NCBI GenBank assembly: GCA_044892505.1 | Contig: CM097883.1 | Span: forward strand, 347,262,001-347,326,000 | Reading direction: 5' to 3' | Origin: Schmidtea nova | Lineage: Eukaryota | Length of the DNA: 64,000 bases | In this document: in pieces, positions 1-64,000 of the stretch | Position numbering within the stretch: position 1 is the stretch's first letter | Layout: every line of letters begins with the position of its first letter | Made by a program: the position numbers and the translations under genes | The notes under the pieces: generated by a model | The model's input: the letters and a program-made list of their open reading frames with translations, nothing else | What the model was told of the DNA's origin: nothing | The model's database searches: none

Positions 1-25
1 GTGCATTTAATTGATAATTAACTGT

Positions 26-2320
26 TTATAAAGATGAGAAAGATGATTGTTTGTAAGATATTCTAATGATAGGCTTGAATTGTTTATCGACCGACAAAGG
101 CTTTTCTAGATATATATTCACCCGATATTTGTTGTTGCCTGTTCTATAATATTTGTTTACTGTGAATACTTCAATAGGTTTACCCTCGTCATTCAACATT
201 CCTCCCAAGGCCGTCTAGGTAATATCCCCATTACCTTTATCACATATGACGAGTTCAATTTTCGCCCTTTATTTGGATTATGGCCCTTTTCACTCCTTCT
301 CTAAATGCCAAATTTAGGATGTCTTCTTCCCCGATTTGTTTTCCAAAACAGGTGCAGAGATCCTTTTCTGTGATTAGGACCTTTTCTTTTGTTTTTATGT
401 AATAAGGCTCCTCTGGCATAATTTCCACTTCTGGTTCTGGACCAATGTCTTCTTCTGTCATAATGGCTCCTTGATCACTTGTGCTTGGCATCATACTAGG
501 GTCCATTTCGACTTCTTCAAATGAAAAATATTCTTCCTCAGGATCTAGATCGCATCCCTCCATTGGCTCTGTAAATACTTGTTGTATATTCGGTTCCTTT
601 TCGTTTCTATTATTTCCATATTTGGTGGCTTTGTCTCACTAATGAAAATAAGGTCGTCTTCACTATCCATTACTTCTTCCATAAACGTTTTCCGTTTTGC
701 CAGTATTTTTCCTTCTGATTCGCTTTCTGAGTTGCTTTTGTTATCATTTTCTTGTTTGTTTTCTCTTGTATTTTGGCTTCTTGAGCAAATTTCCTCTTGA
801 AAATTTTTTTGATTCCATTTGATTATCTCTTCCCACTGAGTCTCTGTTGTTATATATATTATTTTTAATATTTTTTGTGGTATCCGACCCTGAGAACGGT
901 TCCGGCTTTCTTAATATTTCATTTATTCTCTTATCTTTGAACCACCGTTTATGATAACTGATGACTTGGTATGCCAAGTTGGATAATTTTATTTTGTGTC
1001 TTCTTTCATCTCGAACACCCATCACATAGTTGATTTCTATCGCCAGTGTTTTCAGTTTTTCCATAATTCCGAACCATACTATTATTTTTCCATACAACAG
1101 GCTCCTGACCTCGTTTAACACTTTGTATTCGTCTTAATTCCCTATGATATTCTCTTTGATAGCCTTGATTTTTTCGACTTTAAAATCTTTGATTCTTGAC
1201 CTTGGGAATTTTTTTTTATCGTATACTGTTATTCCTTGTTCATCTCTTATGCTTATTTCAACTGGTCTTTGATTTCCGTTGATGTCCGGGATTAGTTTGA
1301 CATCTAGGAACATTATTAGTTTGTCCTTCTTCTATAGACAGATCCTGTTGTGTAAATGATATTCTTTGTTTGATCATGTCCTCCGTTGTTATATTTGTTG
1401 ACTGGATACTCGTATACTGTTATTCCTTGTTCATCTCTTATGCTTATTTCAACTGGTCTTTGATTTCCATTGATGTCCGTGATTAGTTTGACACCTAGGA
1501 ACATTATTAGTTTGTCCTTCTTCTATAGACAGATCTTGTTGTGTTAATGATATTCTTTGTTTGATCATGTCCTCCGTTGTTATATTTGTTGACTGGATAC
1601 TCTCCAGTTGTCTGAATGGGTTTGGCATTGTGGGAATATAGATAGCTTCAATTGCGATGACACAAGGTAGACTCTTCATTTGTATTAATATCTAATTGAA
1701 ATCGTTGCTAATGCTCCAATCTTTTCTTATTAGTTTTATGAAGAGAGAGCAGTTACTTGTTGTCATTAACGGGATTTTTTGTTGACAGATAGAGACCTCA
1801 GTTTTTGTGATATGAAATGTTAGCTGGCGGGGTACTTTTTTACCTTCTGTTACCGCTTTATCTACGTTTTTATATTGGTCGAAACTCCCAATGAGTTCTC
1901 TAAGTTTAACTCTTCGAGCATCATTGAATTTTATTATGCTCATCTCTCTTTCTTCAATGTCGGTCTTCATTTCATTTGGGATGCAAACCTGACTTGGGAA
2001 GTTTCGTATTGTGATGTGTTGTCCGTCTGTGCTAATTTTATTCTGAATGTTTTTGTAGAAACTGTTTCCTAGTTTGTTTATGAAGCAGTTATATTTCTGA
2101 TACGACGAGGGTTCTTCATTTTGTTTAAACATTTGATCATATTTTTCAAAAGATTGGTTGTGTGATTGGATTTGTTTTTATGGGTGTTGACGGTTGGGTT
2201 GGTTATACTGATCGAATTGTCTGTTTGATTGTCTAATGGGCTGATTGTGCTGGTACATTTTCTGTCTACAATCGAAATACATAATTTTAAGTTTGAAGTG
2301 TAATATTGGTTTTCCCTCAT
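26..2320 (-). pseudogene. Chain of same-strand broken ORFs (probably one decayed long accessory ORF of a retroelement) containing a DEDDh/REX4-like exonuclease-fold segment at ~880-1504
   Basis: Reading through stops and frameshifts gives IMFLDVKLIPDINGNQRPVEISIRDEQGITVYDKKKFPRSRIKDFKVEKIKAIKENIIGN*DEYKVLNEVRSLLYGKIIVWFGI, which aligns by eye with the exonuclease at 27935-28618 (IIFIDAEY...SICLIEYSGKILY...KLKNFVTQIHGIT...KKVRELTARKILMGY). The flanking ORFs are unrecognised. Confidence 0.55.
1221..1602. repeat. Tandem duplication, 2 x 191 bp
   Basis: gtatactgttattccttgttc...gactggatactc occurs at 1221-1411 and 1412-1602 with a few substitutions. The period is not a multiple of 3, so it frameshifts the ORF. 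Confidence 0.92.
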
Positions 2321-2323
2321 ACA

Positions 2324-2379
<56 letters not shown>

Positions 2380-2380
2380 T

Positions 2381-2636
2381 AATTTTAATAAATATTATTG
2401 ACCAATTATACTTGTGTTAACATTGTATATATGCCAGGTATGTATTTGTCCAAATGGTAATGCCCTGGTACATTTCTGACTGATTTTTAAGATGTATTTA
2501 AAAAAAATAAAACAATATTTACCAATTGATGTAATTAATTTTAATAAATATTAATGACCAATTATACTTGTGTTGACATTGTATATATGCCAGGTATGTA
2601 TTTGTCCAAATGGTAATGCCCTGGTACATTTCTGAC
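2381..2636. repeat. ~100-bp direct repeat pair
   Basis: ...gaccaattatacttgtgtt(a/g)acattgtatatatgccaggtatg...catttctgac at ~2381-2480 and ~2537-2636. Confidence 0.9.
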
Positions 2637-3037
2637 CAGTCGGCTCCGATACCGCTGCCTTTTCCATTTGTACTTTTTGTATATTTGTACACTAGTGTTG
2701 GGCCCGCCAAGTGGTCTAAAACCAACAATATAACAGTACAATTAAAACAACAAATGAAAATAATAAATACAAAAAACAGAAAAATCTGAATCAAAAATCT
2801 GAATAAAATAATAAATAATAATAAATAAATTAACAGCAGAGAAAATTCGAAATTTACATTAGAACGAGCAGCGAGGGGGCCTGAAACAGAAAAATAGAGA
2901 ATTAAATACAAGTAAAAGTACAATTAATTGATTAATTACTTTGAAAATCAGGACCACCCAGCGAGAAACCTGAACCGGAAATAAAATAATATTTACAATA
3001 AAATAATAGACAGGTTTTTATGGATGGCCTGATCCTG

Positions 3038-3072
3038 ATTGGTCAATCTGACCAGCCGGATCAGTATAAATA
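3038..3072 (+). promoter_or_regulatory. Putative Pol II promoter of a mobile element (reverse CCAAT plus TATA box)
   Basis: attgg at 3038-3042 and tataaata at 3065-3072 in a locally GC-richer block with short inverted repeats. Confidence 0.35.
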
Positions 3073-5329
3073 CCGATCCGAAAATCAAAAAAGGAACACA
3101 CACTTGTTTTACAAAGCGTACTTTTGAGTGTTAAACCTTTGTGCGAAACTCTCGAACATTTATTTTGAACCTTTATTTTGCGAGCAGAATATTAACTTAA
3201 CGAATTGGAACAGTAAATTTAATTGGTTTGATTAATTTATGTACCCATGATTTTATCATTATAATCTTATTCTATGTTTTGATTTTATCTTTATGCATTT
3301 AATTCATTTTAACTCATGTGTATAGTTATGATTCCTCGACTGCTCACTCGGCGAGGGAGCCAAAGTCGACGTCGTGGAGCCTAACGGTTTCACACGGTGG
3401 TTTCACCTTTTTATGAATTTGTCAAATTTCGATATTTAGGATGATTGCAATTTATGAATTTTATGATTATAGTTTTCAAATTTTGGTTGCACCTAAGATG
3501 AATCGGCACAAGTAGAGGGTATTATCATTAAGAACTACCATGCGTCAGGAGGCATCCCGAAGGTCTAAGGTACCTTCCACTCAACCTATTTTCGGCCATG
3601 CGACTAAGTATGTTTCATTGACTGTGGCATGCAATACCAGCTTACGAACCGCAGTCACTTCGTAAGTGTATCTACAGGTAAGGTAATTATGATGGAGGAC
3701 TATGGTTTGAACATCCACTGACAGACTTGAAAAAATTAATCGATTTCTGGAATTTGAGTCAACCACAACAACAATATTTATATTGTCGCTTGATTCGATT
3801 CAAATGTTATCGAAAAACTTGGTACACTGAATTCCTCTTGTTTTGTTGAGAAAATTAAAAGCAAATTTTTTTTTCTGCCGAGAAAATAATGCCTGAAAAC
3901 GAATATAATCGAAATGTCGTAACCCAAATTTAATTAGAATATAAAAATATTTGAATTATTCAACTAATTATATATACGACAAATATGATATTTCTAAAAC
4001 ATTGACGCTTTCCCTAAAAATATTCCTTGATACATCAACAATACAATTATTTAGCTTATTGAAGAAAAGAGACATTTTTAGTCAGATGATAGTCATACTT
4101 CATATAAAATTTCTCCCTAAACTAAGTGTTCGATAAATTAAATTAAACAAGTGATTCTCAAATTTTGTGGATATATACTGTCCTCTTGGTTCCAAGAACA
4201 TTTTCATAACCCTTCCCCAACCATAATCAGGATGACAGACTGTATGACTGTACGAATATTAAAAAGTATTTAGAATCTATAATCTGAATCATATTTTTAT
4301 TAAGTAGAGTATTAGAGTGATCTTTTAATGTAGGTTAAATTGAAATCAACGCAGAAAAATTGACTTCATCATCAGGTTTTTAATTCACTGAGATCGCCCT
4401 TCTTTTTTATCTTATGAATTTATGCTGAGTCAAATGATGAGTTACGAGAAACAAGAGCAAGCAGAACTATTGCGTTAACGATCAAGAAAATTACACTAGT
4501 TACAACAAAAAAGTCTGTAAATAGTCTCTTTGTTGCTCCGAACACCCGAGTTGGACTTGGGACTGACTGGCCTCCAGTGTTCCTTTAGTTTAATTTAAAG
4601 CTCCCAAAAGGGTGGTACCACCAACTATGGTAATCACTGGATTAAATGATTAGCCAAATAGCACATGATACAAAGAATAAGAAAAAAGAAATACAGATAT
4701 TTTAAGCCACATCAAATTGTAACACAAATTTGTATTAAGTTTATGTTAGCGTTTTTCCAACGTCAATTGCTATATAAATAGTTTTCACTGAGGCCAATCA
4801 TTTTGTGACAAAATAAGTTTCTCATTAAATGAAGTCTTGAAATATAAGTCGATTTAACAATTTCTATACACCATTTCTATATTCAATCTTCTATAAGCAG
4901 AGAATTTTTTGGTCACACTCACGTGACTTTTGTCTGTAAGCTGGACAGGTTTAAATATATCCGGTTACTTTTATTAATATCCGTCTACTAGCTATCCTAT
5001 GCATTTGAATACATGTCACACAAGTAGGCATACATGCCTCGAAGGCACTAGACATTTCTCTGCTTACAATAGGATGAATTTAAAAACGATATAAATTAGA
5101 TCACGTAAATTCGGCGGCATGTTATAAATGTGTACGCATACATACTTCAAAAACTACAGATTTCTCTTCTTATAGCAGATTCAAATTGGAAATGGTGTTG
5201 GTTGGTATTCAGTGTGGTTGGAAATTTTGTTCAGTGTTTAGGGCGTTAATTGTGAATACCGTTATAAATTACTTCTCTCGATCATTTATTGATAATTTGA
5301 ACGTTGAGCTAACGAGTTTGAAGCGATAA

Positions 5330-5578
5330 AAATAAATTTTAAGAGAGAACCAAAGGTTAGAATCCAGATTAACTCAAGCGTACCTAAAAGGGAGACTTCT
5401 CATTCGGTTACCTAGCCTAACGCTTGAAGAGTGCAGATAACATTTTTACAACTTTGTGTAATCGAAATTGTGTTTGATAAATTTGAAAATAAAGATTATT
5501 GTGTTGGGTTCAGTTCATTATTGTCAAAGAAAGAAATAGGAGTCAGATATCAATCGACTATTTGATAATAACCCAACA
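5330..5578 (+). mobile_element. 3' part of an LTR (family A, related to 19390-20283)
   Basis: gaagagtgcaga...ttattgtgttgggtt...aggagtcaga...ataataacccaaca matches the 3' end of the 19390-20283 LTR. No PBS follows; the left boundary is approximate. Confidence 0.7.
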
Positions 5579-6809
5579 TAATGAAGTTTAATTTCGTTGA
5601 TAGCGATTTTTGCCAAATTAATATGATTTCTTATAACATACTTGTTTCATACAAAAATAATTATTTTTACTTACTGTATACAATTAACCATGTCTAATTT
5701 TGCACTTTGTTGGATAATTTTTTTGAATTTTTTATTTTGATAGAATTTTGTTACATTTGAATAAAAATTAATTTTTTTCCTAATAAATCATTCCGTTATA
5801 ATCACATACAGTGTATGTCATTCACTGAAATTATCAACAAATTTATTATTGAGCTAAAACTTAAACCCTGAGGAGTTTGTTTGATTGGAACGGTTACATA
5901 GCATATAGAGTGTGCAAGAAGTGAATTTAAAATGCCATCAAAAAACATCAATTAAACACGAATAACCATGGAAACCCGACATAAATTAATTAAAACACGT
6001 TTTAAAAATAATATAAAATACTTCACATCAAGTAAACAAATATAAAACACAAAAATAACATAAATCACTAATTGCAGTAAATTTACAACAAACTAGAGAA
6101 AATTCAAATATTTTATGGAAAAGTTGTCGAATTATATCAATTAAATGGTAAAAACATGTAATAAAATTATTTGAATAGTGGCCAAGTCTCGACTAAGTAT
6201 TCACCTGCTAAAATTTTTCAATGATGCTCACTCAACAAAACTCGTAATTGTTACTCTTGACAACAAAGGAATATAATTTACATCTAGGAAAGGAGATGTT
6301 CTCAATAGTAAATTTGGCAATGAATTGATTTTTATCCGATATCCGTTGAATTACAAAAATAAACATAATATCATCACCGAATTAAAAGAAAATATACTTC
6401 AGAATAGCTGTTGCGAATTCTTGAATCATGTCGTGAAATTTAAATTGACCTAAAAATAGAAAATCGATAAATCATTTACTATAGAAAATTTTTTACCCAT
6501 AGTAAAAATTAACCAATATATAATGGAGAATCATAATGGAAATCAACCGTGAATCTAATTTCGGTGTCCAGTCTGAATAAAATAAATTTAAAATATAATA
6601 TCTATATAGCAGTGTTTCACAATGTGGGGCCCACACCCCACAAGGGGTTTTGTTTTTAAAAGGGGCAATAATTAAAAATATATAAAACAAATAAAAATTA
6701 AATTTTATGCAAAAATAAAAGTTAAGGACTGGCGAAATATGACTAAAATGTCTGCTTTGTAAAAATGAAACATCAACAAATTTAAATTTAAAAACCTGCT
6801 GGGAAAAAT

Positions 6810-7675
6810 TGTTGGGTTTTTAGGTTTTTGGTGAAATTTCAAAGTCACTAATCAAATTTCTGACTACAAATGTGTGCTTTATTAATCAATAGAATAACAA
6901 TTACAACATAAATCTTTATTGATATCACAACTGGTTACATTATTAAACTAGGTAAAATCAATCAACAACATGATACAATTATATAGTGCTTATTACAACA
7001 CTTATGTGAAGAATAGCACCTGTGTATAATATCCGTCCAACAACCACTAGCTACTGATTTCAATTAAACAATGGGTAACCAACTAATTGCTTTCTTAGCC
7101 CAACAAAAATTATCCTAATAAATTTCTCAATATATTTCTCTCGATACGTTTCTCAATAAGTGTCTCTCGACAAGTTTCTCAATAAGTTTCTCTCACAAAT
7201 TCTTGCCACAAAACGTCTGTCATAAAACTGATGCCTTTCCTTTTTATTGTTCGCAGTTCTCCGGCGCTCATAATTCTTTTCCCCATTCCTGTCGCAGGCA
7301 TTTGCAGTTTAATTTTTCAGCTCCCGTGTTACCCATAACAGGTTGGCACTCGAGATAATTTGTTTTTCCCTTTTTGCCTCTGTCACTTTCCAAAAGTTTT
7401 TTTTCAGTTCCCGTGTTATCTCTGATAGCTGTCAAGATGTCTATTTTGTTTTTCCAATTTTGGAATTCCTCTTTAATTTGCATTTATTAATTATAAGTGA
7501 CTTTTCTCCGCTTTATTGTTGAATCTGTTTTGTTTTTTATTCTTTCCTCATTTATCAATTTTTTGTTTTTCTGTTTTCTTCTCTAAGTTCAAGAATAATA
7601 TCTCAGTTACCCTATTTGTTTTCTACAAAATTCCGTTTATTTATAATATTATTTTCTCTTTAGATATCCTCAATA
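6810..7675 (-). mobile_element. Solo LTR (family B, related to 33705-34673)
   Basis: Starts tgttggg at 6810. Colinear blocks are shared with 33705-34673 (gcttatta..acact..tg.gaatagc; ttattaattataagtgac; tag(a/g)tatcctcaa(t/c)a). No TSD recognised. Confidence 0.65.
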
Positions 7676-7758
7676 TATCTCCCCATTTAAAAAATTTTTC
7701 CTCGAATTAAGTATTTTCGTTATGCTCAGTCAGTTTTTTGCCAAATTAATTTTCTTAA

Positions 7759-10404
7759 CCCATTAAGGACCGTTATAAGTTAGGGTTTTTTTTGTTGTAT
7801 GTCTTGAAGTCTTTTAATTAGGTTTGTCATCGACTATGGAAAACCAAAAGTTCATGGAATTCAATTCACCCTATGTGGGTCAAACTTGCTGATCTCAGAT
7901 GAGATCAGTGGTCCTTTATATGCAGGAAATGGGTAGAAAGTGAAAAATATATGTTTCACTCAATAAACATGATAAGTTTCAAAACAAGTTTGATTTAAAG
8001 TTACATTGCATTTTTTACAGTAGGATCGGGTCTACTGCTTCAGTTCTCGCCATGACATCGTCCTTGCTCTTCTCTTCTGGCCATGAAGTGACCATTGCCA
8101 TCATATCTAAAATAACAAATGTCATTCACATACAACATGGCAATATTGTAATGCATAAAGAAATTTTTCACCTCACTGTATTAAAATTGCTTGATAGCTG
8201 TGCCCCTCTCTTCACTGATGGATATTGACATTGTTTCATGTATGCCATGGCTATAGCTCTGGTAAAATCCAGAATTGAAGTCTTATTACCATGTACCACG
8301 TTGTGTAAATGCCAAGCATTTGTGACAAACATTTGTAGAGCATTTATTACAAGTGGCCAATACCATTTTTTAGAAGTGATAGATATTTTGTAACAGTTCA
8401 CTGCATTGTCTGTCAAATCCACACAACCCATTCCTTGGTTGTAGTGTCGAATCAACGCTGGTATGGAAACGTCAACAGAGCCTTCTCGTTTTTTCCAGCG
8501 TACAACTATTCAGTCAATATTTGCAGAACAAAAATTTGAAGAAATAACAACTGCTTTATTGTCCATCCATTTCACAACCTGGATTTGGTTTCTTTCATCA
8601 AACTGAAAGTCGACACTGCCACATCCGGCTTTGTTTAACTCCTTCTCCGTTTTCAGTGGACACTTCATTAGTCTGTTTTCTCTACATGTCACAATAGCTG
8701 GCGTATTCATTTCTTTTAATTGAACAAATAATGGATAAGATAAAAAGAAATTATCAAAGAACAGAATATGTTGTGCAGGTTCGGTAAGCAGCTTTGCAAA
8801 ATGTAGCACTACTTTCAGACCAAGAGGGACGTTAGTCTTTTTCCTACCATCTTTCCCACAATAAAGATTGAATTGATAGCAATATACTGATGAGCTGCAC
8901 AAAAGCTAATTTTTCAGGCCAAATAGAATTGGTTTGTTAGCAATAAATTGCTTCAGGGGATGTCTTCCGTAGTATTTCACAATTTGCTCATCCACAGACA
9001 ACATTTCGTGCATAAATTGAAACTGTAGAAAGTTTTTATTCAAAATGTCGTACAAAGGTTTGACTTTGAAATTTCGTTTCGACGATTGTGAGAGCTTTGC
9101 GTTATTATTGAAGTGGATATACTTCTTTATTTGCATGAACTGTGCTCGGGGCATAGTATTTGCCACCAAAGGAACACTTAAATCCTCAGCATCAGACCAA
9201 TATAACTTTTGCTGTGGTCTTTTGTTGTATCCAGTTAATAATAAAATTCCAATAAATCCTTTTAATTGTTCATCAGTCATTGAAAATGCGTGATCATTCT
9301 TTTGTCTTGCATAAATTCGAGTTTCTCGGAGGATATGATCTCGGAGTAATTTTGAAAAGAAGAGTTCAAACAAACCAACTTTATCCAAATGAAGACAGGT
9401 TTGAATCATCCATTCTGTTCTTGTTGAATTAAAGTCTTCCTTTATAGAATTGGCGAAATCATGACAAATTGGCTTCCATTTTGGTTTTGAAACAGATTCA
9501 GACATTTTTTCTTTATTGTTTGATTTCATATTAACAACTTCATTAATTTAAAATGTACCTACTACATCACCAACAATGTCTTCATCATCCATCTCATCCT
9601 CATCAGTATTTTCATCTACATTTTCTGGTGGTATAAACACAACATTACAAATATTAGCACTATTTCCGCTGAGAATGTGATTAGCCACGTCTTTAGTAGT
9701 TCTTTTCGATAAAGTTCTCAATATCTAAAACAAAAGTAAGAAATGAATGAGGTAATTTTTTAAGAGATACTTCCTGCATGCAAATAATTCAGCGCTAAAC
9801 AGTACAAAAGTATTCGCTAAGAGATATTTTAATCATTCCCAATTTGAGCCCTATTCAGAATTAGGTCACTTTACCTTAGTGACAAGGTTAAAAAGCTAAA
9901 AATATTGTTCATTAATAAGTAGAAGCTGTTTCTAGTTAAAAATATTTATTATTTCATAGAACACTCAAATGGTTTTGAAGTGATCTCAAAATATGCCACT
10001 AGGTTAAAATTATTCATGCAGACGACCAGTGATCTCAAACGAGATCACACAGCTTTGGCGCTGTGAAAATACCATTTAACAAAACTACTCATGTTTCATA
10101 TGTTTATTACACTGATAATATTCTATGATCGTAAATGTTTTCGGGTTTTTATTATTTTAAATAATTTCTGACAGATGAAAAACTTACTTGCAAAGAACAA
10201 CACAGTTTTTTCAAAAAATGGCCAACTTTAACATTGTAAAACAAAGTCAAATCATGAAATAAAAATTTACTTTCAAGGTTAAAAAGTAAAAACTATTGTT
10301 GATCAATAAATAAAAACTGATTAAAGTAAAAAATATTCATTATTTCATAGAACACTCATAGGGTTTTAAAGTGATCTCAAAATATGCCAGTGGTCCTTAA
10401 TGGG
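7759..10404 (-). mobile_element. piggyBac DNA transposon, full length with defective transposase
   Basis: Perfect 13-bp TIRs cccattaaggacc (7759-7771) / ggtccttaatggg (10392-10404), flanked by TTAA at 7755-7758 and 10405-10408. Subterminal inverted palindromic repeats at ~7890-7913 and ~10022-10045. Confidence 0.95.
8005..9779 (-). pseudogene. piggyBac (DDE_Tnp_1_7/PGBD-like) transposase pseudogene
   Basis: Motifs SVDEQIVKYYGRHPLKQF, FFDNFF, YNQGMGCVDLTD and a Cys-containing C-terminus; in-frame TAG at 8906 and frameshifts; probable 46-nt intron at 9725-9770. Confidence 0.9.
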
Positions 10405-10547
10405 TTAATAACTATTTTGAGATTATTATATAATTTAATAATATTGGTAATAATAGATTAAAATTTGCTATAATAATAACAGATATTGCCATAATAATGA
10501 TAATCACAATAATACTATCAGTAATACTAACAATAGGAATGATGATG

Positions 10548-10741
10548 NNNNNNNNNNNNNNNNNNNNNNNNNNNNNNNNNNNNNNNNNNNNNNNNNNNNN
10601 NNNNNNNNNNNNNNNNNNNNNNNNNNNNNNNNNNNNNNNNNNNNNNNNNNNNNNNNNNNNNNNNNNNNNNNNNNNNNNNNNNNNNNNNNNNNNNNNNNNN
10701 NNNNNNNNNNNNNNNNNNNNNNNNNNNNNNNNNNNNNNNNN
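10548..10741. other. Assembly gap (others: 21065-21193, 21656-21791, 22033-22255, 30154-30283)
   Basis: N runs. Confidence 1.
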
Positions 10742-12587
10742 ACATATTAAAATTTCAGTTACAACTTATCAAACTATTGAACCACAAAAATATGTCAAAG
10801 AGCCGCAGTTTGAGCATGACTGATTTAGAATATTCAGATTTTATACTTAAATAATTTTCCAATTCATTAGTATGATGATCATAGATGGTGCGAAAAGTTG
10901 TATCGCGCTACTCTCCGGAATGCTACAAAGGCTACCTAGTGGATACTAGACCCACTATGCGCATGTTCTGAATCAATATAGGAAGGTATTAGTTAAAAAT
11001 CTAAATAAAGCAGTCAAGATCAAAAAAAAGTCAAGTTCCAAAATTCAGAATTGTAAAATTAAATTAACTCTAAACCAATACACTCAATATTCAAAAATTT
11101 TAAATATTTTTTTATATATATTTATAACTTTAATGCCATATGCATGATAAATTTTTACATTGAGAAGTGTTTTTGTAAATCAATTAATCTGCATTTGAAA
11201 TAGTTCTGCAAAGTTGATATAATATAATCTATAATATTAATTATTACAGTCATTACTTAAAGTGGCCAAAAACCTTTTTAAATTTATGAAATATAAAACT
11301 TTTAAATTTAATGTTTCTTTAAATTTTTTCTAAATAAGAACGGTGTTCATTATTGATTTTAATTTAATAAATATATAAGATATTTTCAAAGTATTTACGT
11401 CAAAGTTTAAGTTTAAGTTTTCATTTAAATGAATAGAGCTAACGCAATATTTCGTCATGCAACGAAAATGACTTGAAATAGCAGTTTCACTTAAATCCTT
11501 TAGTCCAATTCCAGCAAATCACATCTTTTTACTTTTTCATACGAGCTTGGCTGCCACCGAATCCAAACTGTCTAGCGTTAGAATATACAACAAATAACAC
11601 CCAAAAAGATGCAAGTTGCTGGTAGTGATTGCTATGCTTGACTCACAAACATCAACACGTTCCGAAACGATATGACCTTGATTTACTCTGATCATGTGTT
11701 GTTGCCATCGACGTTGTTCAAACTGCACAACTTATTGGAGCGTTCGTTTTTTAGCACCATTAAAGGAAACATGCAGCCAAAAAAACTTTTCGCGTACCAT
11801 TGATATATAGTAATAATCATAATTTAAATTTATAATGCTTTTAGTATTCTAAAATCAATTATGCTTCTACAAGAAATATTATTTCTAAAGCCAAAATATT
11901 TAAATTGGACAATGAATGATGGCTATTTGCTAATATGGTAATTTATTACACCAATTCTAATTTCAATCTCCTATAATCAAGAAATTGCAAGTCCCATATA
12001 TGTAACTTTAATTTGTAAGTTATTTTCTATACAATCGTCTTACTTATTAGTCATTAAATTTTAAATTTATAAAAAAATTATTTTATTTAATATTGTCACA
12101 TGAATCTAACTGCATGCTACTACCGTGTATATGTGCTAGCATCAGGCCGCTAACTTCTCAATGTTTAAATAAAATGTACAATTGTTTACAGTGTGTAGAT
12201 AATTTGAAGGAGTTGAATAAGAAAATGACTTATTTGCCCAATAAATGTAAACATGATCTCAATGACTATATGCAGCTCACCGTATATGAAAATTGTAGAT
12301 GGACAAGGAAGTTTTAGTTTGTGCTCCCCTGTCGCAATAAGAAAATCAGATAATCTTATGCACGATGTGTCATTTACAAGCTATTTATTTTGATTTTAAA
12401 AGAACTTAGCAGAATAATGATCATAAAAGAATATTGTCTAATCATAGGAAAAAAGATAATTTTGAAATGTGAATTTGCTCGAATGATATTTAAACCTTTA
12501 GAATACTTTCAATATATTAAATTAATTGAATCCTCCTCAAGCTATTTATTTTAAATAGATGTATATTAAACTTACGATGGTCTTTAA

Positions 12588-12826
12588 CCCTTTCTAAGGT
12601 GATAGCAATATACTGTACACCATTTTAAACTAATAAAAATATCTAAGTGTAACGCTGTCGGTAATCATTTTTACTTTTGGTACAACTACTGACATATATT
12701 GAGCCACAAGAGAACAAATTTATAGTATTTGAAACCATAGATGTGTTTTCCCGCTATATTTATATAATAATTATTAATAAACTTTGAGTTTTACATCACT
12801 TTTAGTTTCCTTTGCCTTAGAAAGGG
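12588..12826. mobile_element. piggyBac-type MITE (239 bp)
   Basis: 12-bp TIRs ccctttctaagg (12588-12599) / ccttagaaaggg (12815-12826) with TTAA on both sides (12584-12587, 12827-12830); no ORF. Confidence 0.9.
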
Positions 12827-13912
12827 TTAATCTAATTTGTTCGTACTACAAAATAAAATAATCGTTGGAAATATTTACCTTCTTAATGATGTAAACCTTT
12901 TGATAAAATTCTGAATTTGACCTAGATAAAATCAATTTTTAAATTTGATATTTCTTATAGAATTATTAGAATCTTTCTCAGTCAAATAGAAACGTTTCTC
13001 TATTTATATATTTATTTCGAAATTGATTGTTTCGTCACTCAGACAATTTCTTTTCAAAGATGGATTATCAAAATTCAAGATAATTAAAATATATTTTGAG
13101 GAAATGATCTTCATCATCAGTCTGCCATTTTAAACAATAATATGCATCAATAATAAATAAATAATTATTATTTAATGAATTGATTATATAATCCAAATAA
13201 ATTCGTAGTTGATTGAATATTAATTGTAGGGAATTGTGATTTAATTAAATTTCAATAAAGTGAAATGAATTACCAAACACAATTGATGTTGAATTCTTTA
13301 TCTAAACTATTATTCCAATATAAATATTCTATCTTTGTCGTCTAATTTAATATCAACAAAATTTATGATCCTTGTCTATTTTACTAATGACTAAGTAGTA
13401 TGTTTGTTCTGTCTCTGATTGATATTTATATTAAAAATTAGTTTTTTAAAATAGATTTATCAGCAATTGTGAAAATTTAAAGATAATCCTCTAAAATAGG
13501 ACAAAAATTACTCAACAACCTATTCTGATATTATTTCTCAAAATCTTTTTTTGAATTGCACTATTTGAACACCAATTAATTGTGCTTTTTCAAAAATCTT
13601 TTACAATAAGAAACTTCCAATTATTATTGACTACAATAATAAAAATTGACAAATATAAACTGAAATCGACAGTCAGAATGTTAGATATCTATCTATTTTT
13701 TTAAAAATTATTCTTTACAGTGAAACTTAAGTGTAATCATTTTATGTCTTAACTTTGATATTTACTTATTATTAAACGGGTTATTGGTATTTATTTTATC
13801 GTTTTGCATATATGATAATAAATAAAGAATAAGTTTGTCTGTTTGTAACGCTGTAAATTAGAAATTAAAATTGATTTATAATACATTTATCATCTACTTT
13901 TTATAATATGTA

Positions 13913-13913
13913 G

Positions 13914-13981
<68 letters not shown>
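13913..13981. repeat. (AAT)n microsatellite
   Basis: Direct reading; similar tracts at ~27243-27298 and ~55818-55873. Confidence 0.95.
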
Positions 13982-13983
<2 letters not shown>

Positions 13984-14499
13984 ACAAGAAATGTAGTTTT
14001 TAGGGAAATTTTTAAAAAGTGATGTTTTCCTTATTTTCTCTGAGTTATTAAATGTATAACTTTGATAGTTTAGCAATTAATTACCCGTCATAGGGCTGCT
14101 GGTAACGAACTAGATAACCATAAACACCAACTTAAGTTATTAATATTAGTTATACACATTAAAAATTTTCAACTCTTGTCATTTAGTTAAACCTATGGCG
14201 ATTCTTGTGAAATTATTAATGAATCAGATAATATAATTTTCCTTTTATTTGTTTGATATTTACTTAAAGTATTTGCATGGCCTTGATGAAATAATAAATA
14301 CTTCCTTGTTCAAAAATAATTGAGCTATTTGAATAATTTAAAAAATATAATTTAATTATAAGTTTAATTATATAAATAGCCTTGATCTCAAAAGGTTCCC
14401 TAATTACAAAATAATCGATATTAATAAAAATTTTTAATGATGTGTTAATCAATAAATTATTTAATGCAATAAAAAGAAAAATGAATTTTTACAGACAAG

Positions 14500-14808
14500 G
14501 ATCATTCATGCCCTCATGTAAATGTTGCATATGAATGCTAAAAAGATGAATTCAATATAAAATTTAATTATCAACTACCAAACAGCCATGTACTAAATGT
14601 GTTGGATTAGAAGATTTTTCATTCAATACAATCCCTTCAAAATCAACATTCACTATCAACTATTAATGAATTCATTAAGGCGGTAGAAGAGGCTTATGAT
14701 GAAATTGATAATAACAATCTAAATAAAAAATTTAACTTTACAACCAAAAATGAAATCAATAATTCTTATAGAAAACAACAGTTATAAGTTGAGTCATGTC
14801 AAGGATAA
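14500..14808 (+). pseudogene. Tc1/mariner (DD39D-like) transposase C-terminal fragment
   Basis: DHSCPH...YQLPNSHVLNVLD*KIFHSIQSLQNQHSLSTINEFIKAVEEAYDEID resembles the QPPNSPDxNVLDLGFFxSIQSLQ motif; contains stops. Confidence 0.7.
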
Positions 14809-17800
14809 GAATAAGTAAAAACTGATTTACCAGTATCGTTGAACTGGTGTGGAGGTAGTAAGAAAAATCAAATATTTCCTGGAATAAAATAATTAAAATT
14901 TTGTTAGTTTATTTTTAAATTGTATTTTTTAGTGAAAAACAATTTTAGAAATAAACAATTTTAGAGGACCCACAAATATATTTTGCACTTTTAATATTTC
15001 AATTTTAAACGTATAGAATACACAATAAAAGTTTGTCATATGTTAATGAAAATATTTCATTATGTTAGAACCTAACATAAGTGTATAAACGAATTAACAT
15101 AAATTTGTTTAATATTGGACTTCAAATAAAATTGACACAATTGATTTACGTTGCTTGTAAATAATAATAATGCTTGCCGACAAATAAATAAGACGAAATG
15201 TTTTATAAAAAATACATTATTCACTTATTTAAATTGTACAAACTTGATTAACAAATAAAATTCACAAATAGGTTATGTTTCATTATACTAAAGAACTTTA
15301 TCGGTTCTTCCAAATCGTTCTCAGGTGTTTATTAATGACTCAATCTGAGGCTAATAATTTCCAACAACTTCGTTCTATGAAAAATGGTATAAAATTTGTG
15401 GATGCCAATAAATTCGCATGATAGTATTAAAGAGTAGAATTGGTTAATACTGTCTTAAGGAATTCCCCTGTTGAGTATTTAAATAGGGAGGAAATTAAAT
15501 GGTAATAAAAGAAATACCAAAGCTTCAACTAGATATCGGAATAATTAAAAAAAATGTGTTTTGTTCTTTTAATAAGTCAATATATACAAAAAATAATGCT
15601 ATTACCTTGATATTGTCTAATTTTTTTTACTGGAACAAAGCGGTTTCACCCATCATTAATTGAATAAATGTGCTAAATAAAACCCAAAATTGTTTGAACT
15701 CGAATGGGGTTGTCTCTAAATAGATATCTGCTACGATTTTAAATAAATTGTCAAAACTAATTATTTTTACAATGATGTGTGAGTATCTAATTCACTTCAA
15801 TCAATACACCGTGTCAAGATCCTGACTCGTCGGTCTCTGAATTGTCTTATAAGCACTTTTTGATCTAATCAAATTTATGTCGTACATATTTACAGGTGAC
15901 CTTTAATTATATAATTATTATTATTTTATAACTAATTTTTAGTATTTATTTATTACTATTTTTGAGTATTATTATTGTTATCTATATATAGTCATTTCCT
16001 ATTAAACTGTAGTCTATATATAGTAATTTCTTAATTACCATTTATAATAATTTTTTAACCCAACACTGAAAATTTTCCAAATATATTTATTAACAATTCA
16101 AATTTAAATTAAATATAGGAAAAACATGTTTTATTGTGAAAAATGACTCTGTATGTCTTTTAAAAGTTTATTGTACTGTGGTATTTCTGTGATTTTTGCT
16201 TTGATAACAATAAGATTGAACTTATAATTGAAATGTTAAATTATTGAATTGAACGAATCACTATTTTTTACAATAGTAATAACCTCGTTAGCCGCCACGT
16301 GAAGCAAGTACTTGTATTAATCGAATCCATAAGAACAAATTATAATAACACGTTTATTAATTAAAAAATCCAAATGTTATTAAAACAAATTATAACGTTA
16401 ATTTGTTTGAGGAGTTTCTAAAAACAATAATTAATGTATAAGTAAGGATTTCAACATACAATCAAACATGCACATCATCATACCATTATATTTTAATACA
16501 AATTACAAAAACGCCCCACAACACTTATACGTCAATTAGCCATTTGTGGCTACCGTGCCACACCGTCTCCACATTGGGTCTTCTGAGGTACTTTGTCTCC
16601 ATATTTCCATTCCTACTCTCCTCGTAATATCGCAGAGTTCGTTCCGTCAGTGTATCTGTTTTTCTATCCTTCAGGAGTGTCCTTTCGCATTTAGGTGTGT
16701 TTAGATGGTAATATAACACCACAGGGATATCGTCGAGGATCCTTTCAATCTTCCTCATGATCTCCTTCTCGGTATCGCACATAGAGTTTTCCATGATTTC
16801 CTACCTATCGTAAGAAAATTCATTTTTAAATAACGTCACACTTCGGTACATACTTGAATTGTCGCATTATAATTTATTCAGCGTGATGATATTTTGAATA
16901 ATTAATCACTGTTACGAATGCAAATTATTCGGATTATTCCTAACGTGTTTGTTTGATGTATAGTACGCTCATTATATGCCGCGAATGATTATGCTAAATC
17001 GTAACTACGTCAAATTCTCTGGTGTAATTTTATCCTAATATTTAGTGATTCGTAAGTATTTGTTAGCTCGGTTACCCGTTATCAGTTGAAAATGGAGTTA
17101 ATTTATGGACCTAATGATGCTATTACTCGTTAGTCGTTTAGGTTCACTGAGCCGTTAATTAATGCAAATTTAGAATTTAGTGTCTTATCAGTTAGATATT
17201 TGTTGTTACATTTTATTCAAGAAAATCCGAATATTCCGCAGATACCACCACCCTGCTTTATCGACTTATTCATATTATCTTATTTTCACTGTGGCTTTAT
17301 AAACCAATGACATTCCTTATCAGCGCTCCGGACCGCGATATATCTTACCTTCAAGTCACTCTGACAAAAATTAAGTTTTTCATTTGCTGGAAAATCGGAG
17401 ACTGGTGAGCCTCTCGCTTTTGGAAAACGTATTCATTCACTTAGGGACAACGCTCGAAAGCCCGGATCTGCCTCTGAGAAATCCAGCCCTTCGCCTGTTG
17501 GAAACTTGTGGCTGGTTAGCCTTAAAGTTCCAACATTTTATTTATTTATTGATTACGCAAAATATAAAGCACGAGGGTCTATCCGTAATTGTTAATATCA
17601 AGTCATTAATGAAGACAAAAATGAAAAATTACTTAATATCGATCCACAAAGCACAGTTATGCTTTTACACAGTTACAATGAAGACTAAGGTAAAAATGAT
17701 GTTTAAATATTATATTACAAACTAGATAACTAATACATATACGTGTATTTGTATTTGCTTGATTCAAATGATTTTGGCTGGGTCTTTATATACTTATTTA

Positions 17801-19389
17801 TTATATATAAAAATAAATCATATTCACAGTGATAAGAGGCCGGATTAAGATCATTGGAGGTTCTAAACACTTAAAAGACCTTAGTGTCCTCGTATATATG
17901 TAATCCAAAATATAAACAATAATAAACCGTTAAATAAAACTTTATTTATCGAAATAAAAATCTTACAGTAGAATGAACAATAATGTTTATTTTTGTATAC
18001 TTTCACTTTATTTATATGTGAAAATTCCTATCTACTTTTTAATTAGTCTTTCATCAGATTTTAATAGAGATATGCCATTTCAACTGAAAAAATGAACGCT
18101 CAAATGAGCAATTTGTGACCATTTATGTTAAAATATACGAAAGCCAATGTGTACATTTGAAAAGACACTCAATATGGTTTTCTACAATTATTTTGTAAAG
18201 TTTAACATGACTAAATCTTGTTTTTACATTTTTTGCTTAATTTAATATAAAATTAAAAAAATATCTCTTTTTATGTTAGTTAATAACCTGTCGATGAAAA
18301 ATCATATCAACCAATAAAAATGATAAATACAATGAAAAATCATATCACCCAATAAAAATGATAAATACAATGCAATATATTTGTTTCGCTCCATGTTGTT
18401 ATTTTAATCCTGATATTTTGAAGAAAAATAGTTAAACAGAGAATGCTAGCTTTCAGGATCAAAGCAAAAATCCATAAGACCTCCTTATTCATTTTGTGAA
18501 AATGGCGTTATACATACACAACATATATATATATATATATATAATGTAATATCTCAAAAAAATTTACAAGTTACGTAATCATATTTTATTGAATATCCAT
18601 AATAACATTACGTAAGAGTAGTAAAGTTCCATGTATCTGTTATATAATGTAAAATATTTAACTGTAGGAATTACGGGAGTGGATATATGATAACTTCGCA
18701 ATACTTTATCTATTTTATTTATTTGGTTAATTAATGATATAATCGACAACAAAAAAATAAAAAATTTCTAATTTATTTATTAAACATTTTTCGAAAATTT
18801 TTAACTTTATTATTTTTTCAACAATTTTACAAAAATATTGAGATTTTATAAGTAAAAAAACTGCGCTCCTCCGAAAAATTTCCACATAAATAGTCTCAAC
18901 TCCGACAATTTCAAAAAAATAAATATAAAGCGCAAAGGGATAAAAATATATTTGCACATAAATTTTATTTGATTTACATAAAATTACTTCATCCCACACA
19001 AATTTTATTTTTGACACATATTAGATAAATAAAATAAATTTTATGTGCGAAAATACCCAACAAAACACAAAGATGAAGAGTTATACATAATAAAATTCTC
19101 TTATAAAATTTTAAGTCGTCACTTTTAATATACAATTTGATCAAGCTTGTATATTAAACTTAATAATAATGTAAATTTATACATAAAAGATGCTTAATTT
19201 ATGACACTAATTCATTATACAATAAAATAATTAAAAAATATAAAAAAAACATTTTACATAATTAAAATAAACTAATAAAGAAAAAATAAAACATTATAAT
19301 TAAAATAATTAAAAAAATTAAAAAAATAAAACATTATAATTAAAATAATTAAAAGTAAAACATTAAAAAATTATTATAGTTATTATTAT

Positions 19390-20283
19390 TGTTGGGGTTG
19401 TTATAATCACAGAAAATAAATTTAAAATTGCACAAATCAATAAAAATACAAAAAATTGGAAAAATAATAATTAATGTTCAAACATAAATTAAAATAAAGT
19501 TTGAGCGGGGGAAACTGGTATGGGAGGATGCCAAACGACGAGACGAATTCGAATATGGGTATATAAAAATAAAAAGGGGCCCCAGAAGGAAATAATTAGA
19601 AAATACAAATTAATTAAAATAATTAATTATTCTATAGAAAACCCGAGCTAATGGGAAACCCGAGCTAGTAGGAAATCTGAGCGATGTGGGAAACCCAGGG
19701 CATCAGCGAGGTCATTAAAATATCGAAATAAATTGAATGCCCCAGGGAGAGCCGGAAAAACCATTAGCGGCAAAGATCCAATTGGGACCAAGCAGATTTA
19801 ATTAGTTTTCTTCTTCGACAAGATCCGATTACGACCAAGCAGATTTAATTAGTATCCTTTTTCGACAAGATCCAATTACGCCGACAGAATGGCAACAAAA
19901 AATGGTATAAAAAACGGAGAACAAAGTGCCGAAATTGCCAGTTGGTCAAAGCTAATTTCTCGAGCCAAAAAAGTGGTCGAAGATAAATTTCAAGCATAAA
20001 CAGAACCTGTCAAACAACTAGAAGCTATTTGGAGGAAGCGTGTAGAGAAAACCAAAGGTAGAAATTAAATTTAAATCTTCTTGCGTGCCAGAGAGGGAGA
20101 TATCCCATTGGGTGTTCTACCCTCACGCGGAAGAGTGCAGAGCATTAGGAACTTTCTGTGATAAAAGTGTTATTATTCATTGGAAAAATAATATAAAGTT
20201 ATTGTGTTGGGTTTCATTTATTTTCGTTATTGAAAGAGAACACAGGAGTCAGAAATTACCGACTTCACAATAATAACCCAACA
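19390..20283 (+). mobile_element. 5' LTR (family A, 894 bp) of a Gypsy element
   Basis: TGTTGGGG...CCCAACA termini; internal short tandem repeats (gaaacccgagcta; gaccaagcagatttaattag); followed by PBS and gag; homologous to the reverse complement of 25001-25898. Confidence 0.8.
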
Positions 20284-20287
20284 TATT

Positions 20288-20305
20288 TGGTGAGCCCGAC
20301 GTGAT
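20288..20305 (+). promoter_or_regulatory. Primer binding site, tRNA-Trp type
   Basis: TGGTGAGCCCGACGTGAT lies 4 nt after the LTR CA end. It differs at 1 of 18 positions from the known tRNA-Trp PBS TGGTGACCCCGACGTGAT. Confidence 0.85.
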
Positions 20306-20565
20306 CAAAGTCGGTGAAGCATTTCCAAAAAGAAATTAAATATTTATTGGCAAAAAGAAATTGAAAGTTGCAGTAAACTTCTGAGTCGGTGAAATTTGTT
20401 TTGAAATTTTGAAATTGATTAAAAAGTCAGTAAATTGAATCAAGGATTAATAAAAGTTTGTTGAAAATTGTGGAAAGATTTATACTGTTGAAAATTAAAA
20501 TAAAAGGTAAATTTTATAATTGATATATTAAAATTTAGAAGAGAAAAATTTGTACCAAACCGACT

Positions 20566-21064
20566 ATATTACGAATTGAGAAGTAATAAACAACCAGAAA
20601 CAAAAATGAGTAACACAAACGGTCATGATGACACACCCATGTCCACCAGCAACGGTAATGGCAATGACTGCTAGCTGCCAGAAACTGCCAGTAAATCAGT
20701 ATGGAGGCGATCCGGTGGAATTCGTTGATTTTATGGCGGATTACTACATGTACGCTACAGCCTATGGATCGAGCCAAGCGACAATGGTGCAAGGGTTGCC
20801 ACTTTATCTAAAGGGAGCAACGAGAGAAGCCTGGCAACAAATTGACAAAAGAACAATTGCTAATGACTGGATGAAATTGAAAGATGCCTTAGCCGCGAAA
20901 CTCATTGGAGGGGATATAAAACGGACAATGCGGCAGAGGTTCTATAATCGAGTGCAAAAATCAGAGGAATCGGCAAGTGAATTTGCGTACCACTTGACTA
21001 CTCTTGCAGAGAATTTATAGGTCGTTCAGCAATAATAGAGAGATTTTGCAAATTCAAATTTGTA
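20566..21064 (+). pseudogene. Ty3/Gypsy gag capsid N-terminal part (frameshifted, runs into an N gap)
   Basis: SCQKLPVNQYGGDPVEFVDFMADY...LPLYLKGATREAWQQI...DWMKLKDALAAKL...FYNRVQKSEESASEFAY has a retrotransposon-gag pattern and lies downstream of the PBS. Confidence 0.85.
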
Positions 21065-22255
21065 NNNNNNNNNNNNNNNNNNNNNNNNNNNNNNNNNNNN
21101 NNNNNNNNNNNNNNNNNNNNNNNNNNNNNNNNNNNNNNNNNNNNNNNNNNNNNNNNNNNNNNNNNNNNNNNNNNNNNNNNNNNNNNNNNNNNNNTAAGTG
21201 GGTATAAATATGAATAATGATAATACTAAAAGAAATCTATGTATTTTTCACAGGCAGGTATCCAAAAATACAGAGATCTAATTGGTTAGAACATCTATAA
21301 TATAATTATCGATTGAATAACCTCATCTCCTCGTAGAAGAAAAATGCCACATCTCCAACTAGTGTAAAGCATGCTGATTACATCTCCGATAGTTAATTCT
21401 ATTGCTTCGTTTCAGTTGTAAACGTCGTGATTATATCCAGAAAGCTCTATTTGAGAAAATAAGTTTTATTGCGCAAAAATTACACGAGACAAATTTGGAT
21501 TTCCTTCGGATGAAATTAAAATCTCTTTTTTGCAAATTTTTGGGATAAAAATTCGTGTGTAAATCTGTGATATATAGATAAATGTATAAATATTTATAAT
21601 AAATATATAAAATATAACTATATAAATATGTAAATATATAAATATAATAAAATATNNNNNNNNNNNNNNNNNNNNNNNNNNNNNNNNNNNNNNNNNNNNN
21701 NNNNNNNNNNNNNNNNNNNNNNNNNNNNNNNNNNNNNNNNNNNNNNNNNNNNNNNNNNNNNNNNNNNNNNNNNNNNNNNNNNNNNNNNNNNTTGATAAAT
21801 ATAATAAAAATAAATATAAATATAAAAATAAAGTAAAATAAAATAAAATATTAACTTACAAAATTGGCCAGATGGCCGCATTAAATATTTTGGGGAAAAA
21901 TTGAGAAAAATAAATTAATGGGGAAAAAACCACTTCTTACCGATTATATTGCGGCGGCAGCCTTTGAGGGCGATATCGGAGAAGCTGACCGCATAAAATT
22001 TGAGCAACATGGCAAGGCAAATGGGATTTCCCNNNNNNNNNNNNNNNNNNNNNNNNNNNNNNNNNNNNNNNNNNNNNNNNNNNNNNNNNNNNNNNNNNNN
22101 NNNNNNNNNNNNNNNNNNNNNNNNNNNNNNNNNNNNNNNNNNNNNNNNNNNNNNNNNNNNNNNNNNNNNNNNNNNNNNNNNNNNNNNNNNNNNNNNNNNN
22201 NNNNNNNNNNNNNNNNNNNNNNNNNNNNNNNNNNNNNNNNNNNNNNNNNNNNNNN

Positions 22256-22544
22256 AATAAATAAACCTTAAAATTTTCTTCAAAGGTAAATTACTGTTTT
22301 CAAAAAAGGTTTTTTGTCTTATTGATGATTCTTTTCTGCACGGCCTAGAATATCGATACCTTAACCCATCAGAAGTTTTTTTCGAGGGTATCAGGTCCAT
22401 AAATTGATTACAGTTCACTTTCGGGCAAATTTTATGAATTGGTAAAAGCCCTAAACCTTGTAAAAATGTAATGGTTTGCTCGGTTGTTTGCGTATTAAAA
22501 TGAATTAAATTTTCATTTACATTGTCCAAGTCAATAAAATCCAT
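22256..22544 (-). pseudogene. Merlin/ISXO2-like transposase N-terminus (rest in N gap)
   Basis: FLQGLGLL...ICPKVNC...M...DGLRYR...CRKESSIRQKTFFENSNLPLKKILRFIY, typical of eukaryotic Merlin N-termini. Confidence 0.7.
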
Positions 22545-23628
22545 AAATTAATCTATTAATTAATTAACTTTTTTATTTAATATTTTAAAAACTGACCAAT
22601 CATTTGCTGTGGGGGGAATTCCGAATTTGTACCCAATTTTTAACAAATATCAATATTAATTTGTCAAAGTTAACAAAAAACTCTTGATTTCAAATCATGT
22701 AAAGGGAATATTTGATCGATTAATATTTTTCATTATTATAAATTTGATAATTTTTTTCACTGTTTTTAAATTTATCTTAATTGTTGAAATATCTTTAAAA
22801 ATATTTTTAATTTACTCAAAACAAAAATACAAAATAATTATTTGGAGATATTTTATTGGAAAGGTTCTTTTCGAGTTTTTCTTTGTAACATTTGATCATA
22901 ATTGAGGTGTGATAAAATATTTTATTTAATCTCGTTAAGCAATCATAGCAAGAGAGTTCATAAATTAGGTTATAATATTCGTGGAGTTCTGTTCTATGAC
23001 TTTAAATTGTTTCATATTTCTGAGGTGCATCATTAGATATTTGTTGTATCCGATCATTTTGGCTAATTAGATATTCTTTATTGTTAAGACAATCAAAAAT
23101 AATTAATTCTTTTGTAATTTTTACATTTGATAGAGAACTCTGTCAATAAAGTTATTGAAGTTTTGGACTCAGTACTGAAAAGGTTGTCGGCGTCATTGCC
23201 AAATGATTTTAAACATTTTTTTAAAACAATTTCAATTTTTGATGAACAAAAATAAATTTTTGTATTTAATTTTAAATTCCTTCAACAAATTTCTAACGAT
23301 TGGTACTTTGTTTTGCATTAGATCTTGCTTGTTTTCTAACAAACTTATTTAAATGATTATAGATGTATATTATTATTTTTACTTTCACCAAGGAAGTTAT
23401 GTTTTTTTCGCAGTATATGGTTGTTTGTTTTTTCTACTGACGGTGTACAAAATGTTTAAAAATTTCTCAGACTGCAAACAAAGTTTTCCTTGCTTTTATT
23501 TAGGTGGGGAGGATTTCCTTTCGTCTATTTCATGACCCTTGGCCGATGTCTGCAGTCTGCATAATACCGAATGAATTTTGATAGTTAATATTTCCAAAAA
23601 TCTATTCACTTTCAACCGAATAATCTTG

Positions 23629-23692
<64 letters not shown>

Positions 23693-25000
23693 TAAGTTTG
23701 TTTTATTTATTGCGAGACTCTTTTCGCGGATCCTGGTTCAGCGTCACCATATACAGTATTGCATCATATAACCAATAGGCCATTGTAAATTCTGTAATGT
23801 AAAATTTCCGTATTGCACTCTTCCCTTTATTCCTTATTTTGCTTAATTATTACTCCACTTCTGAAGTGATCTTGAAATGTCTTGGATCAAATTGGGAATC
23901 AGGAATAAATATATTGTTATTTAAAATTCTTTATGAATAAAAAGTGGTCGTGAGAGAAATATGTAGTTTTTTGATGCATTTGATCAATTATTTTTGTAAA
24001 TTTTACTCTTAAAATTAATATATTCATTTTATTTCAAAATTATTTTATATTTTTTAATTATTATCCAAATAAAATTTAGAATTTTTCCAACCTTTTCAGA
24101 GAAGAATTTTAGTCAGCTAACTTGTTCTTATCTTTTCTCATCTGTTTAAGTTAGTTTCGAATAGATCCTATTCTTGCGTTGATTCTTTGGACAGATTTGG
24201 GCAGTTCTTCCATTTTCTAGAAATGCATATAATATTTATTGACAGTTACCTTCACTGCATGCCAATACAACACAAGAATTTGAGAAGACAATTAACATTT
24301 TTCTTTCAATCTAGACGGATACATATTTAGTAAAACTCAAGTATTCTAATAAAACTTTTCACAATCAACAATTCACTACGAGTTGGCATCATGCTATTTT
24401 ATCATAAACTTAATAATGCAATTCAGATTTCGTAAATTCTAAAAGAAAACTTCCTACACAACTCTTAGTATTCGGAATCACCCACAGTGTTCCTATCAGA
24501 TACCACGTTGCTACCTTTTTTATTCCTAGAGTTTTCATTTCTATCTGCAACAAAGGTTTGTGTTTACTGTTACGCGAGTCTACAAATATGGATGAATTAT
24601 ATTAGGGTTAGATTCAATACAATAACAAACTGATTATTATTTCGAAATTTTAAATCTTTCTCAGTAACTGAGTTTTACGATTCCAGGCACTATGCTTATC
24701 GTTTTCGAAATGAGACTGTTTAAAATGTGCTGTTACCAAATTTATAAATTCATTGAGTTAAGTAGAACAATTTTCTTGCATTCACAAGCGTAATATGAAA
24801 CAGAAGCAAGAGGATTTATCCGTAAATATGTTCGTAAATTGGATCGTCGTGAATTACTGGATAGAAATAGATGAAGTTGTTTTTGGTAATCCTTGAGTAT
24901 GAAGTGTCGATTAATAGTTTGGTGGAAAGTTGATTGTCCCCGGTCCGATTTGATATTACAAAAGTGTTTGCTCTTTGAGAAAAAAAACAGTTGTTAGTTG

Positions 25001-25898
25001 TGTTGAGTATTTATCAATAAGTCGCGGTTGTTGTCGGACTCCTTGGTGTATTTATAGGAATTATTCAAGAAACCCAAAACAGTAAGATTTTTTCGAATAT
25101 ATGACGACTTTACAACACTTATTCAATACAATTTTTAATGACAATTTCTTTACACAATTTCAACTTCGCTACTTTTCCAATTAAAGCGTCGGGATAAGTT
25201 TCTCAAAGGAAGATCTCCCTTTCTGATACAAAACTTAGAATAAATTTGATTCTGAATGACACTAGACCCTTCCGTTGTCTTACTTTTACTCACTTCAAGT
25301 TTTTTTTACCACTCTGGCAAACTTTGAAACTTATCTCTCTTTTATACTGTTCGTCTTTATTGAATCCTCCTATCTGATATAGTTATTTAGTGGGTGCCTC
25401 TCAAAGTTTGACAACTTATTTTATTTTTCCTGGGTCTTCTCTACTACCTAATTTATTGTTAATTTAAAGATTATTTACTTCCCCTCAGGGTAATTACTTT
25501 GCCATCAATTGGGTTCTCAGGTTTTCCTCGTAATCAAATTTATTGGGAATAATCGCATTATCTTGTTGATCATCCGGGTTTCTCACACTACGTGGGTTCT
25601 CCGTTGGCTCGAGTTTCCCATTAGTTCGGGTTTCTCATTAGTTCGGGTTTCTCATTAGCCAATTAACTTTTAATTAATTTGTTAATTTTACAATTATTTT
25701 ATTCTGATTTTATTTTACCATATTTGAGTTCGTCTCACCATTTGGCATACGCCTACACTAATTCCCCCCGCCACATGTTTATTTTAAGATTTTCAATTAA
25801 TTTTTTTTGCACTTTAATTATTTTCTAAATTTAATATTTTTATGATTTGCTTTTAGTTTTTATTTTTATATTTGAGCCTGTTTTGTTAAACCCCAACA
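25001..25898 (-). mobile_element. LTR (family A, 898 bp), solo or 3' LTR
   Basis: Reverse complement has TGTTGGGG...CTCAACA termini and shares ggcggggg(g)aa...atgccaaa..gagacgaa and gaaacccga.ctaatg blocks with 19390-20283. Confidence 0.75.
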
Positions 25899-26709
25899 GT
25901 TTTGTTAGCGCAAGTAAGAGTCATTTTTTGAGTCTGGGTTCTAGTTTTTTTATCGTCTAAACCTGCATCTTTTTATATAGGACTTTTCGTTATGTTTTCT
26001 CGTTGAAATTTTTCAGAGTCAAATTTTTTTTCATTTTTCGGAGTATTGAATTTGTTGAGCAAAAACTGAATACAATTAATTTGAGAGCGATCGATAACAT
26101 AGCATGTAGAGATCGCACAAGAAGTATAATCAAATATCTGAGAAAATATCAAATAAACAAAATTAATTAAAACCACAGGAAAAATTAATTAAAACAATAG
26201 TAAGAACTAATCTGAACAAGAACAACAAGTTACCATGAAAAAACATAAACATTACAAATTAACAAAAGTACATTAAAGAATTAGGTAAATAGAAAAATAC
26301 AAAGAATTTATAATTTTTATTTTGGTAGCTTAAATACGAAAAATGTAAAAAAACTGTAAAAATTAAAATTAAAGTAGTTATATATATAAGTATTTATATA
26401 TAAAATTTTATGTAAAAATAAACTTACTTAAAAAATAAAATAATTTTTTTAAATTAAATCAAACAGAAAAGAATTCTAGAAGCTTTTATTTTATTGCATC
26501 AATAAAAATAAATGCTGTGAAAATGGTATAAATAATTATGCCATTTTCATTATTTCTAACAATCTTTTAAGAATTTGGATAAATTTTCGCGTAGAAGAAT
26601 TATGTATTCTTTCCTAAAACTTTAACAATAGTATCAGGTAAAAGAAAAACATCTCTCATACAGTTAAAAAGTATAATTCAGAGGCGTGTTGTTCCTTAAA
26701 GATTTCTTG

Positions 26710-26930
26710 AAGAGACATCATTCTGATCATACCAATTTTGGAATTCCTTTCTGTTTTCATGCACTTATTAATTATAAGTGACCTTTCTCTGCTTTATTGT
26801 TTTATTTTGTTACTCCTTCCTAATTTTTCAATTTTTTCGCTTTTCCGTTTTCTTACTCAAATTCCAAAATGCTATCTCAATCATCTATCGGTTCCCCCAA
26901 GCTTTTTCAATAACAATAATGTTAACAATG
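26710..26930 (-). repeat. Fragment of family-B LTR
   Basis: ccaattttggaattcct...ttattaattataagtgacct...aatgctatctcaatca..tatcgg is shared with ~7450-7600 and ~34440-34625. Confidence 0.75.
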
Positions 26931-27240
26931 ATTTGTATGTTAATACTTAATAATAATAGTAATAATCATTTTAATAAGTACTTAAGTCTTTTTCATGGAA
27001 TTTAAACAGATTACGAAATTCTCTTTTGTAATTAAAACAATAAATATTTTTTCTGAGGTAATTAGATCAACAATCTCAGACAATTACAACAAAAGTAACA
27101 ATGATAACAATAATAGTAACAATAGCTATTATAATATCAATAATAATAAAATAATAATACTAATAATTGTACCAATAATAGTGATTATAATTATAGAAAT
27201 TATAATCATAATAATTATAATAGTAGTAATAGTAATTACA

Positions 27241-27302
<62 letters not shown>

Positions 27303-27603
27303 TACTAATGTAAAAAAATTTAATTTTTTATCTCTAATGAAATTTATGTGCCTAACTTTTATTGTTTGAATTATTTTGCATTTTATTTAGTTAATTACTT
27401 TGTTACTTATTTTTTTACAAAAATTTACTTAGATTTTTATTTGGCTCATGTATTATTATTTATTCATTAACTTACAACAATTTTCAGGGTACCTAAAACA
27501 AAATAATTTAAGGATAACTAAATTGTATTGATTTATCACAATTTTTATTGTCGGGTTTCCCTTTTTTATAGGTAGTCACAACTTTTTCTAGCTCCATCTC
27601 TTC

Positions 27604-28942
27604 TCAATTGACTGTAACCGTCTTCTTCAGTGATATTTCGTCACTTGTTGTTTGTGTTTCCTTTTCTTTGCATACTTTCCGTTTCAATGCTCTTTTTACT
27701 CTTACTGCATTACTTTTTATGACATTGAGTTTTCCTTCCCTTATTACTTCAGCTTTTTGTACGGGTATTGTTTGAATTATATCCACTGTATGGAACTCTT
27801 GCTCGATTCCCTGGATTTTTGATTCCTTTTTCTCTTTCGGCTCATCCAATGTTTCATCTGTTAATAATAATTTTCTTTTCCTATACTCATTTAGTGAACA
27901 TATTTTCTTGGCTACTGGTTCTACATAACCCACATCATGTTGCCATTGGCTCTCGATAGCCAGATAAATTCTCCTGTATCTTCCAAGGCTGAATTATTCC
28001 CTTTTGCATTTTAATGTCACATATCTCTTCGGCTACTATTGATAATTTGAACCATTTTCCATTACTTGCAACTTTTCCCGAATTCCCCACAATTCGTTTG
28101 GCTTCACTCCACTGTAATAATTCGATTTGTAAATCATACCCCATTAGGATTTTTCGAGCTGTTAATTCACGGACTTTCTTCATGCTTTGATATTGATCTT
28201 CTTGATTTCTTGACATTTTATCTGTGATTCCGTGAATTTGTGTTACGAAATTTTTCAATTTTTCTCTTTGAGTTATCAATGAGCTATATAATATTTTGCC
28301 CGAGTACTCTATTAAGCAGATGGACAATGGGATCATTTTATTTTCCTCACTTACTCCATACTCGGCGTCTATGAATATGATATTCCTCCTGATTTCTTCA
28401 TTGGATATTTTTCTTCGTAAAAATGATTTTCTATGCTTCAGCATCTCCTCATTAATTGGCATCAAGCTATTTTCTTCCTCATTTGATAGAATTTGTTCTA
28501 TCATCGCATTGCGGAAATTCTCAACCTGCATTCCAAAAAAAAACCCAACTCTGTTAGCCGCTCCCATTTTCTTCATCCAAATCTCTTTTGGAATTCTCCA
28601 TGACGTGTTGTTCGCCATTGTCTTAAAAATTGTCCCATCGTTTTCAAGAATTTCTACAGTTCCCTCAAAAACGTTAACTTCCCAATTTTCTTCCTTTTAT
28701 CTCAACAAGAGCTCTGAAAACTTCATGTTTGATCTCCAATCCATTTCTATTAGGCAGATTCTCATTTCTTCTTTTCCATTTCTGGCCCAATTTTGGATTT
28801 TTAAATTTTCTTCCATTAAATTGATTTTTTCGGTACGACTCCTGTTTTCTCTATAATATTGAGCATACAATTTGGTGGGTTTGTTTATTTGTTGCATTGA
28901 ATTAAATATCTTCCTTTGTGATTTTGAATGAGTATTTTTCAA
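27604..28942 (-). pseudogene. Accessory ORF with REX4/ISG20-like DEDDh 3'-5' exonuclease domain (27935-28618 is the main piece)
   Basis: ExoI IFIDAEY (D 28367-28369, E 28361-28363), NFVTQIHGIT, ExoII KILMGYDLQIEL. ExoIII is recovered as MQKGI(H)SALED by restoring one C near 27995, and that frame continues into ORF 27604-27933. Confidence 0.8.
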
Positions 28943-29149
28943 GTCAGTTTTTTTTGAAAACCGCTATTTTTTATACACAAAGTTTCGTTGACCAATCAAA
29001 TCACACAACCAATAATTTTAATTTAAAATTTTAATAAAAAGGTATTGTTTGTTTTAATAAAGTATAAATCACTGAAAGGATATGAAAGAATATTAAAGAA
29101 AGTATTACTACGTACTGTCAATATCATGCAATGAAATAGTATCTTACTA

Positions 29150-30153
29150 TACAAATGTTTCTAACCACCTCATTCTCAGTGGTTTCGAGTACCGTGAATG
29201 ATTGTTAGTCTTGTCCGTTTTTGAGGTGATGACGATGTAAATGAGTAGAATACCGCTTGGGATTATCATAATTACGCATATGAGAAATGCATCAACACAA
29301 TTATGAATAGATATTTTTTTCAGAGTTCGTCGATTGATTATTGTTTTTTAACAATGATAGAGTTAGATTGCGATTATCCTTTTTTTTCTTTTGAGACGTT
29401 ATTATTAAGCAAGTTAATAAGTTTATTTTCAATAAAGGTTATTTGCCTTATATCCGGATTTGTTTTTCGTTTACAATACTGGATCTTCATCATGAATTTG
29501 TTTGATCTTGTTTTGGTTTCTGTAGTTCGAGGGTTGAGCTTTGCTGTTGTCTGGTGCTCATCCAGCACCACCTGAATCTTATTATTTATAAAAATATTTA
29601 TTCTTTCTTGATATTTACTCCTGCGTGAAACAGTTATTTCGTTATTATTGGTTTCCACTTTAACTCGATCCGTTTCGTTACTGAGATATATTATTTCGTA
29701 ATGAGTTTATACCTTTGTCCATCGATTATTCATATAGGTTCCATTATCATTAAAGAGTTTCTCGTAATATACTATTGAAAGACTGTAAGTGAGATTTTAT
29801 TGTAAGTTTTCGTATTTGACAAAAGATCTCCTATTATTTAGCGTGTCGATAGTATAGTTTTGAAAAATAATTTTAACTTTCTGTTGGTTTTCTGCTTTCC
29901 AATACACATGGATTTCGTTTACCATAGGTTCAATTTCAACAAAATTTCTCCACTCTTTTGTCATTATGTGAATTTGTATTAGATTGTAAATCTTTTGAGT
30001 TGCATTTCTTTGAGGATTACGTTGCGTAATTGTCTAAATATATTTATAGTTTGTCGTCAATTCTCGCGCTACGTACACATTTTTATCGTAGTTTAATGTA
30101 ATCAATGGTTCAAATGGATTTAACAGATTGTTAATTTCTATTTGCTCTTTAAT
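29150..30153 (-). pseudogene. Decayed type I membrane glycoprotein with FN3-like repeats
   Basis: One frame with three stops: YVARELTTNYKYI, EIHVYW, VKYENLQ*NLTYSLSIVY (FN3-like); sequons NAT/NYT/NLT/NGT/NET; after one frameshift a TM-like AFLICVIMIIPSGILLIYIVIT (~29223-29289). The N-terminus lies in or beyond the N gap. Confidence 0.5.
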
Positions 30154-30875
30154 NNNNNNNNNNNNNNNNNNNNNNNNNNNNNNNNNNNNNNNNNNNNNNN
30201 NNNNNNNNNNNNNNNNNNNNNNNNNNNNNNNNNNNNNNNNNNNNNNNNNNNNNNNNNNNNNNNNNNNNNNNNNNNNNNNNNNNTATTATGTTTAGTTATA
30301 TAAAGTTTGTTGTTAAGCTTTATGTTAGTCGGGAAGATATTGAAGAGTCCGAGAGAGTCTTCCAAAAAAGTTTCGTGTGGAGACCCTCGGGGTGTGTGCT
30401 TATATAATGCAGGGTTCTACACAATTCGAAATTGGAAAATGAAAAACAAAATAAAATAACAATTTAACAGATTTAGTAAAAAAATGTATTAACGTTACTT
30501 TAAAAAATTTCTTTCAAACTATGAGGGATTTGTTTAGAGAATGGTTGAATTGACCTCGACAACTTTCTTTGTAGGAATGGTTTTCAGTTTTTTTCAGTTT
30601 ATAAATCACTATGTTGGAAATCAACCTCGACCACTTTCTTTGTAGGAATTGTTTTTAATTAATATTTTTAATTTGTCAATTGATTTTTTCTTTACTATAG
30701 TTTATTACTATAGTTAATTCTATTTAAAATTCAAAAGTTAAATTTTATTATAAAAATTATAATATTTATGCAAAAATAACTTAAGGAGGGTTACAACGCC
30801 TTCACAATAATAATAACAATAACAGATAATAATAAAGACACATTTGCAAAATAATAAATATTAACAATTCATTAC

Positions 30876-31944
30876 ATAACTTCCCCCTTTAAAACCGGAG
30901 GTTAACATGAGTAATAAAAATCGAGTCCTAACGTTTTAACAACGACAAACAGAAATTGTTTTATTTTATTTTTGTTTTGTTTTACAAAGATTTAACAATA
31001 AAAGTTAAATATTTACAAAAAAAATAATAAAAAACTGTACAATTAACTTTGTTTGTGCATGTGTTTTGCTTGTTTATGTTTTTATTTAAAGCATTCACTG
31101 TATCGTTTTATGTATTGGGGTGTGATTATTGTCTTTGTCGAAAAGTTTTATTGTGTTTTTGTTTGTGTCGGTGCTTTGTCTTTTGTGGGGATGTTTGAGT
31201 TGTTTTGATTGTTGTGGTACGGTTTTATTCGTCTTAAATTAATTCTTGTTTTGACGTTGTCTTTTATTATTGTTGCTGCGTTTTTGTTAACTTCGAGCAG
31301 TTTGAATGGGCTTTCGTATTTTGGTTCGAAACTTTTTGTGAAGGGCTTTTTAATCAAGATGTAGTATGTCGTTAGAACTACTTTTCCATCCATTTCGGAG
31401 TTCGCTCTCTTTTTTAGAATTCCTTTTAATTTCTTTTCTAAGTTTTCTTTGTTTTTGTTGGTTATTATTTGTATGTTTGTTTGTTCGTTGTTTTTTATGT
31501 TTGTTTTAAGTGAGGGTGATCCGCGTTTTTGTCGAAGGTTACTGGTTCGATGAGTTTTCCGAATTTTTCCAGTAGTTTATTTATTTCTGGGCCATGATTC
31601 AGTTTTTGTTTTGATTTATTGTTAGTTGGACCCATTTGGATAACACCAATGTCAACTTTTGAATTGGTTGTCGCCATGGTTTTGACGGTTTCTTTGTTTG
31701 AGTTTGTGTTTTCCGTTAGTGTTTTATTTCGGCAGTCTACTGTGAGGTTGTAGTGTGCCAGAAAGTCAGCTCCTATTATGGATTGTTGAACACCAGCGAT
31801 TATGAATGTCCAGCTGTATTTCTTTGATTTCAAGGTTAGGGTGTGTTCACCAAATGTTTTTATGATTTTATCCAATAATGGTACTTTATTTACTGCATAA
31901 GGTAAATAAATTTCCATCCCTTTCGTATTTGTTATTATACTCAA
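30876..31944 (-). mobile_element. Internally deleted Gypsy segment: protease C-half joined to integrase C-tail, then PPT
   Basis: IKTFGEHTLTL...WTFIIAGVQQSIIGADFLAHYNL (31495-31944); FEPKYESPFKLL...INLRRIKP (GPF/Y tail, 31148-31393); AAAGGGGGAA PPT at 30881-30890 followed by TGTAA; no RT, RH or IN core. Confidence 0.75.
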
Positions 31945-32230
31945 TAAAACTGGTTATAAATAAAACTTTGTTCTTGTAACTCACTGGAGCTTGATTCTTT
32001 TGTAATTTTTGCTTAATGATGATTTCATCATTAAGTTTCTTTTGTTTTGATCGTAATTAATATTCTATTTCAGATACCTTTTTACATCGATTGGTTTGAA
32101 CAAAGATTGTTTCTGCTTTTTTATTATTAATCGAACGTAGCTTTAAATTAGTTGCTGTTGCATCACAGAAATTATATGGGGATATAAATGGTCTTTGTAA
32201 TTTTGTTGATAGGCCTTTCACTGGTTCCGA

Positions 32231-33464
32231 CTAATTCAAATATACTAAATCTCCAGTTTTTATTCCATAAGCTTCATTATTTTCGTCCTGAAATCTTATT
32301 GTTCGCTTTAATATTGGCCTTTGAAATTTATTAGCATTTCTGGGACAGGATCTCGCAATATGTCCGTAATTTCTACACAGATGGCATTGAATTTGTCCGT
32401 TCAAATTCACATTGTCTCGCTGTTGCGATGGTGAAATTGATGGTGATCTTGATCTTGATCTTGAAAAACAATTTCTGGAAACATGTCTTTTTCTACAACA
32501 GCGATAACATTGCACCTCATTAGAATTTGATTTAACCTCAGGAACTGCTCTTCGAAAATGTGTTCCCCTATCATTGTTACGCCAATCTTGGGTTATTCTC
32601 CTGGGTACACTATCAGAATTATTTTTAAATCAACACTGGTTTGCATAGTGGCCAATCTTCTTGCAATTTTCACACTGAATAACTTTAGATCTCTCAGCGC
32701 CTTGAAGAACGGTTTGATATATTTATATTGACCTCGTTTCTCCATTTGGGTGATGGGCTTTTCGGTCGTTGGAATCTATTTTGTGGCTCCCAATTGTTTT
32801 AAGTTGGTGTAATTGATCTTTCTCATTGAGCTGGATTAATTGCGAAAACATCAGATTTGTTTTAAGTCTCTTTAAATTTAATTCAATTTTCATTGCCTTT
32901 TTAACTAATTCATCAAAATTGTCATAATCTACAAAGCATAATGCCGGTTTTATCTCCTTATTTATTCCTGACAAAAATTGGTTTTGGATTAGCTATTGCA
33001 TATGTGGGGATAGACCTGGTTGTTTCGAATCTCCTTCAAATGATTTGCTTGCGAGTTTCGACAAATTATAAGCAAATTCACTCACTGTTTTATTTATATT
33101 TTGAACTTTTGACACATTAATCTTTTGATGTATCCTCTAATAAGTTTCGCAGCTAAAGCATCCTTTAACTTTGCCCAATCATTGCCAATTATTTTATTAT
33201 ATGTTGCCAAACCTCTCTAGCTGCTCTTTTAAGATATAAATGTAATCTATGAATCATAATTGCTTGAGACCATCCGTATGCCGTTGTATACATTTAGTAA
33301 TCGCTCATAAAATCAACAAAAATAACTGGATCTCGTCCATATTTTTCTACGGGTAACTTTTGACAACTAACAAAATCATTATTTTCTTTAAAAACTAAAG
33401 CTGGCAAATCTTCACTAATTATGGGTTCCTTTTTACTCTTGCTTCGTAAATTATACCGACTCAC
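32231..33464 (-). pseudogene. Gypsy gag with three CCHC zinc knuckles (decayed)
   Basis: SRYNLRSK...SCQKLPVEKYGRDPVIFVDFMSDY is homologous to the 20625 gag; knuckles CENCKKIGHYANQC (~32634-32675), CYRCCRKRHVSRNC and CHLCRNYGHIARSC. Confidence 0.85.
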
Positions 33465-33681
33465 TTTAATAAATTATTTTCTCAAATTACACAAAATCTA
33501 AATTTCAAAATTATTACTACAATCAATAACATTGTCACAATCTCGTTGAATAATTTTTCTTTATCACAATTTATATGCACTCCTTTTTCAATAAATTTTT
33601 ATTCAATAATTCTCCACCAATTTTGATCACGTCAGATTATGGTACAACTGTTTTTACTCAATAATATTTTCACCAACTTTG

Positions 33682-33699
33682 ATCACGTCGGGCTCACCA
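33682..33699 (-). promoter_or_regulatory. Primer binding site, tRNA-Trp type
   Basis: atcacgtcgggctcacca is the exact reverse complement of the 20288-20305 PBS and lies 5 nt from the LTR end. Confidence 0.85.
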
Positions 33700-33704
33700 A
33701 AATA

Positions 33705-34673
33705 TGTTGGCTTATTGGGTTGTTGGTAAAATGCAAAAGTTACCAATCAAATCTCAGACTCCAAAGCGTGCTTTATTTGATCCACTAAATAACAATTCTC
33801 AGAAAATATAACTTTTATTGATTATCACAGTTAATTACACGAATTATAACAACACGATCGATTCAATACTTAAGTAGGCAATTATACTGAGCTTATTATA
33901 ACACTTCGTGAGGAATAGCTCCGAGTGTTTAATAACCAAATACCCTAATAATCACTAGCCGCTGATTGACTCAACATTTGGGTAAATTGCTTTCGATTGT
34001 CCTTGTGCTTTGACTTGACTTTATAAACTATACCCTGACTCTTATTCAATCCAAATTTCTTTACACCGTTCAGTTAAATTATTTCGATCTCTGTTCTTCA
34101 CAATATCACGAAATTATACAATTTAAATCTTCCGTTTTCCAATTATCGCTCAACTTTCAAACCCAATTTGAATACCTTTTCACTTCTGATATAATTCAGA
34201 TGACTTTCGCTTTTATAACTTGCCATCGTCCAGCACTCATGACACTTCGTCCTTCCCACTCCTGTCTCTAGAATTTACAATTTTCTTTTTTCAACTCCCA
34301 TGTTGCCTTGACAGTTCGGCACTGGGGGTAATTTGTTTTTTTTTCATTTCTGCTTCTGGCATTTTGCATACCTTTTTATAGTTCCCACATTATCTCCGAC
34401 CGATGTAGAGACGCTGAATTTGTTTTAGTGTTTGTTTTTTCTTTTCCAATTTTTGAATTCCTTTCTGTTTCCTTGCACTTATTAATTATAAGTGACCTTT
34501 CTCCGTTTTATTTTCGAGTTTCTTTTCTTCTGTTATTCCTTCTTCATTTCTCACATTTTTGCTTTTCTGCCTTCTTCTCCGAACTCCAGAATGCTATCTC
34601 AATCACCCTATCGGTATTCCCCAAGATATTCAAATTTTCTATGATATTATTTGTTATTTAGGTATCCTCAACA
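33705..34673 (-). mobile_element. 5' LTR (family B, ~970 bp)
   Basis: Plus strand begins tgttgg at 33705 and ends ctcaaca at 34673; adjacent to PBS and gag; homologous to 6810-7675. Confidence 0.7.
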
Positions 34674-35208
34674 AAGTGAAAATCACCAAAACCCAACACA
34701 ATAAATTTTATTGAATTCCACCAAATTACAAACGATAAATCAATATAATTTGTATTTTCTGCAAAACACTCAGCACTCTCATTTATTCAAGTGTTGGGTA
34801 TGGTAGTTTATTCAGTTTATTCTAGGGCTATGTCTATTTACACCAACATAAGTTGAATCTTTATCCGCCATGGGCACCCGCAAAATTCCCTAGACAAATC
34901 TTGCAGCGATACTGTGCCGATGTGGCCCATACCAAATGGGTAGGTGAGCGGCCGAAAAGGTCACTATTCTCCATTTTCGTACGCTCGAGTTCATGGCCGA
35001 TGGAAGGCCCATATTCCTTACCTTTGGTCTCTCCCATACTCCTTATTTAACTAGCACTTTTCTATACCGAAACACAAATCAAGCAATGAAATCGAAATGA
35101 ATTTTATTGATCTATCACATAGGTCTTATTGTGTGTAATAAATCAGCTTTGGCGAGGCCACTTAGCCAATCCACTTGGATTCACCTGATCAGCGTAGGTG
35201 CGGTGCTG

Positions 35209-35690
35209 TCAGCATCGTTCCGCTTCCATTCGATTACATTTCTTCGGGCTGGCAATGACTTGTGATTCTGGCGAAATTGCTTTCTCGAAGTTGTTGAGAA
35301 TCAGATCTGGCTCGACAACACTAGTCGGCTCGATTAAGTTCGCGACTGGGGACTGTTGAGTCCACCTTATTAGGTGATAGGTCTGATCTGGGCCGCTAAT
35401 TGGTTTCCGATGTAGTTGCGATATCGATCGCAAGAATGCTTTTAGTTTGCTTCGAGCTCTACCGACTGTTCTTCCAGGGTTCTCCGCGCTCACTCCGCTT
35501 TTTGGACTTGTTCTCGCATTCGCGCCGGAGAAAAATATAACTGTTTTACTTGCTCGAGTTCTTGAGCCTGTCGAGCGACAGTGACCTTGGCCACTTGGTT
35601 TTCCTGTCGGAGAGTGTCACATCTCTGGCGTGGTTCCTTTGGCGTACTGTTGTCCGAGGCTATATTTTCTAAAGTAAGGTACATCTTCAT
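35209..35690 (-). other. Decayed coiled-coil-like ORF(s), probably TE accessory
   Basis: CDTLRQENQVAKVTVARQAQELEQVKQ...EARRTLEEQSVELEAN has a heptad-like character and higher GC than the flanks; no family recognised. Confidence 0.3.
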
Positions 35691-36061
35691 TTATGGGAGG
35701 AGTGGACCCCTTTTCTTATAGTTTCCGGTCAACCTTTTGGAATTTGGTAATCTCATAAGTAGAATTGTTTATACGATGTTCATGTCTGTATTCTTCTCAT
35801 TTCGATGTCGTCGTTTACGACCATTTTATGTCATCATTTTTCAGAATTCGAGGCCATGAGTTAAAAAGATGTGGTGATTTGTTTCAGGTTATGACAATTC
35901 AACGTCATTATAGAGACTCAATTAGTTTTAATTTTTCATTAATTTCACTTTCGTCACCCATATACAAAACATCAGCTAGCTCCTCGCAATTTCCATCGGA
36001 CTCCCTTTTCTCATTTCGCAATCATTTGTTACAGTAATTATTTGAAATTCAAATATTCTTG

Positions 36062-36120
<59 letters not shown>

Positions 36121-37651
36121 TTGGACTCCCTCCCTGTCAAAAAAGAGAAATAAAGCAAGCAGAATCTTTATAGTAATTCTTATACTATAGAGATTAAAAC
36201 ATCAATGAAAAAATTGAAAAAATTAATTTCTTTGATTTATGAATATTGTTTTGATATGAAAGATTAAAATAATAATAATTATTATCTATGGTTCGTATTT
36301 ATCTTTATTTTTATTTAATAAATTGTTTTTTCAATTATATTTTATCTAGTTATTGTTTTTGAATCATTCATTAATATTGCAAACACAACATGCACAAGCA
36401 CACATAGGCGCAGTCGAACATAGCATTCACCCCAGCTGTCGCAAAACAAATTTTAAAGGAGACTGGCTGGGCTCAACAAACGCTTCATAACATTAGTAAT
36501 AACATTAATAAAACCATTTATACATGTGTTGAGGTTCCGAGAATCTCAATTTGATGTTTCTTATATAAATAAAAACAAGTCTGGTTCTTTTCGAAGACTT
36601 TATTTATTTATAACAATTACAAATTTGATAAAAATAAACGATTACCTCAAAGATAATAATTTTTAGTTATTTTGTATGTATATGTATGTGTGTGTAAGTG
36701 CTTGCAGTTTCCTGAGCTCGGATGTAAAAATTTTGTATGCTCGATTTTAATTTACAAATCGTTTACCGAATTTGTAATTCTTCTTAACTGTGTAAGATTT
36801 TAATGGTGGTTAGACTGAGAAATCAGTCTGGTTATTTACCAATTTTCTGTTGACACTCTATTTCGAGTGTCAACATACTTTGCTTTTGCGTATTTATTTT
36901 TTAATTACACAAAATGTGCTTTATTTATTTTAGAGTGCCTTTTATTTGCTAACATATATCGAGCTTCTTTTGCTCGTTAAATAATTATAATATTTTTTTC
37001 TTTTTTATAATAAAATAATAATTTTGCTAATAACAACAATAGTTATAATTTTCACCACAAGTAATAAGGGTAACAGTGTTTTTCATCAAATCTAAAAATT
37101 CCACCATGAGACAGCATCGCTTGACGAGGTTGAGCATGAGGTTGACAACGACCCAAGAGTAGCAAATTACACCGAAGTTTAATCAGATTTTCCTCCACAC
37201 GAACCCTCAAATTACACACGACCGGCAAGTTTGCATAATCTAATAATGAGTACTAGTGATGAGTGAATACATGATTTCTAAATGTTTGTACCTGGAAGGA
37301 GGGTGATTGACGGAGCAGTATGTTGAGATGCAAATGAAAATGATTCAGAATGTTCGTTTTGAACATATGAGAATTCCGGGCTGAAACGATCCTTTCCATG
37401 GTTATGGCTCGGTGAGAAAAAATAGTCAGTACGCAGTTCACCACAACAAGGAGAATAAATTACGTAGTGTTCGGTGAGGATGATACGCAAATACCAACTT
37501 ATCGTTATTTTTTCACCAAATATTAGCCAAAAATACGAAATAATCAGAAATCAGCATTGATCGATTAAATCCACAGCTAGGATCAATCCAATAAATTCCG
37601 TCGCCGATTCAACAGTTAACCAAATGCTGCACAACTCGATTTGAACCCAAG

Positions 37652-37652
<1 letters not shown>

Positions 37653-37737
<85 letters not shown>
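37653..37737. repeat. (AT)n microsatellite
   Basis: Direct reading; other (AT)n tracts at ~2328-2374, 18525-18543, 23632-23688 and 36068-36118. Confidence 0.95.
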
Positions 37738-37741
<4 letters not shown>

Positions 37742-38688
37742 TTAATCATATCAATATAGAAAATTAATAAAATCAATCACATAAACAATTAATACATTAC
37801 AAGGATGCAATCACAACTACAAAGATAAAATTGATTAAATAAGGATAAAACAGAATAAATTTGTCACAAAATAAAATTGTCGAAAGATAAAATAGATTGT
37901 TATTTGAATCACAAGGCTGAATGAGTTTGTGCCGTAATAGGATTGTCTAAAGATAGAATAGATTATTGTCTGAATTCCATCTTTTCATCGGGAGGGATCT
38001 TGTTAGATGATGTGTCTATGTGTATGTTTAGCCTATATCTATTTGTTCCTATGCTATAGTCTTCATCTAACTCAAATGATTCTACTATTTTCCCTGTCTC
38101 TAACACCTGTTATAAAACCACAATCTATTAAATAGTCATTTTCCTCTAATTTTCGAGGTTTATCTTTCAATTATACTATACATTCTTCCCGTTTCTCTTA
38201 ATTTATTTTTCAAATCTTTTACACGGTCATGGGCTTCACAACGTATACAATTTATACTTTTATCAATCTCATCAACAAAATAAAATAAGATCTAACCATT
38301 TGTTTTCTCTAAATGTTTTTCCAAATATTTTCATTAAAATTTTTATTTTATCTCGATTTTTTGAATTCACCTCATAGTAGTTTGCACATAAATTAATTAC
38401 ATATTTAAACTTCCTTATACTCAGTGACATCTTAGTTCCTTTACTGAACGAAACTTCCTTACGAGTTTCTAATAATTTATCACTTTTTATTATCTTTGTT
38501 GTCGATCTTACACTTTCCAGATCATCTTCTATGCATTTTCTTTTAAATTGGGTTTCCGTCGATTCCTGTTGCGAATCGTATATCATGATTATCGAACTCA
38601 TCATCTGATTCGAATTCAGACAAACTTAGACCTATTTCTTTAACTTTATTTTCGCTTTTTTCATTAAAATCATCTGATTGAACAACAG

Positions 38689-38938
38689 CTACATTATCTG
38701 TTTGCATTTTATTCTGAAATCTAATTGATATTTTAATATAGGCGTCTGAAATTTATCAATATGATCTAGCCATATTTCCGTAGCCTCTATATGAATGAAC
38801 AAAACAATTTCGTGAAACATGTCCTTTACTGTCACAATTATAACATTGTATATTATCATTAGCTCGTTGATTATTACTATTATTAAATGGTTTAACATTT
38901 TGAAATGCTGGACACCATGGCAAATATAATAAAATCAT
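38689..38938 (-). pseudogene. Gag C-terminal zinc-knuckle fragment related to 32231-32515
   Basis: NIQCYNCDSKGHVSRNCF and DKFQTPILK versus CYRCCRKRHVSRNCF and NKFQRPILK. Confidence 0.7.
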
Positions 38939-39557
38939 TCATTCATTCTACCAATTTTGAATCGGTCATAACCTTCACACTAACACCAATACAATCACTT
39001 GAAAAAAATAAAAACTGATATACATAACAACATCAATCTCATTTTGAAAAAATAATATATTTCTACGTAAATCCAATAGCTCGGTAAAACAAACTGTTCA
39101 ATAATTTAACAAAACATTCAATAAAGTTTTTATATAATATATAGTTTTTTCATTAATCAAATCTTATATTTACCAAATTTAAAAGCGACCAACAAAGTAT
39201 CATTACATAGAATTATGGATTTCTTTGGTATTAAACAATAACTAGAAAGAATTGAAAGAATTTCTAAAATGTTGGATAAAACGGTGGCAATGTAATAATA
39301 ATAAATGTAATGTAGCATAAAATTTCACACAACATTTTATATTTCGTATAACTTCGTGTTCGTGTCTTATATTTACGATTTGCAATAGTGTTGAGATTTG
39401 TTTAATCGAGTATAGTGTATATTGAAATATTTGGACATTGATTTCTGTACAATCATCAATATTTTTTAAATAGGTAAGTAAACAATAGCAGTTTTAATTT
39501 AATAACATTAGCAGTTTTAATTTAATAATTAAATTATTTTTATTAGAATATCCCAAA

Positions 39558-41516
39558 ATGTCATCAAAAGAAATTTATTCGGAATACACAAAGCAATATA
39601 AAAATCAAAATTCTGTTTGGATTCATTTTTTGAGAGGATCAAAAAAACTAACAGCAAAATGTAAAATATGTAATGAAATAGTAAAAACTTCTGGTTCAAT
39701 GACAACACCGCAGCACACGCATTTAAGAACAATACACAATATTAATGTATTAAAACGTGATTTCGTGCAAGATAAAGTTCCAGAAAGCAGCTCATCAAAA
39801 ATGATGATTACAAATTATTTAGTCAACAAAAAAGATGAACAACTTTCTGCAATTGTATCACGAATGTGTGCCTTGGATAATATGCCATTCAAAATTTTTT
39901 GTACGTCTATCGATTTGAGAAATTTATTTTTGGCTAGAGGCGCTCGAGATTATGTACTACCAAAATCACCTAACTCAATTCGCAAAATGGTTTTAGAATA
40001 CGCACAAAAAATGCGTGCTAAAATGATGCAGGATTTAATTAATTTCCAAAGAAGATGGAACACGATTTTGCTTAACTATAGATGAATGGACATCATTAAG
40101 AAACCGATGTTATTTAAATGCGAATGTCCATGGCAAGAAACAAATTTGGAATTTAGGTTTAGTTTAGGACGTTTCCCTGCAGAGAAATGCATTACGGCCC
40201 TGAAAATCACATTGCAAGACAACAATCTAAATATCGATAAAGATATTACGTCCATAACAACTGATGGGGCAGCTGTGATGCAAAAGGTTGGGCGGCTTTT
40301 ACCATGTAATCAGCAGTTGTGCTTTGCACACGCGATACATTTAGCTGTAGTTAATGTTCTGTATAATAATTCGAATACAACTGATGAATTGGTGGCTCAC
40401 ACAGATACAGAAAATGTTAGTATAGAAGAACAAGGAAGTGACTTCGAGAAATCAGAGGATGAGGAATACATTGATGATAAAAGTGTTGGCTTGATTGAAC
40501 AAATTTATATTGAAGCTGAGCATGTTGAGACTGAAGAATTTGGATTTGGTTTTCTCATCAAAAAAGTTCGTTCAATTGTAAAGAAATTTCGTTTTTCGAG
40601 AACATCGAATGATATTCTTCAAGTATACTTGAAACAAGAATTTGGAAAAGAGTTGAAACTTATTATGGACACTAGAACTAGATGGAATAGCTTAGTCGAA
40701 ATGCTTGAAAGATTTAACCAACTAAAAAGTTGTGTTAGAAAGGCATTGATTGACATTGCGTTTGATATCGTTATTCTAGATGCTGAAATTTTCTCGATTA
40801 ACAACATGATCTCTGCACTTCCCCCAGTGAAGCTTACTGTTGACGCCCTTTGTCGAGAAGATGCAAATCTGCTTTCTGCTGATGCGGCATTGTCTTTTAT
40901 GCTTGAGAATTTTGGATCTGATGAACTTTCACTAAAATTGAAGAACGAATTAGAAAACCGAATAACCCAAAGGTGAACAAATGTGTCTGGAACTCTTCAG
41001 TTTTTACACAATGGCGGAAAAAGTGAGATTCACTAATCTTTCACTAGACCATTGAAAAATACAATAGCCAAAGTTATTGAAAGCTTTGCACAAAGATTGA
41101 TATTTAACACTAACATGGAAACTTCCTCATGCGAGCAGTTAGAAGCTGAAGATGTGGAAGAGGTGATGTCGGAAGAACAAACCAATCCCCAGTCGTTATT
41201 GCAAAAGTTGCAGAACAAAATTCAATTGAATTTATCGTCTAACATACCTTCCAGCAAAACTCAACAAATAACAAATCGGAGCTTAATTTTAAAAATTAAA
41301 TCTGAAATGAAATTTTTTGAAGAAAACGGCGTTCGTGGCAAAATATTAGAGTCTGTCTACTCATTTTTGATTTTGATTCCGCCATCGAGCGTGGAGTCCG
41401 AGCGAGCCTTCTCAATTGCAGGTAACTTTTGTACAAAGGTTCGATCGAGACTCGGAGACACATCTTCAAGTGATCTCTGCTTCCTTAAAGCATATTTTAG
41501 GCAAACACAAGAATAA
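39558..41516 (+). pseudogene. hAT transposase with BED zinc finger (frameshifted)
   Basis: VWIHF...AKCKIC...HLRTIH (BED); TIDEWTS, TDGAAVM, CFAHAIHL, TRWNS and IPPSSVESERAFSIAG; frameshifts and an in-frame TGA at 40974. Confidence 0.92.
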
Positions 41517-41813
41517 TTTTATATTTTTTATTATTAAATGATATGCCATATTAGAATGTTTCTGTACTAATTGAATTTTTGTACAATAATTTTATGTTTA
41601 TATAACATTTTAAATAATATATTTTTAACTATTATTATATTATTATGTAATAATTGAATTTGTGTACAATACATTTATGTTTATATTTCATTTTAAATGA
41701 TATAATTTTATGTTCCATTTTTATTTTTAAAAAAGTAATATTATGCAATAAATAACAATAAATTATCTCAAATAAGTTATTTTTATTATTTGTATAAACT
41801 TTAAAAAATTAAC

Positions 41814-41903
41814 AATATTTCGGAATTCGATCGAATTCCGAAATATTTAACTTGCGAATTTCGAATTCAGATTTTTTATTTTCCTCGACATTTGCAATCC
41901 CTA
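41814..41903. mobile_element. Putative right end of the hAT element with subterminal palindrome
   Basis: Perfect 34-bp palindrome at 41814-41847; terminus ctcgacatttgcaatcccta (reverse complement TAGGGATTGCAAATGTCGAG, hAT-like TAGGG start). A matching left TIR was not found. Confidence 0.5.
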
Positions 41904-43038
41904 AGCTGCATAGATGCAAATTTACTAATAATTAATTATCAACGAATTTATTTTTTTTATTTGAGTGGTGTACAGTTTTATTAAAGAATTACATGTATGA
42001 ATAATGTGTTTGCATTGTCTGATGCAGTATGCCGAGTGTTGAAGTCGTGCGAATGTTGGATGAGTGTGTGATTAAAATAGGAGAATTAATGATCTTTGTT
42101 TAACCTAGATGGAAGCAAACATTGACGAGATATTGAAGAGAACAATGGAAACTGTGCGAATAAACCTGCTTATCGACGTCATACTTGCTGATAAGGAAGA
42201 AGAAAGAAAGCTCAATGGATAACCCTACACGACATGACGATTCGGATAGAGAAGTTCCGGTCCCGGTGTCGTTCAATAGAAGCGACCTGGACCAAAAGAA
42301 GATGTGGACTAGTTGAAAAAGCAGATACAAGTCCTCTAACAACAGGCTGTGGAAGACGCCATGCAACTACGTGCTCTCAAAATGCTGACGAGGTAAAAAG
42401 ACAATAATATCGAAATTGCAGGTAGAAAGTGGCATCATCTCAGTCGTACTACTTAAGGTAAATTTGTCAGCACTAGAACTATTTCCGGTTCGAGCTAAAG
42501 ATGAGACATCGGTCACTCAACATCCCGAAGGGTTAAAACGATGGAAGCCTATTAAAGGCGCTCGCGCACGCTTAAAACGAAGAAAAGAAGCCCACGTGCT
42601 GGGGGAGATCCGAAAAACGAGTTTCAAATCGATCGATCTCACGATACTTGAAAAAAATTTGTGATAAAATTTGACAATATTTTTCTTTTTGTGTGTTTCT
42701 GTGCATTTTTCATTGTGTACTTCGGTTTATGTCAAGTGTATTGAAAAGTATAATTTCTTTGTGTATAAATTAATTTTCCTTATTATCCGTTATTATATTA
42801 AAAGTAATTAACAATAAATATATGGATCTAACTAAAATCGACCACGAAACTCCGATAACGACTTTCACTAAAGAATGATCAAAGTAAATAGTATAATAAA
42901 TCATGTTAAGTGACTCCGATGGGCGTTAAGCCTTCTATAGATAGCACTTGGACCTATTACGATGTTCGGTTAATCATAGTTTCGTTTGTTCGACGCTAAC
43001 TGTTTGCGGACATCCGCCCATTTGTTGCATTACCAACG

Positions 43039-43500
43039 TTACATTGTGACGAACAATGTGGTATTTGCGTAGTTCGCCTCCTCCATTGCTAATTGGATGA
43101 CATTTGTTTTTGATATACGTAAATGCATTTGTTTACCCCGCAAGAAACAGGCATCAAGATTTCGAATTGCCGTCATAGCTTGTGGGTGAATTGCAAACAA
43201 CACCAAAGCCGTATTTTTTTTGTTAAAGGTAATTGTAACATTTGCATTGGCCATCATGATATTGTTTGCTTTGATCATTTCTTTGTTATTTCGACCGTAC
43301 ATTATTAGAGAGCATATTAATCGCCCAACAGTTGGACATTGTGCTTTGCTAAATCGTTTTGTTTGATAACGGCCAGCAGACTGGGGAATTATTTTTGCAT
43401 ATTTTCCACTATAATTAATGCAATCTGCCAATGACAGATCGACAGCGCGAACATCATCAGTGCTCCATTTAATGAAAAGTTTAAAGTCAGACATATTCAC
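43039..43500 (-). pseudogene. PTB/hnRNP-L-like RRM fragment
   Basis: [50 protein letters not shown] resembles PTB RRM3 ([50 protein letters not shown]); the rest is not PTB-like. Confidence 0.6.
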
Positions 43501-43724
43501 AGTTTAACACAGAACACAAAATTATTTATATAAATAAATTCGACAATGCAAAACGTATATTTAAAAATACAAAAAAAATTAAAACAAGCGTTTTTTTATC
43601 TTTTCATTTTTTTAATACAATTTCTTTTTTTATATAATTAATTATATATTCAATATACTCTTAATATATATTTAATTTATATTTAATATAAATATTAAAT
43701 ATAAATTTCTGGAGGTAAGCGTCT

Positions 43725-44561
43725 GTGTTAGCTCAGGAAAAAGTTCTTAGTGAAAATCAAACTGGTGATTGCGATTTGAACTCAAATCAAAATGAAGTTA
43801 ACACGAAAAAGGATAATATTGCTGGTGAAATGGTTGACAACTCTAAGTCTGTCGGTATTGCAAGCGAGGATAAAATAAATACTACTTCAAACGAATTAGT
43901 GCAAGAAGTGAGGACGGAAATTGAATCTACAATGGTTGTGGAAGATGAGCAGGCAATGAATAAAGAAGATACTGAAGAAAATTGCATTGTCGATGAGAAA
44001 ATTGTGGAAAATATTAACGATATCGAAGAAAATTGTAAAATTGAGGAAAATAGCGGAGAGAATTCCATTGTTGATGAAAAGATGGAGCAAGAAATATTTG
44101 AAAGTTTGAATATTAATAAAAATGACAAAATAGATGAAATGTCTTTGGGAATTGAAACTATTTCTCAGCAAGTGCAACAATCTGTTGAGTTTCAGTAGTC
44201 ACTCCAAAATTCATTTGAAACAAGTAAAGACAAAGGTGAATTTGTAAAAGAAAATCTTGAAAATAAAATAAAAACGACTGAATTAGAATATAAAAGTGAA
44301 ATTAAAGAGCTAGAAGTAAAGTTAAAGAATTTGGCTGAAACTATAGAAACGTTATCAGTGGATATGGGAAATGTAAATGACATTAACGATAAATTGGCAA
44401 AGATAAATTTGGAAATAAAAATGTCCATATGTGTGAGGGTGAGTTTCCAGGATAGTACAAGAGGATTAATGGTCGAAGAAAAATTCAAGGACAAAAATAA
44501 GTATTGGCCGAAATGGAAAATAAAGTTAAGAATCAGAAGGTTTGCCCCCCCCCAGAGATGA
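43725..44561 (+). other. Acidic, repetitive coiled-coil ORF with one in-frame stop (TE ORF1/gag-like N-terminus?)
   Basis: EENCIVDEK/EENCKIEEN/ENSIVDEK repeats followed by ELEYKSEIKELEVKLKNLAETIETL; TAG at 44196-44198. Confidence 0.35.
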
Positions 44562-45109
44562 ATGGGTCAGTTGATCCGCTAGAAGCGACCAAAGCTTGCT
44601 TCTATCTGAGCCTATGTGTGCGTAGCAGGAGTGAAGTCGCGTCCGTGTGTGCTTTTATAGATTAATTTAGTTTTATTCTTGTAGTGAATGTGAAAGGTGA
44701 AAAGGCTTAATGCTAAAAAGGAAAAGGAATAAGAATAATAAACACGGGGTTGACACAAGGGTGTCAAGAAGGGGGGGAATGGTGATTTCTGGAGGTACGC
44801 GTCTGTGTGCGCATTGTCTTTTTATTTTGTTATCGCGTCTGTGTGCGCAGCACTTATTAATTTTTGGCCTTTTTGCGTATGTGTGCGCACGATTACTTTT
44901 TAGAGTGGAAATGGTTTTTTTATTGGATTAATGGATTTTGGAATTTATGATTTATTAATGGTAGTTGTTGTTTTAACGGTTTAATGATTATGGAGGTTTT
45001 TGGGGCGGAATTTGAATGTTGAAATTTGCTTAGTAGGATTATTGGTCTGGATATTTGTTCACAAATTTTGTTGATTAATTTGAAATATCGAAATTTGTTG
45101 TACGTATAA

Positions 45110-45610
45110 ATGGATGCGAGTGATTATAAACATTTAACTGAACCTATTAAAGTTGTTATTAAAGAATTTGCACACGCTATCAAAGAGCAAAGTAATTCCG
45201 TAATTCCAGTTTCAACAATTGCAACGATTGTAAATGAAGATCAAACATTTCTGATTCTTTATTACCGACATTTGTATGCTTATCTTTCCAATTCAATTTC
45301 ATTAAAGGATGGACTTGCTTCTTATTATAATTATTGTGATTTGTTCAATTTTATTTTAAATGCAGAAAGACCAATTAATCTAGTTCTACCTGAACAATGG
45401 CTGTGGGATATTATCGATGAATTCATTTACCAGAATCAATCATTTTGCCATCACCGTAACGAATTGGCATTCCGGCAAGATCTAAATGAGGAATTAGAGA
45501 AATTTGAGAAATCTGCTTGGACTATTCGCGCAGTTTTGAATATTCTTTATTCTTTTGGTGGCAAATCCAATATAAATTAGCAGCTGCAGGCTTATGCAAG
45601 CAGCGGAGTC
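45110..45610 (+). pseudogene. EIF3L: eIF3 subunit L N-terminal processed pseudogene fragment
   Basis: FLILY-YRHLYA, SYYNYCDLFNFILNA, LPEQWLWDIIDEFIYQ and KSNIN*QL match eIF3L; internal deletions, a stop and 3' truncation; no introns. Confidence 0.88.
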
Positions 45611-45719
45611 AGCCACAACGAACGCTATCCTGATAAAATCCAAGCATTTTCTGGAGGTAACGATGCCATAGTTCGATTTGACGATTGTCCCGAAATCCTC
45701 TCGAAAGTCCATTTGAATG

Positions 45720-48700
45720 TTATTTATTTAGTTACGGAAACGAATAAAAATTATTATTTGGCCTTTCATTTGCTGATTATCCAATACTCTTAATATATAT
45801 TTAATTTATATTTAATATAAATATTATTTTTATTTATATATTAATTATATCACCACACGCCCCTAACGAACGGTGCGGAGCAGTAACATGTGGTGAAGAA
45901 AACGCGAGTGCGGCAACAAGAGAAACAAAAGGGAAAGAAGGAAAGAAAAAAGAAAAGAAAAGAGATGGATCGAAAAGAAAGAGAATTATATTCACAGTAT
46001 TCGATGCAGTCTAGTTGAAGCGTTAGGATTATCTCCTATACGGCGTTCGCGAACCCATGGGTTGATTTGGGTTGCATTTGTAGTAGAAGCAGTCTTAAAA
46101 TGAGCCATGGGAGATTCTTTAAAAATTGAAAGTGGTCTAGAAGTTTCGTTGCTAGCCGGTGAACCGATTGTTTCCGGGCTACCGGTGGTGTTCTTGCCAT
46201 CAGAGCTAGAAGTCCAATTGGTTATATCCGTAGAAGGTATATCTGTATCGTGCGAACAAGTATTTTTGGTAAGCACGACCGGTGAAGGGAGAGTTGAATC
46301 CACGTCTGAAAGAATGGGTGGTGATCTCAAATTGACAGATGTTTTATTGGTCTGTGCTGAACTGTTTATAAAAGTAGGGACAAACTTTCTAGCGTTGGGC
46401 TCGAGAAATTCCGAAAGTCCGAATGCCGGTTTAATACGTGTGAGAGAGATTGTTTCGGATGAACCGTTAATGTTGACTGTTGCATAGTTCCCAACTATAC
46501 CTAGTAGCCGAAATGGTCCAGTATATCTAGGCTTTAGTGCAGAATCAGCGATAGCACGAATCCATACGTGTTTAGCAGAAGATAGAGATTTCGGTATAAA
46601 AGGTTTTTCGGCGTTTGATGACGAAAAAATTGGATTGCTATCAATTTCAAGGAAATGAAGTTTGGCGGTATTGAGTTCTTCGATCGTTCGTTGTTACCCG
46701 AGGTCGATGAACTCGTTTGGAACTGTAGTGTTCGTATCGAATAGTAATTGAGCTGGGGACGATTCGGTTGTCTTGTATGGTGTGTTTCTCCAACCCAATA
46801 ACACAAAAGGCAAAGCTTTTGTCCAGCGATAGTTTAGAGAAAGTATACGTAGTGACTGCTTGAGTGTCCGGTGAAATCTCTTGATGAGGCCGTTCGTCTG
46901 TGGATGATATGCAGTCTAACGCAGTCGTTTGATGCCAAGTTGTTCCGATAAAGAGGTAAAGAGCTGTGATTCGAATTGCGCTCATCTGTCTTGAAACCCA
47001 TTCTGAAATGAAAGATTCAGCGACTATATTTGCTGAGACAGAACGTAGAGGAACATCTTCACACCATCTTGTCTCCCTGTCTATCATTGTTTAAAGTAAC
47101 GAAAAACCACTGTCTATTGGCAAAGGGCCGACAAGATCAATGTGAACGACATCAAATCGATTGCCTGTTGGAAAGTGTATGTGTGGTGGTTTAACATGTC
47201 GAGTAATTTTGTTTTATTGGCATTTCAAACACTGACTAACCCATGTTTTAGTATCTTGTCTCATAGAGGGCCAAACGACTTGATTTCTTAGCAGCTGATA
47301 AGTGGCGGTCGAGCCAGGGTGATGTAAGTCGTGAACTGCACGGAATGCCTGTTTTCGAAGCTCGAATCCAAGAATAGGTCTAAGAGTTACCGAAAGTGAG
47401 GAGTCAAAATCAATGCCGTCCACGTTTGATTTATGGTGCTGAAAATATTGTAGATCAGCTTTGGTTGGCTTATTCTCTTGCAGAGTGGAAATAGTAAACA
47501 GGGGTTCCAAGGAGATAACGTTGGCACTACGTGAGAGAAAATCAGCTAATTCTCTTTGCCCGCTATGCATCTGATATCGCTGATGAACTCGGTGATGAAA
47601 GAAATTTGACGTAACTGCCTGGGAGAGGGATCCTTTATAGTGGTTAAATGAACCAACGGCTTGTGATTAGTTTAAACTGTAGTGGATCTACCTTCCAGCA
47701 AATGTTTGAAATGTTTAATTGACAGAAATATGGCTAAAAGTTCCCGATTGAACGTGGAATATTTGTTTTGAGTTTCGGTTAACTTCTTAGAAAAAATTCA
47801 AGAAGTCAAACTATACCATCTTGTACCTGTGTTAACACAGCGTCAAATGCGATGTCGGACGCATCTGTGGTTAGACTGAAAGGCAGAGAATACTTTGGAT
47901 AAGCCAAAGTCTGAATTTATTCAAGTGACTTTTTAGCTTCGATAAACGAAGCGTCAGATTTCTCTGTCCATTTTATAATAGATCGTTTTGATCCCGGACT
48001 GAGCAAAGTCAAAGGAGCAAGAATATCAGATATCCTAGGTATGAACCTGTGGCAATAATTGACTACGCCTAAAAAGCTGCGAATCTGCGGGACAGTTTCC
48101 TATTTAGAAAAATGTCTGATGGAATTTAAACGTTAAGTTTGTGGAGCTATTCCATAAGGTGTGCAGATAAGGTGTGTCCCAGAAATTGTACACTTCATTG
48201 AAAGAATTGACATTTGGAACGATTTATCTTGAGTTGATGTTGCTCTAAGATTTTAACGAGTTTAAATAGATGCTGTTTATATGTTTCGGCATCAGGCGAT
48301 GTGACTAAGATGTCGTCAACGTAACCTACTACATAATTTAGTCCGGATAATATGTGATCGATGTGTCGCTGGAATGTTTGTGCAGCGTTCCGTAAACCAA
48401 AAGGCATTCCCAAGAATTCGAAGAGACCTATAGGAGTGGTGACAGCTGTTTTTTTCACATCGGATGGAGCGACAGGAATTTGGAGGTATGCCTTCGCCAG
48501 ATCGATCGGAGAGAATATTTTGTTCCTTGTGAATCTGGCTAAGGAATCCTTTATAAGAAGCATTGGATATGAATCGTGCTGTGTGACGTTATTCAAACGA
48601 CGTTAGTCGCCACATATCTTGAAAGAACCGTCTTTCTTAGGAACGAAATGGATCGGAGAGCCCCAAGGTGAAAAATATCTTTGGATCACTCCTGCTTGTA

Positions 48701-49670
48701 ACAAATTATCATATTCTGTCTTCAAAAATGTCAATTTTCTCCGGAGATCAGGCGCACTCTCTCTCTCTCTCTCTCTGAGAGGCGGTGAATTCACATTAAG
48801 GATTTGATGATAGAACCTTTGGTCTAAAGATCCTGTTGTAGGAGTGAAGTTATCATCGAAAAATCTATTAGTGCGGAGTTTGTCAACAAAGTTCGTGAAT
48901 AGATCGATAGAGAATGTATTGCATTCAGGAGTTTGACTAGAAGCGTCATTTAAAGACGTGGAATTAATATTGGGAGCGATGATGGACAGAGAGCGCTTGT
49001 TGCAATCGATGAGGATATTATTATTTTCAAAATAATCGATGCCCAGAATTGGATATGGTACATCAGCGATGCTGAAAATCCAAACGAAGGTTTTGTTGAT
49101 GTCGCTCAGAGTGAATTGTACTTCGGTGGTTCCACGCGTGCTCATAAAAGCTCAATTAGCTGCTTTTAAACGGAATCGTGTGTTGCTTTGTGTCGCTGTG
49201 CATTTGAGAGGTAAGAAAGAAATGCTCGAACCTGTATCCACCAGACAGGTCATCGTATTCTGTGAATAGTTAAGTAATGAAGGTGATAGAAGAAAAAAGA
49301 AATAAAAACGAAGAGGAAAAGGATGAATTGAGATGACCATCGACTTCAGTCGCATGAAACGATGGCAGTACTAGTTTTCGATTGCTTGTTGTCATTGGGT
49401 TCTTGTAAAGTTTGGAAGAACCTGCAACCTTCGAGACAGCATCTGGCCATTTTATTGAACTTGCCGTGGTATATGCAGAGGTCTATATGTTTGCAATCCG
49501 CCTTCTCATTTCTGTAATTACACTCGATCTGGCAACTGTGTGCGGAAACTCCAAACCTCTGATGATAATAGCATATCCATGGACTTTTATTATGTGTGTG
49601 GTCACGTGACTGTGATCTTGGTCGCTTTCGGTCCGTTGATTTATATCTTGCCTCAAGCTTCTGAACATTT
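45720..49670 (-). mobile_element. Decayed Ty3/Gypsy element, CsRn1-like (gag tail, PR, RT, RH, IN, PPT, 3' LTR start)
   Basis: CHCC motifs (~49430-49580); LVDTGSS; SPWGSPIHFVPKKDGS; IDLAKAYLQI; MPFGLRNAAQTFQR; YVDDIL; TTDAS; HHPG...CLKC; HIDLVGPLP; YTGPF; TTAGGGGCG PPT at 45858-45866 followed by TGTGGTG. Many frameshifts; no 5' LTR seen. Confidence 0.92.
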
Positions 49671-50443
49671 CTAGTGAGATTTATTTTATTTTACTAGAGA
49701 AAATGCATGAAAAACTCATCATAAATCACCCTGTAATTTTTAAAAATGCCAGGCCTCACGAATCGAAAGTCACTGTAAATTAATTACATGACAATTTGAA
49801 ATTTTGCCGCATCCAACTTACTCGCACGATCTATCACCAACTGATTTCCACTTATTTAGAAATTTAAGTCTTTATATCAATGGAAGGAAGTTCAAAAATT
49901 TGGAACACATGAAATCGACAGTTATCACTTTCTTTGACTTGAGACATGAGACTATTTAAAGAAGGTATAGAAAAGCTCCCAAGACGATGGCAAGACTGTG
50001 TTTAAATCAATGGCTCATATTTTGATTAAATAATAAATGTTTAAATATATTTGTAGCTCTTTTAAATTATAATCCATTTATCGGACATTTCATTCCGAAC
50101 AACCTAATATATACAAATTATTTTTATTTATTTTTTAAAGTGACTAAAAAACTAAAAATATAATAACAACCCTAATTGCACCAAAATGAGTTAATTATTG
50201 TCAAGATTATTTTGTCTAGTAATATTTTGTAGGGGTGACATGATAACTATTTGATAATAAATTAATTAATGTTTTTTTTAATTTAAAAAATTAATTGTTG
50301 GAAAATTTTGTAAACGTTCTCTTAACCTTAAGACTGTATAAATTATCTTCCCAAACATATTTGATTACTAAAAACATTTTAATTAAAAGAGTATTGGAAT
50401 AATAGACAGATAATTATATTTCTTATAAAAAGTAATCTGGAAA

Positions 50444-52576
50444 TTAGAAGATAATTTTATAACCATAAAATCCTTGAGGAGGAATGAAAATTTTCCGGAA
50501 ATCTTCTAAAGTCCGATACTCTTTGAGTTTCTCTTCAATTTCTGGAAAAGCCTCTAAAGTCAGATTCCCATATTGTCTCAAGGCCCAGAACTTTTCTAAT
50601 CCATACAAACTGTTCATTTCCAAATCTTTCAGCACATTATTCTGAAAATCTCTATACTCATTCAAAATAAATTTATCTCTATTTTCTAATTTATAAGTAA
50701 ACATGCGAAAAACGCATTCAACCCCATATCGATAGCCGTGTTCAGCATCCTGCCACGCTAATTCCTGGAATTCTTCATACATTTTCTTTTGACTGTTTTC
50801 TCGCAAGAAAAATGACCAAAATCGAAACAAAGCATTCATTTCAGCTGAACGACCAAATCCGGTTTCCTGTCGATCCCGCAAAGCATTTTCTTTAAATTCC
50901 AAATAAAGATTCAACTTAAAGTCGTCGTTCAACAATATTTCACCAATGTGATTTTTATGGGGATTTTCCAAGCCCTTGGCAACGGTTTTACCAGAATCGG
51001 GATATTGGCTATAACTATTAGATGATGATACCCGTTTCCTTCTACTTCTATTGAAAATATATCCAATCATCGGATCTTTTGTTGTTCGAACTTCCTCATT
51101 GTCAGACTCATAGAACAACAAATGATTTATACCTTTCTTTACTTTCTTATGAACTCCTTTACCCTCCTTCCCTCGGTTAGACTGTGGTAATATTGTCAAT
51201 GGTGTAGCTTCAACGTAGGTTTTCTTGTATTCAAAAATGACATTATCTAGTAAGTTATCTAACTGGTCTACTTTATTGTTGTAAATATTTGAGTAACTAG
51301 TTTGGAATGCATTTACAGGGTTGTTGCAAGAACTAATGGAGGCTTCGTTCAAAAAGTCATAATTTATTTCTTCTTGGTTTAAAGGTCTTAATTTATGTAT
51401 TAACACAGAAGGATTATTGTTAATATTAATCCAAGACATTTTTTCTTCAATACTCATTTTCGAATCTGGCAAGCAGTAACCAGATTCATCTTGACTCTCA
51501 TAGCTCGAAACACTGGAAAAAGAGTGGTATCGGTTTCTTGTACTGAAGGTTTCTTGTAAACCTTTCTTTAATATACTTCTTTCCTCACTATCGGGATAAA
51601 CATTTTCGATGACTGAATCGGTATCACTAATTTCATGCCATTCCGGTGTCGCACCTTTCAGGGTGATCAAGTACACATTATTCTCGTCCAAATCACTGCA
51701 CGATTCCATTGTAGTTCGTCTTTTTCGATAAATTCTTTTCGACTGAACTGCTACGTTTTCGTCATTTCCAAATTCGAATGTGAGATTATCATCAATGACC
51801 TTTTCTTGATTCAACATGATTTCTGATCTCGGTTGAGGTATATATGTCTCCAAAAATGGTTCCAATTCGGTTTCAAAATAGGAGAAAATATAATTTGGAA
51901 AGGGCATTTCTAATTTCAAATGGATATATTTTGTTACATGAAAGGCTTGTAATATCATATGTAAGTTGTTCATGTCTTGTCTACGAATCATGTTGTTCGT
52001 GCTGTCAAATTGCAAAAATGAAGGTTCACTGCCATTGACCGTGAATGGCGGCAGCACAAATTTCCTACAAATATTCCTAATATCAATAACTGTTGTTCGC
52101 GTTCTTTTCATTCTTGGGAAATCTAATAATACTTGTATAGGCATCCATCCGTTAGGGTCCATGTTATTTATCATAAAATTATCTTTTCGTAAATTCGCTT
52201 CACTGAAATAAAAGTATAACAAGTTCATTCGGACATACATGATACTTTCATGATACTGTATCGTCCTGAATGATTCTTCTACGTTTGTACTTATAGCGGT
52301 GCATTCTTTTGCCATCGAGCAATAGGTTCTTACTTTACCGTTTTCGTAAGTGTCAAAATTGAATTCATAAGCAAAATTTTCATTGAATTCTTCAATTGCC
52401 ATTTCCATATTTACAGACTTGGTCTGAGATAATTTTTTTCTCTTTTCATTATAATTTTTTGAACTTTTTGAATTTTTTACTTCCGATTCAAATGCTTTTT
52501 TAGAAGCTTTTTTAGAAGCTTTTTTAGTAAGTTTCAATTGACGAGACTCGTTTAAATCTGGCCATTCGGTATCCAT
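50444..52576 (-). CDS. LARP1: La-related protein 1 (La motif plus DM15 repeats), intronless, ~710 aa
   Basis: La motif YFYFSEANLRKDNFMINNMDPNGWMPIQVLLDFPRM; DM15 EMNALFRFWSFFLRE, GYRYGVECVFRMF, YGLEKFWA; uninterrupted ORF. The likely start is MDTEW at 52576 (the ORF track starts at 52612). Confidence 0.93.
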   Translation of the reverse strand: MDTEWPDLNESRQLKLTKKASKKASKKAFESEVKNSKSSKNYNEKRKKLSQTKSVNMEMAIEEFNENFAYEFNFDTYENGKVRTYCSMAKECTAISTNVEESFRTIQYHESIMYVRMNLLYFYFSEANLRKDNFMINNMDPNGWMPIQVLLDFPRMKRTRTTVIDIRNICRKFVLPPFTVNGSEPSFLQFDSTNNMIRRQDMNNLHMILQAFHVTKYIHLKLEMPFPNYIFSYFETELEPFLETYIPQPRSEIMLNQEKVIDDNLTFEFGNDENVAVQSKRIYRKRRTTMESCSDLDENNVYLITLKGATPEWHEISDTDSVIENVYPDSEERSILKKGLQETFSTRNRYHSFSSVSSYESQDESGYCLPDSKMSIEEKMSWININNNPSVLIHKLRPLNQEEINYDFLNEASISSCNNPVNAFQTSYSNIYNNKVDQLDNLLDNVIFEYKKTYVEATPLTILPQSNRGKEGKGVHKKVKKGINHLLFYESDNEEVRTTKDPMIGYIFNRSRRKRVSSSNSYSQYPDSGKTVAKGLENPHKNHIGEILLNDDFKLNLYLEFKENALRDRQETGFGRSAEMNALFRFWSFFLRENSQKKMYEEFQELAWQDAEHGYRYGVECVFRMFTYKLENRDKFILNEYRDFQNNVLKDLEMNSLYGLEKFWALRQYGNLTLEAFPEIEEKLKEYRTLEDFRKIFIPPQGFYGYKIIF

Positions 52577-53089
52577 TGCAAAATATAGTAATAAATAATA
52601 AATAACAAACAAATTTTAATCAAATCTTAGTGGAAAAAGCTTAAAAAAATATTTCTATTCAAATTAAAAATATTTAAATTAGTTTTTCATTAGAATTTTA
52701 AAAATTTTATTTAAATATTTTATTTTAACAAAAATTTGAAAGCAGGGTGAATGGAAATTATTTTATTCAGAAAGATTATACATTTCGTAGATAATTATAA
52801 AATTTTTGAAATATATTCATTTTAAATATAAAATATTTAAATTCGTTTTTTATAATTATTTTATAATATTTTTTTTATTTCTTATTATGATAATTATATA
52901 TAATTTTTTTAATTAAACGTGTAGGAATAATAAAAGCAAATTAGTTTTTATTAATAGAAATTGATCGCTAATTGATAAGTCGGTTTTTGGCAACCGGAAA
53001 TCTTGACCGATGATAACAAGAGTTGAAATGAGCAAGCTCCATGACAGTCCGTATTGACTGATTTCTGGTGCTGGCGAATAATCGTTTAA

Positions 53090-53398
53090 TCAAGAATGAT
53101 TGTGATCCAATGTATTGATTTGTAGATTTTTTGAGTTAGTCATTTCAGATTTGTCTGGATAGTAGATTAATATTGATCCAGTTGTTGACAAGCATCTTCC
53201 AGTTTGTACGGCTTCTTTACGCATTCCAGCAGCGAAACATTTCTGCAATCTACGGAACTGGCAATTGTTTCTTCTTTGAATATCGACTACACCATCTCCA
53301 CTAGAGTAGAACTGATAATTGTTGTCATTTGATGAAAACGAGTCACTGTGAATGTCTTGGGTGAATGGGAATATCGAATCATTGTTAACAGCTTGCAT
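53090..53398 (-). pseudogene. Nuclear-receptor DBD fragment (second zinc finger plus T-box, NR2-like), degenerate
   Basis: GDGVVDIQRRNNCQFRRLQKCFAAGMRKEAVQ versus the consensus CxVDxxxRNxCQxCRxxKCxxxGMxxEAVQ; several Cys lost and first finger absent. Confidence 0.75.
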
Positions 53399-53621
53399 TT
53401 TGTTTTTTTTTTGATTAGCATGAAAGTGAAAATATGTAAATATTAAAACAACATCTATTTTACTCCATTTAATAATTAATTAATTTATAAAATTGAAAAT
53501 TTAATCTAAGGCACTACAAAACGATTATTTTTAAATATGTATGCATGTAAATTATGATATTATTACTAATTTACGAATTGTGAAGTAATAAAAGTCACAT
53601 ATCACTTAATTTCATCAACAA

Positions 53622-53882
53622 ATGTTCATTTACAGTAATATAGCCAATCCGGTAATTGTTGGTGATTCATTAGTTCCCATGTTAAAATCGGTATAGATTA
53701 AAAAACATGAACAGGAAGATGTTCTACAAATACAAGTAAAAAATCTAATGTATTTAACGGTATCAACTTCTTGTATAAACAATGTAGAAATTAATATCAG
53801 AGATTATAGAGATAAATTAATAAACTTTCCAATAGATTCAAAAACTCATTTGATTGTACATTTTGGAAAAAGTGATGAGTAA
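53622..53882 (+). pseudogene. Polinton/Maverick minor capsid (penton) C-terminal part
   Basis: MFIYSNIANPVIVGDSLVPMLKSV*...MYLTVSTSCINNVEINIRDYRDKLINFP...LIVHF fits the Polinton penton pattern (YxDIxxxxIVGD..PLL...Y.P...IEI.I.D..G..I.F...LHF). Confidence 0.75.
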
Positions 53883-54480
53883 TTCCGATCTAGTTTCTTT
53901 TGTACAGTAATAGCGAAACTGGAGGCGAATTACCGTATTTTGTAGGTAAATAGTATGTATCAGGTTGGTTGAAAACAATTGGAATATTTTGGAATGAAAA
54001 CTTAGAAGATGTGATCATGAAAGATAATAAAAAAATGCTTTGGCTCCAGTTAATAAAGCTTTACCTGCTGTATCACAAATGTTTCCTTTCATTACAAATA
54101 TGTTTACCAAAAATGAACTGAAACCTGAATCAGTGGGACGAAGACGTAAAGAGAGTAGAAAGCGTATAAACAATCAAATGAAAGGACATTGAACTATATT
54201 TGAAGAACGATTTGCGATAAATCTAAATTATGTCTTAGATCGACCATCTTCCAAACTAGTTATTGAAATTGGGGTATTTGAAGATGTATTTTTAATGAAC
54301 TCTTTAACAGATAGTAGAAATGATATGGAATTTACATTATCGGTTTTCAAACTGAATATTTAAATTTGAATGATACTTTATTATCCGTTACTGTCAAGGT
54401 TGTAGATAAAGATAAAGATAAATTAGCTGATTCAAGTGATGTAGTACATAATATTTAACTGTTTCAAAGATGCAATTTTT
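53876..54480 (+). pseudogene. Polinton small core-like protein remnant followed by major capsid protein N-terminus
   Basis: TGGELPYFVGK*YVSGW (GG cleavage-type motif), then PSSKLVIEIGVFEDV..NSLTDSRNDMEFT / TEYLNLNDTLLSVTVKVVD, an MCP N-terminal pattern; the gene order penton-core-MCP is typical of Polintons. Confidence 0.65.
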
Positions 54481-54590
54481 GGATTTTGGTCGCGCCCGCT
54501 CTTAAAATATTTTTAAAAATAATTAAATAATATTTAAAATAATTAATTGCAGAGCTTGATTGCTGTGAGAGATTGTGGAGCAAGCCTGAA

Positions 54591-54632
54591 GCCTTTAGAC
54601 GGTCTTATCGAAATCTATATAAATCTTATATG
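54591..54632 (+). other. Planarian spliced-leader exon (42 nt) fused to mRNA-like sequence
   Basis: gcctttagacggtcttatcgaaatctatataaatcttatatg matches the S. mediterranea SL as I recall it (GCCGTTAGACGG...TTATATG) at 41/42. It is followed by GAAT, not the GT donor of an SL RNA gene. Confidence 0.85.
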
Positions 54633-54665
54633 GAATATCTCTTCGAACTTTTCTTTTCTTAATAA

Positions 54666-55121
54666 ATGGATGAAACTGAATCTACAATTAACACAACTGC
54701 ATTCTTATCTGGAAACGGTAAATGTCAACCAAATCAAACAATTCAAATAATTTTGGACAATTATAAACTGGAATATTTAGTGAATTTAATTTTAAATGAC
54801 GTAAATAATCGTTTGATTTTTACCCCAACTCACGGAGACAGAAGTGCGATATGTTGTTTTGTACTGCTGTCATTACTTCATCAAGAAAATTCAATGATTA
54901 AAAATCAAATTTGTTTTATTTCTCCCGATAGTAATTGTAATATTAATGCTGAATTGATAATTTTCACTGAAAAATGTCTTATTGAAAATAATCTATCTTT
55001 AATTTCAGAGAAACAAAATCTTAGCATTAATTTAAATAATAAAAGTTCGTGTTTTCTGATTCTAAAAATTATGACGATGAGGATGCATTTCGTCACGTCT
55101 GTGTGCGCAGTGGTGTTGTAG
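54666..55121 (+). pseudogene. Unknown ORF downstream of the SL (retrocopy body; may continue in 55438-55820)
   Basis: 151-aa ORF starting 33 nt after the SL; identical copy at 61532-61987; no family recognised. Confidence 0.45.
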
Positions 55122-55818
55122 TGACAATTTTTATGTGGCTTGATTGGTGTGCGCATACAGACCCGAGGTTCAATAAATCAAAATAAATCAATTTGCTTTT
55201 CTTTTAAAAACTTTGAGACATTATTGATTTGTTTTACTGGGTTAATTTAATGAATTTTTAGGGTTCGGATTTAAAAATTGCTAAGTGAATTTTAAGTAGA
55301 ATTTAAAGGAATTTTTGAGATTGGGTTTTGTCACAGTTTTGTTCGGTTTTATCTGTGCTTTTGGGATGAAAATAATTTTGTAATTTTGATGAATTAATAA
55401 ATCAATGAATTTTGGATTTAATTTCATTTGATTTAAAATGATTAATGAAGAATTGACCGAAGACGAAGATTTTATTGATAATGAGTTGTTACGAAATGTG
55501 GTCAATGAAATCGAGAGCTCTCTTATGGATGATTTAATTAATGTGTTGTCTTTGCGAGATCCAATCATTAATGATAAAGTGAGATCTTCAGTAATTGTAG
55601 AAAAGTTACAATTTAATTCACCGATATCTGACAGTGATTATTGGTGCAAATTGAATGTTTGTTGAACACCTCTTACAGAAAAACTCCAAAATTCTCCAAT
55701 TTGTAAACTTTGTTATAATTTTCGAACGGGCATTTTGTCCAATCCCAGACTCATTCTTGATGATATAGAAGATGGATCTGAAGGAAATGATACTAATAAA
55801 ACTGATGATATAAAATTG

Positions 55819-55875
<57 letters not shown>

Positions 55876-56229
55876 TTAACAATAACCAAAATAATAACAT
55901 CAATTATCTAAATAATATGTCAGTAAATAATAAAAGAAAAAATAATAATAATATTTTGGATTCAGTTCTGAATAAAATCATTAAAGTAAGCTATATCAGT
56001 GATGATGAAGATGAAATTATTAATAATAAAATTATTACTATCAGTGATACTATCAGTGATACTATCAGTGATACTATCAAATACACAAATTAATAATCAA
56101 GTAAATAATCAAATATGATATGGTTTACTCGAAGTTAATTCAGACTTAAACGACAACCATATCATTATTAAAATAGACTTGTCTAATTTATTATTAAAAA
56201 CGGTCTCAGAACCAGATATCCTTCTAAAT

Positions 56230-56880
56230 AAATTAAATTATTTTATAAAAAATGAAATCCGTTAAAAATCATTTTTGCCTAAAGGTAGAATTTGAGAAAG
56301 ATGATGAGTTAGAATCTTTCGTCATCTCAAATTCTGCCAAAGTTTAGAGTGATACCTTCATTGATGAAGGTATTGCTCATTTAAATGGAAATTAATACAA
56401 ATTAATGAAAAAGGTAGCAATTATACTATAAATAAAATCGAATACATTCGCTTTATCCTAACCAAATTTTCGGAAATCAGTCGATTAAGTGGCAAAAGTT
56501 TCATTGAAAACCCAAGATCAATAAAATGTTTAAGCTGCCCTGTAAATGTTATAAACAATGACGACTTTTGTTTCTTATATAGTTTCTTGGCTAAAGTTAA
56601 ATATCATCAATAGGCAAAATAGAAATCGTACTTCCTCTTATGATTTTTCTCAAATAAAATTCGACCCTACTGATATGCCGATGAAACTGGCTAATATAAG
56701 TAAATTCGAGCATCAAAAACCCCGGCTATAGTACTAATGTCCTTACATACGACATAACTAATGATGATGCAGTTATTAATCATCCTTTTACAGATTTAAT
56801 TTACCGAAGTAAGGTAGTATGAGGAATACCGATAAATGTATTACTTTTAGAAAATAAGAATACTTATCATTATATTGCTT
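56230..56880 (+). pseudogene. Polinton protein-primed DNA polymerase B, N-terminal region
   Basis: GSNYTINKIEY...LSGKSFIENP...VNVINNDDFCFLYSFLA...ISKFEHQ...TNV...INVLLLENKNTYHYI, matching the pPolB N-terminal pattern (GSGW...GSSYI.LP...IN..N.D..CF.W..LA...KFE..N...NLLL....HY). Confidence 0.75.
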
Positions 56881-58105
56881 ATCATCATATACTTTCATGT
56901 ACACACACCTAATACCAGTCAAAATTGGTTTACACACATAAAATTCCGCCAAAGTTGGTTTACACATATTATAATCATTCTATCGTAAATGCTCTAGAAG
57001 TGACACATCATACTACTATACATTGTGAACAAAATGGAGAAATTTAGATCCACCTTTTAGGGTACAGTCGAATATAAATTGAGTATTGGACTTAAATGGG
57101 CAATGCAGCTTCCATCGGTCGCCCATAAAACTATCGTGACATTCAGTCAATCAAAGTTTCGAATTTTCAGCGCTCACTGTTTGTGGATGTACACGCATTA
57201 GTTGCATTACCAACGTTACACTGTAGAGGGCAACAAGATGGTTAATCAATGTTTTATGTGCTGAGTTGTTGATGTGAGCCATAATAACGCCAAGGTCATA
57301 ATGACTGTCAATAACCCACCAATAGTAACAATAGAAATTAAACAACCCATACACTAAAAATTCAAAATTATAGAAAACACTTTAAGTAATCGCTGCTTTA
57401 AAATTCTGTTACAAATCAATTGGGCACAAATATCATTAAGCGAAAGTTAGAAAATAAAATTAGATACTGATTTTATAAAAAAAAATCTAATTTAATTGAC
57501 TTAAATACAACGGTGGGTTGAGATTTACAGATTCTTATCTACAAATATTCTTATTGAACATGCAATTATTCACAATTAATTTTTATTGTTTATTATAAAA
57601 TAAAAATTCAAAACGAATTAATAAATTTCAAGAGAGTAAAAGTAGATAAACTAATGTAATAAAAACTAATTTTCGTGATAATTAATATAAAATTTGTAAA
57701 ACTTGAAGTTGAAAGATTAGAAATAATAAAATATTATTACAACTAAAAACTGTTAAAATAATCAATTCTTTTGTATAAATTTTGAAATTTTGGAGCAAAA
57801 TTTAAATGAAAAACTTAAATTGTTTCAATAAATTGTTATTAGAACAAAATTCAAATAAAAAAACATGGAGAAAAATATATTTTATTAAATATATTGTGAG
57901 GTATAATTAATCTTTTTTTATAAACTTAATAAATTTTTTAGAAGGCTTTAACTATCTCAACAGTATTAGAATGATATGCTAAATAGAAAGCTAATAATAT
58001 TATTAAAAACTCGGTATATTTTAAACTATTTTTTCGTCCTATTAAATAATATTTTAACCTTGATAGAAAATATAAAACATACTTTTTTATGTTTATGTTT
58101 ATTTT

Positions 58106-59640
58106 ACAGCGTTTACCAGCTATTTTATCAAATGATTAATATTCCATCAAAAATGAGTTTAAGATATGAGTATTTTTCCTCAACAGTTTTGTATATTTTC
58201 TAACGCTATCAGAAATATCAATTTAATCATTTTAATAAACCAATTTACTTGCTGATTTGTTAATTACAACTCCAATTCGATAATTACATCCGACGTTGAT
58301 TCCGTCTCATTGCGTATATTTTTGATGAGATTAATCTACTACCTTATTCATACATTTATATTTTTTCATTAATTTTTTTCATATAAAATGATCAACAAAT
58401 GAGTTAAGTGTACAAGCAGCTTTCTTATTCAACTCTTATATTTTCTGCTACAATCACAAAAAAAAAATAAATGATTTTAATAAATAAAATTACTTGTTGA
58501 TATATTTATAAACGCGACAGTTCTCTCATTAATTAATTATATTCATTTTTCATCTAATCAGAACCCATCTAATCTCTGAAATTATTAATCAGAATAAGTT
58601 CTCATTTCACACCTAATTGCATTGAAAAGACAGCTAATTGACTGCTTATTGCATGCAATTGCCTTTTATCACAATACCCGATTTTCAAATATTTCACATT
58701 ATTAATTACAACTCTAATTCACTTCGATTCGATAATTACATTCGACGTTGATTCCGTCTCATTACGTATATAATTGATGAGATTAATCTACTGCCTTATT
58801 CATGCATTTATATTTTTTATTAATTTTTTTCATATAAAATCATCAAATGAGTTAAGCGTATAAGCATCTTTCCTTTCCAACTCTTATATTTTCTGCCACA
58901 ATCACAAAAAAACTAATTAAATGATTTTAATAAATAAATATACTTTTTGATATAATTATAAACGTTCCACTGCTCTCATTAATTCAATATATTTATATCT
59001 CATTGAACCCATCTAATAAATTATTAATCAAACCAAGTTCTTATTTCACATCCAATTGCACTGTAAAGGCAGCAAATTAGCTGCTTGCTGCATGCAATTG
59101 ATTTTTATCGCAATAACTGATATTCAAATATTGCAAATAATCTGTGACAATGTAAAGTTTACAGCGTTTACCAGCTATTGTATCAAAAGATTAATATTCC
59201 ATCAAAAATGAATTTAAGATATGAGGTATTTTCCCTCAACTATCAGTAATATCAATTTAATGATTTGAATAAACCAATTTACTTGCTGATTTGTTAATTA
59301 CAACTCCAATTCGATAATTACATTCGACGTTGATTCCGTCTCATTGCGTATATTTTTGATGAGATTAATCTACTACCTTATTCATACATTTATATTTTTT
59401 TCATTAATTTTTTTCATTTAAAATCATCAAAAAATGAGTTTTTATGATTTAATAAACCAATTTACTTGCTGATTTGTTAATTACAACTCCAATTCACTTC
59501 GATTCGATAATTACATTCGACGTTGATTCCGTCTCATTGCGTATATTTTTGATGAGATTAATCTACTGCCTTATTCATACATTTATATTTTTTCATTAAT
59601 TTTTTTCATTTAAAATCATCAAAAAATGAGTTTTTTAGTT
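58106..59640. repeat. Degenerate tandem array of a ~130-190-bp module
   Basis: aattacaactc...cgacgttgattccgtctcatt.cgtata...gatgagattaatctact.ccttattcat at ~58262, 58704, 59296 and 59479; acagcgtttaccagcta block at ~58106 and 59161. Confidence 0.85.
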
Positions 59641-59929
59641 CTCTCATTAATTCGATATATTTATTTCTCATTGAATCCGTCTGTAGTTATCTTAAAATTT
59701 GATTATTAACTATGAATGTTTGCTAAGTGCCGCAGCCACCGTTTGCTTGGTGTCATTTTGGCGGGACATGCAACGGAATGTGAAATTGTTATTATTTTTC
59801 ATTGTTATCGTTTTAAATTTCATTTTTTTAAATAACGCCACGGCAGCTACAGACAAATCATAAAATAAAACACTTTAGTTAAAATCAAAACACACTTTTT
59901 AAAAACAAAGTAGTCAATTGGATTTCGGT

Positions 59930-60610
59930 GGAAAATGGGCCGATATAGTTTAACATAGATTCAAAACAGTCTCTATTTTCTTTCACCTAATGTTGTCGCC
60001 ATTGGAACTCCGATAAAAAGATTACAAATGATGTCTCGCTGTTCCTCTTGTTCCTCTTGATCTCTTGTTCCTCCATTTAGCACTGCTCCACATTCTCTCA
60101 ACTGTTTGTATGAACTCCTTTATCAGGATCAATAAAATTGTATTTATGATTAACTTTAGCATGTAGGAATCCTTTTATTTTTATTTGTTTGGTAACCTTT
60201 CCAACTGTCAGAATAAATTGTGGTACCATCTGCAATGTTTTCAATAATTTTATCAAGAAGGGTAGAGCTAATTATATTAGGAACATGGACAACAAACGAA
60301 TCATTTGTTTCTCTACATATAACACCAAACAGCTGGTGTTCGGGTAATTCTTAACCACAATTATTTTTATCAATTTTCCAACTTTTATCAATTTCCACAA
60401 TACAATCTGGTCCACCTACCTTCTTGTTTGGTTTATTTTCCATATGCAAGACACATAATTGTTTGAATTTATAAGATAAATCAAGTTGCTTTTTACAAAA
60501 TGTAATCGACGTAAACTCCTCGCAACAACAGTATATGAATCTCAAAGCTGAACAAAATTGAATTCTGCTTCCCTCAGACCACTTGTCTTTTCTAAGTCCC
60601 ACTTGCTGAT
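59930..60610 (-). pseudogene. Merlin/ISXO2-like DDE transposase fragment
   Basis: KVGGPDCIVEIDKS, FGVICRET, TIYSDSWKGY, VNHKYNFIDPDKGVHTN and EFQWR; several stops. Confidence 0.85.
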
Positions 60611-60818
60611 CACACTGTCTTAAATTACATTTTCAAAATGTATGTTTACCAAAATAAAGTTTCATGTATATTTTAGTTTTTGGTAAAATATTTCGCTCCT
60701 GAAAAAATAAAATTTGCATCCTAAATACGTATTAAAAAAATCTGTGTGTGAACAACAATTATTAACAGTTAATTAAATATTAAAATTAAATATCAGTTTT
60801 ACATTTTTTTAGAAATTT

Positions 60819-62678
60819 GTATGTATCAGGTTGGTTGAAAACAATTGGAATATTTTGGAATGAAAACTTAGAAGATGTGATCATGAAAGATAATAAAAAA
60901 ATGCTTTGGCTCCAGTTAATAAAGCTTTACCTGCTGTATCACAAATGTTTCCTTTCATTACAAATATGTTTACCAAAAATGAACTGAAACCTGAATCAGT
61001 GGGACGAAGACGTAAAGAGAGTAGAAAGCGTATAAACAATCAAATGAAAGGACATTGAACTATATTTGAAGAACGATTTGCGATAAATCTAAATTATGTC
61101 TTAGATCGACCATCTTCCAAACTAGTTATTGAAATTGGGGTATTTGAAGATGTATTTTTAATGAACTCTTTAACAGATAGTAGAAATGATATGGAATTTA
61201 CATTATCGGTTTTCAAACTGAATATTTAAATTTGAATGATACTTTATTATCCGTTACTGTCAAGGTTGTAGATAAAGATAAAGATAAATTAGCTGATTCA
61301 AGTGATGTAGTACATAATATTTAACTGTTTCAAAGATGCAATTTTTGGATTTTGGTCGCGCCCGCTCTTAAAATATTTTTAAAAATAATTAAATAATATT
61401 TAAAATAATTAATTGCAGAGCTTGATTGCTGTGAGAGATTGTGGAGCAAGCCTGAAGCCTTTAGACGGTCTTATCGAAATCTATATAAATCTTATATGGA
61501 ATATCTCTTCGAACTTTTCTTTTCTTAATAAATGGATGAAACTGAATCTACAATTAACACAACTGCATTCTTATCTGGAAACGGTAAATGTCAACCAAAT
61601 CAAACAATTCAAATAATTTTGGACAATTATAAACTGGAATATTTAGTGAATTTAATTTTAAATGACGTAAATAATCGTTTGATTTTTACCCCAACTCACG
61701 GAGACAGAAGTGCGATATGTTGTTTTGTACTGCTGTCATTACTTCATCAAGAAAATTCAATGATTAAAAATCAAATTTGTTTTATTTCTCCCGATAGTAA
61801 TTGTAATATTAATGCTGAATTGATAATTTTCACTGAAAAATGTCTTATTGAAAATAATCTATCTTTAATTTCAGAGAAACAAAATCTTAGCATTAATTTA
61901 AATAATAAAAGTTCGTGTTTTCTGATTCTAAAAATTATGACGATGAGGATGCATTTCGTCACGTCTGTGTGCGCAGTGGTGTTGTAGTGACAATTTTTAT
62001 GTGGCTTGATTGGTGTGCGCATACAGACCCGAGGTTCAATAAATCAAAATAAATCAATTTGCTTTTCTTTTAAAAACTTTGAGACATTATTGATTTGTTT
62101 TACTGGGTTAATTTAATGAATTTTTAGGGTTCGGATTTAAAAATTGCTAAGTGAATTTTAAGTAGAATTTAAAGGAATTTTTGAGATTGGGTTTTGTTCG
62201 GTTTTATCTGTGCTTTTGGGATGAAAATAATTTTGTAATTTTGATGAATTAATAAATCAATGAATTTTGGATTTAATTTCATTTGATTTAAAATGATTAA
62301 TGAAGAATTGACCGAAGACGAAGATTTTATTGATAATGAGTTGTTACGAAATGTGGTCAATGAAATCGAGAGCTCTCTTATGGATGATTTAATTAATGTG
62401 TTGTCTTTGCGAGATCCAATCATTAATGATAAAGTGAGATCTTCAGTAATTGTAGAAAAGTTACAATTTAATTCACCGATATCTGACAGTGATTATTGGT
62501 GCAAATTGAATGTTTGTTGAACACCTCTTACAGAAAAACTCCAAAATTCTCCAATTTGTAAACTTTGTTATAATTTTCGAACGGGCATTTTGTCCAATCC
62601 CAGACTCATTCTTGATGATATAGAAGATGGATCTGAAGGAAATGATACTAATAAAACTGATGATATAAAATTGATAAT
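60819..62678. repeat. Segmental duplication, copy 2 (1860 bp), including a second SL copy at 61457-61498
   Basis: Near-identical to 53953-55823. Confidence 0.97.
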
Positions 62679-63500
62679 GTTGGGCCAAAACCCAATTTGT
62701 TTTAATAAAACGATAACCCCATAGGTAGAGAACGCGCAAGATTCCATTTTTAATCTTAGCTTCCATTGAAAATCCAACAATTAAGTGGAAAACACCAAAA
62801 GGTGAAGATGAATCAAAACACAGCAACCGGTAGAGTACGCGCTAACTGCGAATTTATGAATATTTTCACTGAAATCTCGAGAAAAAATTAAAAGCAGAAT
62901 GTTTGGAAGCTAGAATAGGCGGAAAACCCATTGAAAGTGCCCATAAAGAACAGAATTTTGTCATAAAACCTTCAAGTGCAGAAAAATTAACACAATTCTA
63001 GAGGAAAATTGTGAATTTATCACAAAATTTCACATATAACAATAGAAAGAATTAATATGGATCGAAAATCATAAATTAAATCTAATCGAACAAATTTCGA
63101 TTCAAACATAAAAATTTTTAAGTAAAATAAATTATTTATAGTTTATAAAAAATTATTATACAAAAATATGGAATTAATTTTCGGAAAATCATTAGAATTA
63201 ATTTAGAAAAAATTAAGAGAAAATTCTAGAACAATTTGTTTTATTGCACTACCGGAGATAGAGAAAATTTGATGGTATATATACCGCCATCAAAATGGCA
63301 GATTTCAGATTTTTGTGGAAAAATTCTTATTTTTTTTTATTTTGCTAACTCAGAATTTGGTGAAAATTTGTGAAAATTTTTCCGAAAAGAAAATTTTCCT
63401 TTTGAAAGATTTTGCTGCCAAGAATTTAGAACTCTTTTGAAAAATTTTGCTGCCAAGAATTTAGAATTCCTTTTGAAAGATTTTGCTGCAAGAGTTTGTG
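62678..63500 (+). mobile_element. Probable LTR-like segment
   Basis: Starts TGTTGGG exactly where the duplication ends; internal short tandem repeats (ttttgctgccaagaatttagaa x2-3 at ~63400-63490) as in the other LTRs; right end not found. Confidence 0.4.
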
Positions 63501-64000
63501 GGAACGAATTTCAAATTTAAGAATTTTGCCAATTTGATTCGGGAAGATTTTTGGAGACACTACGAATCCTTTACGAACGTCTGGAAGCCGTATTGTTACA
63601 AATCTGAGAAAATTCGAGCTTGGAACGTAAGGATTTGTTTGATTTTGGTTATTCTCATTGGGGATTGGAATGGTCGTCTATCATGCCTGACGATCATCCC
63701 ATTCCTCTCCTTTATTTAATATGTTATTTATTATTTTATTGATCATGTATTTTTATTATAATGTTATTAAAATATTTAATGATTAGTTTATTCTCAATTT
63801 TTCTTGAAAAACTTTTGTTTGTTACAAATTCCCAATACACTCAAAAAGTTTTTATTTCAAGTAGCAAATTAAATAAAATTAGAAAAATGAATAAAAAATT
63901 TTTTTTTTTTTTTATCTCCCATATCTTCTGACGATCCGTCCAGCCTTAGTTGTGCGGATCTGTTAGTAGCCTGGGTGGATCGTTGTCTGATTGGTAATCG

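Follow-up and report, generated by a model that had tools for sequence, protein, structure and literature searches.

Giant Gypsy elements of planarians, known as Burro/GYPSM1, exceed 30 kb and have long LTRs (PMC6431247), and planarian Burro is silenced by PIWI (PMC8532177). Six Schmidtea errantiviruses have been tabulated with no LTR or PBS listed, the search having extended to 3 kb past pol (PMC13524379). The bdelloid rotifer LTR retrotransposons Juno and Vesta, and also the Terminons, carry a DEDDy ORF3 for which RNA processing or silencing was proposed (PMC5408684); the concept of an exonuclease in Gypsy is therefore not new. Statements on these four sources, here and below, concern the parts of them that were available. 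The locus reported here touches the question of how LTR elements attain 15-30 kb and persist despite strong PIWI silencing. It lies in the window, by which we mean the whole 64,000-nucleotide stretch of Schmidtea nova DNA that was analysed. The explanation towards which we lean, with somewhat more confidence than doubt, is that the window holds a dead, internally deleted large gag-env-pol Gypsy (element A), which likely belongs with planarian Burro and the errantiviruses; in its intact relatives the last cargo is a predicted exoribonuclease, likely for counter-defence (Table 1).

Table 1. Features of element A and its surroundings in the window, in minus-strand order
Feature	Position	Strand	Remarks
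5′ LTR of element A	33705..34673	-	969 bp, ends TG...CA
PBS of element A	33682..33699	-	18-mer
gag of element A	32297..33400	-	decayed, three CCHC knuckles
Integrase C-terminal tail of element A	31985..32296	-	same frame as gag
Hydrophobic stretch	31925..31969	-	over two frames; 9-mer KD 1.96-1.97
Element B, nested fragment of unrelated small Gypsy	30284..31910	-	ends approximate
Contents of element B			PR half, IN tail 31384-31220, PPT 30890-30880, then likely LTR
Assembly gap	30154..30283	.	130 N
FN3-like type-I membrane protein	29149..30153	-	decayed; about three repeats, TM, short tail
Accessory ORF	27538..28897	-	decayed; cupin/AlkB-like domain, ISG20L2/REX4-like DEDDh exonuclease, charged tail
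LTR fragment, element A 5′ LTR family, candidate 3′ LTR	26732..26950	-	truncated, ~220 bp
PPT and LTR of second, related family	25001..25770	-	LTR = 25757-25001
Second copy of exonuclease family	396..2114	-	divergent, decayed; tblastn P0058 8e-54, P0032 8e-14

The Ty3/Gypsy marks of element A in the window are its LTR, PBS, gag and integrase tail. An initial annotation, made from the sequence alone, had read a minus-strand LTR, PBS and gag at 33.7-32.2 kb, and the LTR ends, the PBS and the three CCHC knuckles (at 32674, 32509 and 32386; Pfam zf-CCHC E 0.003) confirm it. A second copy of the LTR is found at 7673-6805 within the 64-kb window (75% identity, 854 columns). The PBS, which we take to be of the tRNA-Trp type, recurs at 20288, 3′ of another LTR and 5′ of a related gag, and the gag of element A has 68% nucleotide identity to the gag at 20669-20942. 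Deleted 3′ of gag are env, PR, RT, RH and most of IN. The window holds two integrase tails, one at 32296-31985 in the gag frame and one at 31384-31220. The former matches by blastp the polyproteins of five exonuclease-bearing relatives described below (L019 4e-18, L012 2e-12, L023 2e-12, L005 4e-11 and L014 4e-7), which have the full PR-RT-RH-IN order, whereas RT and RH are absent from element A. The hydrophobic stretch falls slightly below the KD 2.0 threshold used for the relatives' hydrophobic segment and is likely a signal-like segment opening the membrane tail; it starts 42 codons past the IN motif, as against 46 in L012 and 54 in L019.

The PR/IN-tail/PPT piece that the initial annotation had placed in the same cassette is present in all its parts on the minus strand, but its origin is the nested, unrelated element B. 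The PR and IN pieces of element B have their matches in the other Gypsy of the window, located at 46-49 kb (E 1e-5 and 8e-5), and no match was found to the five exonuclease-bearing polyproteins (best E 0.72). A TG follows 3′ of the element B PPT, and 30876-30284 is likely its LTR. The TATA-like motif noticed earlier near 30400 is indeed there (TATATAAG, 30406-30399); as it lies 3′ of the element B PPT, it is probably part of element B and was dropped as a promoter of the cassette. Towards the other end, the LTR-family sequence reported at 26.9-25.0 kb exists and represents two families, not one. The candidate 3′ LTR is 79.6% identical to the element A 5′ LTR over 181 bp (76% over 299 columns), with no PPT seen at this piece; the LTR at 25001..25770 matches 19260-20283, upstream of an element A-type PBS and related gag, at 72% over 916 columns, and going by sequence its membership in element A is only putative. 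Taken together, we consider it quite probable that the gag/IN tail, the FN3-membrane piece and the exonuclease are one element split by the nested small Gypsy. It may be noted, against our preferred explanation, that continuity has to cross the N gap and the nested element, and that the two LTR pieces are only 76-80% alike, the 3′ piece being without a PPT.

Intact relatives were found in metagenome contigs. A motif search gave 46 loci, 37 of them with a family ORF (9 chance matches were removed), and these 37 derive from three assemblies. RT-RH-IN lies 5′ of the exonuclease ORF at five of the 37 (L005, L012, L014, L019, L023). These five and L013 come from one assembly, which also weighs against the preferred explanation, and no retroelement gene was seen at the 7 family loci of the third assembly. 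At 9 loci the contig extends 2 kb or more upstream: RT-RH-IN occurs there on the same strand in 5, the tail of that polyprotein in 1, TRAF/MATH ORFs in 2 and an FN3-membrane ORF in 1. L013 shows the order exonuclease, 190 bp, LTR (about 1.6 kb, read by eye), PBS and gag, and its gag matches that of element A by tblastn (E 4e-4 and 1e-3); 17 loci scanned with a regular expression for PPT-LTR starts gave no match. In the relatives the exonuclease ORF is positioned after pol and before the LTR, and further cargo consists of host-signalling modules (TRAF/RING/MATH, ankyrin, ubiquitin-like). A Polinton/adintovirus or RNA-virus origin, prompted by the 14-17 kb contigs, was set aside since RT-RH-IN was found. 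The family motif was not found in viral contigs. The core of the earlier reading, a large Gypsy with an RNA exonuclease, is upheld by these intact relatives, which combine an FN3-type membrane protein with a 3′-terminal DEDDh ORF.

The membrane piece of the window corresponds to the type-I membrane tail of the relatives' polyproteins, where it is present as the C-terminal tail of pol or as a separate accessory ORF. Its TM (29284-29228) is in a different frame from the repeats; the hydrophobic 19-mer at 29284 (KD 2.95), together with the upstream frame and its six N-x-S/T sites, agrees with the single-pass glycoprotein of the initial annotation. No fn3 is recognised by Pfam in the frame of this piece, and the 29-30 kb protein has no Pfam match at E up to 5; the evidence for FN3 here is indirect. 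A 9-repeat profile built from relatives scores 25.4 bits on the piece, a value reached by 0 of 2000 shuffles. With composition correction it ranks 4 among 858 window tiles (E 0.78), and this weak match is a further point against the preferred explanation. The relatives' ectodomains gave no tblastn match to the piece better than E 1.6, and a word-based search gave no longer relatives of the upstream frame. The repeat of a relative, as modelled (pLDDT 90.6, seven strands, FN3 domains as top Foldseek matches at E 3.5e-4), is predicted to adopt the fibronectin type III seven-stranded beta-sandwich fold, with weak Pfam Fn3 matches among the relatives' repeats (E 0.004-0.06). Calling the piece an env-position surface protein proved mistaken: the 29-30 kb protein has no Pfam fusogen match, and the relatives' fusion glycoprotein lies instead in frame between gag and protease (L012 and L019, PF24664 E 6e-84 and 5e-94), a region deleted in element A. 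We would regard the piece as a surface protein that spans the membrane once, is released from the polyprotein end by cleavage and serves as a decoy or adhesion molecule, not as a fusogen. From the membrane-protein stop to the exonuclease ATG there are 249 bp in the window and 162-338 bp in 6 of 7 relatives.

The exonuclease ORF of the window carries the ExoI D-A-E (28369-28361), ExoII (28141) and SALED ExoIII (27995-27978) motifs. The ExoI, ExoII and (H)SALED motifs claimed earlier are thus present, but ExoIII is out of frame with ExoI/II and has Asn for His. A 13-codon in-frame deletion has removed the G-[IV]-R-D motif, which hardly varies within the family; with one stop, the frame changes and no ExoIII His, this copy is a dead relic. 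Pfam RNase_T is found at E 1.6e-4 (22.7 bits against a cutoff of 24), so that of the two profiles proposed as a check, RNase_T and fn3, the former was recovered below cutoff and the latter was not found. By phmmer the best match has E 1e-32, and 61 of 71 matches are one unnamed protein family, with host REX4-like proteins beginning at E 2e-4; identity to family protein P0002 is 57% over 126 aa. A word-based search missed the family, and phmmer against PDB sequences gave no match. A look-up of sequencing runs gave four, all from one study, with no RNA run listed. The copy at 396..2114 is closest to a catalytically altered subgroup and contains a 191-bp tandem duplication.

RNase_T scores above the Pfam cutoff in 15 of 26 family proteins. 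The modelled structure of an intact member has three predicted parts, namely a beta-barrel of cupin/AlkB-like type, a DEDDh exonuclease resembling ISG20L2/REX4 and an acidic tail. The P0004 model (AF2; Foldseek/VIA) matches ISG20L2 (E 1.6e-10), ISG20 (Z 17.2), PAN2 and SDN1 (Z 13.8), the last a small-RNA-degrading nuclease, and the closest folds, the RNases ISG20/ISG20L2/PAN2, rank above DnaQ; an atlas look-up, taken as a lead only, returned RNase_T/ISG20 clusters alone (0.87-0.90). Among 89 family rows (the motif count excluded 12 of 119 proteins for insufficient length) the catalytic sites are kept as D in 69, E in 68, D/E in 70, H in 66 and D in 65, the ExoII residue being E in 40 and D in 30. 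The barrel domain, within the whole-protein model, matches ALKBH6 (Z 9.4), ALKBH1 (Z 9.0) and cupins (E 1e-4); of the H-x-D...H metal triad of AlkB-type dioxygenases it could supply little, having one conserved His only, and is on this account probably non-catalytic. One subgroup lacks the catalytic residues; its reading frames remain intact and constrained and occur in tandem with active ones, which fits the expectation for an RNA-binding decoy.

In a quick-search tree of 74 rows, left after near-duplicates and short rows were dropped, the window ORF is sister to P0002 (support 99) inside the family (support 85), and the host REX4/ISG20 clade (6 rows, support 95) stands apart. The tree check proposed with the initial annotation thus shows, for this quick tree with 6 host rows, none of them known to come from the window's host, that the exonuclease is not nested among the host proteins. 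The window's own subclade has no member among the fetched loci, so the link of this ORF to pol rests on bracketing. Purifying selection acts on the family, with dN/dS values of 0.02-0.10 for 30 of 45 pairs (the remaining 15 are saturated), 21 of the 30 values stemming from one subfamily of seven loci. Agreement between pol and exonuclease identities is limited to the two closest pairs and is not significant (rho 0.55, 12 of 120 permutations). An acceptor-like YAG lies at most 10 nt from the ATG in 20 of 32 ORFs, compared with 202 of 2941 background ATGs; the ORF thus usually follows a splice-acceptor-like site, and it is likely made from a spliced subgenomic RNA. The exonuclease ATG of the window departs from this, having TATA/CCAAT-like motifs and no acceptor immediately upstream (by eye), which we count against the preferred explanation.

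The exonuclease ORF would accordingly be read as the last coding cargo of the element, a predicted 3′-5′ exoribonuclease, which may degrade or hold RNAs of host silencing or sensing pathways. Such a counter-defence role is putative; we rate it the likeliest, though taken by itself it falls somewhat short of an even chance. Its neighbouring cargo of host-signalling modules, the conservation of the catalytically dead subgroup, as for an RNA-binding decoy, and the PIWI silencing of planarian Burro (PMC8532177) speak for it. ISG20L2, REXO4 and PAN2 relatives trim 3′ ends of RNA, and the fold matches to them would suit an enzyme that serves the element's own RNA or cDNA in the particle, by 3′-end trimming of genomic RNA, primers or by-products, a role also put forward for the rotifer DEDDy ORF3 (PMC5408684). 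We find this unlikely, as catalytically altered paralogs are also kept, ordinary Gypsy elements replicate without an exonuclease, and packaging is not assured for a separate ORF outside the polyprotein. Proofreading of reverse transcription, permitting above-usual retroelement size as ExoN does in large nidoviruses, would accord with the many family proteins on 13-18 kb contigs, with the 40-kb Terminons that likewise carry a DEDD nuclease (PMC6431247) and with the proofreading enzymes among DEDDh folds; it is improbable given that RNases outrank DnaQ, the ORF is unfused to RT, inactive paralogs are conserved and rotifer elements of ordinary layout also carry DEDDy (PMC5408684). Just as improbable is a broad reshaping of host RNA metabolism (pre-rRNA processing or mRNA decay) that favours element expression: the pre-rRNA nuclease ISG20L2 ranks first among the structural matches, with PAN2 after it, and the elements carry many host-modulating modules, but general shut-off is costly to an inherited element. 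A fortuitous accumulation of unrelated relics in the window, or an ORF that is a host REXO4/ISG20 pseudogene, is hardly credible: the region nests no fewer than two families of LTRs and two types of Gypsy, with a gap inside, and host sampling in the tree is thin, but the IN tail, hydrophobic segment, FN3-TM and exonuclease follow the order and spacing of intact relatives, and the ORF has the family N-terminal domain and the tree position given above.

Beyond the counter-defence explanation for this element, a wider and rather doubtful reading is of an entire lineage of enveloped, virus-like flatworm retroelements equipped with accessory genes in the manner of large viruses: an ISG20-like exonuclease fused to an AlkB-like RNA-binding barrel, in active and decoy paralogs, and an FN3 receptor mimic, acting by guide destruction or proofreading. 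If it were true, the exonuclease would be an enzymatic silencing suppressor, directed at piRNA/siRNA guides and encoded by an animal retroelement, or, alternatively, proofreading would lift the retroelement size limit as ExoN does in nidoviruses. The conserved, selected last-ORF nuclease offers a single protein for probing both counter-defence and proofreading, with intact natural copies at hand, and the family gives content to the 3′ third of flatworm gag-env-pol elements, which had no annotation.

Among known systems, Burro (PMC6431247) is resembled by the single long polyprotein of L012 and L019, in which a mononegavirus-like fusion glycoprotein precedes PR-RT-RH-IN in the same frame, by the ankyrins in L005 and L023, by the TRAF/MATH accessory ORFs in L004 and L046 and by the three CCHC knuckles of the window gag. 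The exonuclease, FN3 tail and beta-barrel domain are not among the domains listed for it in the text of that source, the LTRs measure 969 bp (window) and ~1.6 kb (L013) with contigs mostly of 13-18 kb, and no BIR, BCL2 or dUTPase was seen in the fetched parts of the relatives. The window element is Burro-like, its size and LTR length differing from those of Burro in the strict sense. Platyhelminthes GAG-ENV-POL errantiviruses with HSV/gB-type env have the gene order of the relatives, those of Schmidtea span 14.5-18 kb, akin to the relatives' contigs, and by eye L019/L012 have an env similar to that in the Smed_errantivirus_1 row (PMC13524379). The main text of that source is without 'exonuclease', 'DEDD' or 'fibronectin' and seven of its supplements are without 'exonuclease' or 'DEDD'; accessory ORFs 3′ of pol could explain the missing Schmidtea LTR/PBS (PMC13524379). 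In the literature we found no report of this Gypsy DEDDh ORF, although it may be annotated in Grohme 2018 or Repbase. With cellular REXO4/ISG20/ISG20L2/PAN2/SDN1 the family shares fold and catalytic layout; it differs in its separate clade, lack of introns, cupin/AlkB-like fusion, frequent ExoII E and inactive subgroup. The rotifer ORF3 is likewise a stand-alone 3′-5′ exonuclease after pol with a D-to-E motif change, but it is DEDDy and RNase D/mut-7-like, whereas here it is DEDDh and ISG20L2/REX4-like with a beta-barrel domain (PMC5408684). The DEDDh exonuclease is a second, independent capture by Gypsy; the elements concerned possess a true env as well, and two such captures indicate a recurring need.

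The window ORF, searched with phmmer against 1.84 billion representatives, gave 71 matches, of which 61 form one family (full-length members mostly of 420-660 aa), 5 are cellular REX4/ISG20-like and 5 DnaQ-like proteins, all classed by sequence. None of the 30 clusters looked up carries an informative name. Pfam RNase_T matches the window ORF slightly below cutoff (E 1.6e-4), and in a 74-row tree from a quick maximum-likelihood search it falls within the family as sister to the family protein P0002 (support 99); the DEDDh assignment of the initial annotation holds. In this tree the exonuclease lies outside the cellular REX4/ISG20 clade (95; family support 85), which is thinly sampled with six host rows, and a host pseudogene is an unlikely account of the window ORF. 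The catalytic sites are retained in 65-70 of 89 family rows, 40 of them having E at ExoII, and one subgroup has lost the catalytic residues. For the intact member P0004, AlphaFold2 gives a model (pLDDT >85 across most of residues 1-320) in which the predicted DEDDh fold of the middle part matches ISG20L2 (E 1.6e-10), ISG20 (Z 17.2), PAN2 and SDN1, and a predicted N-terminal barrel matches proteins of the cupin and AlkB folds (Z up to 9.4). As only a single His is conserved in this barrel, it is probably not a dioxygenase. An AlkB-type capture is reported for orchid Gypsy elements in PMC9289625.

The window copy is dead: it has one stop within 300 codons, it has lost the family's G-[IV]-R-D motif through a 13-codon deletion, its ExoIII lies in another frame with Asn replacing His, and its tail is in a third frame. 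A second, divergent copy near the start of the window, beside which no gag-pol was seen, shows that this genome has more than one copy of the ORF.

A degenerate family motif, not found in viral contigs, picks out 46 loci in metagenomes, of which a profile confirms 37 (24, 6 and 7 from three assemblies). Nine of the 37 have at least 2 kb upstream, and five of these nine carry RT-RH-IN in same-strand polyproteins of 1591-2967+ aa. A single assembly supplied all RT-bearing loci; in the third assembly, the upstream sequence of the 7 loci is too short for any retroelement gene to show. The proposal that the exonuclease goes with a large Gypsy is borne out by these five relatives and by locus L013, where 190 bp separate the end of the ORF from a 1.6-kb LTR, with a PBS and gag next in line. 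None of the loci falls in the window's own subclade, which pol-linked loci flank on both sides in the tree. A second protease and ankyrins follow IN in L005 (of which L018 is a 99% twin) and L023; TRAF/RING/MATH ORFs are found in L004 and L046, and an FN3-type membrane ORF in L034.

The window DNA is AT-rich, eukaryotic and crowded with transposon relics, and its simplest reading is a single decayed large Gypsy (element A) split by a nested small Gypsy (element B). The order in A would be LTR, PBS, gag, large deletion, IN tail, membrane tail, exonuclease and LTR fragment. The IN tail in the gag frame matches the polyproteins of five loci that carry the exonuclease (E 4e-18 to 4e-7). From IN motif to hydrophobic stretch there are 42 codons, against 46 in L012 and 54 in L019, and from membrane-protein stop to exonuclease ATG 249 bp, against 162-338 bp in six relatives (964 bp in L012, with an extra ORF in between). 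Against a single element A stand the gap inside it and the 3′ LTR piece, which is just ~220 bp long, 76-80% identical and without PPT. This piece is what stands of the LTR-family sequence earlier assigned to 26.9-25.0 kb, the rest from 25.8 kb being of another family. The TATA, PR/IN and PPT ascribed to the cassette are all present, but the PR/IN piece has its sole match in the window's small Gypsy at 46-49 kb, and the TATA would sit in the PPT and likely LTR stretch of B.

Features of the window and of the metagenome relatives
Feature	Position	Strand	Remark
LTR, 969 bp	34673-33705	minus	element A
PBS, 18 nt	after 969-bp LTR	minus	presumably tRNA-Trp type
Decayed gag, three knuckles	after PBS	minus	
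IN tail	32296-31985		in gag frame
PR half, IN tail, purine tract	PR/IN at 31.9-31.2 kb	minus	
TATA-like TATATAAG	30406	minus	
Gap, 130 N	between TATATAAG and membrane-protein frame		
Stop-ridden frame	3′ of gap	minus	six N-glycosylation sites, hydrophobic segment
ORF with exonuclease motifs	starts 28897	minus	
LTR	25.8-25.0 kb		family differs from A's
Second exonuclease copy	~2114-396	minus	closest to catalytically altered P0058/P0032; internal 191-bp tandem duplication
LTR of A's family	6805-7673	minus	likely 3′ LTR, as purine tract ahead and no PBS behind
PPT, LTR, same PBS as A, related gag	19260-21017	plus	gag better kept than A's; tandem or nested relative of A, other LTR family
1.9-kb duplication	53937-55823 / 60803-62678		99% identity; short frame in each, weak match to FN3 repeat profile (E 0.005-0.13)
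Intronless ORF, 723 codons	50447-52615	minus	presumably La-related (LARP1-like); possible retrocopy
Fragment	45110-45577	plus	presumably eIF3 subunit L
Fragment	43042-43503	minus	presumably ribosomal protein S5
Decayed transposon	45995-49690	minus	presumably small Gypsy gag-pol
Decayed transposon	39498-41513	plus	presumably hAT-like transposase piece
Decayed transposon	8171-9547	minus	presumably piggyBac-like transposase piece
Decayed transposon	21918-22547	minus	presumably IS1595-like transposase piece
Polyproteins, at least two aspartic protease domains	L005:4413-11483, L014:2865-7637, L023:3443-10102, L019:3-8903, L012:1-8277		additional one after integrase in some, ahead of main protease in others
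Conserved 326-aa coiled-coil-like ORF	L035:1457-2434; also L008, L017, L027, L036, L038, L044		directly after exonuclease; these loci form a subfamily
Ubiquitin-like accessory ORF	L042:236-823		
RING finger accessory ORF	L046:7298-7882		
ORF	L010:1750-2328		further accessory ORF; weak Pfam matches (E ~0.001, sub-cutoff), among them cGAMP synthase DncV C-terminal domain

Four polyproteins (L005, L012, L019, L023) and the L034 ORF have a common C-terminal layout (signal-like segment, ~90-aa repeats, Thr-rich stalk, TM helix, short tail), and Cys-rich ectodomains hold the same position in L014, L030, L026 and L037. One relative's repeat is modelled as a seven-stranded sandwich (pLDDT 90.6), the best matches of this predicted fold being FN3 domains of receptor phosphatases and cytokine receptors. 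Against the repeat profile the window frame reaches 25.4 bits over up to four stretches, above all 2000 shuffles, but with composition correction it comes only 4th among 858 window tiles (E 0.78). The single-pass glycoprotein proposed at the env position is likely FN3-like, but we reject it as env, the fusion glycoprotein (Monjiviricetes, in frame) lying upstream of the protease in L012 and L019.

Of 45 close pairs, 30 give a nuclease-domain dN/dS of 0.02-0.10, 21 of these values coming from a single subfamily, and the other 15 are saturated. In L005, L006, L023 and L042, active copies are preceded in tandem by catalytically altered paralogs whose frames are open and whose pN is far smaller than pS. 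Of 32 ORFs, not all of them independent, 20 have an acceptor-like YAG within 10 nt of the ATG as against 6.9% of background ATGs, which suggests that the exonuclease is made from a spliced subgenomic RNA. In the window copy, TATA-like and CCAAT-like motifs occupy the acceptor's place just upstream of the ATG.

As it is encoded apart from pol, the exonuclease would act in the cell, and we tentatively favour, at somewhat under even chances, an action against host defence. Other accessory cargo of the elements is directed at host signalling, which would fit such counter-defence, and the closest folds of the P0004 model include SDN1, a nuclease that breaks down small RNAs. The conserved inactive paralogs recall Maelstrom and EXD1, piRNA-pathway DEDD proteins given as inactive in the excerpts of PMC5408684, and the giant planarian Gypsy Burro is a PIWI target according to those of PMC8532177. 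Less likely, the exonuclease may trim RNA of the element itself, act broadly on host RNA or proofread reverse transcription.

In the literature searched, no paper was found to describe such elements as carrying a DEDDh ORF; Repbase, Grohme 2018 and figures lie beyond that scope and could lower the novelty. The text portions consulted of PMC6431247 and PMC13524379 make no mention of an exonuclease for these elements. A precedent for an element-borne exonuclease is the DEDDy ORF3 of the rotifer Juno/Vesta and Terminons, as given in the excerpts of PMC5408684. The relatives fit both Burro and the flatworm gag-env-pol errantiviruses as far as these are described in the same portions of PMC6431247 and PMC13524379 respectively, and the L019 env resembles, by eye, the Smed_errantivirus_1 row of the latter. 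LTRs and contigs are shorter here than in Burro, and therefore the elements are Burro-like rather than Burro.

Follow-up and report, generated by a model that had tools for sequence, protein, structure and literature searches.

Leader exon and layout of the locus

The locus described here lies in a window (the whole 64,000-nucleotide stretch of Schmidtea nova DNA that was analysed) of AT-rich, repeat-rich eukaryotic scaffold sequence with five N gaps. A spliced leader (SL) is a sequence normally joined to messenger RNAs by splicing; in the window, a 42-nt leader stretch at 54591-54632 ends in ATG and is followed directly by GAATATCTC. The final ATG opens a 10-codon upstream ORF (uORF) that runs to TAA TAA and then to the ATG of a 151-aa ORF (54666-55121), the frame being the same throughout. 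To this point the letters are as the first-pass annotation of the locus gave them. The features recognized around the leader are listed in Table 1.

Table 1. Features at and around the leader-bearing locus, in window coordinates; depth is summed contig depth
Feature	Position	Strand	Basis or remark
Left neighbour: broken high-copy repeat with capsid-gene-like pieces	53613..54480	+	61-69% identity to unnamed proteins P0002-P0004
DNA-duplicated block, copy 1	53951..55823	+	Begins 640 bp 5' of the leader
Candidate target-site duplication, left copy (weak)	54477..54486	.	Exact 10-nt repeat
Upstream flank common to other genomic leader copies	54487..54590	+	Contig depth and loose ends; left edge uncertain, about 54455-54499
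Planarian spliced-leader exon without GT donor, ending at the splice position	54591..54632	+	35/35 to the exon part of published SL1 that is printed
Piece A, probably an internal exon of an ALDH-like gene	54633..54708	+	Frame from 54634; weak match to protein P0001
Piece B, ALDH16A1-like coding fragment, low-copy	54708..55063 (match 54741-55061)	+	48/107 to P0001; depth 17-57 in four sets
Moderately repeated 3' stretch without ALDH match	55064..55409	+	Depth 93-500
Candidate target-site duplication, right copy (weak)	55410..55419	.	Exact 10-nt repeat
DNA-duplicated block, copy 2	60817..62678	+	Leader 61457-61498, ORF 61532-61987

The leader is that of a planarian. Compared by eye with the exon part of SmedSL1 printed in Fig. 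S6 of PMC10899757, positions 54598-54632 are identical at 35 of 35 letters, and the same 35 nt are identical in all six printed rows (one for S. mediterranea SL1 and five for S. polychroa SL genes); the figure covers the last 35 nt of the exon, and the first 7 nt of the leader are absent from it. At the composition of the window, a 35-mer match is expected by chance about 5e-11 times per Gb. The full length of 42 nt is our assumption about the exon, the comparison itself extending over 35 nt. The host could accordingly be named as a planarian from the leader, as the first-pass annotation had done, but not as a species, both Schmidtea species in the printed comparison having the 35 nt.

Published planarian SL genes (PMC10899757) continue after the exon with GT and an intron. 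At the locus there is no GT donor directly after the leader's ATG; the window reads GA there, and the earlier description of an SL exon without its donor holds. Two short intron and Sm motifs showed no excess over shuffles in the window (13 matches against a mean of 14.6; 3 against a mean of 1.84), and folding gave no significant structure (z -1.06). Rfam returned no match at gathering score in the whole window and five matches, at chance level, in 54300-55500; a tRNA search found none. Searches of metagenome and viral contigs with the leader gave 0, 2 and 0 matches, both of the two being unrelated outside a 20-mer. An exact leader lacking GT, with intron and Sm motifs at chance level, is thus a planarian leader exon that does not sit in an SL RNA gene, and both its identity and the absence of donor and intron at the locus are direct observations.

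An ALDH16A1-like fragment behind the leader

The 151-aa ORF had no Pfam match above cut-off, and a word-index protein search with it as query yielded none of 386 candidates. An exhaustive search of 1.84 billion representatives returned a single match, P0001 (E 3.8e-12), with ORF residues 26-132 aligned to P0001 aa 140-244 at 48 of 107 identical positions (45%). P0001 is a protein of 662 aa from a single Logan record. Its own Pfam matches are weak (Aldedh PF00171, 19.9 bits against a cut-off of 23, and DUF1487 PF07368) and lie nearly all outside the matched part; it has weak SSADH matches too, and its nearest atlas cluster is named ALDH16A1 (score 0.95). As a word-index query it retrieved itself alone among 7,999 scored. 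Through P0001, piece B has its closest known counterparts in the ALDH16A1-like proteins (Aldedh, DUF1487). The remaining parts of P0001 had no significant match in the window, and no full-length ALDH16A1-like reading frame was found there: about 105 of 662 residues are present. Two earlier leads for the ORF, CDC45 (atlas lead 0.87; tool level 0.9) and a by-eye likeness to helicase motif I, were dropped once P0001 matched. A suspected continuation of the ALDH match past 55062 in another frame found no support (three frames from 55062-55064 against P0001 aa 240-255, p 0.29-0.82).

Contigs were taken from public sequence data, namely four runs of one study containing 62-70% of sampled words (contig sets X1-X4), and aligned to 52950-55818 at 80% likeness. 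No RNA run is among those listed with matching words, which has no bearing on expression. In all four sets the contig over 54660 (one per set) carries one extra base, which puts the uORF out of frame with the 151-aa ORF; the extra base may come from sister copies. The first residues of the ORF do not match P0001. As the ends of the ORF lack a match to P0001 and its middle has one, the ORF is probably a frame accident around a middle gene fragment and, judged from its sequence, probably not a gene. The gene with a uORF and a 151-aa product that the first-pass annotation proposed is thereby replaced by the middle piece of an ALDH16A1-like gene, and under our reading the uORF and the ORF would be frame accidents without function.

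Within piece A lie the uORF and the first codons of the 151-aa ORF; both use a frame other than the one that begins at 54634. Over 25 codons from 54634, the best colinear match in P0001 is aa 98-122, a weak one (score 15, p=0.025, an uncorrected value for one of three frames over a range chosen afterwards; p=0.68 for a match anywhere). The frame of piece A ends and that of piece B starts at a codon boundary at 54708, on one shared base. Contigs fork there in different ways. In X2 and X4, contigs begin at 54679, with 30 letters left of 54708 (the tool's bridging rule is 31), and track the window to 55054 without a difference; if k=31, these starts would correspond to a fork after 54708. In X1 a contig begins at 54708, and in X3 a 919-letter contig enters 54708 from 533 letters unaligned there, with one substitution. 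The four sets retain different forks and all come from one study. No join with 40 or fewer letters between was present at 54708 among the joins listed, which argues against a small deletion.

Such forks are suggestive of a spliced exon joint that has lost a base, and in this they favour an origin from RNA. Clean splicing loses no base, and the missing base thus counts against a plain exon joint; the sequence fits a candidate exon-exon joint short of one base, but equally a join by microhomology or a switch of template. We conclude that the leader was probably placed on an internal exon of the ALDH-like gene.

A multi-copy flank, the insert ends and the surrounding repeats

In the bin that contains the leader, summed depth is 28,303-40,827 across the four sets, and in the following bin 36-86, a drop past the leader end of 477-, 476-, 1080- and 461-fold. 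The bin upstream of the leader (54486-54581) is also high, at 10,556-17,447; these values are sums over contigs and not copy numbers, and short contigs aligned at 80% likeness let AT-rich matches inflate them. Among the 24 rows listed across X1-X4 (1,174 further rows exist), contigs end loose before 54582-54588 in X1, X2 and X3 (14, 18 and 7 contigs; agreement 0.76, 0.85 and 0.97) and in none of the six rows listed for X4. The X2 majority equals the window at 26 of 30 letters over 54560-54589, by eye. On the other side of the leader, 37 contigs of X3 have loose ends behind 54632 with an agreement of 0.44, i.e., diverse continuations, and 4 contigs of X1 have them behind 54633, with an agreement of 0.5 and a majority that starts like the intron in the published figure, again among the rows listed. 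No contig bridges the leader junction among the 32 pieces listed (9,688 further).

The depth profile and the shared loose ends show that the leader and its left flank belong to a multi-copy family, and that the leader is no free 5' end standing at a unique site. A processed retrocopy is expected to have unique genomic flank directly 5' of the mRNA end; the flank here is common to 7-18 contigs in three of the four sets. The family would be either the SL RNA genes themselves, with their 5' flank, or a mobile element that ends here. Judging by the contigs, many leader copies in the genome seem to have the shared flank, and many a continuation other than the intron; with contigs this short, the shared-flank loci and the diverse-downstream loci may be different loci. 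The earlier proposal of a reverse-transcribed, trans-spliced mRNA is affected in two ways: an RNA intermediate is plausible, given the candidate joint at 54708, whereas copying at full length to the 5' end, followed by integration, is not supported, the flank being multi-copy.

The flank is promoter-like, featuring a GC-rich patch, an AT tract and an inverted motif that we take to be CCAAT-like. A 14-mer with this core (54554-54567) recurs at 55138-55151 at 13 of 14 letters, both in GC-richer patches, and the pair is possibly a shared promoter motif. Folding of the flank was not significant (z -0.14). Two of the four sets contain a join of low depth that connects 54626 with 55077 and leaves out the ALDH piece (side of 28 letters; the tool's caution level is 30); it may reflect a sister copy that lacks the cargo, or else a match by chance.

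At the other end, the moderately repeated 3' stretch contains AATAAA at 55172, 55182 and 55396. As the first-pass annotation noted, no poly(A) tail is visible: there is no A-run of 6 or more anywhere in 54591-55936. The 10-nt exact repeat of Table 1 is AT-rich, equalled or bettered by 2-9% of random window pairs, and could be a target-site duplication round a 923-bp insert (54487-55409) that includes the flank, without touching the leader. Directly beside 54591 there is no exact repeat of at least 8 letters with two or more G/C, and the locus showed neither a terminal inverted repeat nor a tail or hairpin.

The whole locus lies in a 1.87-kb block that is present twice, the copies being identical except for a substitution at the edge and an 11-bp indel. 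That the block begins well 5' of the leader (Table 1) points to a duplication at the DNA level, or two alleles assembled in tandem, after the leader was gained. Position 55823, which had been taken as the end of the feature, is instead an edge of this later duplicated block.

The left neighbour has a summed depth from thousands to more than 200,000. It and the pieces at 55438-56760 (+) are broken, repeated sequences with a Polinton/Maverick-like look, resembling penton, a small core protein, the start of hexon and the N-terminus of polymerase. This label found no support in Pfam, NCBIfam, PDB, viral contigs or fold searches; two predicted models were of low confidence (pLDDT 34.8 and 47.2), the best fold-search E was 0.01, and database homologs, all unnamed, were found for the 53613-54480 piece and not for 55438-56760. 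Beside the capsid-like pieces, 53093-53398 (-) encodes part of a DNA-binding domain of the nuclear-receptor type (Pfam zf-C4, 28.4 bits), with several zinc-binding cysteines missing; its depth, in the tens of thousands in four sets, makes it seem cargo of the high-copy repeat. A back-join from 55388 to 53466, with 14 letters between (3 of 4 sets, depth 4.5-13.3), is another arrangement of the repeat elsewhere.

Farther out, a 710-aa LARP1-like ORF without introns (La domain and LARP1 HEAT region; 50444-52576, -) lies within a repeat-rich region and is either a single-exon gene or another retrocopy. By eye, host-gene-looking pieces stand amid transposon fragments at 42389-45577, among them frames that we presume to be like ribosomal protein S5 (43042-43503, -) and eIF3 subunit L (45110-45577). 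Left of block copy 2, 59690-60816 resembles a Merlin/IS1595-type transposase, with no Pfam or NCBIfam match; right of it, the sequence from 62679 onward begins like an LTR, by eye. A local cluster of degenerate repeats, spaced about 190-450 bp apart, occupies 58100-59640.

Origin of the locus and known systems

We propose that a trans-spliced RNA was copied into DNA and that the locus is likely this copy, now dead; its leader probably served to attach it to a leader-bearing unit that exists in many copies. Since the flank is common to many genomic leader copies, the dead mRNA copy was likely captured via the leader and not inserted at a random site. The full account, in which leader homology linked a trans-spliced cDNA fragment of the ALDH-like gene to a genomic unit bearing the leader, stands at about even chances. 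Under it, a leader would have been trans-spliced onto an internal acceptor near aa 97 of the gene, as known from parasitic flatworms, and reverse transcription of the RNA would have followed once the intron separating pieces A and B had been removed. The cDNA end, complementary to the leader, would then have annealed to a leader copy in the genome, either in an SL RNA gene or in a leader-ended repeat, or else switched template onto the RNA of the leader unit, and through either event the flank of that unit would now stand 5' of the leader. The product may have landed in a decayed repeat, lost one base at the A/B joint as well as its 3' part, and been duplicated as DNA thereafter. Against this account stand the lack of a poly(A) tail and of a downstream SL intron, the weakness of the target-site duplication and of the protein match of piece A, and the base missing at the A/B joint.

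The depth drop and the loose ends also resemble a repeat that finishes at 54632 with diverse right flanks, and a leader-ended mobile element inserted beside a pre-existing ALDH-like fragment, with the leader junction as an insertion site and not a trans-splice junction, is a less probable reading that still carries appreciable weight. The weak target-site duplication round 54487-55409 speaks for it, as does the low-depth join between 54626 and 55077 described above, which hints at a sister copy that lacks the ALDH piece. It would leave the candidate exon joint at 54708 and the colinear frame of piece A unexplained; the terminal inverted repeat, tail or hairpin searched for at the locus did not appear, and many leader-capped retrocopies would give diverse right ends equally well. 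Rather speculatively, there may be an undescribed high-copy planarian element whose right end is the leader exon cut at the splice position, and which captures cDNAs of trans-spliced host mRNAs behind a promoter-like flank via leader homology, in effect an animal system of gene capture guided by the leader; this we consider doubtful. It is improbable that a trans-spliced mRNA, reverse transcribed as far as its 5' end, went into a random site with the insert starting at 54591: 30 or more bases 5' of the leader are common to many leader-bearing contigs, unlike a random target, no exact repeat of 8 or more letters with at least two G/C lies beside 54591, and the gene is present as an internal fragment only. 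Such a simple retrocopy would nonetheless account for a leader that is apparently complete and without donor, so far as the printed exon reaches, and for the candidate joint at 54708, and the same kind of event is established in dinoflagellates (PMC6050394).

An equally slim chance attaches to a displaced SL RNA gene (flank and exon) that lost its intron by DNA rearrangement and was fused to an ALDH-like fragment with no RNA step. SL genes would be expected to share a flank 5' of the exon, the leader is followed by a G like that of the published donor, and the 4 contigs of X1 that exit at 54633 have an intron-like majority, though with an agreement of just 0.5. A random break would seldom fall at the splice position, however; no intron or Sm remnant exceeds chance, and the forks at 54708 are left unexplained. 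Least credible is an assembly artefact or cDNA contamination. The N gaps of the scaffold, the near identity of block copies only 6.9 kb apart and the lack of a bridging contig at the leader junction among the pieces listed would suit it, but cDNA would not include an untranscribed upstream flank, all four sets contain the left flank, with 0-1 differences near 54160-54380, and piece B, likewise with 0-1, and X2 and X4 cross 54708 identically to the window. An artefact limited to the duplication alone is possible.

Leader-mediated capture is our preferred reading. As a single locus, the insertion is a dead fragment, and its value is that of a pointer to other leader loci. If the shared-flank and diverse-downstream loci prove to be the same, the leader would be a common handle by which any trans-spliced transcript could be inserted behind a ready promoter, and such a leader-handle route to retrogenes would be one for which we found no planarian description in the literature covered. 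Such loci confound SL-based annotation, mimicking trans-splice sites and SL genes, and they would archive internal trans-splicing events of germline or stem cells.

In the open literature covered, we found no description of a leader-ended planarian repeat or of a shared leader flank; the accessible parts of PMC7346339, PMC11410931, PMC2770079, PMC4558846, PMC6880638, PMC12460157 and PMC8629364 contain neither a planarian SL flank nor such a repeat. From the planarian SL RNA gene itself (SL1 of S. mediterranea and S. polychroa, as printed in PMC10899757), the locus has the identical 35-nt exon part and possibly the same upstream flank, but not the GT donor, intron, Sm site or a significant fold. 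SL-targeting non-LTR retrotransposons offer another likeness, in that SL flank, exon and foreign sequence could resemble the 5' ends of nematode NeSL elements; according to PMC4640811, NeSL is nematode-only, and planarian LIN families target 28S rRNA and tRNA genes. Unlike NeSL, the locus has no element ORF (reverse transcriptase and restriction-like endonuclease) after the leader, where ALDH-like low-copy sequence stands instead, and no SL-gene remainder at the 3' end of the insert. The SLACS/CRE elements of trypanosomatids are also SL-targeting non-LTR retrotransposons.

Overall, the locus is genuine and non-random; its general kind is known, and its anatomy differs from the one first proposed. 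Leader-bearing retro-insertions are already known from flatworms and dinoflagellates, and the shared flank before the leader is the part for which no prior description was found. In dinoflagellates, a DinoSL relict 5' of a coding sequence marks an RNA-derived copy, as the leader does here; those retrogenes, according to PMC6050394, are often whole and surviving, unlike the internal, frameshifted fragment with a multi-copy flank before its leader. The closest parallels come from the survey of parasitic flatworms by Calvelo et al. 2025 (PMC12582326), which leaves out free-living planarians. It reports 597 repeat-associated genomic loci with a partial leader only, for which its authors invoke integration of trans-spliced transcripts, and it confirms true internal SL acceptors. 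Like those loci, ours is a genomic leader without SL RNA features near repeats; unlike them, with their partial leaders and a cargo thought to be the retrotransposon itself, it combines a leader of at least 35 nt with host-gene cargo and a shared flank.
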